Numbered from the stretch's first letter, positions 1-64,000 are shown. The stretch is 64,000 nt of DNA from Bdellovibrionales bacterium (GCA_965219095.1 CBDCMT010000001.1:800001-864000), one strand, 5' to 3'. Numbers and translations are program-made. Notes: generated by a model from the letters alone, not told the origin.

Positions 1-157
1 ACGATCTCTATAGGATCTTATCGTGCCCTCATCAAGGAAAAGAAAGGGATAACCTTTTCTGCTTTACTAAAACCCCTTCTAAGGAACACTTTAAAGATTA
101 AAAAAGACTCCCCAAGGTGATCTGCTTTTTCTATTTACTGAAATTGTATAACTGCTA

Positions 158-1201
158 TTAAGATTTTTTATAAAAAGGCTTTAATTTTTGCAATATTTCA
201 ATATTTTGTGATCCTGTGCAAAAAAGGGCTGTTTTAAGTTCTTGTTCTAATGTTTGCATTTTCTTTTCTAAAGACTCTTCGGAAATAAGAGCTTCTTTCA
301 TCATAGGCTGAGCTATTCCTGCCATTTGAGCCCCTAAAGCTAGACATAAAGCTATATCTTTTCCATTTCTTATACCTCCTGAAGCCCAAATTTTATAATG
401 AACAGAAAGTTTTGTGCTAGCTATCAGAGAGTCTTCTGTAAAAATACCCCAGTCTTTGAACGTTTCTGCTACTTTATAAAAAAGTTCATTTTCATTCCAA
501 CGTTTTTGCTCAATCCTCCCCCAATGAGTTCCTCCATATCCGCTGACATCTACAGCATAAAGACCTATTTGATCAAGACGTGCTAAAGTTTCACCTGAAA
601 AACCACAGCCTACTTCTTTTAAAACAACAGGAAGGTCTAAACTTTGGCAAAGCTTTTCTAAAGCTTTTAATCCTCCTTTAAAAAAAGGAGTTCCTTTTTT
701 TTGAAGTGCTTCTTGTAGAGGGTTTGTGTGAACAATAAGGCCTTCTGCTTCTAGGGGGTCAAGAAGTATCTTTATGGCATCAATAGAACTTGTGATCACT
801 TGAGAGAGTCCTAAATTGCCGAGTAACTTAGCTTTGGGGGCTTTTTTACGAACAAACTTCCATTCTTTAATTCCTTGTTTCGGATTGCTAAGTTCATGTC
901 TTTGAGAGCCAACACCCATAAGCCATTTTCTTTTTTCACTTACCTTTGCAAGTCTTGTGTTAATGAGAAGAGCATCTTTGTGTCCTGCTGTCATGGAACT
1001 TATGAAGATAGGAGCTTTTAGCTTCAAATCTTTAAAGATGGTTTGTTCTATACTGACATCTTGAAAGTCTATTTCAGGGAGAGCTTCATGACGAAGCTCA
1101 TAAGAAAAAGGACTCTTATTTTTAAAAATAGTCTGATTTTCGTCTTGTAAGGATAGCCGAATATGGTCCTTTTTTTTTTGCTTAAAATTTTTTATAGACA
1201 T
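158..1201 (-). CDS. fni: Type 2 (FMN-dependent) isopentenyl-diphosphate delta-isomerase
   Basis: KKDHIRL, HEALPE, ISSMTAG, MGVGSQR, KEVGCG, GGTHW and ASGGIRNG motifs; start moved to ATG 1201 (MSIKNFKQKK) rather than the TTG at 1306. Confidence 0.93.
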   Translation of the reverse strand: MSIKNFKQKKKDHIRLSLQDENQTIFKNKSPFSYELRHEALPEIDFQDVSIEQTIFKDLKLKAPIFISSMTAGHKDALLINTRLAKVSEKRKWLMGVGSQRHELSNPKQGIKEWKFVRKKAPKAKLLGNLGLSQVITSSIDAIKILLDPLEAEGLIVHTNPLQEALQKKGTPFFKGGLKALEKLCQSLDLPVVLKEVGCGFSGETLARLDQIGLYAVDVSGYGGTHWGRIEQKRWNENELFYKVAETFKDWGIFTEDSLIASTKLSVHYKIWASGGIRNGKDIALCLALGAQMAGIAQPMMKEALISEESLEKKMQTLEQELKTALFCTGSQNIEILQKLKPFYKKS

Positions 1202-1766
1202 TTTTCTGCCTTTTCCGATTCGAGAATTGCTCCTATTCCACCTTTCAATCACCTTATACTTCATAGAAATTCTCATGACAAGTCCTAAATGAAATAATTT
1301 CTTCAATTGTAAATTTTTAACTCCTATACTGCAATTATTGCTATGCTTCTACAAAGATAGATAAGAACCTCCCCTATCACTTCATTAAATGATTTTATTG
1401 TTAAATGCGACCTCAAAAATCTTATAAGCTTGCTTAATAGGTAAGACCTTTGGTTTATGCTTTTTTAAAAAAGAAAACTTCATTTGTGTCCCTCCTCCTT
1501 TGAAAAAAAGCTGTGACTTTCTTTAACATCTCAATCAATAGCGTTTTTTTGTTCTAATTCCTTTTTAGTCTCCTGATCTCTTTTTGAAGTTTTTTTGTAA
1601 CTGTTCACTCTGAACTGTGAGTTTTTCTGTTAAGAGCTATAGTGATTGTCTCTAAAGAAGAATATTCGTAACTACTCACCTACATTGTTCAGTTATCCCT
1701 AACTTTAGACCTGTTTTAAGATAAAAGTCTTGCTCATATAGATTTTCTTTTAAATACTTTTTTCAA

Positions 1767-3195
1767 ATGACAATAAATAAGACCTCCATCAGAAATGAGA
1801 TTGAAAATATAAGAAGTGACTTTGATAAGTTTGCAAAGAAAGGTTCTATGCCTACTGAGATTTCTGTGATTGTTGAATCTCTCTTTAAGGTTGTGAACAT
1901 TCTGATTGTTGTGCTTTTAGAAAAACAGGTTCGAAAAAATTCCAGCAACAGCGGTCTTCCTCCTTCGCAAGATTTTAGTCGTCAAGGGAATCGTAATAAG
2001 AAGGCTAGGGAGAGTCAAAAAAAGGGCTCTAGGCTTATCAGTAAAGATACAAAACAGCGAGGAGACTGTCTCTCCCTCAGAGTGTTCTCAGTGTGGGATG
2101 TTTTTAAAGACAGCAGAGGTAAAAAGCCTTGAGAAGCGTAAAAAGATTGATATTTTTTATGAAATTCAGACCCATACTGTAACTTCTGAGGTTAAGGATT
2201 GTCCCTCATGTGGAGCTAGAAATAAAGGTCAATTCCCTAAAGGTATGAGTGGTCCTCTTCAGTATGGTATAGGCATTAGAGCTTCCATCATCAATTTCAT
2301 TATAGTTCAGATGCTGTCTTTTCAACGTGTTGGGGAACATTACATGGGGCTTATAGGTCGAATGATTTCTCCTGCAGTTATGTTGAGATACATTGCTGAA
2401 TTAGGAGAGTTTCTTAAAAGTTGGGAAGAGCAGATGAAAGAAAAGATACTTGAATCAGAGGTCATTCATGTTGATGAGACCTCTATGAGGGTTAAGGGTA
2501 AAAACTACTGGATTCATACTTATAGTTCAGGAGAATTAGTCTTGCAGTTTCTCCACCTTTCAGGTGGAAAGGAAGCCATAAAAGATATTGGTCTCTTGGA
2601 TAGATATGCAGGAGTGCTTGTGCATGATTGTTGGAGTCCTTACTTTTGTTATGATAAGATAACTCATGCTTTGTGTGTGGCTCACCTTTTGAGAGAGCTT
2701 AAATTTATAGAAGAAAGCAATGGATTCAAATGGGCTACAAATCTCAAAAAACTTCTTAAAGAGACTGTGGAGCTAGTTCATAAAAAAGAGTCAAGAGTTC
2801 TGACTCAAAAAGAGTACGAAACTCTTCAGAGAAGGTATAGGAGTATTCTTACAAAAGGCTTAAAAGAGCTTCCAGAATTTCCTAAAAAAAATGGCAAGAA
2901 AGGACGAATAAAGCATACACAAGCTCAAAACCTTTGGCTGCGATTTAAAAAGTATGAAGCAGAAATACTGTGCTTTGCTAAAAGAAAGAACGTAGATCCT
3001 ACTAATAACAGAGCTGAAAGAGATCTAAGAATGACTAAAGTGAAAAAGAAAGTGTCAGGGTGTTTCAGAACAGAAGAAATGGCGAAATATTTTTGTCGTA
3101 TTACCAGCTATGTTAAAACAATGAGAAATAGAGGGTATTCTTCTTTAGAAGCCATCTCTATGGCTTTAAATAAAAATGTAATAGACGTTATATGA
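1767..3195 (+). pseudogene. IS66-family transposase, frameshifted near 2050 (ORFs 1767-2132 and 2098-3195)
   Basis: KNSSNSGLPPSQD, zinc-finger CPSCG, HVDET, LVHDCW, ALCVAHLLREL and PTNNRAERDLR motifs. Confidence 0.88.
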
Positions 3196-4390
3196 TCTGA
3201 CAGTTACCCTTTCTGGGTTGATAAAAAACTGTCTGTCAGTTTTCGTTCTGTTCAATCATCTTTTGCCTTACTTTTTGTTTTCCGTCAAGGAAAGTTTCCA
3301 TAGGTGTTCGACCACAACACATTTTTCCCTGATGAGTCCTCCTTTCATTATATTTTACAAGCCACAAGTCAAGGTCAGACTGCAACTCTTCTATGCTTTT
3401 GTACACTTTTTTTCTAAACTCCACTTGATAAAACTCCTCTAAAATTGTTCTATGAAATCTTTCACAGATGCCATTGGTTTGAGGATGTCTTGCCTTTGTT
3501 TTTGTGTGCTCTATATCATTGATAGCCAAATAAAGCTCATAATCGTGACGATCTTGAACTCCACAGAACTCTGTACCTCTATCTGTTAACATACGAAGCA
3601 GGGGCACATCATGGTCTTCAAAAAAAGGGAACACTCTATCATTGAGAAGGTCAGCTGCTGTGATAGGTGTTTTCGTTTTATAGAGCTTACAGAAAGCAAC
3701 TTTTGAGTAAGTGTCCACAAAGGTTTGTTGATAAAGACGTCCTACACCTTTCATAGTTCCCACATAAAAAGTGTCCTGTGAGCCTAAATAACCAGGATGA
3801 GCTGTCTCTACCTCTCCGCACTCTAAATCCTCTTGTTTCTTCTTCTCTAGGGCTTGTAACTGCTCCTCTGTGAAAACCAAGCCTTCCTCTGCAGACTTCT
3901 TTTCTAAAGCTTTCAAACGCTTTTTGAAAGTCTCTAAATTATTTCTCAGCCAGACCCCTCTAACTCCTGCAGGAGAAATAAAAATTCCTTTTTTCCTTAA
4001 CTCATTGGACGCTCTCAACTGTCCATAGGCAGGAAGTTCTATAGCGATCCTTAAACAAGCCTCTTCTGTCGTTTGATCAACTCTGTTTTTTAAATTAGGC
4101 TTTCTACGACTTTGCTCTCTTAATGATTCTAAACCTCCTTCCTCTTTGAGTGTCTTGTAACGATAAAATGTATCTCTTGAAAAGCCCATCACCTTACAAG
4201 CTTGAGATACATTGCCTAACTCTTCTGCTAATTGCAAAAGACCTACTTTTGATTTTATAATTCTTTCTTGATATGTCATTTTTGTTATCCTTTCTCCACC
4301 CTTTGGGGTGGTATTGTTTATTTAAAAGGGTAACCTCTTTTCATCTCTTTGACATTTCGAGACGTGTCAGATTAAGTTGCGACTATTACA
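3177..4390 (-). mobile_element. IS481-family element, apparently intact
   Basis: IRs TGTAATAGACG..ATCTGACA / TGTAATAGTCG..ATCTGACA; flanking duplication AATAAAAA. Confidence 0.9.
3236..4279 (-). CDS. IS481-family transposase
   Basis: N-terminal HTH (GNVSQACKVMGFSRDTFYRYK), SQDTFYVG, LTDRGTEFCG, PQTNGICERFH. Confidence 0.93.
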   Translation of the reverse strand: MTYQERIIKSKVGLLQLAEELGNVSQACKVMGFSRDTFYRYKTLKEEGGLESLREQSRRKPNLKNRVDQTTEEACLRIAIELPAYGQLRASNELRKKGIFISPAGVRGVWLRNNLETFKKRLKALEKKSAEEGLVFTEEQLQALEKKKQEDLECGEVETAHPGYLGSQDTFYVGTMKGVGRLYQQTFVDTYSKVAFCKLYKTKTPITAADLLNDRVFPFFEDHDVPLLRMLTDRGTEFCGVQDRHDYELYLAINDIEHTKTKARHPQTNGICERFHRTILEEFYQVEFRKKVYKSIEELQSDLDLWLVKYNERRTHQGKMCCGRTPMETFLDGKQKVRQKMIEQNEN

Positions 4391-4691
4391 AATAAAAACT
4401 TACGAGAGTGAGCAGTTACGTTTTTTTAATATCTGGATTCAAGCTGGAAGAACTCTTCGCCTTGCTCCTCTATCTTTGTAAGTTAGAAAGAGAAGTTCCT
4501 AATTTTTTTGTAGTCTCAAAAGACCCTATCATTCCAGTTAACTCATAGCCTGTTGTTTGAATTCATCTGTAAACTTTTACTTGCTTTTTTTCAAGTAAAC
4601 TTTCTGAACATTTTAAGCAAAAATTCATGTTATAAGTTTTCTTGATAAATGCGTCATTTTAGTGATAATTTTAGTTGCATGAATCTCTTGA

Positions 4692-7010
4692 TTAATCTAA
4701 TCGGAATAAATGTCTTTTCAAGTAATAAGAGTTGATAGGACCCCAAGCTTCTTCCCAAGTTAAAGCATTGTACTTAAAATAAGAACGCATGATAGAGTTT
4801 TCTGTTCCACGAAAACTTTTACCTCCATTACAACCACCCCAGAGTTCCCCCTCATAGTCTTCAATGCTTGTCCTTGCCGTTTCTTCTGTTTCTTCTACTA
4901 TATTCTGATTCCTTTGAGAATAAAAAGGAACCTTTTCAGCATGAGTCCAAGGATTTAAAACGTCTTTATCAAAGCTAAAATCTAAAACTTTTTTAGGATC
5001 AGAAATGCCTTGCGTGTTGAAAGGATAAAATAGGCTTTCACTATTACTTTCATTTCTATGAACAACTTGAGAGATTATGGCTGTTGTGTTTTGAAGAGTT
5101 GTTTTTGAAAAATCTGATGTTTCATATTTTTCAAAGCAGTTGTTTTTAAAAGCATTACTTGTCTTTATGTTTAAATCTTCTGCAGTAGGTTCTGTATTAC
5201 TACTTCGTGTATGGTAGCTGTAGTATTCATCACTAAGATCTCCAAATACATGGCCGAATTCGTGTATTCCTGTAATAGCAAATAAATCTGGATGGATTCC
5301 CATAGACGCTACCCAGCCTCCGTAAAATTCAAAAGGAGGAAGATAGATAACACGAGGAGCTGGATGAATATTACCAGGTTTACTGGGAGCATAAGCCCCT
5401 TGTACACCATCAGAAACATAAATCACTAAATCAAATTTTTTAGATTTATTGTGAGTGTTTTTAAAAAAGTTTATGAATCGGTTTTGTGATCTTTCAATTT
5501 GTTCTTTGTGAAGACACCTGTCATCAGTTGTTCCTGTATTACTCTCACAATTAAGCTCATCATCATTGTACTTTTTGAGAGCTAAGGCATCAAAGTAATA
5601 ACGTCCTGCTGAAAAATCGATATAGTTTTTCAAACTCTCATCTTTTTGTTTAAATGCCAAAAATATTTCATCATTATTGTTAGTTTCAGAAATTTTTTTT
5701 ATGAAAAATTCTGATAAATCTCTTTTAACCTCTTCTTGTTTTTCAGAAGAAACATTCTCTTTGAAAAGAAATGTATTTGTATCGTCCGTACTGATTTTTC
5801 CAAATTGAATACGAAATTTATTTTTATGATCCTTGAAGACCTTAGTCTTAAACAAGGAAAAAGGACCTTCTCCAAAAAGGGAGTTTAATTTATAAGAGAT
5901 TTGTTCTTTAGAATGGTTTTCAAAAACAATGCCAATATCATATTTTTCATCATCAGGTCTTGAATAGTGTTTTTTTCCTAAGTAATATTTCATATGACCT
6001 TCTTCAGGCATGTTTAGAAGTTTATAATGAGAGGGCAAGGGGCTGTTGAAAAAATTGTGAAATTGAGAGTTATAATTTTGTTCAAGGAGGCTTTCTACTT
6101 TAGGCAACGAAGTAAAAGGCATAATATCTTTAAGTTCATGTCTTCCGTCAGCAATTTTAATCACTGTGGCTTTTTTACTTTTAAGGAAAGAGTGTTCTTC
6201 AGGCGAGAGTCTTCCCACAGATCTATCTTTTTCATTGTACACATACATCATATTTTCTAAATTAATATTCAAAAGCCTTGAGTAAGAAGGTTCTCCTAAG
6301 ATAGCTTGAAGTCTTCCTTGAGACAATAATGTCTGTTTTTCTTGTTCTCCTATATTCTCTGGAAGTTCATCGCAATCTTGTTCCTTAAAACTGACACCGT
6401 CTTCTTCAAATTCTCCTCCGCATCCTTCACGAAAAGCTTCTACTACATTTTGAGGCATATCAATTCGGCCTGCTTAGACAAGGATTTTATCAAAATGATT
6501 TCCATAGTGAACAAGAGTGTAGAGAGTTAGAAAGGACCCAAAAGAATGGGAGAGAAGATAAACAGCTTTTCCTTGTCCTTTAAAATGCTGGGTCACTTTG
6601 TAAAGGATAGCGGCAGATTTTAGACTGGCTTTTCTAGCATCTTCTACAGAAATGATCTGACTGCTATCGATAAGACGAGAGTCTAAGCAATCACTTTCAC
6701 CGACTGGAAGGGTTTGTGCTTGATGAACATAAACGACAGTAAAAAAAGAATGAAAGCCTTTAAAGTAATTCTTTTTTAAAGAAGAGAGTGGTCCTCCTTG
6801 AACGGCAAGGAGGACCACTTGGGTTTTTTCACTAAAGCCTTCGACTAGCTCGTAGTACTTTGAAGGAGCATCTAGGCTTTCAAGCATTTCTAAGGCTTTT
6901 TGTTCAGAATGGGATTTGAAAACTGAAACTTTGTCCTGACAACCAGTCAACATTAAAAAACTTAGAAATATTAAAGGTTTTTTTAGCAAGATAGGTTTCA
7001 TGTTTTGCAT
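4692..7010 (-). pseudogene. Lipoprotein fusion of alpha/beta hydrolase and M64-like zinc metallopeptidase, split by one in-frame TAA at 6474-6476
   Basis: Lipobox LTGC, QGGP, SHSFG nucleophile elbow; the frame continues V*AGRIDMPQ into the 588-aa ORF, which has candidate Asp/His (EKD, GRH), HEFGHVFGDLSDEY and FRGTENSIMR. Confidence 0.7.
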
Positions 7011-7017
7011 GATTACT

Positions 7018-7044
7018 TGCTCGGTTAAAAGTAGACTAAAGTTA
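7018..7044 (-). promoter_or_regulatory. Candidate sigma-28 (FliA)-like promoter
   Basis: TAAC-N15-ACCGAGCA versus consensus TAAA-N15-GCCGATAA; shares the CTATTAA context with the site at 30643. Confidence 0.35.
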
Positions 7045-7083
7045 ATAGGACTTTTGTCTTTTTTTTAACTTTGTTAGAGGTAG

Positions 7084-7131
7084 AAACATCCTCCTCAGTA
7101 GGAGTTAAGGGCTGTTAAGAAACCGACTTAC
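7084..7131 (-). repeat. Orphan end of the GTAAGTCGG.. IS66-like MITE family
   Basis: Reverse complement GTAAGTCGGTTTCTTAACAGCCCTTAACTCCTAC; related copies at 9498, 11573, 26140, 26397, 30488, 34563. Confidence 0.7.
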
Positions 7132-7270
7132 AATGTTTCATAGTATTTGTTGTAAAGAACTTTTTTCTTGCTTGACTGCCTGGTCATCCATATGAGTATA
7201 AAAGTCAAAACTTGGGTTAATAAAGGGGAAACGTACCAATCACATAATGCGTTTACCAAAGAGGAATGAT

Positions 7271-8611
7271 TTAATATCTATAATTTTCAGATTTAAAAGG
7301 ACCCTTTTTAGGAATTTCCAAATACTCTGATTGTTTAGGAGTGAGTTCTGTGAGCTTGACTCCTAGTTGATCTAAATGAAGGTGAGCAACTTTTTCATCT
7401 AAGTGCTTAGGAAGACAATAAACCTTTCCTTTTTGGTAAAAATTTGTTTGTTGTTGATGATGTTTCCATAACTCCATTTGGGCTAAAACTTGGTTGGTAA
7501 AGGAGTTACTCATAACAAAGGAAGGATGTCCTGTGGCACAACCTAAATTTACAAGGCGACCTTTTGCTAAAACAAGTATTTCTTTTTTGTTAGCTAAGGT
7601 GTGGATATCTACTTGTGGTTTTATTTCTCGAACTTGAGAGTTTTTATTTAACCACTCCATATCGATTTCTACATCAAAATGGCCAATGTTGCACACAATG
7701 GCTCCTGACTTCATAGCTTCAAACTCTGATTTTGTGATTACATCACAACAGCCCGTAGCTGTTACAAAAATATTGGCTTCTTTGCAAGCTTCTTTCATGG
7801 TTGTGACTTCGTAACCTTCCATACTGGCTTGAAGAGCACAGATAGGATCAATTTCTGTTATTAAACCACGAGCTCCATAGGCTTTCATAGAATGAGCACA
7901 ACCTTTTCCCACATCTCCATAACCTGCAATAGCAACAACCTTTCCCGCAATCATCACATCTGTGGCACGTTTGATTCCATCGGCTAGGGATTCTTTGCAA
8001 CCATAGAGATTATCAAATTTTGATTTCGTTACAGAATCATTGACGTTGATGGCAGGAACTTTGAGAGCATTTTTTTTAGCTCTTTTATATAAATTATGAA
8101 CTCCTGTTGTGGTCTCTTCTGAAAGGCCTATGATTTTGTCTAATAGTTTTTTATAGTGCATTTCATGCATAAGGTTCGTCAGATCACCTCCATCATCTAA
8201 GATCAAATCAAAGCCCTCACTCCAACCCTCAATGGTTTGTTTTATGCACCAAAGGTATTCTTCCTCTGTTTCTCCTTTCCAAGCAAAAACAGGAACACCT
8301 CTTTCTGCCATAGCTACGGCCGCATGATCTTGAGTGGAATAAATGTTACAAGAACTCCACCTCGCTTCAGCTCCTAGTTCTATAAGTGTTTCGATAAGGA
8401 CAGCTGTTTGAATGGTCATATGAAGACAGCCTGTAATGCGAGCTCCTTTTAAGGGTTTTAGATTTCCATACTCTTTTCTTAAACTCATAAGCCCCGGCAT
8501 TTCTTGTTCTGCAATTTGGATTTCCTCTCTTCCCCAATGTGCCATCTTTTGAAATTTTTCTTCACTTTCCATAGCTTTTTGGCATACACGATAGTCTTTT
8601 TTGTTTTCCAT
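7271..8611 (-). CDS. ahcY: Adenosylhomocysteinase
   Basis: [55 protein letters not shown]. Confidence 0.97.
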
Positions 8612-8665
8612 AAATCTCCTAGAAACTTTATTTGCTATACCACTTTATCTTATTTTATAAGAAAA

Positions 8666-9430
8666 TCAATCACAAGCAGTAAGGATTTCATAACCTGTGT
8701 TTGTGATTAAAATGGTATGTTCAAACTGAGCTGAAAGGCTTTGATCCGAGGTCTCATATTCTTTGATAGTAGAATCTTGTATAGGAAGTTCTAAAATGGG
8801 TTCTTGAGTTTCATTGATCATAGGCTCTACAGTAATACAAGTCCAAGGGATGAGAGGATCTCCTTTGCCTTTCTTGCCAAAAGAGGGAATAAAAGGATCT
8901 TGGTGAAATTTTTTACCAATCCCATGTCCTCCAATTTCTAAAACAGGAAAAAAACCCTTTCTTTTAACGTATTTTGAGATGGCAAAACCAATGTCTCCTG
9001 TCCTACCATGGGGTTTTATAGCTTCAATCCCTTTCCTCATAGCCTCATAAGCACAATCTTTTATTTTTTGAGCCTCTAAAGACACCTCGCCCACAAAGAA
9101 AGTATAGGAGGTATCTCCATAAAAGCCATCTTTCACACAAGTGATGTCAATGTTAATAATATCTCCCTTTTTTAAGACCTGATTCTTTCTAGGAATTCCA
9201 TGACAGATGCAGTGATTGACTGATGTACAAATGGACTTCGGAAAACCTTTGTAGTTAAGAGGAGCGGGTACAGCATTTTGGCTTACAATGTACTCATAGG
9301 CCATTTTATCAAGCTCTTCTGTAGTTATATTCTCTCTCACATAGCGACCTATGTGCTTTAATGTTTTCGCTGCCAAATGGCAGGATTTTTTCATTAAATC
9401 AATTTCCTGTGGGTTAAGAGGTGTCGGCAT
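8666..9430 (-). CDS. map: Type I methionine aminopeptidase
   Basis: GFPKSICTSVN, CHGIP, GDIINIDIT, GHGIG, EPMIN, SAQFEHT. Confidence 0.96.
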   Translation of the reverse strand: MPTPLNPQEIDLMKKSCHLAAKTLKHIGRYVRENITTEELDKMAYEYIVSQNAVPAPLNYKGFPKSICTSVNHCICHGIPRKNQVLKKGDIINIDITCVKDGFYGDTSYTFFVGEVSLEAQKIKDCAYEAMRKGIEAIKPHGRTGDIGFAISKYVKRKGFFPVLEIGGHGIGKKFHQDPFIPSFGKKGKGDPLIPWTCITVEPMINETQEPILELPIQDSTIKEYETSDQSLSAQFEHTILITNTGYEILTACD

Positions 9431-9519
9431 GATTGTCTTATATCAGATTTTTTAAAAAAAGAAAGCTCAAAAAAGACTTTCACCTATTGATTTTACCGTA
9501 ACTCGGTTATATGACCGCC

Positions 9520-10612
9520 CTATCTGAGCTTGAATTTCTTTTTCACCTTAGTCATTCTTAGATCTCTTTCAGCTCTGTTATTAGTAGGATCTACGTTCTT
9601 TCTTTTAGCAAAACACAGTATTTCTGCTTCATACTTTTTAAATCGCAGCCAAAGGTTTTGAGCTTGTGTATGCTTTATTCGTCCTTTCTTGCCATTTTTT
9701 TTAGGAAATTCTGGAAGCTCTTTTAAGCCTTTTGTAAGAATACTCCTATACCTTCTCTGAAGAGTTTCGTACTCTTTTTGAGTCAGAACTCTTGACTCTT
9801 TTTTATGAACTAGCTCCACAGTCTCTTTAAGAAGTTTTTTGAGATTTGTAGCCCATTTGAATCCATTGCTTTCTTCTATAAATTTAAGCTCTCTCAAAAG
9901 GTGAGCCACACACAAAGCATGAGTTATCTTATCATAACAAAAGTAAGGACTCCAACAATCATGCACAAGCACTCCTCCATATCTATCCAAGAGACCAATA
10001 TCTTTTATGGCTTCCCTTCCACCTGAAAGGTGGAGAAACTGCAAGACTAATTCTCCTGAACTATAAGTATGAATCCAGTAGTTTTTACCCTTAACCCTCA
10101 TAGAGGTCTCATCAACATGAATGACCTCTGATTCAAGTATCTTTTCTTTCATCTGCTCTTCCCAACTTTTAAGAAACTCTCCTAATTCAGCAATGTATCT
10201 CAACATAACTGCAGGAGAAATCATTCGACCTATAAGCCCCATGTAATGTTTGAACTTCCCCCAAAAAAGTGGACAGTTTTTTGGGGGAAGATCAGTTCCC
10301 CAACACGTTGAAAAGACAGCATCTGAACTATAATGAAATTGATGATGGAAGCTCTAATGCCTACACCATACTGAAGAGGACCACTCATACCTTTAGGAAA
10401 TTGACCTTTATTTCTAGCTCCACATGAGGGACAATTCTTAACCTCAGAAGTTACAGTATGGGTCTGAATTTCATAAAAAATATCAATCTTTTTACGCTTC
10501 TCAAGGCTTTTTACCTCTGCTGTCTTTAAAAACATCCCACACTGAGAACACTCTGAGGGAGAGACAGTCTCCTCACTGTTTGTATCTTTACTGTTATCAA
10601 GTCTAGAGCCCT
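9520..10612 (-). mobile_element. Truncated IS66 transposase copy interrupted by a 44-bp IS3-type hairpin
   Basis: Near-identical to about 2020-3050; both ends missing. Confidence 0.88.
10251..10294. mobile_element. 44-bp collapsed IS3-family remnant (IR hairpin)
   Basis: TGAACTTCCCCCAAAAAA-GTGGACAG-TTTTTTGGGGGAAGATCA with TG..CA ends and 3-bp TSD GTT; absent from the other IS66 copies. Confidence 0.85.
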
Positions 10613-11002
10613 TTCTCTTTTACATAAAACATAGCCTTAAATCTCATTTCAGGATTTCCTTTGAAAAAAAAGCCGCTGCCTCTTTCAATATACCTACACT
10701 CCGCCTCTCATAGACCAGCTCCTTTTTTAACCTCTTTATTTCCTCCAATGCCGAAGCCAAGTCATGGGAAGCTTGTCTTTCTACTTCAGGCTTTAGAAAA
10801 CGCTTCCAAGAGCTTATCACTTGGAAATTTCTCAGTCCTAGCTTCTCTGAGGCTTCCTTTGCACCTATTTCCTCTGCCAATTCAATGGCTTGCTTTTTAA
10901 ACTCTTCCGAGTACTGTTTTACTTTTTCCATTCTTTCTTTTACCTCCATTTTATGGAGACTTTAAGAGAAAATTGACTGTCCGCAGAAACAGGGGAAGTT
11001 CA
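10613..11002 (-). mobile_element. IS3-family left end with orfA (10644-10949); orfB truncated
   Basis: IRL TGAACTTCCCCTGTTTCTGCGGACA ending at 11002; orfA YSEEFKKQAIEL..ILKEAAAFF. Confidence 0.85.
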
Positions 11003-11210
11003 ATCCTTTAATTCTGAATACAACCACTATCGAAGTTGTAGTCTCTTCGATAGTCAATATCTTCTTACCTTTCAGAGTTTTTAAATAGGCACGAAGATTT
11101 CCAAGATCTGAAATCGTGTCCATAGTCTTAATATCTTTTGATTTGCCTGTCATCCTTGCAATGGCCATGTTACTTTGTGCCCAATCTACGGCTATATAGT
11201 GATCATACAT
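11003..11210 (-). pseudogene. IS110-family recombinase N-terminal fragment, cut by IS3
   Basis: MYDHYIAVDWAQ..LTIEETTT resembles the RuvC-like DEDD N-terminus; strong RBS AAGGAGG. Confidence 0.7.
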
Positions 11211-11279
11211 TTTATTTTCCTCCTTTGTTGGTTTATTTATAAATAAAGTCTTGAAATCCTATTTTACATCTTTTTTTTG

Positions 11280-11460
11280 CTTTTTCCTTTTTTTCGAGTA
11301 AGCCTTCACAAAAATACAGGCTTAATCGAAAAAAAGGGAAAACACCCTTTGAGGCCTTAAAAACCAGGACAGCTAAAGGGTTTAGAATTTGTCTCGAAAA
11401 GCTCACCTCCTTCTGCAAGTACTTTAGGGTCACTATCATGGCTTAAACCAGTGACCTGTC
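11280..11460 (-). ncRNA. Candidate IS110 bridge-RNA-like structured leader
   Basis: Three hairpins in the non-coding region upstream of the IS110 ORF (GGTCACT/AGTGACC, CCCTTT/AAAGGG, CGA-TAAGCCT/AGGCTTA-TCG); inference from IS110 biology. Confidence 0.35.
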
Positions 11461-11473
11461 TTTTTGATTTACC

Positions 11474-11642
11474 GTCGAATTAATTTCTGTAATTGGTATT
11501 AGAGGAGAAAAAGCGTGTTGTTTGTGGTATTGAGAAAGTTTTTAATGAGCTTTATGCTGAGTTAGGTTTTGTGTAAGTCGGTTTCTTAGCAGCCCTTGAC
11601 TCCTACGAGGAGGATATTTCTTAGATTTTAAAGGAGAAGTTT
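11474..11642 (+). mobile_element. Stack of IS scars: IS630-type end, IS1634 fragment and MITE end
   Basis: GTCGAATTAATTTCTGTAATTGGTA matches the IR at 25862; LEEKKRVVCGIEKV matches 59494-59535; GTAAGTCGG.. at 11573. Confidence 0.65.
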
Positions 11643-11800
11643 AATGCTTTCTTAGATGTCCTCAGTTTAAAGTTCTTAGTTTCTGAATCAAAAACCCCTC
11701 TTTTTTTGATCAAAAATCCAAGATTCATAAAAAAGAGTTTTTTACTTTTTGTCATTATGACAACTAATGAAAACTCTCTCAAGAGTGTGTTATAGAAATA

Positions 11801-11832
11801 AAAACCCTCCCTCTATTTAAGGGAGAGCTTTT
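11801..11832. terminator. Intrinsic terminator-like hairpin after the SWIB gene
   Basis: AAAA-c-CTCCCT-loop-AGGGAG-a-gc-TTTT hairpin flanked by A/T tracts. Confidence 0.5.
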
Positions 11833-11855
11833 GTTTTTCTTGGTTTAAATTCTTG

Positions 11856-12329
11856 TTATTTAAGATGCTTACTAAGAAGCTTTGTCATCTCAAACATACT
11901 TACAGTGGATTTTCCAAAAATAGGTCTTAATTTAGAATCAGCATTGATGTTTCTTCTGTTTTTAGAGTCCTGTAGGTTGTGTTTTTTAATGTAAGCCCAG
12001 AGTTTTTTCACAACTTGGGTGCGAGGAAGAGGTGCGTTGCCAATGATTTGCGAAAGATAGGAGCTAGGAGTTAAAGGTTTCATAAAAGCTGGATTAGGCT
12101 TTCTTTTTGCACCTTTTCTTTTCGTTTTCTTCTTTGTTGCTTTTCTTTTGGCTGGGCCTTTTCTGGATGCTTTCTTAGCGGTTTTTCTTTTAGTTTTTCT
12201 TGTTGTTTTTCTCTTTCTTGCTGTTTTCTTAGAGGCTCTCTTTTTAGTTTTTCCTGTTGCTTTTCTCTTGGTTGTACGTCTTTTTGCCGCCTTTTTAGCG
12301 GTCTTTCCTTTTCTTTTTTTTATTGCCAT
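11856..12329 (-). CDS. SWIB/MDM2-domain protein with a histone H1-like Lys/Arg-rich N-terminus
   Basis: About 75 aa of K/R/A/T low-complexity sequence, then AFMKPLTPS..PRTQVVKKLWAYIKKHNLQD..VSMFEMTKLLSKHL. Confidence 0.9.
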   Translation of the reverse strand: MAIKKRKGKTAKKAAKRRTTKRKATGKTKKRASKKTARKRKTTRKTKRKTAKKASRKGPAKRKATKKKTKRKGAKRKPNPAFMKPLTPSSYLSQIIGNAPLPRTQVVKKLWAYIKKHNLQDSKNRRNINADSKLRPIFGKSTVSMFEMTKLLSKHLK

Positions 12330-12418
12330 TTTTTATCTCCTTTACTTTGTTATTATTACCTACACAATCAATTGTAGAGGGAAAAAGATGGGTTTTGCAA
12401 ACTTTTTTTTGATCTTTT

Positions 12419-12718
12419 TTAAGTTTTTTTTGATTTTCTACAAGAGGGCGATTTGAATTTTTCTTTTGAACTCCACTCTTTTAGAGTGAAAGCTCTCACT
12501 GAAAGAGCATGAATTCCCTCCTGAAACTCTTCTTTTAGACAAGAATAAACCATTTGATGTCTTTGTTTAAGAGGAATGTCTTCAAAAATCTTGCTGATAA
12601 CAGTGACAAAAAAATGGGAATGATCTTTGTGGGTCTGATGCTTGTGACTTTCATTTTTCACCTCAACTTGTGCTTTAGGAAAACTCTTAGCTAATTTCTT
12701 ATAAATTCTATCTTCCAT
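12419..12718 (-). CDS. bolA: BolA-family protein
   Basis: VKNESHKH, SHFFVTVIS, RHQMVY, GIHALS. Confidence 0.9.
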   Translation of the reverse strand: MEDRIYKKLAKSFPKAQVEVKNESHKHQTHKDHSHFFVTVISKIFEDIPLKQRHQMVYSCLKEEFQEGIHALSVRAFTLKEWSSKEKFKSPSCRKSKKT

Positions 12719-12742
12719 AAGTTCCTGTTATTACTTGTGTTT

Positions 12743-13483
12743 TTAATTTTCTGATATAAACCTTTGAAATCCTAAACTTACAAGAAGTACAACTAAAAAG
12801 GCTTTTCTAGTCTTTTTTTCAATAACAATATTTCTTTTCACAAGGATTAGACTAACAAAAAAACTGGTAAAAAACAAAATTAACATATTTTCATAGAGAA
12901 CTGTTGAGGCCTTTGTGTACAGATGTCCTAAGCTTGATAGAAAGCTTCCTGCAGTGACAAACAACAAACTAAGAGGTGTAACTTTCCAATTTTCTACAAA
13001 GTAAATCAATGCAAAGGAGGCAAAAATTCCTGCACCTAAGCCTGTAAGTCCTAAAATCACACCGAAAACACAAAAAAGGGGAGGTAGTACAAGAGTTTTT
13101 CTTCTTTCATCTAACTTACACCCTTTAAAGGGACTCAAGGCTCCTAGGACAAATGCCATGAAAAAAAAAGTTAAAGAAAGTAAGGTGTTTAAAGTCTTGT
13201 CAGGTACAGAAAAAAGAAGTTTGGAGCCTAGAAGACTTCCTAAAAGAAAAAAACATAGGCAGGAAATAAGATTTTTATTGAGCTTGATCTTTGTTTTTTG
13301 GTAGTAGATAAGAAAGACAGAGGAGCTTAAAATGGTTTGGAGTACTAAAGAGTTAGTGATAGCGTCTTTTGTGTTGTAATTGAGGAATGTGATAAGCCCA
13401 GGAATAAGAAGAAAACCCCCTCCTAAACCGAATAAACTGCTAACAAGGCCTACAGCAAAGCCTAATAAGACGAGTGTGAGCAC
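12743..13483 (-). CDS. TSUP/TauE-SafE family membrane protein
   Basis: SSLFGLGGGFLLIP and GLTGLGAG internal repeats; multiple TM helices. Confidence 0.8.
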   Translation of the reverse strand: MLTLVLLGFAVGLVSSLFGLGGGFLLIPGLITFLNYNTKDAITNSLVLQTILSSSVFLIYYQKTKIKLNKNLISCLCFFLLGSLLGSKLLFSVPDKTLNTLLSLTFFFMAFVLGALSPFKGCKLDERRKTLVLPPLFCVFGVILGLTGLGAGIFASFALIYFVENWKVTPLSLLFVTAGSFLSSLGHLYTKASTVLYENMLILFFTSFFVSLILVKRNIVIEKKTRKAFLVVLLVSLGFQRFISEN

Positions 13484-13485
13484 AA

Positions 13486-14385
13486 TTATTTCATTTCTTC
13501 ATAGATGATGTAGGGAGCTCCTATTTTACGGTGTCGTGCTTCGTAGCTATCTATGAAAAAAGGTCCTTTTTTTGTCTCTAGCTTCTTTTGAAAGGTCATT
13601 AATTCTTCTAGTTGCCTAGCATCTAAATTGAAAGAGTGAATTTTATTTCGATCATAATACAATCTTGTTAACTCTTTGCTAAAGAATTTAGCCCATTTAT
13701 CTGTTTTAACTTTAAGGCGGTAGGTGAGAGTATTAGGGTAAGTATGGATAGGAGTATAGGCTGTGACAATTTCAAAGGAGCCGTAATAACTGTGAAGGGC
13801 CACAGCAGGGCTGTCCCACTGTGTGATGCCGTAACAGTATTCAATGTTAGCATAAGCTAAACCAAAAGCTTTTGATAAAAAACCCAAGCCGTAGATTCTT
13901 TGCTCCTTTGGTAAAGTAGGATTAAGAGAAGAAAGATTGTGTGCTACCCATTCTCCCTCTTTGGCACAAGGTATGGTGGTAAATAAGGAAATAGGAATCC
14001 AGTCTCCTTTAAGTTCATTAAGATTTTGTTTTAAAACTCTTTTCATATTCTCTGTTAAATGATCTTTATGGCATACAAAGCCACAAGAAAGCCCCGGCAT
14101 AACCCCACAATCATAAAAAACCCATCGAGGCATAGTCATAACACTGAGGTGAAAAGCAGAAGCCTCCATAGACAGTATAGTGTTGACAAAAGATACATTC
14201 TCTATAAGGAGAGGATCTACGAATAAAGTTTTTTGAGAAAGCCCTTCAAATTTAAAAAAATGCCATGGCTTTTGAGGGCGGTTTGATTTTCTCATAAGAA
14301 CATAGGGGCGAAAAGAATCATTACTCAACCACTCAAGCCCCTTATAGTGCTTATAAAAAGAGTTATTGAAATTCTTTTCTGACAT
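13486..14385 (-). CDS. Hypothetical protein in the fumC-LOG-TSUP-bolA operon
   Basis: 299-aa ORF abutting both neighbours; no family recognised. Confidence 0.75.
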   Translation of the reverse strand: MSEKNFNNSFYKHYKGLEWLSNDSFRPYVLMRKSNRPQKPWHFFKFEGLSQKTLFVDPLLIENVSFVNTILSMEASAFHLSVMTMPRWVFYDCGVMPGLSCGFVCHKDHLTENMKRVLKQNLNELKGDWIPISLFTTIPCAKEGEWVAHNLSSLNPTLPKEQRIYGLGFLSKAFGLAYANIEYCYGITQWDSPAVALHSYYGSFEIVTAYTPIHTYPNTLTYRLKVKTDKWAKFFSKELTRLYYDRNKIHSFNLDARQLEELMTFQKKLETKKGPFFIDSYEARHRKIGAPYIIYEEMK

Positions 14386-14925
14386 TTATATTTCCTTGAG
14401 ACGTTGACAGATTTCTTCAAAACTGTTGTAGATTTCGTAAAGACTTTTTAAGTCTACATTAATAATTTTTTTTTCCTTCACTTCGTCTAGATATTTCATT
14501 AAAGGACTCCAGAAGTTCTGGAAGTCATAAAAAATAACAGGTTTATTGAGGACTTTGATTTGGTTGTAACAAAGGGCTTCTAAAGCCTCATCCATAGTGC
14601 CTAGGCCTCCAGGAAAGATCAAAAAAGCATCTGAATGTTGGAACATTTTCTTTTTCCGGTCATACATGTTTTTTTCATAATGAATATTGGTTAATTCTTT
14701 ATGAGCAAAGTTTTGTTTTTGAAACACAAGAGGAACAACGCCTGTAACTTGACCTCCATGGGCTAAAGCTGAATTAGCTAAGGCTCCCATACATCCCATT
14801 TTCGCTCCACCATACACAAGGTGAAAATTGTTTTCTGCTAAGAAGCGACCTATTTTCTTAACCTCTTCAATATAAATGGGGTCAATGTTTTGGCTTGAAC
14901 TGCAGTAAACACAAATTGATTTCAT
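14386..14925 (-). CDS. LOG-family (TIGR00730) nucleotide monophosphate phosphoribohydrolase
   Basis: [27 protein letters not shown]. Confidence 0.92.
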
Positions 14926-16316
14926 TTTAAACTTCCGATCATGTTTTGAGGTTTAACCCATTTATCAAACTGTTCTGATGTCAAAAAACCTAGATTGAGG
15001 GCTTCTTGTTTTAAAGTGGTCCCTTTTTCAAAAGCTGTTTTAGCTATCTTAGCTGCTTTGTCGTAGCCAATATGGGGGTTTAAAGCTGTCACAAGCATTA
15101 AGGAGTTTTTTAAATGCCTATTGATGATATCTTTGTTAGCTTTCATTCCAGCAACACATTTGACTTGAAAGTTATAGCAGGCATCTGATAGAAGTTCTAT
15201 GGATTTTAACACATTCCATACAATAACAGGTTTAAAGACATTGAGTTCAAAGTTTCCTGACAATCCGGAAAGGCTTATTGTTACATCTTGACCTATGATT
15301 TGGGCTGAAACCATACAAAGAGCTTCACATTGAGTAGGGTTGACTTTTCCCGGCATAATTGAGCTTCCTGGTTCATTGGCAGGTAGTAAAAGCTCTCCTA
15401 ACCCACAGCGAGGACCACTTGCAAGCCATCTTATGTCGTTAGCAATTTTCATAAGAGCACAAGCCAGTGTTTTAAGGCTTCCACTCAACTGCACAAGGGG
15501 TTCGTGAGAGGAAAGAGCTTCAAATTTATTAGGAGCTGTTTGAAAAGGTAAATTGGTCATACGAGCAATCTCAGAGGCCACTTTTTCAGGAAAATCTTTA
15601 TGGGTGTTCAGTCCTGTACCTACAGCTGTTCCCCCTAAAGCTAAATAAAAAATTTCTTTAAGAGTGATTTTAAGTCTTTTTTGAGAGTTTTCAAGCTGGC
15701 TGATATAGGCTGAGAACTCTTGGGATAAGGTGAGGGGGGTTGCGTCCATGAGGTGGGTTCTCCCGATTTTAACAATCCCTTCGAACTCTTTTTGTTTTTT
15801 TTCAAACTCATTCTTTAAACCATCAAGGCTTTTAAGAAGACGAGAAGACATTTGTTCTGAAACGGCAATGTGCATGGCCGTAGGAAAAGTATCGTTAGAG
15901 GACTGCCCTTTGTTTACATCATCGTTGGGGTGGATACTTTTATCTCCCAGCCTTCCTCCTTTAAGTTGGATTGCTCGGTTGGCAATGACTTCATTAACGT
16001 TCATATGAGTTTGTGTTCCGCTTCCTGTCTGCCAAATGACTAGAGGAAAGTGTTCATCTAACCTTCCTTCAATCACTTCTTCACAAGCTTTTATGATAAA
16101 AGTTGCTTTTTGAGAATCTAGAAGCTTAAGATTTTGGTTCGTTATGGCACTGGCTTTTTTTAAAATCCCAAAAGCCTTGATGAACTCTCTTGGAAATCGT
16201 TCTTTTCCAATCTTAAAATTTTCCAAAGATCTTTGTGTTTGAGCCCCCCATAACTTATCATAAGGGACTGAAACCTCTCCTAAGCTGTCTTTTTCTATGC
16301 GGTATCTGCTATCCAT
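14922..16316 (-). CDS. fumC: Class II fumarate hydratase
   Basis: [44 protein letters not shown]. Confidence 0.97.
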
Positions 16317-16324
16317 ACCACCTT

Positions 16325-16357
16325 ATCATAGACATAAAAAAAGAACTTGTCTATAAT
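16325..16357. promoter_or_regulatory. Symmetric bidirectional sigma-70 promoter between fumC and the EVE gene
   Basis: + strand TAGACA-N17-TATAAT (16329-16357); - strand TAGACA-N17-TATGAT (16353-16325). Confidence 0.6.
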
Positions 16358-16368
16358 TGTTTCTTGAG

Positions 16369-16833
16369 ATGAAATACTGGTTGATGAAGTCCGAGCCTGA
16401 CACTTATTCACTAGAGGATTTGAAAAAAGATAAAAAAGCTCTATGGGATGGAGTTCGTAACTATCAAGCTCGTAATTTTATGATGAAGGATATGAAAAAA
16501 AAAGACCTTATCTTATTCTACCACTCTAATCTAAAGCCACCTAAAATCCCTGGTATAGTGGGTTTAGCTCAGGTGAGCCGTGAAAAACAAATTGACCCTA
16601 CAGCTTTTGATAAAAAATCACCTTATTACGATCCTTTAAGTCATCCTGATGAACCTCGTTGGTGGTGTGTAGAAATATCTTATATAAAAAGTTTTAAAAC
16701 TGAAGTAAGTTTAAAAGAGATTAAAGCACATAAAGAGTTAAGAAAAATGTTGGTGGCACAAAAAGGACAAAGACTTTCTGTTGAACCTGTTAAAGAAAAG
16801 CATTTTCATCTGATTGTAAAATTAGGAGGGTAA
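16369..16833 (+). CDS. EVE-domain protein
   Basis: YWLMKSEP, WDGVRNYQARNF, FYHS, DPTAFD, RLSVEPV. Confidence 0.95.
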   Translation: MKYWLMKSEPDTYSLEDLKKDKKALWDGVRNYQARNFMMKDMKKKDLILFYHSNLKPPKIPGIVGLAQVSREKQIDPTAFDKKSPYYDPLSHPDEPRWWCVEISYIKSFKTEVSLKEIKAHKELRKMLVAQKGQRLSVEPVKEKHFHLIVKLGG

Positions 16834-17015
16834 AGAGCCTGTAAACTAAATTGTAACTGATTTTTTCAGAGTGAATAAAATGTTTTTATTCACTCTTTGA
16901 CTTTACGCTTTTAATGCGAAGACATTTTCTTATTATCATCTCATAAGGAATTCACAATCAAAAATTTCGTAAGTTCATTGTTAACCTAAACCTCAATTTT
17001 TATATTAAGAAAAGA

Positions 17016-18077
17016 TCATCTTAATCGAATCTCAAGACAAAGAGTTCCAATTTTTTCTATACTTCTATCAACTTTTTGTTCTTGATAAGGGGTGGAGTTT
17101 TGAGTTGAAAAAAGACAGTGTCCTTGGAAAGCTGGATAAGCTTGAGCAGAATAAGGGGGAAGATATTCCAAAGGTTTTTCACGAATACGTGCACGAGAAA
17201 CCCCTTCAAAGATATAAGCTGAGTGGGGAAAAACTTGGGGAAAAAATCGTGCTCTTTGAAACGCCTTAAAACTCATAGCAAAAGAAGCACAAATAGGGTT
17301 GTTTTTTCCTGTTTTCGGTAGAATTTCATCGAGAAAGGAAATTCCTGTCTTCTGGGAAGAGGATCTTAACAGTTGTTTAAAAAAATGATCCTTTCCGCAT
17401 AACCTGTACAGATAATAAAAGTATTGATAAAGTTGCCCATACTGAGATAAAGACTGACTTCTGTTATCTTCATTCCACTGATTTACAGGAAGAATTTCCT
17501 TTAAAGAGACTTCAGGATAGTCAAAAGCATGAAAAAAAGCTGTACTGAAAAATCCGGTAACTAAGTGTTCTGCAAGAAGAGCTACTCCTTCTTCCACCCA
17601 TAATTCTTCTTGAGAACGGGTGTAATCCTGAATCAAGTGGATTAATTCATGGGTTATCATCACTTGACGAGAAACTGAATCCGCTCCTAAAAATTCTTCT
17701 TTGTCCAAAAAAATCACCGGGTTACCTGAAGTATCTTTTATATGAGGCGAGTAAAAGCCTCCCGCATGGTTTGTTTCAATTTCAATAAGATAAAGACTCC
17801 ACCTCTTTTCTGAAATAAGAGGCTTTATATGAAGATTGTTCAAAACAGCTAAGAGATCTTCTGATAGAAGAAGCTTGATTTTTTTGATTTGAAAAGAAGG
17901 TAGGTTTTTAGAGGGATAGTAAATAAAGACTTCTTTGAAAGGAGTAGTGAGTTTTATAAAGTCACTATTGTTATGCTTAATGTCACTATGAGAAAACTTA
18001 ATGCAACACATAAAAATAGCAAGAAAAAGGGATAACCTATTAAAAAAACTTATATTTTTATTCTTTATTCTATTCAT
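17016..18077 (-). CDS. Secreted zinc metallopeptidase-like protein (gluzincin-type HExxH..E)
   Basis: Signal-like N-terminus, GGFY, THELIHLIQ followed by WVEEGVA; divergent from the TIGR02147 gene. Confidence 0.65.
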   Translation of the reverse strand: MNRIKNKNISFFNRLSLFLAIFMCCIKFSHSDIKHNNSDFIKLTTPFKEVFIYYPSKNLPSFQIKKIKLLLSEDLLAVLNNLHIKPLISEKRWSLYLIEIETNHAGGFYSPHIKDTSGNPVIFLDKEEFLGADSVSRQVMITHELIHLIQDYTRSQEELWVEEGVALLAEHLVTGFFSTAFFHAFDYPEVSLKEILPVNQWNEDNRSQSLSQYGQLYQYFYYLYRLCGKDHFFKQLLRSSSQKTGISFLDEILPKTGKNNPICASFAMSFKAFQRARFFPQVFPHSAYIFEGVSRARIREKPLEYLPPYSAQAYPAFQGHCLFSTQNSTPYQEQKVDRSIEKIGTLCLEIRLR

Positions 18078-18170
18078 AATCTCCTTTATAGCTTTAATTT
18101 CGTAACAAAAGTTACTGTTTTTTTTACAAAAAGTCAAGTTTTTATTGAAAAAATAGAAAGGTCATTTAAA

Positions 18171-19088
18171 GTGCTTAATATGGAGCACTTAGAATCATCT
18201 AAAAAAACAAAAGTTCAAGCCCTACCTAATGTCTTTTACTATAAAAATTATCGAGTTTATTTAAAGGACTGGGTTTTAGCTAAAAAAAAGTTTAATAAAA
18301 GTTATTCAGCAGCGATTTTTGCGAAAAAAGCAGGTTTAAATTCTCATAACCTTTTAGGCATGGTGATTCGAGACGAGCGGAATTTGAGTTGGAAGAGCAT
18401 CAATGGTTTTTGTAAATCCCTTAACCTAAAAGTTAGGGAAAAACTCTATTTTGAAAAGCTGGTTCTTTTCTGTCAAGCTAAAAACTCAGAAGATAAAGCT
18501 GATTTTTTCGAACAACTCCTCCAACTTTCAAAAGGGCATGAAAACAAACTTTTAGATAAAATAAAGGATTACAAGTCCTATTATAGGCATTGGTATATTG
18601 TGGCTATAAGAGAAATGGTCAATCTTGAAGATTTTCAAGAAGACCCAGGCTGGATAACCGAAAAACTTAAACACAAGATCACAAAAAAGCAGGCCACAGA
18701 GGCTTGGAAAACCTTAAAACGTATTGGAATGGTCCGTTTTAACAAAGAAAGAAGGGTTTATGAAGTAGTCAATGCTGTTATTGATTATCAAAATGAGGGA
18801 GTGGATTTTGTTCTCCGTAACTTTCACAAAGAGTATTTGCACTTAACTTTAGATACTGTTGACGGAGACATTGAAGAGAGGGAGCTTTCAAGTCTCACCA
18901 TCGCTGTCACAGACGAAGACTTAAAAGAAATAAAAAAGAAAATCGATGAATACAGAAAGTATTTGAACTTAATTTATACAAAAACTAAAGAAGAAGGATC
19001 AAAACAAAAACCTCAAAATTTAATCGTTGTGAACATTCATCTTTTAGATCTGACTTCAAGAAAATCGAAAGGAGAAAAAAACAAATGA
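18171..19088 (+). CDS. TIGR02147/DUF4423-family putative HTH regulator
   Basis: YRVYLKD..YSAAIFAKKAGLNS HTH, WYIVAIREMV, NFHKEYL, ERELSSLT; ATG at 18180 is an alternative start. Confidence 0.85.
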   Translation: MLNMEHLESSKKTKVQALPNVFYYKNYRVYLKDWVLAKKKFNKSYSAAIFAKKAGLNSHNLLGMVIRDERNLSWKSINGFCKSLNLKVREKLYFEKLVLFCQAKNSEDKADFFEQLLQLSKGHENKLLDKIKDYKSYYRHWYIVAIREMVNLEDFQEDPGWITEKLKHKITKKQATEAWKTLKRIGMVRFNKERRVYEVVNAVIDYQNEGVDFVLRNFHKEYLHLTLDTVDGDIEERELSSLTIAVTDEDLKEIKKKIDEYRKYLNLIYTKTKEEGSKQKPQNLIVVNIHLLDLTSRKSKGEKNK

Positions 19089-20395
19089 AATATTTTATTT
19101 TATTAACCATTATTTTGTGTTTGAACACATTCGTTCTATTAGCAAATGAAGATCCTTACCGTGAGGGAGTAGAGGCTGTTGTTTTGAACCAAGTGGATAT
19201 AAATGAACTAAAAGCTTATGCTGAAAACACCAAATCTATTTTAGAAAGGGCTCTTTATGAAGCAAAAGAGAAGCCTTCTAATGAAGCTCTCCTAATTTAT
19301 GAGAAAGCAATTCATGAGGCTGTTTTTCAGTCTTTTGTAAAAAAGAAGCACTTTGAACTTCTTATGCGCTTTATCCTTAACCAAGCTCGTGATTTGGTCT
19401 CAGGAACTCCAGGAAAATCAGGAGAAGAATCAAGTTCGAGAAAAGAAGGTGTTTTAAAAAGGACTTCTAAAAAGGATTTATCTCTTGTTATTTATGAAGA
19501 ATCCTTTCGACTAGCTCTTAACTTTTATTCTGATGATAAGGAAACTCTTTCTAGCATGGAAGAAACTCTTTTTTCAAACTCAGACTCAGACTCAGTTATA
19601 ACTCTTATTCCCTACAATAAGATGGCCTTTGAAAGGTTGCGTATTTCTCAACAGTGGGTTGGTGGTGTTTTTGAAGAAGACCTTAAATTTGAATTTTTAA
19701 TGAGAATTTTAGAACACTGGCTTTTAACTGTGTCTCAAAAAACAAATTTGCAAAAAACAAAGATGGGTGCTTTGATTCTTTATGTTCAAGATGTTCTGGG
19801 GCGTGTGAAACTTCAATCTTCAACAGGTGCTAAAGTTCGGTTACTAAAAGGTGCAGTAAGGTGGGTTTTAAAACAATCCTTTTTTCAGGATTTTGTTACA
19901 CCTAACAACAACTATTATTATACAAAACCACAGCTTGGTTGTTGGAAAGAGTGGTTTATAGAAGGAGTGATTGATTATTCTAATGGAAGATTAAGATTGC
20001 AATGCTATAAAAAAAGTTACCTGAAAACACAGAATTCTTATTTTACAGAACCAAAATTTGGTTGTTGGAAGAGATTTGTAAAAGGGACGACTAGTACTTA
20101 TGGTTTGCAATGCTATAAAAAAAGTTACCTGAAAACACAGGATTCTTATTTTACAGACCCAAAATTTGGTTGTTGGAAGAGATTTGTAAAAGGGACGACT
20201 TTTCCAGATATTTCCTCAAAAGGTAAAAATATCTTGCAATGCTATAAAAAAAGTTACCTGAAAACACAGGATTATTATTTTACAGAACCAAAATTTGGTT
20301 GTTGGAAGGGATTTGTAGGAAGTATGGCTTTTGAATATCTTATAGGTTTTGAACAATTTTTATGCGAGAAAAAAGATAGAAGGAGAAAAAAATGA
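19085..20395 (+). CDS. Secreted protein with a constant N-domain and 4 Cys-loop tandem repeats (paralogue 1)
   Basis: Signal peptide; repeat YxTxPxxGCWKxF-[variable]-xCxKK. Confidence 0.85.
   Translation: MKYFILLTIILCLNTFVLLANEDPYREGVEAVVLNQVDINELKAYAENTKSILERALYEAKEKPSNEALLIYEKAIHEAVFQSFVKKKHFELLMRFILNQARDLVSGTPGKSGEESSSRKEGVLKRTSKKDLSLVIYEESFRLALNFYSDDKETLSSMEETLFSNSDSDSVITLIPYNKMAFERLRISQQWVGGVFEEDLKFEFLMRILEHWLLTVSQKTNLQKTKMGALILYVQDVLGRVKLQSSTGAKVRLLKGAVRWVLKQSFFQDFVTPNNNYYYTKPQLGCWKEWFIEGVIDYSNGRLRLQCYKKSYLKTQNSYFTEPKFGCWKRFVKGTTSTYGLQCYKKSYLKTQDSYFTDPKFGCWKRFVKGTTFPDISSKGKNILQCYKKSYLKTQDYYFTEPKFGCWKGFVGSMAFEYLIGFEQFLCEKKDRRRKK
19906..20395 (+). repeat. Coding tandem repeat, 4 units of about 108-130 bp
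   Basis: Constant TTGCAATGCTATAAAAAAAGTTACCTGAAAACACAG..GGTTGTTGGAA segments alternate with variable loops. Confidence 0.9.
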
Positions 20396-20454
20396 CATAG
20401 AGATAATAGGGAAAGAAAAAAATATAAACAAACAGAACAAAGAAGGAGAAAAAA

Positions 20455-21348
20455 ATGAAAACAAAACTATTTTTAACCATTTTAACAGGAGGACTGTTCA
20501 TCTTCACAGGACAGAGTTCATTTACAGCTATAGTAGAAACAAACAACGTTCAAGAGTTAGAACAGTTAGAAAGGAGAGTGGTAAACTCCAGTATTCCTAA
20601 CGGTTACTTCACAATGAAAATGGGAAGTGGGAGTGACAAAAAAACAGTAGAGATTCACATAAAGACTATCTATCAAAACAATAAGGAGTCTTTTACTTTT
20701 GCTTTATTGTTTTACCCCTTTGAAGACGGGGTAAAAAAGGCCAAGCTGTTTACAGTCAGTGCTTTAAGTGATGGAAATAGCCATTGGTTTTCTCTCTATC
20801 AAACAGAGAGCTACTACATGTCAGACGGTACAGAAATTTCCTATAGAGGACAATTTATAGGAGATAGAGGAAAGAGAACTTTGATTCTAATAGAAAGTAA
20901 TGAAACATGTGAGACTTTCAATTCTTCCCAAATGGAGTTTAAAGAAAGCTCAAAAAGAAAAAAATGGAATCCTATTCCTCTTCATTTCACAGATAAAAGC
21001 TCTCAAATGGCTTTAAATGGCTCTGTTTTTAATGGTGAAATTTTTGGAAAGGCAGGTACCTGGTCAGTTGAGAGAATCGGATCTTCTTATGTGGGAATTC
21101 TACGCAGACAAAGAGATTCTCAATACACAGCTTCAGGCTATGATTCAGAAAGAAGAATTCATGCTCTTATGGTTTCTATCAACAAAGATCTTTTCTTCCT
21201 CAATGAATCTCCTCGAAATTCTTTATCCTGCTTAGTAGAAGTGTCTTCCACTCAAAAAAAGAAAAGAAAAGAAAAGAAAAGAAAAGAAAAAGAAAAGAAA
21301 AGAAAAGAAAAAGAAAAAAGTAACTCGACCCTCATACGGTGGTCCTAG
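20455..21348 (+). CDS. Secreted hypothetical protein with a (GAAAA)n-encoded basic C-terminus
   Basis: Signal peptide MKTKLFLTILTGG; RBS AAGGAG. Confidence 0.75.
   Translation: MKTKLFLTILTGGLFIFTGQSSFTAIVETNNVQELEQLERRVVNSSIPNGYFTMKMGSGSDKKTVEIHIKTIYQNNKESFTFALLFYPFEDGVKKAKLFTVSALSDGNSHWFSLYQTESYYMSDGTEISYRGQFIGDRGKRTLILIESNETCETFNSSQMEFKESSKRKKWNPIPLHFTDKSSQMALNGSVFNGEIFGKAGTWSVERIGSSYVGILRRQRDSQYTASGYDSERRIHALMVSINKDLFFLNESPRNSLSCLVEVSSTQKKKRKEKKRKEKEKKRKEKEKSNSTLIRWS
21254..21320 (+). repeat. Imperfect (GAAAA)n microsatellite
   Basis: About 67 nt of pure purine, GA4-6 units. Confidence 0.9.
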
Positions 21349-21403
21349 ATTTTAAGGGGAAAAATATGAAAAAAATAAACAAAATAAATAAAGGAGGGAA
21401 AAA

Positions 21404-22747
21404 ATGAAAACAATCATTACAAACAAGGGAGAAAAAATGAAAACAATCATTCAAAACGCTTTTATTATTGTGACAGTCTTTTTTACAATGACGTCTACGG
21501 CGAATTCTTTAATAGGAACAGGAGCTGGTAATGGCGGGAATGGTCCAAGGCAAAGTGACAATACAACTACAGTAGCTCAACTACAACCTGAAGAGACTCA
21601 AAACAACCAACAAGATAACAAGGCAGTAGATTATGAGGTTTACAGTGATTTAGGTCCTCTCTACTACTGGGGAAACAATTCTATACACGAGCTTCGATCT
21701 GCTTTACACTCAGCTCGCCTTCAAATCATAAAAGGCTTCTACAATAAGGCTGGACAAGTCCTTATTGACGCTTTGTCAAACACATCAAAGTCTTTTCCCA
21801 AAAAAACCGTTGATCACGGAAGTCCTTTAACTAAAAAACTTATTGATCGAGGAATTCTTTATGCTCGCAATATTAAAACAGCTTTTCAAGAGGGAGGTTT
21901 TACAAAAACAGAAATTCACACAGAAACTTATTTTCTTGAGGGCTATGTTCAAATGATCATCAACGCTTGGGAAGAGATCGATCAAGACTACTACATTCCT
22001 TACTACCACAGCTACGAGAGACGATGTTCTCCCCACTATTACTGTGAAGACTTTAGTTATATCGATTTTCACAGAAAGTACATTGAATATGTAATCAAAG
22101 AAATAGAATTCGTTCTCAACAACTTCACCGAAGAATCCCATATAGTTTATAGAGGTCCAATGATTCTTCCTATAGGGGATGTTCGTGCTGTTCTTTTAAT
22201 CTCTGAAATTATGTCCATAAAAGTGTCTAAAGATATTTTGGAAACTCTTTGGCCCTATAAATATGGTTATATTGCTTTTAGATTGCAGGAGCTTCACAAA
22301 AACTTGAAAGATTTTAATAGAAAAAATAATCGTTTAGTTTACCCTGATGCTGTAGCAGCTTTAAACAGCTCTCGAGGAATCCATTCTACTTTTCTATTTG
22401 CTGTAGAAGAATTAGAAAAAGAAGGAGGCCATTACAGTAGAAAAGTTCATAATCCGGTTCTAGCAAGAAATATTTTTCTTTCTTCTAACAATCCAGAATA
22501 CACCATTCATCTTAATTACTCCATACGAATCAATTGTCTTGTTGTGACAGGAGAAGCTTATCGTAGTGACGGACGTGTAAAAGTTCTGGTTAATGGACAG
22601 ATCAAAGGAGATCTTTATCTTCCAAGACGGGATCCCCAGTATGTTGTAAACGTTGATAGTCGAGCTAACTCCATTAGATTTGTTATGGAACAAGGAACCA
22701 ATGTAAGAATTCAATCAGTTAAGATAAGAGAAGACTGCTATCGCTAG
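21404..22747 (+). CDS. Secreted GNGG-motif protein with a probable C-terminal beta-sandwich domain
   Basis: Signal peptide then GTGAGNGGNG; beta-rich tail VKVLVNGQIKGDLYLPRRDPQYVVNV; start duplicated (21404 and 21437). Confidence 0.75.
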   Translation: MKTIITNKGEKMKTIIQNAFIIVTVFFTMTSTANSLIGTGAGNGGNGPRQSDNTTTVAQLQPEETQNNQQDNKAVDYEVYSDLGPLYYWGNNSIHELRSALHSARLQIIKGFYNKAGQVLIDALSNTSKSFPKKTVDHGSPLTKKLIDRGILYARNIKTAFQEGGFTKTEIHTETYFLEGYVQMIINAWEEIDQDYYIPYYHSYERRCSPHYYCEDFSYIDFHRKYIEYVIKEIEFVLNNFTEESHIVYRGPMILPIGDVRAVLLISEIMSIKVSKDILETLWPYKYGYIAFRLQELHKNLKDFNRKNNRLVYPDAVAALNSSRGIHSTFLFAVEELEKEGGHYSRKVHNPVLARNIFLSSNNPEYTIHLNYSIRINCLVVTGEAYRSDGRVKVLVNGQIKGDLYLPRRDPQYVVNVDSRANSIRFVMEQGTNVRIQSVKIREDCYR

Positions 22748-24149
22748 CGGAAAGGAAAAAAATATGAAACTCATTATTACATTTTATTTTTTAATTTTTA
22801 TTCAAAGTTCTTTAACAACTAAAGCTTTTTCAGAAGATCCTTACCGTGAGGGAGTAGAGGCTGTTGTTTTGAACCAAGTGGATATAAATGAACTAAAAGC
22901 TTATGCTGAAAACACCAAATCTATTTTAGAAAGGGCTCTTTATGAAGCAAAAGAGAAGCCTTCTAATGAAGCTCTCCTAATTTATGAGAAAGCAATTCAT
23001 GAGGCTGTTTTTCAGTCTTTTGTAAAAAAGAAGCACTTTGAACTTCTTATGCGCTTTATCCTTAACCAAGCTCGTGATTTGGTCTCAGGAACTCCAGGAA
23101 AATCAGGAGAAGAATCAAGTTCGAGAAAAGAAGGTGTTTTAAAAAGGACTTCTAAAAAGGATTTATCTCTTGTTATTTATGAAGAATCCTTTCGACTAGC
23201 TCTTAACTTTTATTCTGATGATAAGGAAACTCTTTCTAGCATGGAAGAAACTCTTTTTTCAAACTCAGACTCAGACTCAGTTATAACTCTTATTCCCTAC
23301 AATAAGATGGCCTTTGAAAGGTTGCGTATTTCTCAACAGTGGGTTGGTGGTGTTTTTGAAGAAGACCTTAAATTTGAATTTTTAATGAGAATTTTAGAAC
23401 ACTGGCTTTTAACTGTGTCTCAAAAAACAAATTTGCAAAAAACAAAGATGGGTGCTTTGATTCTTTATGTTCAAGATGTTCTGGGGCGTGTGAAACTTCA
23501 ATCTTCAACAGGTGCTAAAGTTCGGTTACTAAAAGGTGCAGTAAGGTGGGTTTTAAAACAATCCTTTTTTCAGGATTTTGTTACACCTAACAACAACTAT
23601 TATTATACAAAACCACAGCTTGGTTGTTGGAAAGAGTGGTTTATAGAAGTGATTGGTTATTCTAATGGAAGATTAAGATTGCAATGCTATAAAAAAAGTT
23701 ACCTGAAAACACAGGATTCTTATCTTACAAAACCACAGCTTGGTTGTTGGAAAGAGTGGTTTATAGAAGGAGTGATTAGTTATTCTAATGGAAGATTAAG
23801 ATTGCAATGCTATAATAAAAAAAGTTACCTGAAAACACAGGATTCTTATTTTACAGACCCAAAATTTGGTTGTTGGAAGGGATTTGTAAAAAGGAGGACT
23901 ACTAATTATGGTTTGCAATGCTATAAAAAAAGTTACCTGAAAACAAAGGATTATTATTATACAGACCCAAAATTTGGTTGTTGGAAGGGATTTGTAAAAG
24001 GGAGGACTGGTACTTATGGTTTGAAATGCTATAAAAAAAGTTACCTGAAAACAAAGGGTTCTTATTTTACAGAACCAAAATTTGGTTGTTGGAAGAGATT
24101 TGTAAAAGGGAGGTATGGTATTTTTGGTTTGCCATGCTATAAAAAAAGT

Positions 24150-25657
24150 GGCTCCTCCCGGGAATCTGTGGGTGAAAAGTAGTAGAAATCCTCCAAAAAG
24201 GCTCATATTAATCAAAGTAAGAGTAAGACATCCTATCTTGTATTTTTGAGTTCTTTGAGGCCTTTACTGGCCTCTATCACCTCCGGTGATTGAACTCAAA
24301 AACATTCTTTTATTTGCTGTATTACATTAAAATTTTAAAAAAGAAGCACCTACTTCCCAGATGCCTTAAAATGTTATTCAAAAAAAAAAAAAGGAGGGAA
24401 GAGATGCTTTTGAAGACTATACTAAATGATTGTTTAAGATGGAAGTCTTTTGTATACGGAGACATTTATTTTTCAAAAGATAGAAAGTCAATTAATGTTC
24501 CTATTAAGGCTCGTAAAAATGGCCAAGCTTTTTGTAGTGTTTGTAAGAAGCCCTGTTCAGTGTATGACAGCAGTAAATCATCACGGGACTTTGAATCCCT
24601 TCCTATTTTAAGTTACAGGGTGTTTTTTGTTTATTTTGTAAGAAGAGTTAATTGTCCTTGCTGTGGGGTAAAAGTTGAGTATTTACCTTGGGCCGATGGT
24701 AAGAAGAGTTTAACGATCTTTTACATGAAGTATTTAGCAGACTGGTGTCGTCACCTGTCTTGGAAAGAGGTTTCTTGTAAGTTTCATGTCAGTTGGAATC
24801 AGGTCTATGCTTCGGTAGAATGGGTCGTAGAATATGGTTTAAAACAAAGGGTTTTAAAGGGAATACAAGCTATAGGTGTAGATGAAATACAATGGAAAAA
24901 GAACCATCAGTATCTCACCTTAGTCTATGAAATAAGCAAAACCCGTGTACGCTTGTTGTGGATAGGAGAGAAAAGAACAGAAAAGAGTTTTAGAAAATTC
25001 TTTGATTTACTAGGAGAGAAGTCAAAAGATATACGGTTTGTGTGTTCTGATATGTGGAAGCCTTATTTAAAAGTCATAAAGGAGAGGGCAAGTGGAGCTT
25101 TACACATATTAGATCGGTTTCATATCGTAGCAAGACTCAATAAGGCTTTAGATGAAGTGAGAGCTTCAGAACACAAAAAAATGAAAGAAGACGGGTATGA
25201 ACCCCTTTTAACAAAAGCTAGATGGCCCTTGTTAAAAAATGCAGAAAATTTAAAATCTTATGAAAAAGTAAAATTAAGGCATTTAATACAGTACAATTTA
25301 AAAAGTATCCGCTGTTATTTTTTAAAAGAAGACTTCCGACAGTTATGGACCTATGTTCCACCAACTTGGGCTGGTAAATTTATAGACAGTTGGACGAGAC
25401 GAGTCATGCTTTCAAAAATTGAACCTATGAAAAGAAAAGCAAAAACCATACGAAGACATAAGCTACTTATTCTTAATTACTTCAAGGCTAAAAAAACCTT
25501 CTCCTCAGGGATTGTAGAGGGTTTAAACAACAAAGTAAAACTCACTATGAGAAAATCTTACGGCTTTAGAACCTCTAAAGCTATAAAAATCGCCTTATAT
25601 CATAACCTTGGAAAACTGCCAGAACCTCCGGGAACCCACAGATTCTTTTGAGGAGGC
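24150..25657 (+). mobile_element. ISL3-family element, apparently intact
   Basis: Ends GGCTCCTCCCGGGAATCTGTGGG / GCCTCCTCAAAAGAATCTGTGGG; 8-bp TSD AAAAAAGT. Confidence 0.93.
24404..25651 (+). CDS. ISL3-family transposase
   Basis: CSVC/CPCC zinc finger, IGVDE, CSDMWKPY, LDRFHIV, VEGLNNKVK..SYGFR. Confidence 0.92.
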   Translation: MLLKTILNDCLRWKSFVYGDIYFSKDRKSINVPIKARKNGQAFCSVCKKPCSVYDSSKSSRDFESLPILSYRVFFVYFVRRVNCPCCGVKVEYLPWADGKKSLTIFYMKYLADWCRHLSWKEVSCKFHVSWNQVYASVEWVVEYGLKQRVLKGIQAIGVDEIQWKKNHQYLTLVYEISKTRVRLLWIGEKRTEKSFRKFFDLLGEKSKDIRFVCSDMWKPYLKVIKERASGALHILDRFHIVARLNKALDEVRASEHKKMKEDGYEPLLTKARWPLLKNAENLKSYEKVKLRHLIQYNLKSIRCYFLKEDFRQLWTYVPPTWAGKFIDSWTRRVMLSKIEPMKRKAKTIRRHKLLILNYFKAKKTFSSGIVEGLNNKVKLTMRKSYGFRTSKAIKIALYHNLGKLPEPPGTHRFF

Positions 25658-25861
25658 AAAAAAGTTACCTGAAAACACAGGATTCTTATTTTACAGACCC
25701 AAAATTTGGTTGTTGGAAGGGATTTGTAGGAAGTATGAGTTATTATTTTGGACAACTTTTATGCGAGAAAAAAGATAGAAGGAGAAAAAAATGACATAGA
25801 GATAATAGGGAAAGAAAAAAATATAAACAAACAGAACAAAGAAGGACCTTTTAGGGTTGTA

Positions 25862-27541
25862 ATACCAATTACAGAAATTAATTCGACATTTTTATGTTCA
25901 AATTTAAAATTTTAAAATTGACTTAAGGAAAAGTTTCAGTTAGGAGGTTTTAAAAAAACTTCTTTTAAGGTGAGTTTAAGTTTTCATAAGATATGTTTAT
26001 TTCATGTATATCTATTGTTGTGTGAATCGATTGATGGGTTAAAATAAGTGTAAAAAAGTGAGGTTAAAATTTAAAATGAAAAAAATCAGTTACACAATTT
26101 AATTTATAGGTTCAAATTAATTTACAAGCTTGATTCATCGTAAGTCGGTTTTTTAACAGCCCTTGACTCCTATAAGAAGATGTTTCTTAGATTTTAAAGG
26201 AGAAGTTTTTATTGATCTTGTTGTAAAACAAGCTTGAACAAGCCTGTAAGACGTTTTCCTAAGATCTTCCCCGTTACAAAAGTATTAGAGATAGAATAAT
26301 TCTTAGTTTTTTTTTCGTATTGTGATTTTCTTTGTGCTTTATTTTTTAAGAACCCCCCTCCTTATAGGAGTCAAGGGCTGTCAGACAACCGAGTTACGAT
26401 TCATCTTGTTGTTTTGTCCAAGATCGAGTGCATAATTTTTTAATCCTGCCCTCCTGATCGCAAAAAGTATTCCAGGCCTCACAACAAGTATTCAGTATAT
26501 GGTCATAGTTTTTAAAACATGCATTCGATAATTTGATCCTTCGTAATTGTTGCCAGACTTGTTCCATGGGATTTAATTCTGGACTATAAGGAGGTAAAGG
26601 CATCAGGGATAAATTCTTAGGAACTATCAAAGTCTCTGTGGTATGCCAACTGGCTCTGTCCATTAAAACAATTCCATGATAGTTTTCTTGAATATTTTTA
26701 GATATCTCATCTAAGTGAATTTGCATCATCCCTGAATTACATTCCGGTAAGATCCAAGCACAGCCTTTATCTCTATCCGGACAAACTGCTCCAAAAATAT
26801 AAGTGGATAAAAATTGTCTTTGCCTCACAACTCTAGGCCGTGTGCCTTTTCTTGCCCAAATCCTGCTCAAAGAACCTTGCTGAGCTTATTCTGCATTCAT
26901 CCTGCCACCAAATCTCTATTTTATGAGTCTGAATCTTTTCTTTTATTTTCTCCACCTCTTCTGGAAAATGTTCCTTAAACTGTTCCATAGCTTCTTAATG
27001 AACTTTTAGGATGAAGAGAACGACCACTGATCCATACAATATTAAGACGGTCTAAAGAAACATAAACCCCAGAAAGAGAATAGCAACAGTCAAATTCATC
27101 TGCTAAAAGTTTCTGTATTTCCTTTGCTCCTATGCTTCCTCCCTCTCTTTTGTCTTGAATTTCATCTAACTTGATTTTGAAGTTCTCTTCTTCTGTCACT
27201 GGCAAACGAGGCTTGCGTCCTCTGCCTTCTCGATCTATCAATCCCTCGTAATCAAAGTCTACAAAAAAAGACTGTAACCAGGATTTGATACTGTGACGGT
27301 GATACAAAACCATACCTGCTGTTTCTTGAATCGATTTTCCTTCTTGCATATGCTGCAAAGCCAATAATTTTGTCTTGATGTTGGCACTTCTTTCTACTTT
27401 GTAAGTAGCTAGAAAATTATACCCTTGAATCTGTGTAACTAAATCTTTTTTCGACATGACTCTAAAAATTTAACAGAGTTTGATCAAAAAGCCAGGACGC
27501 AATGCGTTAAAAAATGTCGAATTAATTTTTGGAAATGGTAT
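25862..27541 (-). mobile_element. IS630-family element with frameshifted transposase (26975-27457 and 26394-about 26940)
   Basis: IRs ATACCAATTACAGAAATTAATTCGACATTTTT / ATACCATTTCCAAAAATTAATTCGACATTTTT with TA flanks; MDRASWH, LPPYSPELNPME. Confidence 0.85.
26140..26397. mobile_element. 258-bp non-autonomous MITE with IS66-like ends
   Basis: IRs GTAAGTCGGTT..ACAGCCCTTGACTCCTATAAG / GTAACTCGGTT..ACAGCCCTTGACTCCTATAAG; 8-bp TSD GATTCATC. Confidence 0.88.
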
Positions 27542-27679
27542 TACGCATGGCTTCGAACCGCTAAAGTCAGGGGAAAAAATTTGTGTTTCAAAGCATTAAA
27601 ACACTTTTTTTGTTGCATTGGATTGGATAGTGCAGTTAGAGTTAGGAGGCAAAATAATAAACAAAAAGAGGAGGAAAAT

Positions 27680-28459
27680 ATGAAAATAATACTAAAAACT
27701 GTAATGGCAATCATCTTAGGGTCTTTTTTACTCGTAGGTTGTGGTGGCAATAAGGGTGCAAAACAGAATGAAAATCATCCGGCTTTAGCCAGACTTTTTG
27801 CAACACAGCTTAATAGGGTTTTAGATACCACCCATAAAGGTAGACGACATGATCTTGTACTCGTAAGGACATGGACTAAACAAACAGGCTACGCTGTTTA
27901 TCATGATAGAAACATCAATGAATATGTAGCTGTGTATCTTAACGATTTTACAGAGAACCATTCTGACATTGGTTCTTATTATAGGGAACAAGTTATAACT
28001 AATCTTGTAAAATCAGAAGAAAAAAGTGAAATTTATTTTTACACTTCTGAAGGCAACTGGATTGTTGACGATTACATCTATACAGATCCTAACACAGGAA
28101 GAGAGTACAGCGATCTAAAAGACACTTACAGCTACTATACAGGAATGGAGCTTGGCTTTATGGAAGAAAGTAAAGTTGAGAAATTCTCTGAAATCTTACG
28201 CACTCAGTTTAATGTGTCTGAAGACAAAGCCCCAGTAATGGCAGGGCTAGCTATTGAATTTGCAAACCTTGATCCAGATAGTCTGGACAGAGAGACGGCT
28301 AATTGGTATGCACAAGAAATGCTTGGAGTTTCATTTGATGAGGTGGAAGAAGCCACAGGTCCTGTTGAAATTCATAGGCTCTTTGTACAAGCAGCAACTC
28401 ACATGGATGTTCCCACTCAAAATGCTTACAACTTGATGGGTCTTTTCTTTCTTCGGTAA
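27680..28459 (+). CDS. Hypothetical lipoprotein
   Basis: RBS GAGGAGG; MKIILK..FLLVGC lipobox. Confidence 0.8.
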   Translation: MKIILKTVMAIILGSFLLVGCGGNKGAKQNENHPALARLFATQLNRVLDTTHKGRRHDLVLVRTWTKQTGYAVYHDRNINEYVAVYLNDFTENHSDIGSYYREQVITNLVKSEEKSEIYFYTSEGNWIVDDYIYTDPNTGREYSDLKDTYSYYTGMELGFMEESKVEKFSEILRTQFNVSEDKAPVMAGLAIEFANLDPDSLDRETANWYAQEMLGVSFDEVEEATGPVEIHRLFVQAATHMDVPTQNAYNLMGLFFLR

Positions 28460-28516
28460 ATGTATTTTTACTTGTGATAGTTGCAACTACTCAGATCATA
28501 ATACTTACTACACTTC

Positions 28517-28589
28517 AAAAAACCCCCTTTTTATCTTGCTAGAAAAAGGAGGGTTTTTGAAACACGGAAGCACTATATAGTGCTTCCGT
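28517..28589. terminator. Terminator-like hairpin followed by a perfect 26-bp palindrome
   Basis: AAAAACCC..TTTT/AAAA..GGGTTTTT hairpin, then ACGGAAGCACTAT|ATAGTGCTTCCGT at 28564-28589. Confidence 0.55.
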
Positions 28590-28629
28590 TTAGGTTTTCA
28601 TGTTTTTTCTCTAAAGAATCGACCGGAAA

Positions 28630-29058
28630 ATCTAAGCGTATTCACTATATAGCTCCAGTATGACTGTTCTTATAATACATCAAATCCCCTTCCTAGTGAC
28701 CAAACTCTTTTCTCAAAGCTATTTCAGGAGTTCTATGAGTGATGGACTTATACAGAGGGATTTTCTTCCTACCTGACAGTTTTCGTTTTCTGTGAAACTT
28801 CTTTTTTTTTCCTGCTTTGATGAAATAATTTTAACCACTCTGTGTTTCTCTCGTCAAAAAGATAAGCGTAAATGGATTCAGTAGAAATGGAAAAATTTTT
28901 GCCCTCTAACTTCATCCTTCCTACTATTTGTTCTGGAGACCAAGACATCTTTAAACCTTCTTTAACATATTTTTTTAAATTTGGATTTTTATCTATCTTT
29001 CTTTTCTTGGGCTTTTTCTTTCCTTTTTTTGAAAGATGATGAGTTGAAAGGAGATTCA
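28630..29058 (-). pseudogene. IS30-family transposase fragment
   Basis: WSPEQIVGRMK..ISTESIYAYL and GH*EGDL (GHWEGDL with W changed to stop). Confidence 0.78.
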
Positions 29059-30290
29059 TAGCTGAGATTTCTGTGATTGTTGAATCTCTCTTTAAGGTTG
29101 TGAACATTCTGATTGTTGTGTTTTTAGAAAAACAGGTTCGAAAAAATTCCAGCAACAGCGGTCTTCCTCCTTCGCAAGATTTTAGTCGTCAAGGGAATCG
29201 TAATAAGAAAGCTAGTGGGAGTCAGAAAAAGGGTTCTAGACTTGATAACAGTAAAGATACAAAACAGCGAGGAGACTGTCTTTCCCTCAGAGTGTTCTCA
29301 GTGTGGGATGTTTTTAAAGACAGCAGAGGTAAAAAGCCTTGAGAAGCGTAAAAAGATTGATATTTTTTATGAAATTCAGACCCATACTGTAACTTCTGAA
29401 GTTAAGGATTGTCCCTCATGTGGAGCTAGAAATAAAGGTCAATTCCCTAAAGGTATGAGTGGTCCTCTTCAGTATGGTATAGGCATTAGAGCTTCCATCA
29501 TCAATTTCATTATAGTTCAGATGCTGTCTTTTCAACGTGTTGGGGAACATTACATGGGGCTTATAGGTCGAATGATTTCTCCTGCAGTTATGTTGAGATA
29601 CATTGCTGAATTAGGAGAGTTTCTTAAAAGTTGGGAAGAGCAGATGAAAGAAAAGATACTTGAATCAGAGGTCATTCATGTTGATGAGACCTCTATGAGG
29701 GTTAAGGGTAAAAACTACTGGATTCATACTTATAGTTCAGGAGAATTAGTCTTGCAGTTTCTCCACCTTTCAGGTGGAAGGGAAGCCATAAAAGATATTG
29801 GTCTCTTGGATAGATATGGAGGAGTGCTTGTGCATGATTGTTGGAGTCCTTACTTTTGTTATGATAAGATAACTCATGCTTTGTGTGTGGCTCACCTTTT
29901 GAGAGAGCTTAAATTTATAGAAGAAAGCAATGGATTCAAATGGGCTACAAATCTCAAAAAACTTCTTAAAGAGACTGTGGAGCTAGTTCATAAAAAAGAG
30001 TCAAGAGTTCTGACTCAAAAAGAGTACGAAACTCTTCAGAGAAGGTATAGGAGTATTCTTACAAAAGGCTTAAAAGAGCTTCCAGAATTTCCTAAGAAAA
30101 ATGGCAAGAAAGGACGAATAAAGCATACACAAGCTCAAAACCTTTGGCTGCGATTTAAAAAGTATGAAGCAGAAATACTATGCTTTGCTAAAAGAAAGAA
30201 CGTAGATCCTACTAATAACAGAACTGAAAGAGATCTAAGAATGACTAAAGTGAAAAAGAAAGTGTCAGGGTGTTTCAGAACAGAAGAAAT
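29059..30290 (+). mobile_element. Truncated IS66 transposase copy
   Basis: Near-identical to about 1855-3080; 3' end replaced by an ISL3 mini-remnant. Confidence 0.88.
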
Positions 30291-30328
30291 GGCTCCTCCC
30301 GGGAACCCACAGATTCTTTTGAGGAGGC
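30291..30328 (+). mobile_element. 38-bp collapsed ISL3 (left end fused to right end)
   Basis: GGCTCCTC-CCGGGAA-CCCACAGATTCTTTTGAGGAGGC; the junction lies in CCGGGAA, present in both ends of the full element. Confidence 0.8.
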
Positions 30329-30642
30329 AAAAAATATTGACCTATGAATTTTCAAAGTCTTATACAGACATTTAAAAAATACCAGTCATAAGATTTTAAA
30401 CGCTTTGGGAAGATGTTAGGAAATAAAATGAGAAAAAGAAGAAAAGTTTCCTCAGTAGAAGTCAAGGGCTGTTAAGAAACCGACTTACGATTCAAGAGTA
30501 TGATTTTCTGGCTACTTACAATTGGATCTTATTTTTGAGTCCACTTTTTCAGCACAGTCCACAGTATAATATTTTTTCATAAAGAAAGTGGCTCATTTTA
30601 AAACACTTTAAAAAATTGTAATAAAAAACACTTTTTCGCTAT

Positions 30643-30669
30643 TAAGTTTTAAGATTTATTTACCGATCT
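30643..30669 (+). promoter_or_regulatory. Candidate sigma-28 (FliA)-like promoter
   Basis: TAAG-N15-ACCGATCT, followed by RBS AGGAGG and ATG 30689. Confidence 0.5.
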
Positions 30670-30688
30670 TATAACTAGGAGGTGAAAT

Positions 30689-31804
<1,116 letters not shown>

Positions 31805-31912
31805 ATTAAATTGTGTAACTGAAGATAATACACTGCAATTAGGGATACACTGATCACAGTTTAAAAATTCCTACATAAATTTTTTCAAGAGAGGTTATGA
31901 ATTAAAAAAAAT

Positions 31913-34304
31913 GCCTCCTCAAAAGAATCTGTGGGTTCCCGGAGGTTCTGGCAGTTTTCCAAGGTTATGATATAAGGCGATTTTTATAGCTTTAGAGGTT
32001 CTAAAGCCGTAAGATTTTCTCATAGTGAGTTTTACTTTGTTGTTTAAACCCTCTACAATCCCTGAGGAGAAGGCTTTTTTAGCCTTGAAGTAATTAAGAA
32101 TAAGTAGCTTATGTCTTCGTATGGTTTTTGCTTCTCTTTTCATAGGTTCAATTTTTGAAAGCATGACTCGTTTCGTCCAACTGTCTATAAATTTACCAGC
32201 CCAAGTTGGTGAAACATAGGTCCATAACTGTCGGAAGTCTTCTTTTAAAAAATAACAGCGGATACTTTTTAAATTGTACTGTATTAAATGCCTTAATTTT
32301 ACTTTTTCATAAGATTTTAAATTTTCTGCATTTTTTAACAAGGGCCATCTAGCTTTTGTTAAAAGGGGTTCATACCCATCTTCTTTCATTTTTTTGTGTT
32401 CTGAAGCTCTCACTTCGTCTAAAGCCTTATTGAGTCTTGCTACGATATGAAACCGATCTAATATATTCAAAGCTTGACTTGCCCTTTCCTTTATTACTTT
32501 TAAATAGGGCTTCCACATATCAGAACACACAAACTGTATATCTTTTGACTTCTCTCCTAGGGCGTGTCCTCATTTGCCCAGACCTTTTTCAAGACCTTAG
32601 CCGTGTTGAATATTTATAAAGATTGTAAAAAGCTCATAACAAAGGGAGGTGTTATGTTAAGAAAAGTTTTAACAGATTCTATGTGGAAGGATCTGGAAGC
32701 TATTAGTAAGAGAGAAAGGCTGTTATCATTCAGCAAACAATAGAAATGTTATGGAAGCAATTTTATGGAAATTACGCACAGGCAGTCCGTGGCGTGATAT
32801 TCCTGAACAGTTCTGTCCTTGGAAGAGAGCATATAATCGCTTTAATAGGTGGGCACAAAAAGGGTTATGGAATGATTTTTTTTTACTTTACAAGAAGAAG
32901 TTGATACAGAGTGGGTGTCCATCGACGGAAGTTACGTATCGGTTCATCAGCATGCTAGTGGAGCTCGGCGTGGAGAAAGTCGTGCTGTAGGAAAATCTAG
33001 AGGTGGATCCACAACAAAAATACACATGGCCTCCGATGCGCATGGAAATCCACTCTGTTTTAAAATCACTGGGGGTGAAGTACACGACAGTCAAGTTGCA
33101 GGTGATTTAATTGATGAGTTTCGTAGTGAGTATTTGATTGCTGACAAGGCCTATGACTCGGATGAGATACGAGATAAGGCTCGTAGTAAGAAGATAAAGC
33201 CTGTGATACCGAGACGAAAAAATAGCAAAAAGAAAAATAAAGATTTTGATCGTCATATCTATAAATCTCGACATCAGATAGAAAACCTTTTTGCTCGTCT
33301 TAAGCATTTTAGAGGTATTGCCACTCGATTTGAAAAGCTTGCTAGAAATTTCAAAGCTATGCTATCTATAGCATGTATGTTTATTTGGCTTAAACTTCAA
33401 AGTAAAGGTCCAGTCAAATGAGGACACGCCCTAGTAAATCAAAGAATTTTCTAAAACTCTTTTCTGTTCTTTTTTCTCCTATCCATAGCAAACGAACACT
33501 TTCTTTGCTTATTTCATAGACTAAGGTGAGATACTGATGGTTCTTTTTCCATTGTATTTCATCTACACCTATAGCTTGTATTCCCTTTAAAACCCTTTGT
33601 TTTAAACCATATTCTACGACCCATTCTACCGAAGCATAGACCTGATTCCAACTGACATGAAACTTACAAGAAACCTCTTTCCAAGACAGGTGACGACACC
33701 AGTCAGCTAAGTACTTCATGTAAAAAATTGTTAGGTTTTTCTTCCCATCTGCCCAAGGTAAATACTCAACTTTTACTCCACAGCAAGAACAATTAACTCT
33801 TCTTACAAAATAAACAAAAAACACCCTGTAACTTAAAATAGGAAGGGATTCAAAGTCCCGTGATGATTTACTGCTGTCATACACTGAACAGGGCTTCTTA
33901 CAAACACTACAAAAATCTTGGCCATTTTTACGAGCCTTAATAGGAACATTAATTGACTTTCTATCTTTTGAAAAATAAATGTCTCCGTATACAAAAGACT
34001 TCCATCTTAAACAATCATTTAGTATAGTCTTCAAAAGCATCTCTTCCCTCCTTTTTTTTTTTTGAATAACATTTTAAGGCATCTGGGAAGTAGGTGCTTC
34101 TTTTTTAAAATTTTAATGTAACACAGCAAATAAAAGCAAATAAAATGAATGTTTTTGAGTTCAATCACCGGAGATGATAGAGGCCAGTAAGGGCCTCAAA
34201 GAACTCAAAAATACAAGATAGAATGTCTTACTCTTACTTTGATTAATATGAGCTCTTTTGGGGGATTTCTACTACTTTTCACCCACAGATTCCCGGGAGG
34301 AGCC
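31913..34304 (-). mobile_element. ISL3 copy interrupted by IS5; no TSD
   Basis: Both ISL3 ends present; transposase split into 33414-34040 and 31919-32530. Confidence 0.9.
32561..33430 (+). mobile_element. IS5-family (IS427-like) element with split transposase
   Basis: IR GGCGTGTCCTCATTTG at both ends; CTAG duplicated; ILWKLRTGSPWRDIP, IDGS, ADKAYDSD, RHQIENLFARLK; T-run at the orfA/orfB junction plus an extra 5' frameshift. Confidence 0.92.
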
Positions 34305-34671
34305 CTACTTTTTTAAATCTTAAAGTTAATAGAACAAAACAGATAGATTTACTATGCTTAGATGTCCATCTCTAGCTTTTCTTATGGTTTTTAATGGCAT
34401 CTTTGTTTTCTCTTAATTCCTGTGCTTATCATTTCTAATGTCTAAATTTGTAGGTGAACTTTTTTTTAGTTGGGTCTTTTAAGTGGATCTGATTTTGTTA
34501 ATTAAGTCTTGCTTAACCTTCATTTTAAAAATAAGAACTGTCAAACAAGAATCTCAAAGAACGTAAGTTGGTTTCTTAAGAGCTTTTGACTCCTACGAGG
34601 AGGAGGATGTTTCGTAGATGCTTTTACCCACAGATTCTTTTGAAGAGGCAAAAACTTTAGTTGTGCTCTCT

Positions 34672-34710
34672 AAAAAGAGAGGCTGAAATCAAATTCCAGC
34701 CTCTCTTTTT
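34672..34710 (-). terminator. Intrinsic terminator after the 34732-35565 gene (inverted copy near 36179-36213)
   Basis: AAAAAGAGAGGCTG..CAGCCTCTCTTTTT. Confidence 0.7.
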
Positions 34711-34731
34711 AAGTATGATAGTTGTGTTGTT

Positions 34732-35565
34732 TTAATCTTCCCAAGAGTTAACACCATAAACATCAGAGGTTTGACCATTGTCATTTGTAAATTGAAGAAT
34801 ATAAGTACCTCTAAAAACAGAAACAAAAGTCTCTTTCTTTTCTACGTCATAAGTATGATTAACAGGCCGTCGTCCCCGTGAACGCCAGGAAATCTCAAGG
34901 TTTTCATCATCATAAGAATAATGTAGAGTTTCAACACTTCCATCTTCATTAAATCTTATAGTTTTAGCAAATTCATTGAGGTTTTTTGATGTCACATATT
35001 TACAGATAGTTTTTGTATCAGGACTACGATTTCTATCTGAAGCACACAATCTCTCAAAGCGTTTATTATAATGATTTGTATAAAGATCTTTGATCAGCAA
35101 ATCTTGCATTTTCTTGTTAGTAAGATCCAAATAAAGAGAGTACTTTTGACCTTGAGGATTGATCTTAATTTTGTCAAGATCGACGTTGACTAGAGTTTTT
35201 CCCTTCACTTCAATAAATTGACCTGTCACGCTATATGCTAAGGCATAAAGCCCTTTTTTAAGAGACACCTCTTTGTTTAATTCTTTTTTTGTTAAGTAAT
35301 GGCAACTATATTTTTTGGGAACCTCGAGAGTTCCTTCACAGGCAAAGATACCATATTCAGAATCTTGCCCTTCTCCTGGAACCCCATTAACCCTTAAAAT
35401 CCTTTCTAGAGGAGTTACTGCTAAGGGTGAAGCCTCCAGAAAGTGATGTGATTGTTCTAGTGAAGCTTGTAAAGTTAAGCTCTGAACTTCTCCTTCCACG
35501 ACGTCTCCATAAGAAAGTCCTCCTAAAGACATCAAAAATAAAAATGTTAGTATTAGTTTTTTCAT
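34732..35565 (-). CDS. Secreted hypothetical protein
   Basis: RBS AAGGAGG; signal peptide MKKLILTFLFLMSLGG. Confidence 0.82.
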   Translation of the reverse strand: MKKLILTFLFLMSLGGLSYGDVVEGEVQSLTLQASLEQSHHFLEASPLAVTPLERILRVNGVPGEGQDSEYGIFACEGTLEVPKKYSCHYLTKKELNKEVSLKKGLYALAYSVTGQFIEVKGKTLVNVDLDKIKINPQGQKYSLYLDLTNKKMQDLLIKDLYTNHYNKRFERLCASDRNRSPDTKTICKYVTSKNLNEFAKTIRFNEDGSVETLHYSYDDENLEISWRSRGRRPVNHTYDVEKKETFVSVFRGTYILQFTNDNGQTSDVYGVNSWED

Positions 35566-35830
35566 AACGTAAAATCCCTCCTTTTCTAATGTTTTTTCGT
35601 TATTTTGTTTCTTAAGCCCTATTTTCTAACCTACATAATAAAGGAAAAGACTCCTATCCTTTGTTAAAAGCATACCTTGTATGAAAAAAAAAAGAAGAGA
35701 TAACTTTTTGCGTTATGATTCTTCTTTAGGGGTGGTAAAGGGTTTTAAGCTAAAGTTTTAAAAACACAGTTAAACAAAATCTATTTTTTTCTACTTTTTT
35801 AAATCTTAAAGTTAATAGGACAAAACAGAT

Positions 35831-36157
35831 AGATTGTGTGCTTCAGATAGAAAACGTAGTCCTGATGTAAAAACTATGTGTAAATATATGATATCAAAAA
35901 ACTTTGATGAATATGCTAAAACTGTAAGATTTAATGAAGATGGAAGTTGGGAAGCTGCAGCTTATTTTTTTAATAGTAAAAGTAAAAAAATGAATTTATT
36001 CTGGGATTCAAAGGGACGATTGGCTGTTAGTCACACTTATGATGTAAAAAAGGAAGAGAATTTTGTTTCTGTTTTTAGGAATACTTATATTGTTCAATTT
36101 ACAGATGACAATGGTCAAACCTCTGATGTTTATGGTGTTAACTCTTGGGAAGATTAA
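35831..36157 (+). pseudogene. Start-less variant copy of the C-terminal about 107 codons of 34732-35565, in inverted orientation
   Basis: Same LCASDR start and TSDVYGVNSWED* end, divergent centre; about 100 bp of 3' flank also duplicated. Confidence 0.85.
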
Positions 36158-36325
36158 AACAACACAACTATCACACTTAAAAAGAGAGGCTGGAATTTGG
36201 TTTCAGCCTTTTTTCTTTTTAGAGAGCACAACTAAAGTTTTTACCTCTTCAAAAGAATCTGTGGATTCCCTGAGGTTCTGTCAGTTTTCCAATGCTGTGA
36301 TATAAGATATAATAGATAATACGCC

Positions 36326-36516
36326 CTAGATTCTTATCTTCATTTCACTTAAAAAATCAACAAAATTTATACATGTGACTTCTTCTTTTTGACATATTAA
36401 AGGTATTTTAAAGTGCGAAATGTTAGTAGGTTCTTGCCTTTGATCTCTTTCCTGTGTAACAACCGTAAAGCTATTTAATTTTGCATAAGCAATTAGCCTT
36501 ATGTCGTTTTCACTAG
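36326..36516 (-). pseudogene. C-terminal fragment of a DUF4411/PIN-like protein cut by IS630
   Basis: DIRLIAYAK..TVVTQE..KIPLIC..VTCINFVDFL pattern; the ORF's N-terminus is derived from the IS inverted repeat. Confidence 0.55.
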
Positions 36517-37960
36517 TGTTCTGACCAGTAATTTTTTTCACAATTTTCAAGCCTTTAATCCAGGTCATTTTATTTATTTTTTTTTTATGTTTTAATACTC
36601 ATATGTTAAATTTATTAAAGCCAAAAGATAAGAGAGAAATTCTTAAAATTATAAAGAAGTCTAAAAATCCAAGAGCCATATATCGAGCCAATGTTCTAAA
36701 CTTAAGGAACAAAAATTTAACTGCCGTAGAGGCGTCAGATTACTTAGAGATAACTCCTAGAACTGTTTTCAACATCCAAAAAAACTATGAGAATTCTGGG
36801 CTGAAAAAAGCTCTTGAAGATGATCCTCGTCCTTGAAAACCTCCAAAGTTTGATGATCGCATAAAGTCAAAGATTATAGCTATAGTCTGCTCAGATCCTC
36901 CGGAGGGCTTTGATCGATGGACTTTAGAGCTCATTAAAGAGAGGGCAGAAAAAAACAAGATTGTAGACTCTATTAGCAAAGAAAAAGTTAGGATTATTCT
37001 TTTAGAACATGATCTAAAACCTTGGCAACAGAAGAGTTGGTGTGTACCAGAGCTTAATGATGAATTTATAGAGAGGATGGAGGATGTTTTGAAAGTGTAT
37101 GAGAAGCCTCCGATTAAAGGAAAGCCTGTTGTGTGTATTGATGAAAAGCCTCTTCAGTTACTTGATGATGTTCGTCCTCCATCGGGTTGTCGTCCCTCGG
37201 AAGTAAAAAAAGTAGATTATGAGTATAAAAGAGAGGGTACAGCAAATGTTTTCTGTGCTGTGGAGCCTAAGAGAGGTTTTTATATGAATAAGGTAACAGA
37301 GAGAAGGATAGGTCCGGATTTTGCTAAGTTTTTATCTTCTGTTGAGAGACATTATTCTGATTCCAAGAAGATTGTTCTAGTTATGGATAATTTGAACACT
37401 CATAGAAAAAAAAGTCTTACTGATTTTTATGGAACAGAGCGAGGTTTGCATCTATGGTCTCGCTTTGAGGTTCATTATACTCCGAGTCATGGAAGTTGGT
37501 TAAATCAAGCAGAAATTGCAATCAATATGTACTCTCGTCAATGTTTAGGAAAATCAAGAATACCTGACATAGAAACTTTAAGAAAAAGAACCAAGGCTTG
37601 GGTGAATATTATGAACAGACGGAAGATTATAATAAAATGGAATTTTTCAAGAAAATCAGCCAGAGAAAAGTTCCATTATAAAAAATGAGACGAGCCTGTA
37701 AGAGCCTGTAAACTAAATTGTATATAAACATTAGAAAATCATATCTTTCCAATGAATTTGATACACTCTTTACCCATACTTAAAAGTTATAAATTTCTAG
37801 AAGTAAAAATCCAAACTTATACATGAAAATGTAGAATTAACTTTTGGAATTGGTATAACTCTAAACATTTCACTTTTATTCTTTTTAATATAAAAATAAT
37901 TTAATAAAATGACCTGGATTAAAGGCTTGAAAATTGTGAAAAAATTTACTGGTCAGAACA
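36517..37960 (+). mobile_element. IS630-family element; transposase 36603-37688 has a nonsense GGA>TGA at 36834
   Basis: About 60-bp IRs TGTTCTGACCAGTAA..GGTCATTTTATT; CTAG flanks; CIDEK, MDNLNTH, SWLNQAE. Confidence 0.9.
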
Positions 37961-37964
37961 CTAG

Positions 37965-39239
37965 TACAGCATAACCTTAAATTTCAATATATTTGACTTG
38001 TATTTTTGTTGTTCCTATAATATTTGTTGTAGTTTAATAAAAAGTCCAAGGAGGGGATATGAGATCAAAGATGAAATTAAAAACAAAGGTAAGAGCAAAT
38101 CCAAAAGCAAAAAGAAAGCCAAAAGTAAGGATAAAGTTAAAGAGTTCAGAGAAGACAAAATTAGAGAGGATGTTGAAGAAGGGAGTGAATCAGTCTCGAG
38201 TTTTAACACGAGCAAGGGTTTTACTTTTAAGCCATCAAGGGAAGGGTTCCACAGAGGTTTGTGAGATTCTTGGAGTGAGAACTTTAAGAACTATTCAAAA
38301 TATCAAAGAAGGGTACTTGAAGGGAGGATTAGGGAGAGCACTTTATGATGCTCCTCGTCCTGGAAAGCCTCCTAAGTTTACAGGGAAGCAAAGGACGAAG
38401 ATTACGAGTTTAGCTTGTACGAAAGCTCCTGAAGGTTATGGTCGATGGAGTTTACAGATGCTATCTGATAAGTTGGTTGAGTTAAATGTTGTAGACTCTA
38501 TTTCTCACACCCATGTGGGTCGTATATTAAAAAAAACGAAGTCAAACCTCATTTAAAAAGACAGTGGTGTTTAAGCAAGATCGATTCTCATTTTATTTGC
38601 CAAATGGAGTCTGTTTTAGAAGTTTATGAAAGAAAGCTAGATTCTAATCGTCCTGTTCTTTGTTTTGATGAGCGTCCTTGTCAATTGATAGAAGATGTTT
38701 TAATGCCAGTTCCTGTAAGCCCTGGAAAAGAAAAAAGAGAGGATTATCATTACAAAAGAAATGGAACCTGTGTTGTGTTCTTAGCCATAGAGCCATTGAG
38801 TGGAAGAAGAATTGTAGAGGTAAGAAAGAGAAAAACAAAGAAAGATTATGCTCTTTTCATGAGAAAAATGTCCTTATATTATAAGGACGTAGACAAGATC
38901 ACATTGATACAAGATAATTTAAACACTCACAATGGCTCTTCTTTTTATGAGAACATGCCAGCTCAAAAGGCCTTGGAGTTAAAAAATAGACTTGAGATGA
39001 TTTATACTCCTAAAAAGGCCAGTTGGTTAAATATGGCAGAAATCGAGTTTTCGGCTCTTTCAAAGCAATGTTTAAACCGACGTATAGGAAGTTTTGAACA
39101 ACTAAAAAAAGAAGTAGAAACTTGGACCCGTAAGAGAAACAAAGATAGAATCAAAATCAATTGGCAGTTTACAAATAATAAGGCTAGAAATAAGTTTAAG
39201 AGGCATTATGAAAATATTAAAATTTAATGTTATGCTGTA
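37965..39239 (+). mobile_element. IS630-family element with orfA 38059-38556 and orfB ending 39227
   Basis: IRs TACAGCATAAC; CTAG flanks; A8 slippery run near 38528; CFDERP, QDNLNTH, SWLNMAEIE. Confidence 0.9.
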
Positions 39240-39412
39240 CTAGTAAGTTGATTTTGGAGGTTTTTAAAAACCAGGGGAAAGCTTGAAAAGGATAAAAATC
39301 TGGAGGAAAAGATAGATCTATTTTTAAAAAAAATAAAATCCGGTATGGTTTCTCAGGGTGTATAACTATTACAGTTAAAAAGAAGGTCTCTTATAGAAGA
39401 AGTTTAAGTTTT

Positions 39413-41500
39413 TTACATCTCTTCAACAACAGAGATTCCAAGAAGAAGAAGACCTTCTTTAAGAACTTTTGCTGTATCAGAACAAAGTTCAATCCTGCTC
39501 CTATGAATTGGTTCGAGAATTGGTTTGAGAATAGGGCATTCAGCATAGAATTGGTTAAAATCTTTGCATAAACGAAAGAGATAAATACATAAAAGTTGAG
39601 GGGATAATTGCTCTACAGATCTTTCAAAAGCTTCATTGTAAAGACTTAAATCTTGTAGTAGAAAATGTTCTTTTTTGTGACAGAGAGAAGAGCGATTAAG
39701 TATTGGCAAATTCGCTATGAGGGGTTTAGATCTTCTCAGAATGGATTGGATTCTAGCATAGGTATAAAGTAAGTAAGGGCCTGTGTTTCCATGTAAAGAA
39801 AGCCATTCTTTCATGTTAAACACAATATTTTTTTGGTTGTCTTGATTCAGCATGCCGTATTTTATAGTTGCAATAGCAATTTTGCGAGCTGTTTCTTTGA
39901 TCTTATCTTCAGTCCATTCTTCTTTATATTTTTTTAAGTGTTCTCTTTCAATGGTTTCCATAAGTTGATTTTTTAATTCTGAGAAATAAATGGTATTACC
40001 TTTTCTGGAACTCATTTTTCCATCAGGCCCTTCCACTTTACCATAATCTAAGTGGTAACATTTATTTGTATCTTTATAGCCGAGTTTTTCCAAGGTTTTA
40101 AAGACTTGCTTGAAATAAAGAGACTGACCTTGATCAACAATATAAATGTACTGATCAGAAGGGTATTTGAGGAATTTTGAATGAGCTAGAGCAATGTCTT
40201 TTGTAGAATAAAGGGAGTTTCCATCAGATTTAAGCAGTATAAAAAAAGGAAGATTTTCAAATTTAATACCTATAGATCCTTCGTCTTTTTTTAAAAGGTT
40301 TTTTTTATAAGCTTTTAAGATTAAATCTTTTCCTAGTTGACTCATTTTTGATTCACAAAAGTAATGGTCAAAATGAACATCCATCCATGAATAGATCTCA
40401 CGAAATTCTTCCATACACCATTTTGTTGTCTTTTCCCATAGGATTGTAATTTCTGTATCCTTATTCTCTAATTTTTGAAGTATTTCTGACACTTCTTTTT
40501 TATTTTTTTCATAAAGACTTAAAATATCTTGTCCCTTGAACTTTTCATGAGAAAAAAATTGAGCTAAATCTACACCTACCTCCATATCAAAAGGAAGTTT
40601 GAATGTTTTATCATAAGAATCACTCCTTTGAGCATCCTGCTCACTTAAAATCATTCCTTCACTTTTTATTCCTTCTTTTTGCATAACTCCTACTCGTCGT
40701 CCCTTCACTTGAGCATGGACTTGAGCATAGGCTACCATTTCATTTTCCTTTAAGTCCTTAAGGTTATGGATGACTGTTTTTATACCTTTTTTTGTACCTA
40801 AATTGATAATATACCGGTTTTTACAAGGTTTTATATTGAGAACTTTTGCAGAAACAATGTTTAAAAACGGAAAGCTTGTAAAGTAAGATAAATCAAGGAG
40901 GAGGGAGGCTTTGACATAGAGACGACCTAAAAACTCACCTCGATGTTGCTTAGGGATTTTGCCTTTAAAATGCTTGAGATAATACCATAAAAACTTAGCA
41001 ATATGAGAGCCCTCATCTCCAATGTAATTGACGGCTAAAACCTCTGCCCCCTTTTTTTTAAGTAAGCGACACACACTATCTCCTAAACTTATGTTTCTTG
41101 TATGCCCTACATGGAAGGCTTTATGGGTGTTTGGTTGAGAGTACTCCACTAAAATTTTTAATTTCTTTTTTGTTTTCGATTCAAAAAAAGTACCTTTTTT
41201 GATTTGTTCATTTAGCTTTTGAGCTAAGTGATCGGTTTTGTACTCAAAGTTAAGATAAGGACCTATAGCCTTAATCTTTTTAAGAAAGCCTAGAGTGTTT
41301 TGTTTTTTTGAGAGAATTTCTTCCAACTCCAAAGCTATGAGAGGAGGAGATTTTTTGAGTTTTTTAGAGAGAGTGAAGCAGGCAAAAGCTATATCCCCAA
41401 ACTCTCTTTTTTTAGGCTTTTGAAGCAAAGGTTCTATGCTTGAAAGTTCAAGACAGAGTGTTTTTGAAATAAAACAAGCAAGCTCTTTTTTTAAAAGCAT
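39413..41500 (-). CDS. argS: Arginine--tRNA ligase with an inserted OB-fold tRNA-binding domain
   Basis: FGDIAF, VEYSQPNTHKAFHVGH, KSDGNSLYSTKD, GKMSSRKG, GNTGPYLLYTYAR; extra about 110 aa ending SEGMILSEQD..LPFDMEVGVDL. Confidence 0.93.
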   Translation of the reverse strand: MLLKKELACFISKTLCLELSSIEPLLQKPKKREFGDIAFACFTLSKKLKKSPPLIALELEEILSKKQNTLGFLKKIKAIGPYLNFEYKTDHLAQKLNEQIKKGTFFESKTKKKLKILVEYSQPNTHKAFHVGHTRNISLGDSVCRLLKKKGAEVLAVNYIGDEGSHIAKFLWYYLKHFKGKIPKQHRGEFLGRLYVKASLLLDLSYFTSFPFLNIVSAKVLNIKPCKNRYIINLGTKKGIKTVIHNLKDLKENEMVAYAQVHAQVKGRRVGVMQKEGIKSEGMILSEQDAQRSDSYDKTFKLPFDMEVGVDLAQFFSHEKFKGQDILSLYEKNKKEVSEILQKLENKDTEITILWEKTTKWCMEEFREIYSWMDVHFDHYFCESKMSQLGKDLILKAYKKNLLKKDEGSIGIKFENLPFFILLKSDGNSLYSTKDIALAHSKFLKYPSDQYIYIVDQGQSLYFKQVFKTLEKLGYKDTNKCYHLDYGKVEGPDGKMSSRKGNTIYFSELKNQLMETIEREHLKKYKEEWTEDKIKETARKIAIATIKYGMLNQDNQKNIVFNMKEWLSLHGNTGPYLLYTYARIQSILRRSKPLIANLPILNRSSLCHKKEHFLLQDLSLYNEAFERSVEQLSPQLLCIYLFRLCKDFNQFYAECPILKPILEPIHRSRIELCSDTAKVLKEGLLLLGISVVEEM

Positions 41501-41585
41501 AGAAAGCCCCTTAAAATTGCTTTATGCAATAATTTAACATAATTTTATTGAAAAGTCTCATTTTTTGTGTGAGATAAAAAAAGAT

Positions 41586-42575
41586 ATGTCTAAATTTCTT
41601 TTTTTCCTTTGTTTTCTTGTGTATTTGATGATTTTAATAGGAGGGCTTACCCGCTTGACTCAATCAGGGCTTTCTATGGTGAACTGGGATGTGATTATGG
41701 GAGTGATTCCTCCTTTGAACGAAAGTCAATGGCAGGAGTCTTTCAAAGCTTATCAAAACTACCCCCAGTATCAAAAGGATTTTCCCCACATGACTCTTCT
41801 AGAGTATAAGAGGATTTTTTACTGGGAATATGCTCATCGTCTTTTAGGGAGGGTTTTGGGACTTTTTTATTTTTTTGGACTTATGATTTTTTCTTTTAGA
41901 AAAAATCATTCTTTTTCTTTGAAACTTTCTTTATGGGGAGGGTTTTTCCTACTTTCTTTTCAAGGGCTTTTAGGTTGGTATATGGTTAAAAGCGGACTTA
42001 TTGATAAACCAGAAGTAAGCTCTTATCGTTTGACCACTCATTTGGGTTTAGCATTTTTTATTTTTGGCTTTCTTTTTTGGATGGGACTTAGGGAAATCTA
42101 CCCTTCTTTGATAAAGAGAAAAAAACATCTATCTTTTATGATTCTTACAGGGTTTTGTTTTTTACAAATTCTTTACGGAGGTTTTATGGCAGGTCTTAAG
42201 GCAGGAAAAGTGTATAATACTTTTCCTGCCATGCATGGGAGGTTTTGGCCTTACTTTGAGACAAGTCTTCCTGTGGAAAGATGGTTTTTTGAAGAAAAAG
42301 CTATCGTGCAATTCATCCATAGAGGTTTGGCTTGGTTGTTGGCTTTTTTGTTAATTTTTATTAGCTTTAAGCTTTTTAAAACTTTATCCTCTTTTTTAAA
42401 GCGTGTTCTTATTATCACTCAGATTTTGTTTGTCACACAGTTTATTTTAGGGGTTTTAACCCTTCTGTTTTATGTTCCTTTATCTTTATCTGTGATTCAT
42501 CAAAGCTTAGGTTTTTTTACTTTCTTAAGCTTTTTATTTTTAACGTTTAAAGTCAGAAAGAGAAAAAATTTCTAA
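41586..42575 (+). CDS. ctaA: Heme A synthase (COX15/CtaA)
   Basis: GGLTRLTQSGLSM, WEYAHRLLGR, GWYMVKSGL, RLTTHL, QFIHR. Confidence 0.94.
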   Translation: MSKFLFFLCFLVYLMILIGGLTRLTQSGLSMVNWDVIMGVIPPLNESQWQESFKAYQNYPQYQKDFPHMTLLEYKRIFYWEYAHRLLGRVLGLFYFFGLMIFSFRKNHSFSLKLSLWGGFFLLSFQGLLGWYMVKSGLIDKPEVSSYRLTTHLGLAFFIFGFLFWMGLREIYPSLIKRKKHLSFMILTGFCFLQILYGGFMAGLKAGKVYNTFPAMHGRFWPYFETSLPVERWFFEEKAIVQFIHRGLAWLLAFLLIFISFKLFKTLSSFLKRVLIITQILFVTQFILGVLTLLFYVPLSLSVIHQSLGFFTFLSFLFLTFKVRKRKNF

Positions 42576-42864
42576 TAGAAGCTATAAGCTTTTATTAGAA
42601 ATCTCATGTTTTTCAGTTAAGACCTCCTACTAAGGTTCTGATGAGCTTACTATGTAAAATTTACATTATAAGTGTCTTTTTACAGAGGTAAAATTAGTAT
42701 ATTCTTTTCTTTAGGAGGGCTTCTAAAGAGTGGAATCTTCCATATACATGGCCCCTTATGAAAGAACTTTTGATATGAAAGTTCAAAAGGGATCTCTTAT
42801 GGAAGCGTAAAGACTTGATGCTTAAGAAAAGAGAATATATTGATTGCAAAACCTTTAAAGATTT

Positions 42865-44919
42865 ATGAAATATTTTAGATTAACAAAGCTTTTTTACAAT
42901 TTAGGAGGACAGTTTTACCTTTCTTTTTTTAAAAAAACTTTATTGTTTTTTTTATCTGCCCTACTTCTCATTCAAGGCTCCTATGGCTTAAAGCCTAAGG
43001 TTTCTTATAGCAAAAGTCATGAGGACTCAAAATTTGTGCAAGCACTTTCTAAACTTCAGACTAAAGTCCTTAAAGCAGGTGATGAGTTTTTTGAGGAAGC
43101 AAAAACTTTTTTTGTCTCTGAAACTGTTCAGTCAGTTGATTTAGGTGGAGGGATTAAAGTTTTATCCGGGAAGCTTCAAAATGATTCTTCCTTAGAAATT
43201 ATAAGACGTTTAATAAAACAAATAATGTCTGAAATTGATTTAGAAAGAACCTCTGGATCATTGCAAAAGGATCAAAAACTTTTTAAAGTGCTTAAAAAGC
43301 TTGAAAGCAAAAGCTCTTATGAAGATAACAGGAGACGTTTGACTTTATTGCGTTTTACTATGGTGGGAGGGATGTCAGGATTTTCTATTTATATAGGAAA
43401 CCCTGAGGCTCCTTGGCTGATGGCCTCCTTAGTGGCAGGAAGTTTTTCGGCTTTGATACAATATGCAAATCATACTTTCTTGGATTTTTTAGAATACAAA
43501 TTTAAAATTCCAAGATTTTCTACATCTCAAGGATCTTTTCAAGGTTACAGTGTTTTTGATAAAGAAGCAAAACAAATACTTTTTGAAAAAATATTAGAAC
43601 TTGAGAAGTATGTATCTTCCAGAAAAGATTCTGATTTCGATCGTTTCGTGTTTCAAGAAAAAGTTACTTTCATTTTAAATTCTTTAAGTGCTTTCAAAAT
43701 GAATGAGAATGTTCGAGAAAAGCTTAAAGAAAAGTACGACAAGATTTCATCTAAAATGAATCATTTGAAAAACAATCCTAAGTTTGACAAACAAGAGTTA
43801 GAGCAGGCAAAAAAAGAACTCTATCTTAAATCCGTAGAGCTTTCTTCTTATTTAGTTTATTCTCATCATATGGAAAAAATTCAAGGATTTTTTACTTCTT
43901 TAAGAGAGGACTTACATCAGTTAGAAAAAATAAATATGAACTTAGAAAGTAGGGGACGGCGTTTAAGAAATTTAGTAAAGGTGGTTGAGAGTATAGAGCC
44001 TCAGAAACTTACAGTTCTGAATTTAGAAGCAGGCCTTAAAAGTCTTAATTTAAGATTAACCCTTTTAGGAGTAAAAGATGTTGTGAAATTCATAAAAGAA
44101 AAGTCTAAGAATGTACATATACAAATTCTTGATAAAACAAAAAGAATAAGTAAATCTAGTATGTATTTTAAGTGGTGGCTTACTGAAGTGGCTTACCTTT
44201 CTCTTATTCCCATGTTCGTGGGAGTTTTTAGTTCGCAAGTAAATGCTACTCATTCTTTTTTGGAAGTTATCACCGTAGCAACTATAGCTACTATCTTTCA
44301 AGGCTCTTTAGAAAGAGTAAACATTCAACATCGCAGAAGGGAGGAAAAAGAGCTTTCAAAGGAATTGATAGAGAATATAGGAGGAGAAAAGAGAGTGCAT
44401 TTTGTAAACTTAGCCTTCCAAGCTCTTCTTTTAGGTAAAGACTTAAGTAAAGAAAATGAAACACTTATTTCTAAGCTAAAGGATGAATACATGAAAGAAG
44501 GGAATACAAATTTGGTGATAAAAATTCTAAATGATGAAAGGTTAGATGAATTGATCCCTCAAGCTAGAGAAGTGATGCTTAAAGCTCTTGTGAAAGACAT
44601 GATAGAGAATCCAAGTGAATTTTCTAAACAAAAAACTTACAAAGAACTCTACCATCATAATAAAAAAATCGTTAATATAAGAAGTATTGGACTTTCAGCC
44701 CTTGCTACAGGTCTAGCTTTAACAGTACTCTTAACGGAACACTCTAAAGTTTTTTTAGGCTTAACAGGCCTAGAACTTTCAATGCTTGCTTTAGGCCCTT
44801 CCTTGGCTTGGCTTCTAGACTTTGTTTTGAAGAGAAAAGAAAAAAAATTAAAGTCTAAAAAAGAGATGTTAAAAGCTCAAAAAAGAAAGAATCTCAATCT
44901 CTGTCCCGGGCTTTTTTAA
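42865..44919 (+). CDS. Large hypothetical membrane protein
   Basis: 684 aa; signal-like N-terminus, three hydrophobic helix pairs, coiled regions, C-terminal CPGLF. Confidence 0.75.
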   Translation: MKYFRLTKLFYNLGGQFYLSFFKKTLLFFLSALLLIQGSYGLKPKVSYSKSHEDSKFVQALSKLQTKVLKAGDEFFEEAKTFFVSETVQSVDLGGGIKVLSGKLQNDSSLEIIRRLIKQIMSEIDLERTSGSLQKDQKLFKVLKKLESKSSYEDNRRRLTLLRFTMVGGMSGFSIYIGNPEAPWLMASLVAGSFSALIQYANHTFLDFLEYKFKIPRFSTSQGSFQGYSVFDKEAKQILFEKILELEKYVSSRKDSDFDRFVFQEKVTFILNSLSAFKMNENVREKLKEKYDKISSKMNHLKNNPKFDKQELEQAKKELYLKSVELSSYLVYSHHMEKIQGFFTSLREDLHQLEKINMNLESRGRRLRNLVKVVESIEPQKLTVLNLEAGLKSLNLRLTLLGVKDVVKFIKEKSKNVHIQILDKTKRISKSSMYFKWWLTEVAYLSLIPMFVGVFSSQVNATHSFLEVITVATIATIFQGSLERVNIQHRRREEKELSKELIENIGGEKRVHFVNLAFQALLLGKDLSKENETLISKLKDEYMKEGNTNLVIKILNDERLDELIPQAREVMLKALVKDMIENPSEFSKQKTYKELYHHNKKIVNIRSIGLSALATGLALTVLLTEHSKVFLGLTGLELSMLALGPSLAWLLDFVLKRKEKKLKSKKEMLKAQKRKNLNLCPGLF

Positions 44920-45647
44920 AACTCAGCTCCAATAAGAAATTGAAGAGCAAAAGAATCTCCGTTGAGAAATAACTCTGTTGGGATCAGAGCATCGCTATCG
45001 CTATTTGGATCTTTAAAAGAAAAATTTCTTCTTTCTGTTTCTGGGTTAAAAAGCTTATAAAGAAATTCAATTCCTAAGGCAATTTTCTTTCTTACAAGGG
45101 GGAGTTCTAATCCTAAACCTATATGGGCTCCTACAAAAGGATCACTAAAAGCATCAGTTTTGGCTGTAGCACGTTTAAAAAGGTAAAAATAATTGAGTCC
45201 TAAAAGAATATAAGGGTTGAGGAGGCTTATTTTTTGTATGGTCTTTTCAGGATTGATATAAGTTCTAAAACCTATGGAGTTATCTAGATGTGAGAGGACA
45301 AGCCTATGCTGAACTGTGTTTCCTTCTTGATTGTGATGTTCATAATCTTCAGGAATTTTTGCAAAAACAAAAGTATAGTAAAGAGAAAAACGAAGACTTA
45401 GAAAGTAATTAATAAAAAGACCTACATGAGGGGAGTTTCGATTCAATTGAGCATAGCCTTTTGTGAAGCCTGTATAACCTGCAATAAAGCCTATATCAAA
45501 AAATCTTCCATGACGAAAAAAATCAATATACCTTTGTTCTTCTCCCTCGTTTTGAAAACTTTCAAACTGACTGTGGTGAACGAAAGGGTCAGATTGTGAG
45601 TCCTGAGCTTGAGAAAAAGAGAATAGAAAAAAGAGTAAAAAGAACAT
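44916..45647 (-). CDS. Outer-membrane beta-barrel protein
   Basis: Signal MFFLLFFLFSFSQA, alternating beta strands, NPYILLG, C-terminal Phe. Confidence 0.75.
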   Translation of the reverse strand: MFFLLFFLFSFSQAQDSQSDPFVHHSQFESFQNEGEEQRYIDFFRHGRFFDIGFIAGYTGFTKGYAQLNRNSPHVGLFINYFLSLRFSLYYTFVFAKIPEDYEHHNQEGNTVQHRLVLSHLDNSIGFRTYINPEKTIQKISLLNPYILLGLNYFYLFKRATAKTDAFSDPFVGAHIGLGLELPLVRKKIALGIEFLYKLFNPETERRNFSFKDPNSDSDALIPTELFLNGDSFALQFLIGAEF

Positions 45648-45710
45648 ATTTTTATTATAAAAAGATTTCGGTTGACCGCATAGGCTAGTTTTTGTTAATT
45701 TATCTTTAAA

Positions 45711-46715
45711 ATGAGTGGTAGTTATGAAAAAGCAGGAGTTCATATTAAAGAGGCTGATAGGTTGGTTTCATGGCTTAAAAACAAGCCCTTTGTTAGGCCA
45801 CAGAAAGGGTTTGAGGGTTTAGGTGGCTTTTCAGCTCTTTTCAAAGTTGATTTTTCTTCTATAAAAAAACCCTATCTTGCTAGCTCCACAGACGGAGTAG
45901 GAACAAAGCTTAAACTTGCCTGTCAGTTTCAAGAGTATGAGGGTTTAGGCCAAGATCTTGTGGCTATGTGTTTAAATGATTTGGTTTCTTCTGGAGCTAA
46001 TCCTTTGTTTTTTTTAGATTATTTTTCTACATCGATCTTGGATTTAAAACAAGCTAAAGAGTTTTTAAGTGCTGTAGGACGTGCTTGTAAGGTGTGTGGG
46101 TGTGCTTTAATAGGAGGTGAAACAGCTGAGATGCCGGGAATTTACTCTCAAGGGATTTTTGATTGTGCTGGTTTTGCTGTAGGAGTTGTGGATGAGGATG
46201 AAATTTTAAGCTCTTTAAAAGTAAAACCTCAAGATGTAATCATAGGAGTTTCAAGTTCCGGCTTTCATAGCAACGGCTACTCTCTTCTGATCCATGTTTT
46301 TGAAAAGGATTTAGAAGAATATAAAAAGGAGCTTCTGAAACCGACTTACCTTTATGTAGAACTTATGAAGCATTTAAAACCTTTAGGTTCTAGTTTAAAA
46401 GCTGCCGCTCATATTACAGGGGGAGGATGGGACAATCTTTTAAGAGTTTTACCTCAAGGACTTGAGGCGAAACTTAAGAGTTGGAGGATTCCTTACCCTT
46501 TTAAAGAGGTTCAAAAAAGAATTGGGCTTTCAGATGAGGAGGCTTTGAGAACATTTAATTGCGGTGTGGGTTTGATGTTGATTTTAGATTCTGAATCTAT
46601 AAACTTTTGTAAAAAACAAATTGAGGGCTTAGGTTTTAGTTATTTTGAACTCGGTGAAGTTGTTAAAGGTGAATCAGAAAAGAAAGCTCCTCTATGGAGT
46701 TTTAATGCCTTTTGA
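45711..46715 (+). CDS. purM: AIR synthase
   Basis: STDGVGTKL, GQDLVAMC, FFLDY, GGETAEMPG, SSGFHSNGYSL, AHITGGG. Confidence 0.96.
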   Translation: MSGSYEKAGVHIKEADRLVSWLKNKPFVRPQKGFEGLGGFSALFKVDFSSIKKPYLASSTDGVGTKLKLACQFQEYEGLGQDLVAMCLNDLVSSGANPLFFLDYFSTSILDLKQAKEFLSAVGRACKVCGCALIGGETAEMPGIYSQGIFDCAGFAVGVVDEDEILSSLKVKPQDVIIGVSSSGFHSNGYSLLIHVFEKDLEEYKKELLKPTYLYVELMKHLKPLGSSLKAAAHITGGGWDNLLRVLPQGLEAKLKSWRIPYPFKEVQKRIGLSDEEALRTFNCGVGLMLILDSESINFCKKQIEGLGFSYFELGEVVKGESEKKAPLWSFNAF

Positions 46716-47865
46716 TGTTCTTGTTCTCTCAGCTTTTGAAAGAGGTGATTGGCTGGCTGGTGAATTGAAAGAAAAGAACTTAAATGTAGTACTTTGTGAT
46801 GTTTCGCAACTTTTAGAGGATTCTTTTGTAGGAGATCCTTTTGGCTTTTTTTCTTCTTCTTGTCTTAAAACTTCTCAGATGAACTTCTTAGAGCATGCCT
46901 GTCAAACCAAACCTACAAGTTTTCACATCCTTTTAAAAGAAGGGCCTTTCATAGCTGGGCATCCTCTCACAGATTTTTGGCTTTCTCAAAATGACTTTAA
47001 ACTTTCCTGGGAGTATTTGTTTGAATACCCTCGTTTATCTAGAAAGGAGAGAAAAGAAAGCAGGAAAGTGCTTGAAAAAAAACCTTTTTGTTTTTCTTGG
47101 CTTGCTTACCTGAGTCACTTTTTAGCTTCCAGTTATTATTATGATTCTTATACAGATTTGAAAAACGAACCTCTCTTTTTTCATGATATATGGTATGGAA
47201 GATATAAAACAGAAAGGTTTTATCATGAGAGCTTTGCTGAAAAACAAAAGGTTTTAGTCTTAAATCCCATAAAGCCTATGTCTTCTTTTAGGCTGGGAAA
47301 GGTCAAAAAAATAAAGTTTGATGATTTAGGAGAAATAGAAGCTCAAAAGCTTGTTATAAGCCTTAATGAGAACGAACTTAAAGACATAGGATTTTCTTTT
47401 CAAACGCCTTACAAAAAACAAAAACCTCTTTTGTTTTGGTCTAAAATGTCTCTTAAGAGTTCTTGTTGGCAAAGTCATTGGGGGGAGAGGTTTTTATGGC
47501 TCCATAACAAAGACTTTTCTTGGACTCATGAGAATTTATGTGTTATTCAAAACTTAGGGGATAGGCTGGAGGTATGGTTAAGGCTACCTTACTGCTTTCA
47601 GTATCCAGATTATAGGGATAGGCTTTTGAGTACTCAATCTAAGTTTTTGGAAACGTTCCAAAAGAAAATACCTGTAGGGAATTTAAAAGTTCTCAAAGAG
47701 CTTGAGCTTGTTCGTTCGCTTCCTGTCTATAGGAGAGAGGAAAAAAAACAGAAGATGGAAATGGCTTATGGCGTTTGGTGGGATTCAGTAGAACTTTCTA
47801 GAAGGCTTGATTGGAAAGGACGGTTTGATCATCAAGAAAAGATTATAGAGGAGATGGGTTTTTGA
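46705..47865 (+). CDS. Hypothetical protein with a degenerate Rossmann-like N-terminus
   Basis: MPFDVLVLSAFERGDWLAGELKEKNLNVVLCD; overlaps purM and purB. Confidence 0.7.
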   Translation: MPFDVLVLSAFERGDWLAGELKEKNLNVVLCDVSQLLEDSFVGDPFGFFSSSCLKTSQMNFLEHACQTKPTSFHILLKEGPFIAGHPLTDFWLSQNDFKLSWEYLFEYPRLSRKERKESRKVLEKKPFCFSWLAYLSHFLASSYYYDSYTDLKNEPLFFHDIWYGRYKTERFYHESFAEKQKVLVLNPIKPMSSFRLGKVKKIKFDDLGEIEAQKLVISLNENELKDIGFSFQTPYKKQKPLLFWSKMSLKSSCWQSHWGERFLWLHNKDFSWTHENLCVIQNLGDRLEVWLRLPYCFQYPDYRDRLLSTQSKFLETFQKKIPVGNLKVLKELELVRSLPVYRREEKKQKMEMAYGVWWDSVELSRRLDWKGRFDHQEKIIEEMGF

Positions 47866-49160
47866 TTGACAGATACACAACAGAAAAGATGGGAAGAGTT
47901 TGGACTTTAGAGAATAAGTTTCAAAAAATGCTACAGGTGGAGCAGGCTGTGGCTTTTGTGCAGTCATCTTGTGGTATGATTTCTAAAAAAGCAGCCCAAG
48001 ACATTTGCAAAACAAAAAAAATCTCAGTTAAAAAAATTTTGGAAGTTGAAAAAAAAACTCATCACGATGTAACAGCTTTTGTCCAAAGTGTAGCAGAAAC
48101 TTTAGGTTCTTCGGGAGATTATTTTCACTATGGTCTTACATCTTCAGACGTTTTAGACACAGGACTTTCTTTACAGGTAAGAGAAGCAGGAGAGGTTTTA
48201 AAAAGAAGTTTAAAAGAGCTAGAAAAAAACCTTATTTCTCAAATTCGTCGCCATAAAAAAACTCTTTGTGTTGGGAGAACCCATGGTTGTCATGCAGAAC
48301 CTACAACTTTTGGCTATAAGTTATCAGGTTATTTTGCTGAACTTCAAAGAAGTAAAGGAAGGTTTGAGAGAGCTCTCTTACAGATGCAGGTGGGAAAGTT
48401 TAGCGGAGCTGTAGGGGCTTATTCTTTAATAACTCCCTCCTTAGAAAAAAAAATCTGCTCATACCTCAAACTTAAATGTGAAACCATTGCCACTCAAGTT
48501 ATTCCTAGGGATCGTCACTGTGAACTTTTAGGGTCCTTATGCTTTTTAGGGCTTTTTTTAGAAAGATTGTCAGTAGAACTGCGACATCTTCAAAGAACAG
48601 AGGTAGGAGAGGTTTCAGAGAAGTTTTCTAAAGGACAAACTGGCTCAAGTGCTATGCCTCACAAAAAAAACCCCATTAGTGCTGAAAACCTTTCAGGAAC
48701 AGCCAGACTTTTAAGAAGTTATTTTCTTGCCTCTCAAGAAAATCTAGCTCTTTGGCATGAAAGAGATATAAGCCACTCCTGCGTAGAAAGAGTAAGCTTT
48801 CCTGATTCCTTTATCTTGTGTGATTATGCTGTAAATCGTATGTCAAATCTCTTAACTCACTTAGAGGTCAACTCTTCTCGTATGTTGGAGAATATGGAAC
48901 TTTCTCAAGGACAGGTGTTTACTTCTTATCTGCTTATGGTTTTGATAAAAAAAGGCTGGTCTAGGAATAAGGCTTATAAGCTGTTGCAGTCCACAAGCCA
49001 TAGGCTTAAAGCTTGTGAGAATTTAAAAGAAAAGCTTTATGAAGATGAAAATATCAAACAGTCATTCAAGAAAAAGGAATGGAATGATATTTTCTCTGGG
49101 AAATATCATATAAAAGATCTCACAAAAGTTATTGAAAAAAGAATTCTATGTGGACGGTAG
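47862..49160 (+). CDS. purB: Adenylosuccinate lyase
   Basis: MIDRY, HDV, HYGLTSSD, GRTHG, GSSAMPHKKNP, WHERDISHS. Confidence 0.97.
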   Translation: MIDRYTTEKMGRVWTLENKFQKMLQVEQAVAFVQSSCGMISKKAAQDICKTKKISVKKILEVEKKTHHDVTAFVQSVAETLGSSGDYFHYGLTSSDVLDTGLSLQVREAGEVLKRSLKELEKNLISQIRRHKKTLCVGRTHGCHAEPTTFGYKLSGYFAELQRSKGRFERALLQMQVGKFSGAVGAYSLITPSLEKKICSYLKLKCETIATQVIPRDRHCELLGSLCFLGLFLERLSVELRHLQRTEVGEVSEKFSKGQTGSSAMPHKKNPISAENLSGTARLLRSYFLASQENLALWHERDISHSCVERVSFPDSFILCDYAVNRMSNLLTHLEVNSSRMLENMELSQGQVFTSYLLMVLIKKGWSRNKAYKLLQSTSHRLKACENLKEKLYEDENIKQSFKKKEWNDIFSGKYHIKDLTKVIEKRILCGR

Positions 49161-49867
49161 GAAGTCTTCTTTACAAAGGAAAAGCCAAAGAAGTGTATGC
49201 GGTTAAAGGTGCTAAAAACTATGTTTGCCTTCAATTTAATGATTCTCTTACAGCCTTCAATGGAAGAAAAAGGGGAACGTTTTCTAAAAAAGGCCAGATC
49301 AATCGTGATATTTCTTCTTACTTGTTCCAAAAATTAGAAAAAGAAGGAGTTATGACTCATTGGGTGAGTGATCATAACTCTTCCTCTCTTATAGTAAAGA
49401 AGCTGGATATGATCTTTTTAGAAGTGATTGTAAGAAATTTTTTAGCTGGATCTACGGCTCAAAAGTTCAAGCTTAAAGAGGGAGAAAAGCTCTCACAGCC
49501 TCTTTTAGAACTTTACTATAAAGATGATAAACTGCAGGATCCTTTTATTAATGATGAGCAAGCTCTTTGGCTTAAAGCAGTTGATAGTTTGAAAGACATA
49601 AAGCAACTTAAAACTCTAGCTTTGGATATCAATCAGAGGCTTACGAAGGTTTTTTCAAAAATTGGCATTGATGTGATTGATTTTAAATTAGAGTTTGGAA
49701 AAAAAGATTATAAGTTCATTTTAGCTGATGAATTAAGTCCTGATAATTTTCGTTTATGGGATCAAAAAACAAAAAAAAGATTAGATAAGGATCGATTTCG
49801 TAAGGACTTAGGAGGAGTGAGAGAAGCTTACGATGAAGTCTTGGTGCGTATAAAAAAAGGAGAGTAA
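49148..49867 (+). CDS. purC: SAICAR synthase
   Basis: YKGKAK, LEVIVRN, YYKDDKLQDP, DFKLEFG, LADELSPD, DKDRFR. Confidence 0.96.
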   Translation: MWTVGSLLYKGKAKEVYAVKGAKNYVCLQFNDSLTAFNGRKRGTFSKKGQINRDISSYLFQKLEKEGVMTHWVSDHNSSSLIVKKLDMIFLEVIVRNFLAGSTAQKFKLKEGEKLSQPLLELYYKDDKLQDPFINDEQALWLKAVDSLKDIKQLKTLALDINQRLTKVFSKIGIDVIDFKLEFGKKDYKFILADELSPDNFRLWDQKTKKRLDKDRFRKDLGGVREAYDEVLVRIKKGE

Positions 49868-49874
49868 AGAAGGA

Positions 49875-50123
49875 ATGAAGAGGTATAAAATTTTTTTTCA
49901 AATATTACCTAAACAAGACGTCTTAGATGTAGAAGGACGTGCTGTACAAAGAAAATTGGAACAAGAGAAGTTTCCTGTTAAACACTGTCGGATAGGAAAA
50001 TGTATAGATATGGAAGTGGAAGCCCCTAATCTTGAAGAAGTTAAAAGGAAAGCTAAAGAGATGGCTGATAAAATTCTTTTCAATCCTCTTGTAGAAGATT
50101 ATAAGTTTGAGATTCTTTCATGA
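49875..50123 (+). CDS. purS: FGAM synthase PurS subunit
   Basis: VLDVEGRAV, RIGK, NPLVEDY. Confidence 0.92.
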   Translation: MKRYKIFFQILPKQDVLDVEGRAVQRKLEQEKFPVKHCRIGKCIDMEVEAPNLEEVKRKAKEMADKILFNPLVEDYKFEILS

Positions 50124-50782
50124 AACCTGTAGGTATTTTTCAATTTTTAGGAAGTAATTGTGATAGGGATGTTAAAAAAGCTTTAGACCACTTAGGCTTG
50201 AAGAATGAGTTTCTTTGGGGGGAGGATTTTTTTTCCCCTTCAGATTTTTCAGCTTTTATTCTGCCGGGAGGTTTTAGCTATGGAGATTACTTGAGAGCAG
50301 GTGCTTTAGCGAGCTTATCTTCCAGCATTCAATCTTTAAAGGAAGCTAGTAAAAAAGGTATGCCTATTTTAGGTATTTGTAACGGCTTTCAAATTTTATG
50401 TGAAACAGGTCTATTAGAAGGCTGTCTTCTTACAAATGAAACAGGAGCCTTTATTGATAAAGAAGTTGAGATTTGTGTAAGCTCAACTTGTCCCTTTTGG
50501 GGTGGAGAAAAAATAAAGACTCATAAGCTTCCCATAGCTCACAAACAGGGGCGGTTTTTTGCCAAAAAAGAGAGTTTAAAAAGAATGCAGGACGAAGGTC
50601 TGATCTGGCTTGTTTATAAAGAAAATCCCAATGGATCTTTAGCAAATATCGCAGGTGTTTTCAATAAAAACAAAAACATAGCAGGTCTTATGCCTCATCC
50701 AGAAAGAGCTATTTTTTCTTGGTCAGGCGTTAGTCAAGATGGTCTTTTTTATTTTGAAACTTTAAAAAACAAGCTTTCTTGA
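50120..50782 (+). CDS. purQ: FGAM synthase glutaminase subunit
   Basis: GSNCD, PGGFSYGDYLR, GICNGFQIL, NPNGS, MPHPER. Confidence 0.96.
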   Translation: MKPVGIFQFLGSNCDRDVKKALDHLGLKNEFLWGEDFFSPSDFSAFILPGGFSYGDYLRAGALASLSSSIQSLKEASKKGMPILGICNGFQILCETGLLEGCLLTNETGAFIDKEVEICVSSTCPFWGGEKIKTHKLPIAHKQGRFFAKKESLKRMQDEGLIWLVYKENPNGSLANIAGVFNKNKNIAGLMPHPERAIFSWSGVSQDGLFYFETLKNKLS

Positions 50783-50806
50783 CTTGTGTAAAGTATATTA
50801 TAAAAT
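50779..50806 (+). promoter_or_regulatory. Sigma-70-like promoter of the ABC-pilD block
   Basis: TTGACT-N16-TAAAAT. Confidence 0.5.
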
Positions 50807-50815
50807 TAGTTTTGT

Positions 50816-51700
50816 ATGGCTATTTTAGAAGTTAAGAATCTGAAAAAAAGTTATAAAAAAGGGTTTCTTCCTAAAAAAGAAGAAGTTTTAAAGGGAATTA
50901 ACTTTTCGCTACAATCTGGGAGCATTACAGGGTTTTTAGGAGCTAATGGGGCAGGAAAAACAACCACCATGAAATGTCTTTTAGAGTTAGCCTTTCCCGA
51001 TGAAGGTGAAATTTACTATTTTGACGGAAAATCTATTAGTTCCGAAGTTAAAAAAAGAATTGGTTTTCTTCCTGAACGTCCTTATTTTTATGAATACCTT
51101 ACAGGCTATGAGTTTTTACGTTTCTACGGAGAGTTATCCACAGATCTTAAGGCCAAAGATCTCAATGAAAAAATCATATCTCTTTTAAAAAAAGTGGATC
51201 TTTATTTTGCAAAAGATCGCCTCCTTAAAAAATATTCTAAAGGTATGCTTCAAAAAATTGGCTTAGCACAGGCTCTTGTACATAATCCTGAGTTTGTTAT
51301 TTTAGACGAACCTATGTCAGGCCTTGATCCTGATGGTCGCTACTATTTAAGAGAACTTATCTTGAAAACAGCAAAAGAAGGAGCCTCGGTATTTTTTAGT
51401 AGCCACCTTTTACATGATGCTGAGATAATTTGTAAAAATCTTGTAATTTTGAAGGAGGGGCAGGTCATCTACGAAGGGACAACGCAAAATTTATTAGAAG
51501 GTGTTGTTAAAAATGTAGAGATTTTTTATGAGAAAAGAGGAGAAACCCATGTCTTGAAATGTGAGAAAGGTGAAAGTCTGCAAAAAAATATTGATCAATT
51601 AAGACGTCATGGAAATTACATCTTAAGCATCCAAGAAGAAAAAGCAAGTCTTGAGAGTGCTTTTATCTCTATGGCTCTAAGAGAAGGTGAGAAGGAATGA
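50816..51700 (+). CDS. ABC transporter ATPase (PilH-like, pilus-associated)
   Basis: GANGAGKTT, YSKGMLQ, ILDEP, SSH. Confidence 0.9.
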   Translation: MAILEVKNLKKSYKKGFLPKKEEVLKGINFSLQSGSITGFLGANGAGKTTTMKCLLELAFPDEGEIYYFDGKSISSEVKKRIGFLPERPYFYEYLTGYEFLRFYGELSTDLKAKDLNEKIISLLKKVDLYFAKDRLLKKYSKGMLQKIGLAQALVHNPEFVILDEPMSGLDPDGRYYLRELILKTAKEGASVFFSSHLLHDAEIICKNLVILKEGQVIYEGTTQNLLEGVVKNVEIFYEKRGETHVLKCEKGESLQKNIDQLRRHGNYILSIQEEKASLESAFISMALREGEKE

Positions 51701-52464
51701 ACACGATTTTTGTTATCGCTAAAAATACTTTTAGAGAGGTAATTCGTGATCGTATTTTGTACATTCTGTTTTTCTTTGCTGTTTTAGTTATAAGTATGAG
51801 CTTGGTTTTAGGTCAGCTGAGTTTTGGCGAACAGTCCAGAATTGCTGCTAACTATGGTTTTTCTGGAATTCAAATCAGTATGGTTGTGATTTCTATATTT
51901 ATTGGGTGCACATTGGTTCGCAAAGAACTGGATAAAAAAACAGCCTTTACTTTATTAGCACGTCCTGTTACCAGACTTCAGTTTCTTTTATCTAAAATCT
52001 TAGGTTTTTCTTTCGCTGTCTTTTGTCTTCTTATAGGTTTTTGTTTGATTCTTTCTGGGATATTACTGTTTTTAGGGTTTTCTTTTTCCATAACTTTTAT
52101 GGCAGTTTTTTGGGGGATTTACTTAGAAAGTCTACTTCTTGTTTGTTTAAGTGTGCTGTTTTCAACTTTTTCAGGACCCTTTATAGCACCCTCTTTTACG
52201 TTTGGTTGCTTTGTCATTGGTCATTGGGTGAATGATATGAAATTTTTTGCTGATAAAAGTGATTCAGATTTTTTTAAAATATTTGTAGATATTTTTAGAT
52301 CTGTTTTCCCTAATTTAGAAAAGTTTAATTGGAGAGCTTTTCCTATTTATGGCGAAAGCATATCTTTTTATGAAGTTCTTATGAGTACTCTTTACTGCTT
52401 TCTTTGGGTTTTGATTTTGATTTCTTTTTCAGGGCTTTTTCTAAGGAAAAAAGATCTTGTTTGA
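51697..52464 (+). CDS. ABC transporter permease (PilI-like)
   Basis: IAKNTFREVIRDRILY, LLARPVTR; multiple TM helices. Confidence 0.85.
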   Translation: MNTIFVIAKNTFREVIRDRILYILFFFAVLVISMSLVLGQLSFGEQSRIAANYGFSGIQISMVVISIFIGCTLVRKELDKKTAFTLLARPVTRLQFLLSKILGFSFAVFCLLIGFCLILSGILLFLGFSFSITFMAVFWGIYLESLLLVCLSVLFSTFSGPFIAPSFTFGCFVIGHWVNDMKFFADKSDSDFFKIFVDIFRSVFPNLEKFNWRAFPIYGESISFYEVLMSTLYCFLWVLILISFSGLFLRKKDLV

Positions 52465-53245
52465 CTTTTACTTTGGATGTTTTTTATTTATTTTAGGGCT
52501 TCTTTTTGGAAGCTTAGCTAATGTTATTATTTTAAGACTTCCCAAGAACGAAAGTATTGTTGTTCCTCGAAGTCATTGTCCTCATTGCCATCACATGATA
52601 GCTTGGTATGATAATATTCCTCTTTTATCTTGGTTAATTCTTTTAGGAAGATGTCGGCACTGTAAAGCACAAATCTCTTTTCGCTACCCTTTTGTAGAGC
52701 TTTTAGTCGCTCTTGTGTTTTTAGCTATTTATCTTAGAGGCGGTTTAAGTTGGTTGACTTTAGAGATGATTTTATTTTCATATGGTCTTGTAGTTGTGAG
52801 TTTTATTGATTTGGATCATATGATTTTGCCGGATAGTTTCACTTTGTCAGGTGTTGTAATAGGTCTTTTAGGAGCGGCTTTGAACCCTGAAAGAGATTTT
52901 TTACCAGCTTTAGCAGGTGTTTTTGTTGGCGGAGGGTTTTTATGGTTTGTGGCCTACATGTATTGGATTTGGAGGAAACAAGAAGGCTTAGGCGGTGGTG
53001 ATATTAAACTTCTAGCTTGGATAGGAGCCCTCTTGACTTGGAAATCTTTTCCTTTCGTTATACTATTGTCTAGTTTTTTAGGAATTGTGATAGGAGGATC
53101 TTTTTTACTTTTTAAAGATTCAAGTCTAAAGTCATACATACCTTTTGGCCCTTACTTAGCATTTAGTGCTTTGATGTATTTTTTGTTCGGAGAGAAGGTC
53201 ATTCATATTTACTTCAAACTTTTTCCTCTTCCTATTTTTTCTTGA
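52457..53245 (+). CDS. pilD: Prepilin peptidase (A24)
   Basis: PRSHCPHC, GRCRHC, FIDLDH, GGGDIKL, PFGPYL. Confidence 0.95.
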   Translation: MFDFYFGCFLFILGLLFGSLANVIILRLPKNESIVVPRSHCPHCHHMIAWYDNIPLLSWLILLGRCRHCKAQISFRYPFVELLVALVFLAIYLRGGLSWLTLEMILFSYGLVVVSFIDLDHMILPDSFTLSGVVIGLLGAALNPERDFLPALAGVFVGGGFLWFVAYMYWIWRKQEGLGGGDIKLLAWIGALLTWKSFPFVILLSSFLGIVIGGSFLLFKDSSLKSYIPFGPYLAFSALMYFLFGEKVIHIYFKLFPLPIFS

Positions 53246-53293
53246 GATTGACTTTTGCTAAAGTTTTCAGTTTAATTATAATGAGGGAAACTT

Positions 53294-54379
53294 ATGTCAT
53301 TGTCTTTGAAAGATAGGCTATCATTTCTTAGTCTAAGAACAACACAATCAGTTTTATCTGTTGATATTGGAACGAGGTATTTGACTTTAGCTGAACTTAC
53401 TTTTACTAAAGACAAGCCTCAGTTAACTCACTTTGAGCATAAAGAACTTCCCTTTGAATGCGTTGAAGAAAGTCAATTAACTAACTTTGATACTTTGTCT
53501 GAGCTTTTAAAAGACATGTTTGAAAAGGGAGGGTTTACTCAAAAAAAAGCTATTGTTTCTATTTCCGGAGTAAATGTTATTACAAAGAGGATCACTGTTC
53601 CTAAGGTAGATAGTCATATGATGGAAACTCAAATTCGTTATGAAGCAGAAAATTATATTCCTTTTGAGATCAACGCTGTGTTTTTTGATTATTTTAAATT
53701 GAAAGATTCTTTGCAGAGTGATTCTATAGATGTCATCATGGTGGCCGTTTTGGACACTAAACTTCTTGAATTTTTAGAAATTATAGAAAAAGCAGGATTG
53801 AGATGTCTTGTTATGGACACTCCTTGCTTTTCCTTAGCAAATTGCTATCTTCATAATTATAAAGACATGGAAAGTGAAACAAGTCTTTTGCTGAATGTAG
53901 GCCATAGCTACACAAGTTTTTTAATATGTAGCAAGGGCGAACTTGTCTTTTCTAGAGATTTGCCTTTAGGAGGGCATGTTTATACTTCTGAGTTACAAAA
54001 GCAATATGGTACTTCTTTTCAAGAAGCTGAGGAGAGAAAACTAAAAACTTTAACAGATGATACAGCTTTAGAGGAGCAAAAACGGCTTTTTCAAATTCCT
54101 AATAACTTTATTGTGAGTGAAATTGAAGAGACTTTAAGTCATTTCACAGACTCTTATGGAAGTCTTTATGATCCTATTAAACATTGTTTGCTTACAGGGG
54201 GGGCCAGTCAAGTGCCAGGTTTAAGAGAAACTCTTAGTCACACTCTTTCTTTAGAGTGTGATTTTTTAGATGGCTTAAGAAATCTTAAGGCAGAAGGAAA
54301 GCTTTTAACAAATCAGTATATAAGAGAAATTAAGTTTATAGCTCCTATAGTTTTAGGCTTAGGTTTAAGAGGGTATTAA
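53294..54379 (+). CDS. pilM: Type IV pilus assembly protein PilM
   Basis: Actin-like VDIG, EAENYIPF, LNVG, LTGGAS, GLGLR. Confidence 0.92.
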   Translation: MSLSLKDRLSFLSLRTTQSVLSVDIGTRYLTLAELTFTKDKPQLTHFEHKELPFECVEESQLTNFDTLSELLKDMFEKGGFTQKKAIVSISGVNVITKRITVPKVDSHMMETQIRYEAENYIPFEINAVFFDYFKLKDSLQSDSIDVIMVAVLDTKLLEFLEIIEKAGLRCLVMDTPCFSLANCYLHNYKDMESETSLLLNVGHSYTSFLICSKGELVFSRDLPLGGHVYTSELQKQYGTSFQEAEERKLKTLTDDTALEEQKRLFQIPNNFIVSEIEETLSHFTDSYGSLYDPIKHCLLTGGASQVPGLRETLSHTLSLECDFLDGLRNLKAEGKLLTNQYIREIKFIAPIVLGLGLRGY

Positions 54380-54382
54380 GCT

Positions 54383-55030
54383 GTGATTAAAATTAATCTT
54401 TATAAAAAAGCTCAAGATCAACTTGCTGTTAAAAAGATAAAATCTGGTTCAGATCTAAATTTAGAGTTATTCTCCGATGATCAAATCCACAAAGGGAAAA
54501 GTTTTGCTTCTTTAATTCCTAAAATATTGATTATACTCCTTATTCCAGGAATTTTAAGAGCTTACAGTTTTTATAAAATAACAACTTTAAATCGTCACAA
54601 AAAGATTGAACAAGAAAAGTTAGATGATATATTAAAAATCAATCGAAATTTGAGAGAGAAAAATCAAAAATTTAAAAGAGATAAAGCTAGAGCTGATGTC
54701 CATAAAAATAAACTTCTTATTTTCAAAAAAATTGCTTCTCAGAGACTTGATGAGGTTAAAACCTTAGACTTCTTACAAGAGGCTATGGTTGATGGTGTCT
54801 GGCTAAAATCAATCCGGTATAATAATAAAGACTATTCTTTGAAGCTTCTCGGCCTAGGTGATACTGATGATACTGTAAATACCTTTGTAGAAAGGTTAGA
54901 GAAGTTTGACTTTTTTAAAGAAGTTTACTTAACGAGTACTAAAGAGAAGGTTGTGGATAAAGTTGCAATTAAATCTTTTGAGATCAATTCAAAAATCACT
55001 CCCAATTCTCAGGGAAAAGAGGTAAAATGA
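54383..55030 (+). CDS. pilN: Type IV pilus assembly protein PilN
   Basis: MIKINL motif, one TM helix, coiled coil, VWLKSI. Confidence 0.88.
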   Translation: MIKINLYKKAQDQLAVKKIKSGSDLNLELFSDDQIHKGKSFASLIPKILIILLIPGILRAYSFYKITTLNRHKKIEQEKLDDILKINRNLREKNQKFKRDKARADVHKNKLLIFKKIASQRLDEVKTLDFLQEAMVDGVWLKSIRYNNKDYSLKLLGLGDTDDTVNTFVERLEKFDFFKEVYLTSTKEKVVDKVAIKSFEINSKITPNSQGKEVK

Positions 55031-55635
55031 AAGATTTTCTCTTTTCCTTATCTTTTAGAGGAGCTTTTGTTATTAGTGTAGCTTTAGGGCTTGTTTATCA
55101 CTTTACTTTGTTTGATGATGGAAGTTCTATTGAGCAGAAAATAAGTATGATCAAAAAGGAACAGATATCAAAAAAAGAAGAAAACAAAAGACTAAATAAA
55201 GAAAATAATATTTTTAAAGAGTTATTAAGAAATAAGGAGCAGTTAGGTAAGCAGTTTCAGAGGTTGATTGGCTACATACCTGAGAAAGATACAGCTTCTA
55301 GTTATACGAAGCTTTTAGCAAACCAAGCAAAATTATCTAATGTTGATATTTTAAGTTTAGATAAGCAAAAAGAAATTGTTAGTAAGGATGGCTTGTATAC
55401 AACTCTCCCTTTTAAAATCAAGTTGCGAGGAACTTATTCTAGCATTGTTCTTTTTTTATCTTACTTAACAAAAGTTAATAGAATTATTAATATAGGAAGT
55501 TTTGAGATAAATGCTATTGTTGATCCAAAAGACAAAACAAAAAAAATAACTACTTGTACAGGAGATATTCTGACCTATAAGTATAATCCGGAAAAAGAAG
55601 AGTTATTAAAACAAGAAAAACAAAAAGGAGCCTAG
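55027..55635 (+). CDS. pilO: Type IV pilus assembly protein PilO
   Basis: TM + coiled coil, YTTLPFKIKLRGTY, RIINI; gene order. Confidence 0.88.
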   Translation: MKDFLFSLSFRGAFVISVALGLVYHFTLFDDGSSIEQKISMIKKEQISKKEENKRLNKENNIFKELLRNKEQLGKQFQRLIGYIPEKDTASSYTKLLANQAKLSNVDILSLDKQKEIVSKDGLYTTLPFKIKLRGTYSSIVLFLSYLTKVNRIINIGSFEINAIVDPKDKTKKITTCTGDILTYKYNPEKEELLKQEKQKGA

Positions 55636-56165
55636 TGAAAGTAAGTTTTATTTTAGCCATTTTATTTTTATTGTGTTTTGTAGCTTTTTCCGAAGAGCCT
55701 CAAAAAAAATCCTTTCAGGATACTAGTTTAAAGGACTTTAGTATAGATTTAGACATTCTTCTAGCTCCGTATAATTACTCTGCAGAGAACAGACGAGATC
55801 CTTTTGTTCGAAAAAATACAGAAGAGCTTTTGATAGAAGATGGTGCTACTTTAACTGAAGCTCAACAGTACACTCTCAGAAGCTTCAAGGTTTTAGGTAT
55901 TATATGGAATCATTGTTCTAACAAAAGTCGAGAATGTAGGGCTTTGAGTGAAAAATCCAGAGTTATGCTTGCAGATCCTAAAAATAAAATTCATTATTTA
56001 AGCAGAGGGGATCGTATAGGAAACAGAGGAGCCTATATAGAGGAGATTCGTGAAGGGGAGATTGTGGTTATAGAACCTTTTCGCAAAGGAGGTAAGTTGT
56101 ATTACAGATCTCGTATTTTAGCATTTGATGACTCCTCTAAGAAATCCTTTGTAGGAGGTGAGTAA
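55635..56165 (+). CDS. pilP: Type IV pilus assembly protein PilP
   Basis: YSAENRRDPF, VLGIIW, GDRIG. Confidence 0.85.
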   Translation: MKVSFILAILFLLCFVAFSEEPQKKSFQDTSLKDFSIDLDILLAPYNYSAENRRDPFVRKNTEELLIEDGATLTEAQQYTLRSFKVLGIIWNHCSNKSRECRALSEKSRVMLADPKNKIHYLSRGDRIGNRGAYIEEIREGEIVVIEPFRKGGKLYYRSRILAFDDSSKKSFVGGE

Positions 56166-57013
56166 TGACACAAAACTTTTTGATTCTTTCCTTAAGTGCC
56201 TTTTTGTTTTCTTGTTCTTCTATGAACTCTCATTATCTGCAAGTTGAAAAAGAAATGGAAGAAGGTTTAAAGTATCTTTCTTATGAATTGCTTTCAGATG
56301 AAGATAGACGAGAGATGAGAGATCTGGACAGCAAAAATATTGATTTAGAAGAGGGATTTTTTTTCATGTCAAATGCTGATGTTAAAGAATTAGCTGTTGA
56401 GATTGAAGATGATTTTCAATCTGAAGATTTTCTTTCCGATGTGTTTTTAAACACTTTTTCTCTTTCCTCTGTTTCAGAAGTTGATCTAGGACTTAGAAAA
56501 TCTTTATCCCAATCTTTTACAAACTCAGGGGATAGAGTTGAAAGTGGACAGGAAGAAGATTTAAGGCACTTAAAGCCTTTTATTCAGGAAGAGTTTTTTG
56601 AACTGCCTAGCAATGATCCTTCAGAACTCTCAAAAACAGAGCTTTCGAAAAGACAGAAATTTATAACTCTTAAAAGAGAAACAGAAAGTGAAAATTTTCA
56701 AGTCTTTAATGAATTAAACAAGCAACAAACTTCATTTTCAGTTCCAGCAATACCTTCTTTGCAAGGCATCCGTTGGTCTTATTATAAAAATGGAAAAATG
56801 AAAATCATTTTAGAAAGCGATCAAAAAATCAATTATAAGACTCAATTTGATTTTTATTCAGGGGAAATTTTCATTGATTTAGAAAAAGCAGTTTTATCTG
56901 AAGAGTTAAAGCAAAAATTTTCAAATAATAAAAACATTAGGTTATATGAAATTCCTAGTAAAAAGTGGGCTAGGGTGATTATCTTAAGGACAGGAAATAA
57001 CCAGAAGGATTGA
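56165..57013 (+). CDS. Acidic lipoprotein with a C-terminal AMIN-like domain between pilP and pilQ
   Basis: LFSC lipobox; the C-terminus resembles the PilQ N-terminal beta domain. Confidence 0.65.
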   Translation: MTQNFLILSLSAFLFSCSSMNSHYLQVEKEMEEGLKYLSYELLSDEDRREMRDLDSKNIDLEEGFFFMSNADVKELAVEIEDDFQSEDFLSDVFLNTFSLSSVSEVDLGLRKSLSQSFTNSGDRVESGQEEDLRHLKPFIQEEFFELPSNDPSELSKTELSKRQKFITLKRETESENFQVFNELNKQQTSFSVPAIPSLQGIRWSYYKNGKMKIILESDQKINYKTQFDFYSGEIFIDLEKAVLSEELKQKFSNNKNIRLYEIPSKKWARVIILRTGNNQKD

Positions 57014-59349
57014 TGATGAAAATGTTCAAGTTTATTTTAGTGCTTTTCTTTTTATCATCTTGTTCTTCTGTAAAAAAAGTTCAAAAAAGTTCAAAAAAAG
57101 AACTCAAGACTCCGCCCTCTTTATACTCAGATGATAAGGAAGAAATTTCTTTAGAAAATCAACAAGATCGTGAAGAGGGGGACCAAGATCTTGAAGAAGA
57201 TTTTGAAGATAATGAAAGTGATGAAGAGTCTTTGTTATCTGACAATCAGGAATTAAAAGAACTTTTAGAAGAAGATCAAAAAATACTTTCTCAGAATTCA
57301 GAGAATAAAACATCAAACACAGAAGAAACTTTAAACTTTGAAAAAGAGCAACTCGGGAAGGACGAACAGTTAGATGAAATCCTCTTAGAGGAGGAACAAT
57401 CAGAGCTTTCTAAAAAACAAAATGATAAGGGTTTAGATTTAGAAGATGATCTGGAAGATTTAGAAGTAGAACCTCCTTTTACAGAAGAAAAAAGGGAAGA
57501 AAACAAGATATCAGAAGACAGTTCGACAGATTTGGATAATTTAGAAGATTCACAAGAGGAAATTGCTTCTCAGACTATAAGAGTTAAGGCTATTAGGTTT
57601 TTTGCTCATAAGTCCCAGGGAACTGTTGTGGTTGACACTTCAACTCCTGTTGATCCTGAATCTTCTTTTAACCAAGAGACAAAACAATTTATTGTTAAAA
57701 TCAAACAAGCTATTTTAGATAAATCTGTTGAAAGGCCTTTGATTACAAAAGAATTTCGAGGGCCTATTTCAGCCATTCAAGCTTACCAAAAGGGAAATGA
57801 AGTACGCATTGTGGTTCAAATGAAAGATTCTATATCACCTTTTCTACAAACAGAAGGAACCTCTTTTCTAATCATACCCTCTTCTAGTTCTGAAACTTTA
57901 GCAGGTGAAGACTTAACAGACACAGAATCTAGTACCATTGAAAAAGAGATATCTCAAATTGAAAAGGAAGAAAAAGCTCGTAGAGGAAGCAATTTAGAAA
58001 ATGAAATAGTAGAAACATTTACTACAGATACAAACGATAAAAAAGCAAGGGACTTGATTCTATCAGCAAATTCCTTAGAAGACTTTCTTTTAGGAAAAAT
58101 AAAATTTTATGGCCGTCCTATTAGTATTGAAACAAAAAAAGATACAGACATTCGTACTATCATTGAGTTTATTTCTGAGGAAGTGAGTTTAAACCTTATT
58201 TTCTCTTCAGATGTTAAAGGTCAGGCTCAACTCAAACTCAAAAATGTTCCTTGGGATCAAGTTTTGATTACTTTGTTAAGAAACAATAAGTTAGGCTACA
58301 TTCGTCAGGGCAATGTCATTCGTATTGATACTTTAGAAAATTTAAAAAGCGAAGCTAAAAATTTAAAGGAGATTTTAGAAACAAAGAAGAGCTTAGACCC
58401 TATTACTTTGAGAGTATTGGCTGTTAACTTTGCTAAGGCAAGTGATATAGCAGGTCACGTTCAGGGGTTTTTAACACCTAAAAGAGGTAAGGTAGTTACA
58501 GATAATGAAACAAATTCTTTAATTGTTCATGATACGGAAGAGGTAGTTGCTAAAATACAGAAGCTTTTATTAGAGTTGGATCAAGCTCCACCTCAGGTGA
58601 TGATTGAAGCTAAGGTTATAGAAGCCTCAGAAAACTTTAGCAATAAACTAGGAGTTAACTGGAGAGCTTCAGGAGTAAGCTACCAATTAAGTGAAGATGG
58701 AGGCTATAAAGGTCGCCCTATAACACTTAGCTCTTTTTTAGATTTGAATTTAGCAGGCAATAATGCAGGTGCTAACCAGTTAAGGTTAAAATTAGGAACT
58801 TTAGACTTTTTAGGTAATTTAGATGCTCGGTTATTCATTGAAGAGGAAAAAGACAACGTGAAGGTGATTGCTGCACCTAGAATTTTGGCAATGAATAAAG
58901 TGGCATCTACTATCACTCAATCAGGGCAAGTTTTTTCAAGAAAGGTGACAACTGATACAGAGGGAAAAACAGAAAGTACATTTATTCCTAGGAATTTTTC
59001 TCTCAATATGTCAGTAACACCTCAAGTGAGTGCTGATGGTAGCGTGATCATGGATTTAAACATCACGCGTTCTTTTCCTGGAGCTGAAGTTAATGGAGAA
59101 AGTCCTATCAATACACGTTCAGCAAAAACCAAAGCGATTGTGAGGAGTGGTGAAACAGCTGTTATTGGAGGAATTTATCAAGATGATGAAACATTTAAAG
59201 TATCAGGAGTTCCTGTTTTGCAAAACATTCCTCTTGTAGGCTGGTTGTTTAAAAGTCAACAGAAAATTAAAGTGAAAACAGAGCTTCTGCTTTTCTTAAA
59301 ACCTGAAATAGTACCTTATAAGAAAAAAAATCTGACAGCTAAGTTTTAG
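57013..59349 (+). CDS. pilQ: Type IV pilus secretin PilQ
   Basis: Lipobox, acidic linker, AMIN-like domain, NVPWDQ, PQVMIEAKVIE, VIGGIY, GVPVLQNIPLVGWLFK. Confidence 0.95.
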   Translation: MMKMFKFILVLFFLSSCSSVKKVQKSSKKELKTPPSLYSDDKEEISLENQQDREEGDQDLEEDFEDNESDEESLLSDNQELKELLEEDQKILSQNSENKTSNTEETLNFEKEQLGKDEQLDEILLEEEQSELSKKQNDKGLDLEDDLEDLEVEPPFTEEKREENKISEDSSTDLDNLEDSQEEIASQTIRVKAIRFFAHKSQGTVVVDTSTPVDPESSFNQETKQFIVKIKQAILDKSVERPLITKEFRGPISAIQAYQKGNEVRIVVQMKDSISPFLQTEGTSFLIIPSSSSETLAGEDLTDTESSTIEKEISQIEKEEKARRGSNLENEIVETFTTDTNDKKARDLILSANSLEDFLLGKIKFYGRPISIETKKDTDIRTIIEFISEEVSLNLIFSSDVKGQAQLKLKNVPWDQVLITLLRNNKLGYIRQGNVIRIDTLENLKSEAKNLKEILETKKSLDPITLRVLAVNFAKASDIAGHVQGFLTPKRGKVVTDNETNSLIVHDTEEVVAKIQKLLLELDQAPPQVMIEAKVIEASENFSNKLGVNWRASGVSYQLSEDGGYKGRPITLSSFLDLNLAGNNAGANQLRLKLGTLDFLGNLDARLFIEEEKDNVKVIAAPRILAMNKVASTITQSGQVFSRKVTTDTEGKTESTFIPRNFSLNMSVTPQVSADGSVIMDLNITRSFPGAEVNGESPINTRSAKTKAIVRSGETAVIGGIYQDDETFKVSGVPVLQNIPLVGWLFKSQQKIKVKTELLLFLKPEIVPYKKKNLTAKF

Positions 59350-59444
59350 AGTAATAACAATTACAGAAGTTACACAATTTTTGTTTATAGACTCCACAAT
59401 TTCAGGTTCTTAGTTTACAGGCTCGCTACAAGGCTCAATTTATT

Positions 59445-59492
59445 GCCTCCTCAAAAGAACCTCCGGGAACCCACAGATTCTTTTGAGGAGGC
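59445..59492. mobile_element. 48-bp ISL3 remnant made of two right ends in inverted orientation
   Basis: GCCTCCTCAAAAGAA-CCTCCGGGAACCCACAGATTCTTTTGAGGAGGC. Confidence 0.75.
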
Positions 59493-59844
59493 AAAACTTT
59501 CTCAATACCACAAACAACACGCTTTTTCTCCTCTAAAATACTGCCTGAGAACTGGAAATCTTTCTCACTCTTTTTTTTCTTCTCTTTCTTCTTCTTCTCC
59601 TTAGCCTTAGGCCTTTTACCATAAACTAGCTCCTCACAACCTGGAAGCACAGGATCTCTTTGATTCTTAATGTCTATGATCAACTCTTCTGCTAACTTCT
59701 TAGTTTTTTAACTTCCCCTTATCGTTTGCAAAAATACCCATAGAACGAATGGTCTTTTGTACGCACTTCCCCTTAAACCAAACAGACTCTACAATCCGTA
59801 CACTTTTTTTACCCTTAGACTTTGATGTTACTTTTATAAACATT
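59493..59844 (-). pseudogene. IS1634-family transposase N-terminal fragment
   Basis: MFIKVTSK..SVRIVESV..QKTIRSMG and EEKKRVVCGIEKV; frameshifted and truncated. Confidence 0.65.
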
Positions 59845-60026
59845 CTTCAAAAAGGCTAAACAACTTTTGCAAGCTTGTAAAATGGGCCGGGGCCACAGAA
59901 CCGACCTAAAACCTGTGTATAACTCCTTCAACTAAAAGCTAGAAGTAAAAGAACGAAAATATTTTTTTAACTCACTGTGTTGTGTTGAAGTCAGGAAAAG
60001 AATAATCCTAACTTTTTCTTTGCTAA

Positions 60027-60612
60027 TAACCCGAGTTTCGACTTTTATATATTGTTCAGAAGCTCCTGTTTTGAGTTTTAAGTTGAATGGAGGGTTTTTT
60101 AGGTTTTAAGCAATAGGAGATGAGAGTACCTAAAAGATTGATGACAAAGTTTTGTGGGCTACGATGGCGAGAATGCTCAAGATGAAACTCTCCTTTTAAC
60201 ACTCCAATCACTGTTTCCACAACAGAACGTTTTTTCAACATCAACTTGTCAAATAAGGGAATCAATTTATTCTTCATATTTAATTTGACGTTTGTAATAA
60301 GCTTAACTCCCTTCTTTAAAAGCTTTTTGAAAAGGTCTGATGAAATATAACCTCTGTCCCCAAAGAGTTTTCCCATCAGCCCTTTACTATAAATCCATAA
60401 CTTAGCTTTCGATCATCTACATTTCCCGGAGTTAAGGTAAAACTTAAAAGTTCTCCTAGGTGATTGATAACAATATGGAGTTTAAATCCAAAGAACCAGC
60501 CCATACTACTTTTGCCTCTTTTTAGCTAACTTTTAGAACACCTTATTTCGTCCTATTCTTTTATTTTTGAAGAAAAATCGATGTGGAATCAATAAATGAT
60601 ATGCCGGTGGTT
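60027..60612 (-). pseudogene. IS982-family transposase fragment
   Basis: FIDST, GKSSMGWFFGFKLH, LFGDRGYIS, KRSVVETV, HSRHRS. Confidence 0.88.
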
Positions 60613-60982
60613 TTACTCATAAGGCTTGTCGAGAAAAGAAACATCAAACTTTGGAGGTTTTCCAGGACGAGGATCATCTTCAAGAGCTTTTTTCAGCCCA
60701 GAATTCTCATAGTTTTTTTGGATGTTGAAAACAGTTCTAGGAGTTATCTCTAAGTAATCTGCTGTCTCTACGGCAGTTAATCTTTTGTTCCTTAAGTTTA
60801 GAACATTGGCTCGATATATGGCTCTTGGATTTTTAGACTTCTTTATAATTTTAAGAATTTCTCTCTTATCTTTTGGCTTTAATAAATTTAACATATGAGT
60901 ATTAAAACATAATAAAAAAAAATAAATAAAATGACCTGGATTAAAGGCTTGAAAATTGTGAAAAAAATTACTGGTCAGAACA
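60613..60982 (-). mobile_element. Truncated copy of the 36517 IS630 element (left IR and 5' transposase)
   Basis: Same IR and MLNLLKPKDKR..; has GGA where the 36517 copy has TGA. Confidence 0.88.
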
Positions 60983-61100
60983 CTAGTTTGTTTACAGGCC
61001 CAAGCTTTTTAAGAATCCTCTTCACTTTTATTTTCTTTTAGAACTGCTCTAGAATTTTCTGGCATACCTAAGCGATTTTGAGAAGCCTTTTCATTTTCTT

Positions 61101-62837
61101 TCATATACCTTGATTGCTTTTTCTTAAGGCTATAATTTTAGCACTTAAACCTATCTTACGGAATCCTGTATCAAGGCTCACAACTTCTGCTTTCAAAATA
61201 TCTCCTACTTTAAATTCATCTTCTGGGTTTCCAATTCTTTTTGTAGATAACTCGCTTATATGAATAAGTCCTTCAATGTTTTTATCAAGTTCTACAAAAA
61301 CACCAAAGCTTGTGATTTTTACAATTTTCACTTCACCTTGATGACCAATAGGAAATCTCTCAGCTACATCTTTCCAAGGATCTTGATCGAGTTGTTTGAT
61401 TCCTAAACTGATTTTTTCCTGTGCTACATCTAAGGATAAGACAACAGCTTTTACTATATCTCCTACTTTATAAAAATCTCTGGGCCTTTCTATACGTTTT
61501 TCCCATGAAAAATCAGACACATGGACTAAGCCTTCAATACTTTCCTTAATTTCTACAAACATACCAAAATCAGTTAAGGCTTTCACTTTGCCTTCTACCA
61601 CATGTCCTGGAGGAAGTTCTTTTTTTAGTTGAAACCAAGGACTTTCTTCTAATTGCTTTAAACTTAAACTAATGCGACGATGCTCTAAAGAGGATTCTAA
61701 GATGGCCACTTCCACTTCTTCCTCTAGTTTGAAGACTTGATTAGGTTTTTTATGCTTTCTAAACCAACTTATTTCTGTTACATGAATTAAACCCTCAACA
61801 CCCTTTTCAAGCTCTACAAAAGCACCATAGTCTGTAATTCGTGCAATTTTACCTTTAACTTTTTTCCCCTCAGTGTACTTTTCTACAATAGCTTTCCAAG
61901 GATCCTCCTGCATCTGTTTTAAACCTAAATTGATTCTTTTTAAATCATGATCAATTCTGAGAACTTTCACCTCTAGATCTTGACCTACATTAACAATTTC
62001 AGAAGGATGTTTAATTCTTTTCCAAGAAAGGTCTGTAATATGTAGCAAACCATCCACTCCTCCTAAATCTAAGAAAACACCATAAGTTGTAATGTTTTTT
62101 ACACGACCTTTTATAAGATCCCCTTCTTTTAAGTTACCTATATTTAAGGTTGTTTCCACCACTTGAAAAGATGAATCACTTTTACCCTCAACGTCAAGGG
62201 TTTCATTTAAAGCTTTTCTAGAAAGAACAATATTTCCTCTTTTTTTATTGAACTTAATGATTTTAAATTTTAAAACTTGTCCGATAAGGGTTTTAGTGCT
62301 TTTCATATAGGAAACGTCCATTTGGCTTCCGGGAAGAAAAGCTTTTACACCGATATCAACGCTTAAACCTCCCTTAACTCTATCTATAATTTTTCCCTCT
62401 ATCACCTCTTTGTTTTCTGAAGCTCTTTCAATATCATCCCAAACTTTTAAAACATCGGCCTTTTCTTTAGATAAAATCACAATTCCATTTTCATCTTCTA
62501 AAGAATCAATAAGAACTTCAATTTCTTTTCCAATTTCAATATCAACGTCCTTTTGAGGCCCTACACGAAATTCAGAAATAGGAATAAGACCTTCACTCTT
62601 ATAGCCAATATCCACAAGGACATAATCCTTAATACGATCAATAATTCTGCCCTTAACAAGATCCCATTGTTGCAAGCCTTTTTTAGATGTTTCTTCAAAA
62701 AGGTCTTTAAAAGATTCTTTAGACCGGTACTCAGAAACTTCTTTAGGTTCTGAAAGAAAGTTCTTATCTGCTTTATCTAACTCCTTAATAGCTTCCACTA
62801 ACTTTTCTTTTTTCTTACTCATTGTAAACGCATCCAA
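61101..62837 (-). CDS. rpsA: 30S ribosomal protein S1
   Basis: Six S1 repeats (GYKSEG, AFLPGS, GLLHITD, EGLIHVTE, EGLVHVSD, EGLIHISE); ATG at 62822 is an alternative start. Confidence 0.96.
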   Translation of the reverse strand: MDAFTMSKKKEKLVEAIKELDKADKNFLSEPKEVSEYRSKESFKDLFEETSKKGLQQWDLVKGRIIDRIKDYVLVDIGYKSEGLIPISEFRVGPQKDVDIEIGKEIEVLIDSLEDENGIVILSKEKADVLKVWDDIERASENKEVIEGKIIDRVKGGLSVDIGVKAFLPGSQMDVSYMKSTKTLIGQVLKFKIIKFNKKRGNIVLSRKALNETLDVEGKSDSSFQVVETTLNIGNLKEGDLIKGRVKNITTYGVFLDLGGVDGLLHITDLSWKRIKHPSEIVNVGQDLEVKVLRIDHDLKRINLGLKQMQEDPWKAIVEKYTEGKKVKGKIARITDYGAFVELEKGVEGLIHVTEISWFRKHKKPNQVFKLEEEVEVAILESSLEHRRISLSLKQLEESPWFQLKKELPPGHVVEGKVKALTDFGMFVEIKESIEGLVHVSDFSWEKRIERPRDFYKVGDIVKAVVLSLDVAQEKISLGIKQLDQDPWKDVAERFPIGHQGEVKIVKITSFGVFVELDKNIEGLIHISELSTKRIGNPEDEFKVGDILKAEVVSLDTGFRKIGLSAKIIALRKSNQGI

Positions 62838-62963
62838 ATCTGTCCTTTCTCCTTTCTGTCAACAACTACTAGAGTGTATACAAGGTAAGACTACACAATA
62901 GTGGCAAAACAATCAACTTTTTTCTTCACACCCTATTCGTCCTAAAAAACCTTCAAACAAAGT

Positions 62964-63626
62964 TCACTTAAGCTCATTTAATACCATAAGATGTATATGT
63001 TTTACAACTTGCTCAAACTCCATAGAGCTTGTATCAAGAAAAATGGCATCAGAAGCCTTTTTTAAAGGGGCTATATTACGAGTTTTTTCATTTTGATCAC
63101 GAATTTTCTGATCCCTTATAACATCTTGATAAGACTGGGTTTTTTCCCAAAACCTTCTTTCTGCCCTGCTTTTGATGGAGGCTGTGAGATAGAATTTTAA
63201 GAGGGCTTGACGCTTGAAGACAATAGTTCCGCAGTCCCTTCCCTCAGCCACCAAGCCTTTTGAGGCCTGCTTTAGGGTTTGTCTTTGAGGCTCCAGTAAA
63301 AAATCTCTTACCTTAGGCAGTCTAGCTATCATGCTGGAAAGAGTTCCTATTTCCAGACGTCTTAAGCTTCTTTCTGAAATTTCTTTGTCTTTATAGAAAA
63401 ACTTTGTTCTCTCCGGACTGAGTTTAATAAGCCATTTCACCTTTTGAAAAAAACAAACCAAAGCCTCTTGATTTTTAATATCAAGATGATTTTCATGAGC
63501 GATAAAGGCAAATCCTCTGTAAAAGACTCCTGTAGAAAGCCAACTCCATGACAATCTATGGGCGAGTTCACGACTTACAGAACTTTTTCCAGAAGCTACA
63601 GGTCCGTCAATTGTTACAATATACAT
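62964..63626 (-). CDS. cmk: Cytidylate kinase
   Basis: TIDGPVASGKSS, TGVFYR, VAEGRDCGT, APLKKA; upstream of rpsA. Confidence 0.95.
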   Translation of the reverse strand: MYIVTIDGPVASGKSSVSRELAHRLSWSWLSTGVFYRGFAFIAHENHLDIKNQEALVCFFQKVKWLIKLSPERTKFFYKDKEISERSLRRLEIGTLSSMIARLPKVRDFLLEPQRQTLKQASKGLVAEGRDCGTIVFKRQALLKFYLTASIKSRAERRFWEKTQSYQDVIRDQKIRDQNEKTRNIAPLKKASDAIFLDTSSMEFEQVVKHIHLMVLNELK

Positions 63627-63627
63627 C

Positions 63628-64000
63628 TTAAGAATCTAAAACCTTTTTTAAAATCTTTACAGCTACTTCGTTTTCCTTGCGAGAACCTACTGTCATTCTC
63701 AGTTCACTAGGATAATCATAAAACGTTCTTAAAATTAAACCTTCTTTTAAAAGTCTTCCATAAAATGCATTTAAATCTTTTTTGGGATCAATAAAAATAA
63801 AATTCCCTTGTGTCTTATAGTATTTTAATTTCATCAAATCAAATTGTTCGTATAAGTAATCAATCTCCTTGTGAATTTGTTTACATGTTTCTAACATAAA
63901 TTTTTGATTCTTTAAAACTTTTTCGGCCACAGTTTGAGCTACTGAACTCACACTAAAGGGACTTCGTATACGTAAAATTTCCCGAACACACTCTTCATCA
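63628..64000 (-). CDS. hisC: Histidinol-phosphate aminotransferase-like protein, C-terminal part (runs off the window)
   Basis: RSPFSVSSVAQ, TQGNFI, GLILR, LRMTVG..EN. Confidence 0.75.
   Translation of the reverse strand, partial: DEECVREILRIRSPFSVSSVAQTVAEKVLKNQKFMLETCKQIHKEIDYLYEQFDLMKLKYYKTQGNFIFIDPKKDLNAFYGRLLKEGLILRTFYDYPSELRMTVGSRKENEVAVKILKKVLDS

Follow-up and report, generated by a model that had tools for sequence, protein, structure and literature searches.

Tandem secreted-protein paralogues of a Bdellovibrionales bacterium share an identical N-terminal region and differ at the tips of predicted hairpin repeats

Two secreted-protein genes of a Bdellovibrionales bacterium, designated A and B, are, as judged by their sequences, tandem paralogues of an unnamed secreted-protein family. 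Recombination probably homogenises their constant parts, while diversifying selection probably keeps the tips of their hairpin repeats different. Both lie in the window, the stretch of 64,000 nucleotides that was analysed, with the following features.

17016..18137, minus strand: secreted protein with an HExxH motif (HELIH in the translation), first gene of the conserved cluster
18171..19088, plus strand: TIGR02147/DUF4423 family gene (PF14394, 2.3e-28; TIGR02147, 2e-58)
19085..20395, plus strand: gene A, 436 aa, with a signal peptide, a helical N-domain (residues ~22-270) and four two-cysteine repeat units
19148..19964, plus strand: gene A copy of the identical block, from the first mature-protein codons into unit 1 (exact match extension)
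19916..20392, plus strand: gene A repeat array, with A1 of type I, A2 of type II, A3 of type II with a replaced, longer loop, and A4 of the terminal type
19916-20038, 20039-20146, 20147-20275 and 20276-20395, plus strand: units A1, A2, A3 and A4
20455..21348, plus strand: gene C, a secreted cluster member of 297 aa with a Lys/Glu/Arg-rich tail
21404..22747, plus strand: gene D, a secreted cluster member of 447 aa
22764..24149, plus strand: 5' part of gene B, with its own signal peptide, the N-domain as in A, units B1-B4 and most of B5
22833..23649, plus strand: gene B copy of the identical block (exact match extension)
23601-23720, 23721-23846, 23847-23954 and 23955-24062, plus strand: units B1, B2, B3 and B4
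24063-24149 plus 25666-25686, and 25687-25794, plus strand: units B5 and B6
24150..25657, plus strand: ISL3-family insertion sequence of 1508 bp inside unit B5 (transposase PF01610, 1.7e-68)
25666..25794, plus strand: displaced 3' part of gene B, holding the end of B5, B6 (terminal type) and the stop codon, as placed by translation and codon rows
25795..25846, plus strand: 52 non-coding nt behind gene B, matching 20396-20447 after the stop of gene A with 0 differences
25860..27543, minus strand: IS630-family element with a split transposase (NF033545 matches both ORFs), ends approximate

The two copies of the block show 0 differences in 817 bp, and exact match extension confirmed letter for letter the identity that the initial annotation had reported by eye. 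The DNA directly upstream of the block is unrelated between A and B, and the signal peptides of the two secreted proteins therefore differ, as had also been reported. The 52-nt post-stop repeat belongs to repeat family D6.

Gene B is interrupted by the ISL3 element, which is flanked by an 8-bp target duplication, AAAAAAGT, at 24142-24149 and 25658-25665. Imperfect inverted ends and a DDE_Tnp_ISL3 transposase were found, and the element shows all features of ISL3-family membership; the genome holds 63 near-full copies and 168 matches in total. Six units had been correctly read in gene B, but its split by this element had been overlooked. Unit B6 now lies behind the insertion, and the frame as it stands runs 11 codons into the element (ORF 22764-24182), giving a truncated product that may or may not work. 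The IS630 element forms the right boundary of the duplicated segment, and its ends were set from where its many genome copies begin and stop.

The stop codon of the TIGR02147/DUF4423 gene overlaps the start of gene A. The genome contains the cluster three times, and a TIGR02147/DUF4423 gene and a D-like gene occur in all three and also in the related genome G528. TIGR02147/DUF4423 paralogues head both other copies, and the G528 counterpart is 33% identical. Gene D has paralogues in both other copies (37% and 35%), and its relatives adjoin N-domain genes in genomes G001 and G027 and occur in G528. Gene C has a distant paralogue in the third copy (23% over 247 aa). A paralogue of the HExxH gene (C2:82336-83331) adjoins the second copy, and its G528 counterpart matches weakly (27%). 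Neither gene C nor the HExxH gene has a match in Pfam or NCBIfam.

Gene A carries four repeat units and gene B six, of three types, and the Cys-to-Cys stretches of all ten differ from one another. Unit coordinates and the codon alignment thus agree with the numbers of repeats and differing loops first reported. Alignment of same-type units gave 26 codon-state changes, equal to 30 nucleotide changes, of which 12, 15 and 3 fall at codon positions 1, 2 and 3, respectively, and none is synonymous; these variation data come from two genes and ten units only. The replaced loop of A3 (11 codons versus 4) and four extra codons of A4 were left out as unalignable, and B5 was aligned by coordinates across the insertion. 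In neutral simulations on the real units, the probability of 0 synonymous changes among 30 was 1e-3 to 6e-5. The earlier statement that synonymous change is lacking is correct within unit types (0/30); between types one synonymous difference exists, at Lys codon 11, which is AAA in type I and AAG elsewhere.

Divergence is concentrated in the units. Among the closest unit pairs 20 of 336 aligned nt differ, compared with none of the 817 nt of the block (Fisher P = 1.3e-11), and the edges between identical and divergent DNA around the units are sharp. All four unit length differences are multiples of three and so in frame. The scaffold states E/D, R/G and Q/K combine among the units in recombinant fashion.

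Repeat structure prediction with AF2 returned the array of gene A as a row of hairpin units (overall pLDDT 86, array 92.5); the model places helices across residues 36-270 and beta hairpins in every unit. Each unit is predicted to consist of a small beta hairpin and one short helix, with a single disulfide pinning them. The variable codons 16-21 of unit A2 (residues 334-339) map to the end of the strand 331-337 and the turn, and in the model the variable residues would be exposed at the distal strand and turn of the hairpin. The fold of the unit is predicted with confidence and has no counterpart among solved structures. One unit superposes on alpha-defensin-4 (1zmm) over 31 residues at 1.4 A, with a Z of 3.3 that is far below any relatedness threshold; this is a loose resemblance of shape to alpha-defensins, from which the unit differs in having one disulfide in place of three and in standing in a tandem array within a large protein.

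The HMM family search found no Pfam match for A and B, and the unnamed family, its N-domain and the repeat unit have no counterpart in Pfam, NCBIfam or the PDB. The N-domain is helical, comprises ~260 aa after the signal peptide and has conserved blocks such as ELKAYAEN, ELLMRFILNQA and EHWLLTVSQ. Used as a phmmer query against 1.84 billion proteins, it matched 101 cluster representatives at E <= 1e-3, 81 of them at <= 1e-10, over residues ~2-265. The C-termini of 65 representatives were scanned with Pfam, yielding 10 FGE-sulfatase domains, 2 weak Lcl_C matches, 4 beta-propellers, 1 ricin-B and 1 PAN domain; in the other 47 the C-terminus had no Pfam match. The N-domain part of the profile matches at least 33 of 401 genomes of the phylum, frequently in adjacent copies, and the family is often tandem and located beside a TIGR02147/DUF4423 gene. 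As far as sequence comparison tells, this unnamed family is a constant helical N-domain joined to exchangeable C-terminal binding modules.

Another pair of the same genome, P0009/P0008, has an identical tract of 789 bp (-6 to +783), with 0 differences in 254 codons, followed by a C-terminal part of old divergence (dS 0.19, dN 0.16, dN/dS about 0.85). An identical N-domain tract joined to an old, diverged C-terminus indicates that gene conversion of the N-domain recurs. The N-parts of the G027 genes are 96.8% and 92.3% identical versus 88.5% for the whole genes, and the likeness of a pair in G500 is confined to the N-part (826 bp, 95.3%).

In the reading that we favour, the N-domain and the repeat scaffold would be homogenised, and unit number altered, by gene conversion between the tandem copies together with unequal crossover among units. 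Selection, probably exerted by a changing target (a prey or host surface, for example), would leave in place solely those differences at the tips that alter amino acids. The constant N-domain would serve for anchoring or export, and the variable tips, lined up along the array, would form a putative ligand-binding surface. A weakness of this reading is that insertion sequences abound in the genome, hinting at a small population with less effective selection.

It is unlikely, though worth weighing, that positive selection had no part, the loops being old and weakly constrained, other differences having been erased by patchy conversion, and the lack of synonymous change being partly due to chance. 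When the loops were taken alone, there were 11 nonsynonymous changes on 20.4 sites versus 0 on 6.6 synonymous sites, a weak result (P = 0.03), and the argument has modest power there; the scaffold-only synonymous test is also weak (P = 0.28). If the loops are old and the scaffold has been wiped by conversion, the missing synonymous changes say little about positive selection. The unrelated signal peptides mark A and B as old paralogues, and in P0009/P0008 the conversion tract is limited to the N-domain, with the dN/dS of about 0.85 behind it. However, all third positions of the loops are conserved while positions 1-2 carry 0.54 changes per site, same-type loops remain clearly related at one or two nucleotide steps per codon and so are not saturated old sequence, and every length change is in frame.

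The same sharp boundaries could have been produced by RT-independent targeted hypermutation of the units, with selection then removing the frame-breaking and silent outcomes, which we regard as distinctly unlikely. Such a process would fit the zero neutral divergence around the arrays (0/817 nt in the block, 0/52 non-coding nt, identical scaffold codons) beside 30 substitutions and 4 length changes inside them, and the changes in type II units, which are mostly transversions. However, Pfam and NCBIfam searches of the window turned up neither a mechanism nor a gene for it, the C-terminus of the sister pair P0009/P0008 shows ordinary old divergence, and mutation alone does not avoid synonymous sites, so that selection would be needed anyway.

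The initial annotation had proposed a constant-plus-variable receptor diversified either by a remote DGR with recombination of repeats, or by strong diversifying selection. The receptor idea and a route of selection plus recombination fit the data, and the DGR route is not borne out in this genome (3.11 Mb in 2 contigs, marker-gene completeness 94%). The absence of an RT and a template from the window, as first described, extends to both contigs: PF00078 (RVT_1) gave 0 matches at E <= 0.01, the 2 candidates that were scored having failed, and 140 of the 401 phylum genomes were positive. The bAvd profile (PF22296) likewise gave 0 matches in the genome, with 7 candidates scored, and FGE-sulfatase PF03781 has no match anywhere in it. 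The blastn search of the units, proposed as a way of finding a non-coding, A-rich template, returned copies only in A, B and the displaced tail of B when both genes were compared with the genome, and blastn-short with four loops gave chance 12-15-mers alone and no donor.

A positive counterpart is found in G528 (G528:C62, locus L051), whose syntenic cluster includes a canonical DGR that targets the family member there. This DGR carries HRDC, bAvd and RT genes, and 14 of the 15 mismatches between its VR (6491-6620) and TR (8733-8862) lie at template A. The target protein shares the N-domain (hhalign 98.5%) and the neighbourhood, namely the DUF4423 gene and the D-like gene. A tblastn search with the G528 HRDC, Avd and RT proteins found nothing in the genome of A and B. 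The DGR idea is thus right for at least one family member and wrong for the A/B genome.

A remote DGR, or one that has disappeared since, for instance through an IS-mediated deletion downstream of gene B, is a very improbable source of the loop variation. Variants of the NNT form, as template adenines would give, are seen with changes at codon positions 1-2, insertion sequences sit exactly where the cassette would be, and G528 shows that a syntenic cluster can carry such a system. A is among the states at 24 of the 30 variable columns, against ~0.6 expected (nominal P = 0.01-0.02). This adenine excess is weak and would equally arise because exposed hydrophilic codons are A-rich; it nevertheless remains, with the dominance of transversions, as a pattern that a DGR would give and that counts against the favoured reading. 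Against a DGR, no unit behaves as an adenine template: with the type II units taken as template in turn, A stands at 1-8 of 7-12 mismatches, and A occupies at most 9 of 16 variable columns in any unit, versus 14 of 15 for the G528 TR. Across four units 33 A columns are invariant, while 14 of 31 template A sites are changed in the single VR of G528, and in 6 of the 30 variable columns none of the units has A. In their varying loop lengths and non-lectin fold A and B differ from known DGR targets, and four other DGR-linked FGE proteins of the phylum do not have the N-domain of A and B. Five DGR features are accordingly wanting here: the RT, the template repeat, A-confined differences, the Avd, and a lectin/FGE-sulfatase or Ig-like fold. 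With RT, template, Avd and lectin fold all missing, a DGR target gene was rejected in this genome.

It is hardly credible that assembly or polishing of a single repeat-rich gene spuriously produced the pair or its differences: 108 bp repeats and an 817-bp duplicate are hard to assemble and public contigs from the same study switch between A-like and B-like paths at the repeats, but the A-specific start (19047-20026), the junction from A4 to gene C (20288-21245) and the B-specific start (22375-22922) are each covered with 0 differences by contigs of runs X2 and X3, the copies have different flanks with an IS in one, and the differences are codon-structured, in frame and all amino-acid-changing, unlike errors.

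Variable proteins of DGRs adopt a C-type-lectin or FGE-sulfatase fold. Like them, A and B are secreted and have a constant body, a variable C-terminal binding surface and changes at codon positions 1-2; unlike them, A and B are without RT, Avd and template, and have a hairpin array, mostly invariant adenines and varying loop lengths. In cassette antigenic variation (pilE/pilS, vlsE), variable segments lie in conserved flanks as mosaics in which amino-acid-changing differences prevail. A and B share this arrangement, but differ in lacking silent cassettes and loop donors elsewhere; blastn detected no silent donor archive in the 3.11-Mb genome, the units being confined to A and B. In concerted evolution, gene conversion homogenises tandem paralogues while diversifying selection acts on their exposed loops. 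The sharp-ended identical tracts in two pairs of this genome, the near-identical N-parts in G027 and G500 and the escape of the variable parts from homogenisation agree with it, and the difference from known cases lies in the family, N-domain and repeat unit, which are absent from the three libraries searched.

The MAT fibres of Bdellovibrio bacteriovorus have an invariable N-terminal domain thought to be at the cell surface, many paralogues, and swapped C-terminal tips with different binding abilities, and are long, trimeric beta-prism fibres reaching about 1000 aa (PMC10769870). The same logic of a constant N-terminus and a swapped C-terminus applies to the family of A and B as a functional analogy, with no homology claimed; by comparison with that description, its proteins are of 250-750 aa and have a modelled helical-bundle N-domain.

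A more far-reaching scenario, which we consider a long shot, is that within one receptor family of predatory-type bacteria lineages diversify the binding end differently, the relative by a DGR on a lectin fold and the A/B genome by a fast RT-independent targeted process on the tips of an array of disulfide-pinned hairpin units of no known fold, leaving their surroundings free of neutral change. The case illustrates that a DGR is not required for a DGR-like substitution pattern, and calls for caution where such systems are called from sequence only. The analysis defines a protein family absent from domain libraries, with lectin-type, propeller, ricin, PAN or hairpin-repeat ends, that occurs across a phylum whose members are largely predatory. 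Three independent signs, namely a DGR on one member, exchange of whole domains and changes that are solely amino-acid-changing, point to the C-terminal end as a recognition surface under pressure to vary, making the family a candidate for prey or host recognition.

The genome carrying genes A and B (3.11 Mb, 34% G+C) is assembled in two contigs, and the two paralogues lie 3.7 kb apart, with two further secreted-protein genes between them:

19085-20395, + strand, gene A, ORF of 436 aa
20455-21348, + strand, gene C, secreted protein
21404-22747, + strand, gene D, secreted protein
22764-24182, + strand, gene B, ORF

In an exact comparison, 19148-19964 matched 22833-23649 base for base, confirming the 817-bp identical block described in the initial annotation. 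The DNA just upstream of the block, including both signal peptides, is unrelated in A and B, again as described, and because the signal peptides are unrelated, A and B are, on sequence grounds, old paralogues. The 52 non-coding bases 3' of the stop codons are also the same in both, and the likeness stops ~13 bp short of an IS630-family element. Neither gene has a Pfam or NCBIfam match or a meaningful PHROG match, the PHROGs search giving a single borderline row (E 0.00099). Gene A and the tail of gene B both end in KKDRRRKK, and gene C ends in a long, low-complexity tail rich in Lys, Glu and Arg, whose coding DNA (21238-21345) is an AAAAG-rich tract.

Gene B is split by a 1508 bp ISL3-family element at 24150-25657, flanked by a target duplication, AAAAAAGT (24142-24149 and 25658-25665), which is an A-rich sequence of the repeat scaffold. 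The remainder of the gene, consisting of the end of unit 5, unit 6 and the stop codon, is displaced to 25666-25794. Across the 3.1-Mb genome, searches with the element gave 168 matches and 63 near-full copies, and the genome is undergoing IS expansion. IS630, IS66 and more ISL3 pieces occur in the window at 9520-10242, ~25860-27543, 29215-30375 and 31919-34040.

Gene A encodes four two-cysteine repeat units and gene B six, the numbers originally reported, and the units fall into three types:

type I: A1, B1, B2
type II: A2, B3, B4, B5, and also A3, with a replaced, longer loop
terminal type: A4, B6

Units of the same type were aligned by codon, excluding the unalignable A3 loop and four extra A4 codons and reading the B5 codons through the IS by coordinates; the alignments contained 26 codon-state changes, equal to 30 nucleotide changes. 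The initial annotation had noted no synonymous change and changes at codon positions 1-2. The former holds within types, where none of the 30 is synonymous, and fails between types, where Lys-11 is AAA or AAG; the latter holds for 12 changes at position 1 and 15 at position 2, the other three being at position 3. All four length differences among units are multiples of three. Over 336 aligned nucleotides, the most similar unit pairs show 20 differences, vs 0 of 817 in the identical block (P = 1.3e-11).

The suggested structure prediction was obtained with AF2 (75-sequence alignment, pLDDT 86). The model has a helical bundle at residues 36-270, after which every unit is predicted to form a short strand followed by a beta hairpin and a helix of one turn; the repeat array modelled alone reached pLDDT 92.5 and pTM 0.84. 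In unit A2, variable codons 16-21 (residues 334-339) map to the last part of strand 331-337 plus the turn after it, and codon 24 (residue 342) to the return strand. The hairpin is flanked by cysteines 327 and 343, which would form a predicted disulfide. A sequence profile of the repeats found nothing in the PDB at E <= 1, and Foldseek found no PDB match at E <= 1e-3 for either model. In the VIA wide search, the N-domain gave a best Z of 11.1, to a designed helical repeat and inside the generic helical-bundle range, and the array a best Z of 3.3. Neither part resembles a solved structure beyond generic similarity.

A second tandem pair in this genome, P0009/P0008 (C2:86880-90252, outside the window), is identical over 789 bp, from -6 to +783, a tract that spans exactly the signal peptide and N-domain, with 0 differences in 254 codons, while its C-terminal domain has diverged (dS 0.19, dN 0.16). 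Gene conversion confined to the N-domain thus recurs in this genome. The diverged domain is a CxW-type cysteine domain, and the pair also has an EAEERRLRKIQ coiled-coil repeat of variable length. A milder form of N-domain conversion is seen in the pairs of two other genomes, G027, with N-parts 96.8% and 92.3% identical vs 88.5% for whole genes, and G500, where only the N-part is alike (95.3% over 826 bp). No N-part contrast was found in G510 (86.8% over the whole gene) or G372 (73% over 678 bp). Gene conversion of the kind seen in P0009/P0008 is the best explanation for the identical block, scaffold codons and 3' flank of A and B, and unequal crossover among units the best for the differing unit counts and recombinant scaffold states. 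The differences that would have survived such homogenisation change amino acids, stay in frame and are concentrated at the predicted hairpin tips. Diversifying selection on a predicted binding surface at these tips is thus the reading we favour, with somewhat better than even confidence.

Random substitutions simulated on the real units were synonymous in 20-28% of cases, giving a P between 1e-3 and 6e-5 for 0 of 30. An important caveat is that most of the power of this test comes from scaffold codons, which could have been wiped clean by recombination; P is 0.28 for the scaffold alone and 0.03 for the type II loops alone, with 11 changes on 20.4 nonsynonymous sites and none on 6.6 synonymous sites. 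The alternative of old, unconstrained loops, conversion having erased all other differences, is considered unlikely, and targeted mutagenesis by an RT-independent process of unspecified kind is rated as improbable.

The adenine bias initially sensed at the variable sites is present, in 24 of 30 columns vs an expected fraction of 0.58-0.61, but is weak (nominal P = 0.01-0.02). Codons with A at position 2 all encode hydrophilic, typically exposed residues, and an adenine excess is hence expected without a DGR anyway.

A remote DGR, as the initial annotation proposed, or one since lost, is very improbable. Profile searches of the genome gave no match to RVT_1, for which 140 of 401 phylum genomes are positive, to bAvd or to the FGE-sulfatase domain, and tblastn with the HRDC, Avd and RT proteins of a relative (G528) with a canonical DGR gave none either. 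The non-coding unit copy expected under this proposal did not appear in genome-wide blastn, which placed unit-like DNA in genes A and B alone and found no loop donors elsewhere in the genome. The units are also unlike an adenine template: with each type II unit tried as template, A stood at just 1-8 of 7-12 mismatches, and of the 16 variable columns the best would-be template unit had A in 9. In the positive control, the G528 template, 14 of the 15 mismatches were at A. In the four type II units taken together, 33 adenine columns are invariant and 14 variable columns include an A. In the control, 14 of 31 template adenines were altered in one variable region; adenine mutagenesis acting on whole units would not be expected to spare 33 columns in all four.

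An assembly artefact is hardly credible. The Logan contigs of runs X1, X2, X3 and X5, short and of low depth, switch at the repeats from A-like to B-like paths or back; no population variant and no intact gene B is seen in them. Parts of the window occur in nine runs from five studies, with no RNA runs listed. At 19973-19974, 20327-20342 and 23647, X1 and X2 contigs join A-flank sequence to B-type loop states and vice versa (unit 1 D to S, a B6-like short loop before gene C, the presence of a GGA codon in B1). Either the assembly graph crossed over at repeats exceeding the assembler's word length, or these are real recombinant alleles.

In G528, a canonical DGR adjoins a family member in a cluster syntenic with that of the window (L051, G528:C62:1-12000). 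Gene order there is a minus-strand 388-aa gene, a DUF4423 gene, a D-like gene, a 267-aa gene, the target, HRDC, bAvd, RT and the template repeat (TR):

5096-6625, target, 509 aa, N-domain plus FGE-sulfatase domain, with its variable region at 6491-6620
6863-7357, HRDC
7367-7714, bAvd
7711-8724, RT
8733-8862, TR

The TR (130 nt) corresponds to the final 130 nt of the target; of the 15 mismatches between them, 14 fall at template adenines. The N-domain of the target was recognised by hhalign (98.5%, E 1.6e-15, 187 columns). Synteny is based on identities of 33% for DUF4423, 28-33% for D-like and 27% for HExxH proteins. The same DGR order of FGE-sulfatase target, HRDC-like, Avd-like and RT genes occurs at four other loci (L052-L055: G361:C7, G549:C7, G350:C4 and G478:C2), and an HRDC-like gene is apparently a standard component of DGRs in the phylum. 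The targets at these loci (475-499 aa) have a different N-terminal half, and the N-domain was rejected in all four (hhalign probability <1%). No other N-domain gene adjoined an RT among the matches listed in the phylum searches. The link between family and DGR thus rests on one genome. No literature joining DGRs with Bdellovibrionota was found, and that on Bdellovibrio and DGRs held nothing on the N-domain family.

The suggested family search established the N-domain as a family, with nine proteins in a word-indexed search and 101 cluster representatives in an exhaustive one, nearly all matching residues ~2-265. C-termini were scanned in 65 of the 101, mostly longer ones:

FGE-sulfatase, 10/65
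Lcl_C, under the cut-off, 2/65
beta-propellers (WD40/PQQ-like, RCC1), 4/65
ricin-B, 1/65
PAN, 1/65
no Pfam domain, 47/65, including both the two-cysteine repeats and a repeat of a second, CxW type

The family profile matches 82 of 401 phylum genomes, many through the FGE part alone; among the matches listed, the N-domain part is matched in at least 33 genomes (this one included), ~20 with two or more adjacent copies. When the protein P0011 was searched against 301 genomes of the order, its two-cysteine repeat part matched in this genome alone, the match in four others being to its CxW-type repeat region instead. A search of genome and metagenome contigs with alignment A1 located no relative, and the ESM Atlas gave nothing usable for the N-domain.

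In this genome, N-domain genes (one or two per copy) belong to a cluster that also comprises a minus-strand HExxH gene, the TIGR02147/DUF4423 gene and a D-like gene, plus in some copies a C-like gene. Literature on DUF4423/TIGR02147 yielded nothing beyond a proteome table. The cluster is present three times, in the window (C2:800001-864000), at C2:82.3-90.3 kb, where the P0009/P0008 pair lies, and at C2:29.3-34.6 kb. The N-domain gene of the third copy (C2:33750-34598) is truncated by an early stop in the coiled-coil region, after which the sequence is frame-broken, and is probably a pseudogene. The HExxH gene stands first in two of the three copies and is weakly conserved in G528; in the window it encodes a secreted protein of 373 aa (17016-18137, - strand) with no family match, which may act as a metalloprotease partner in this system.

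Work on Bdellovibrio MAT fibres (PMC10769870) describes a constant base and a variable tip, a logic like that of the N-domain family, the likeness being by analogy alone. The family context agrees with diversifying selection at the predicted hairpin tips, in that the C-terminal end is swapped, DGR-mutated or repeat-varied across lineages.
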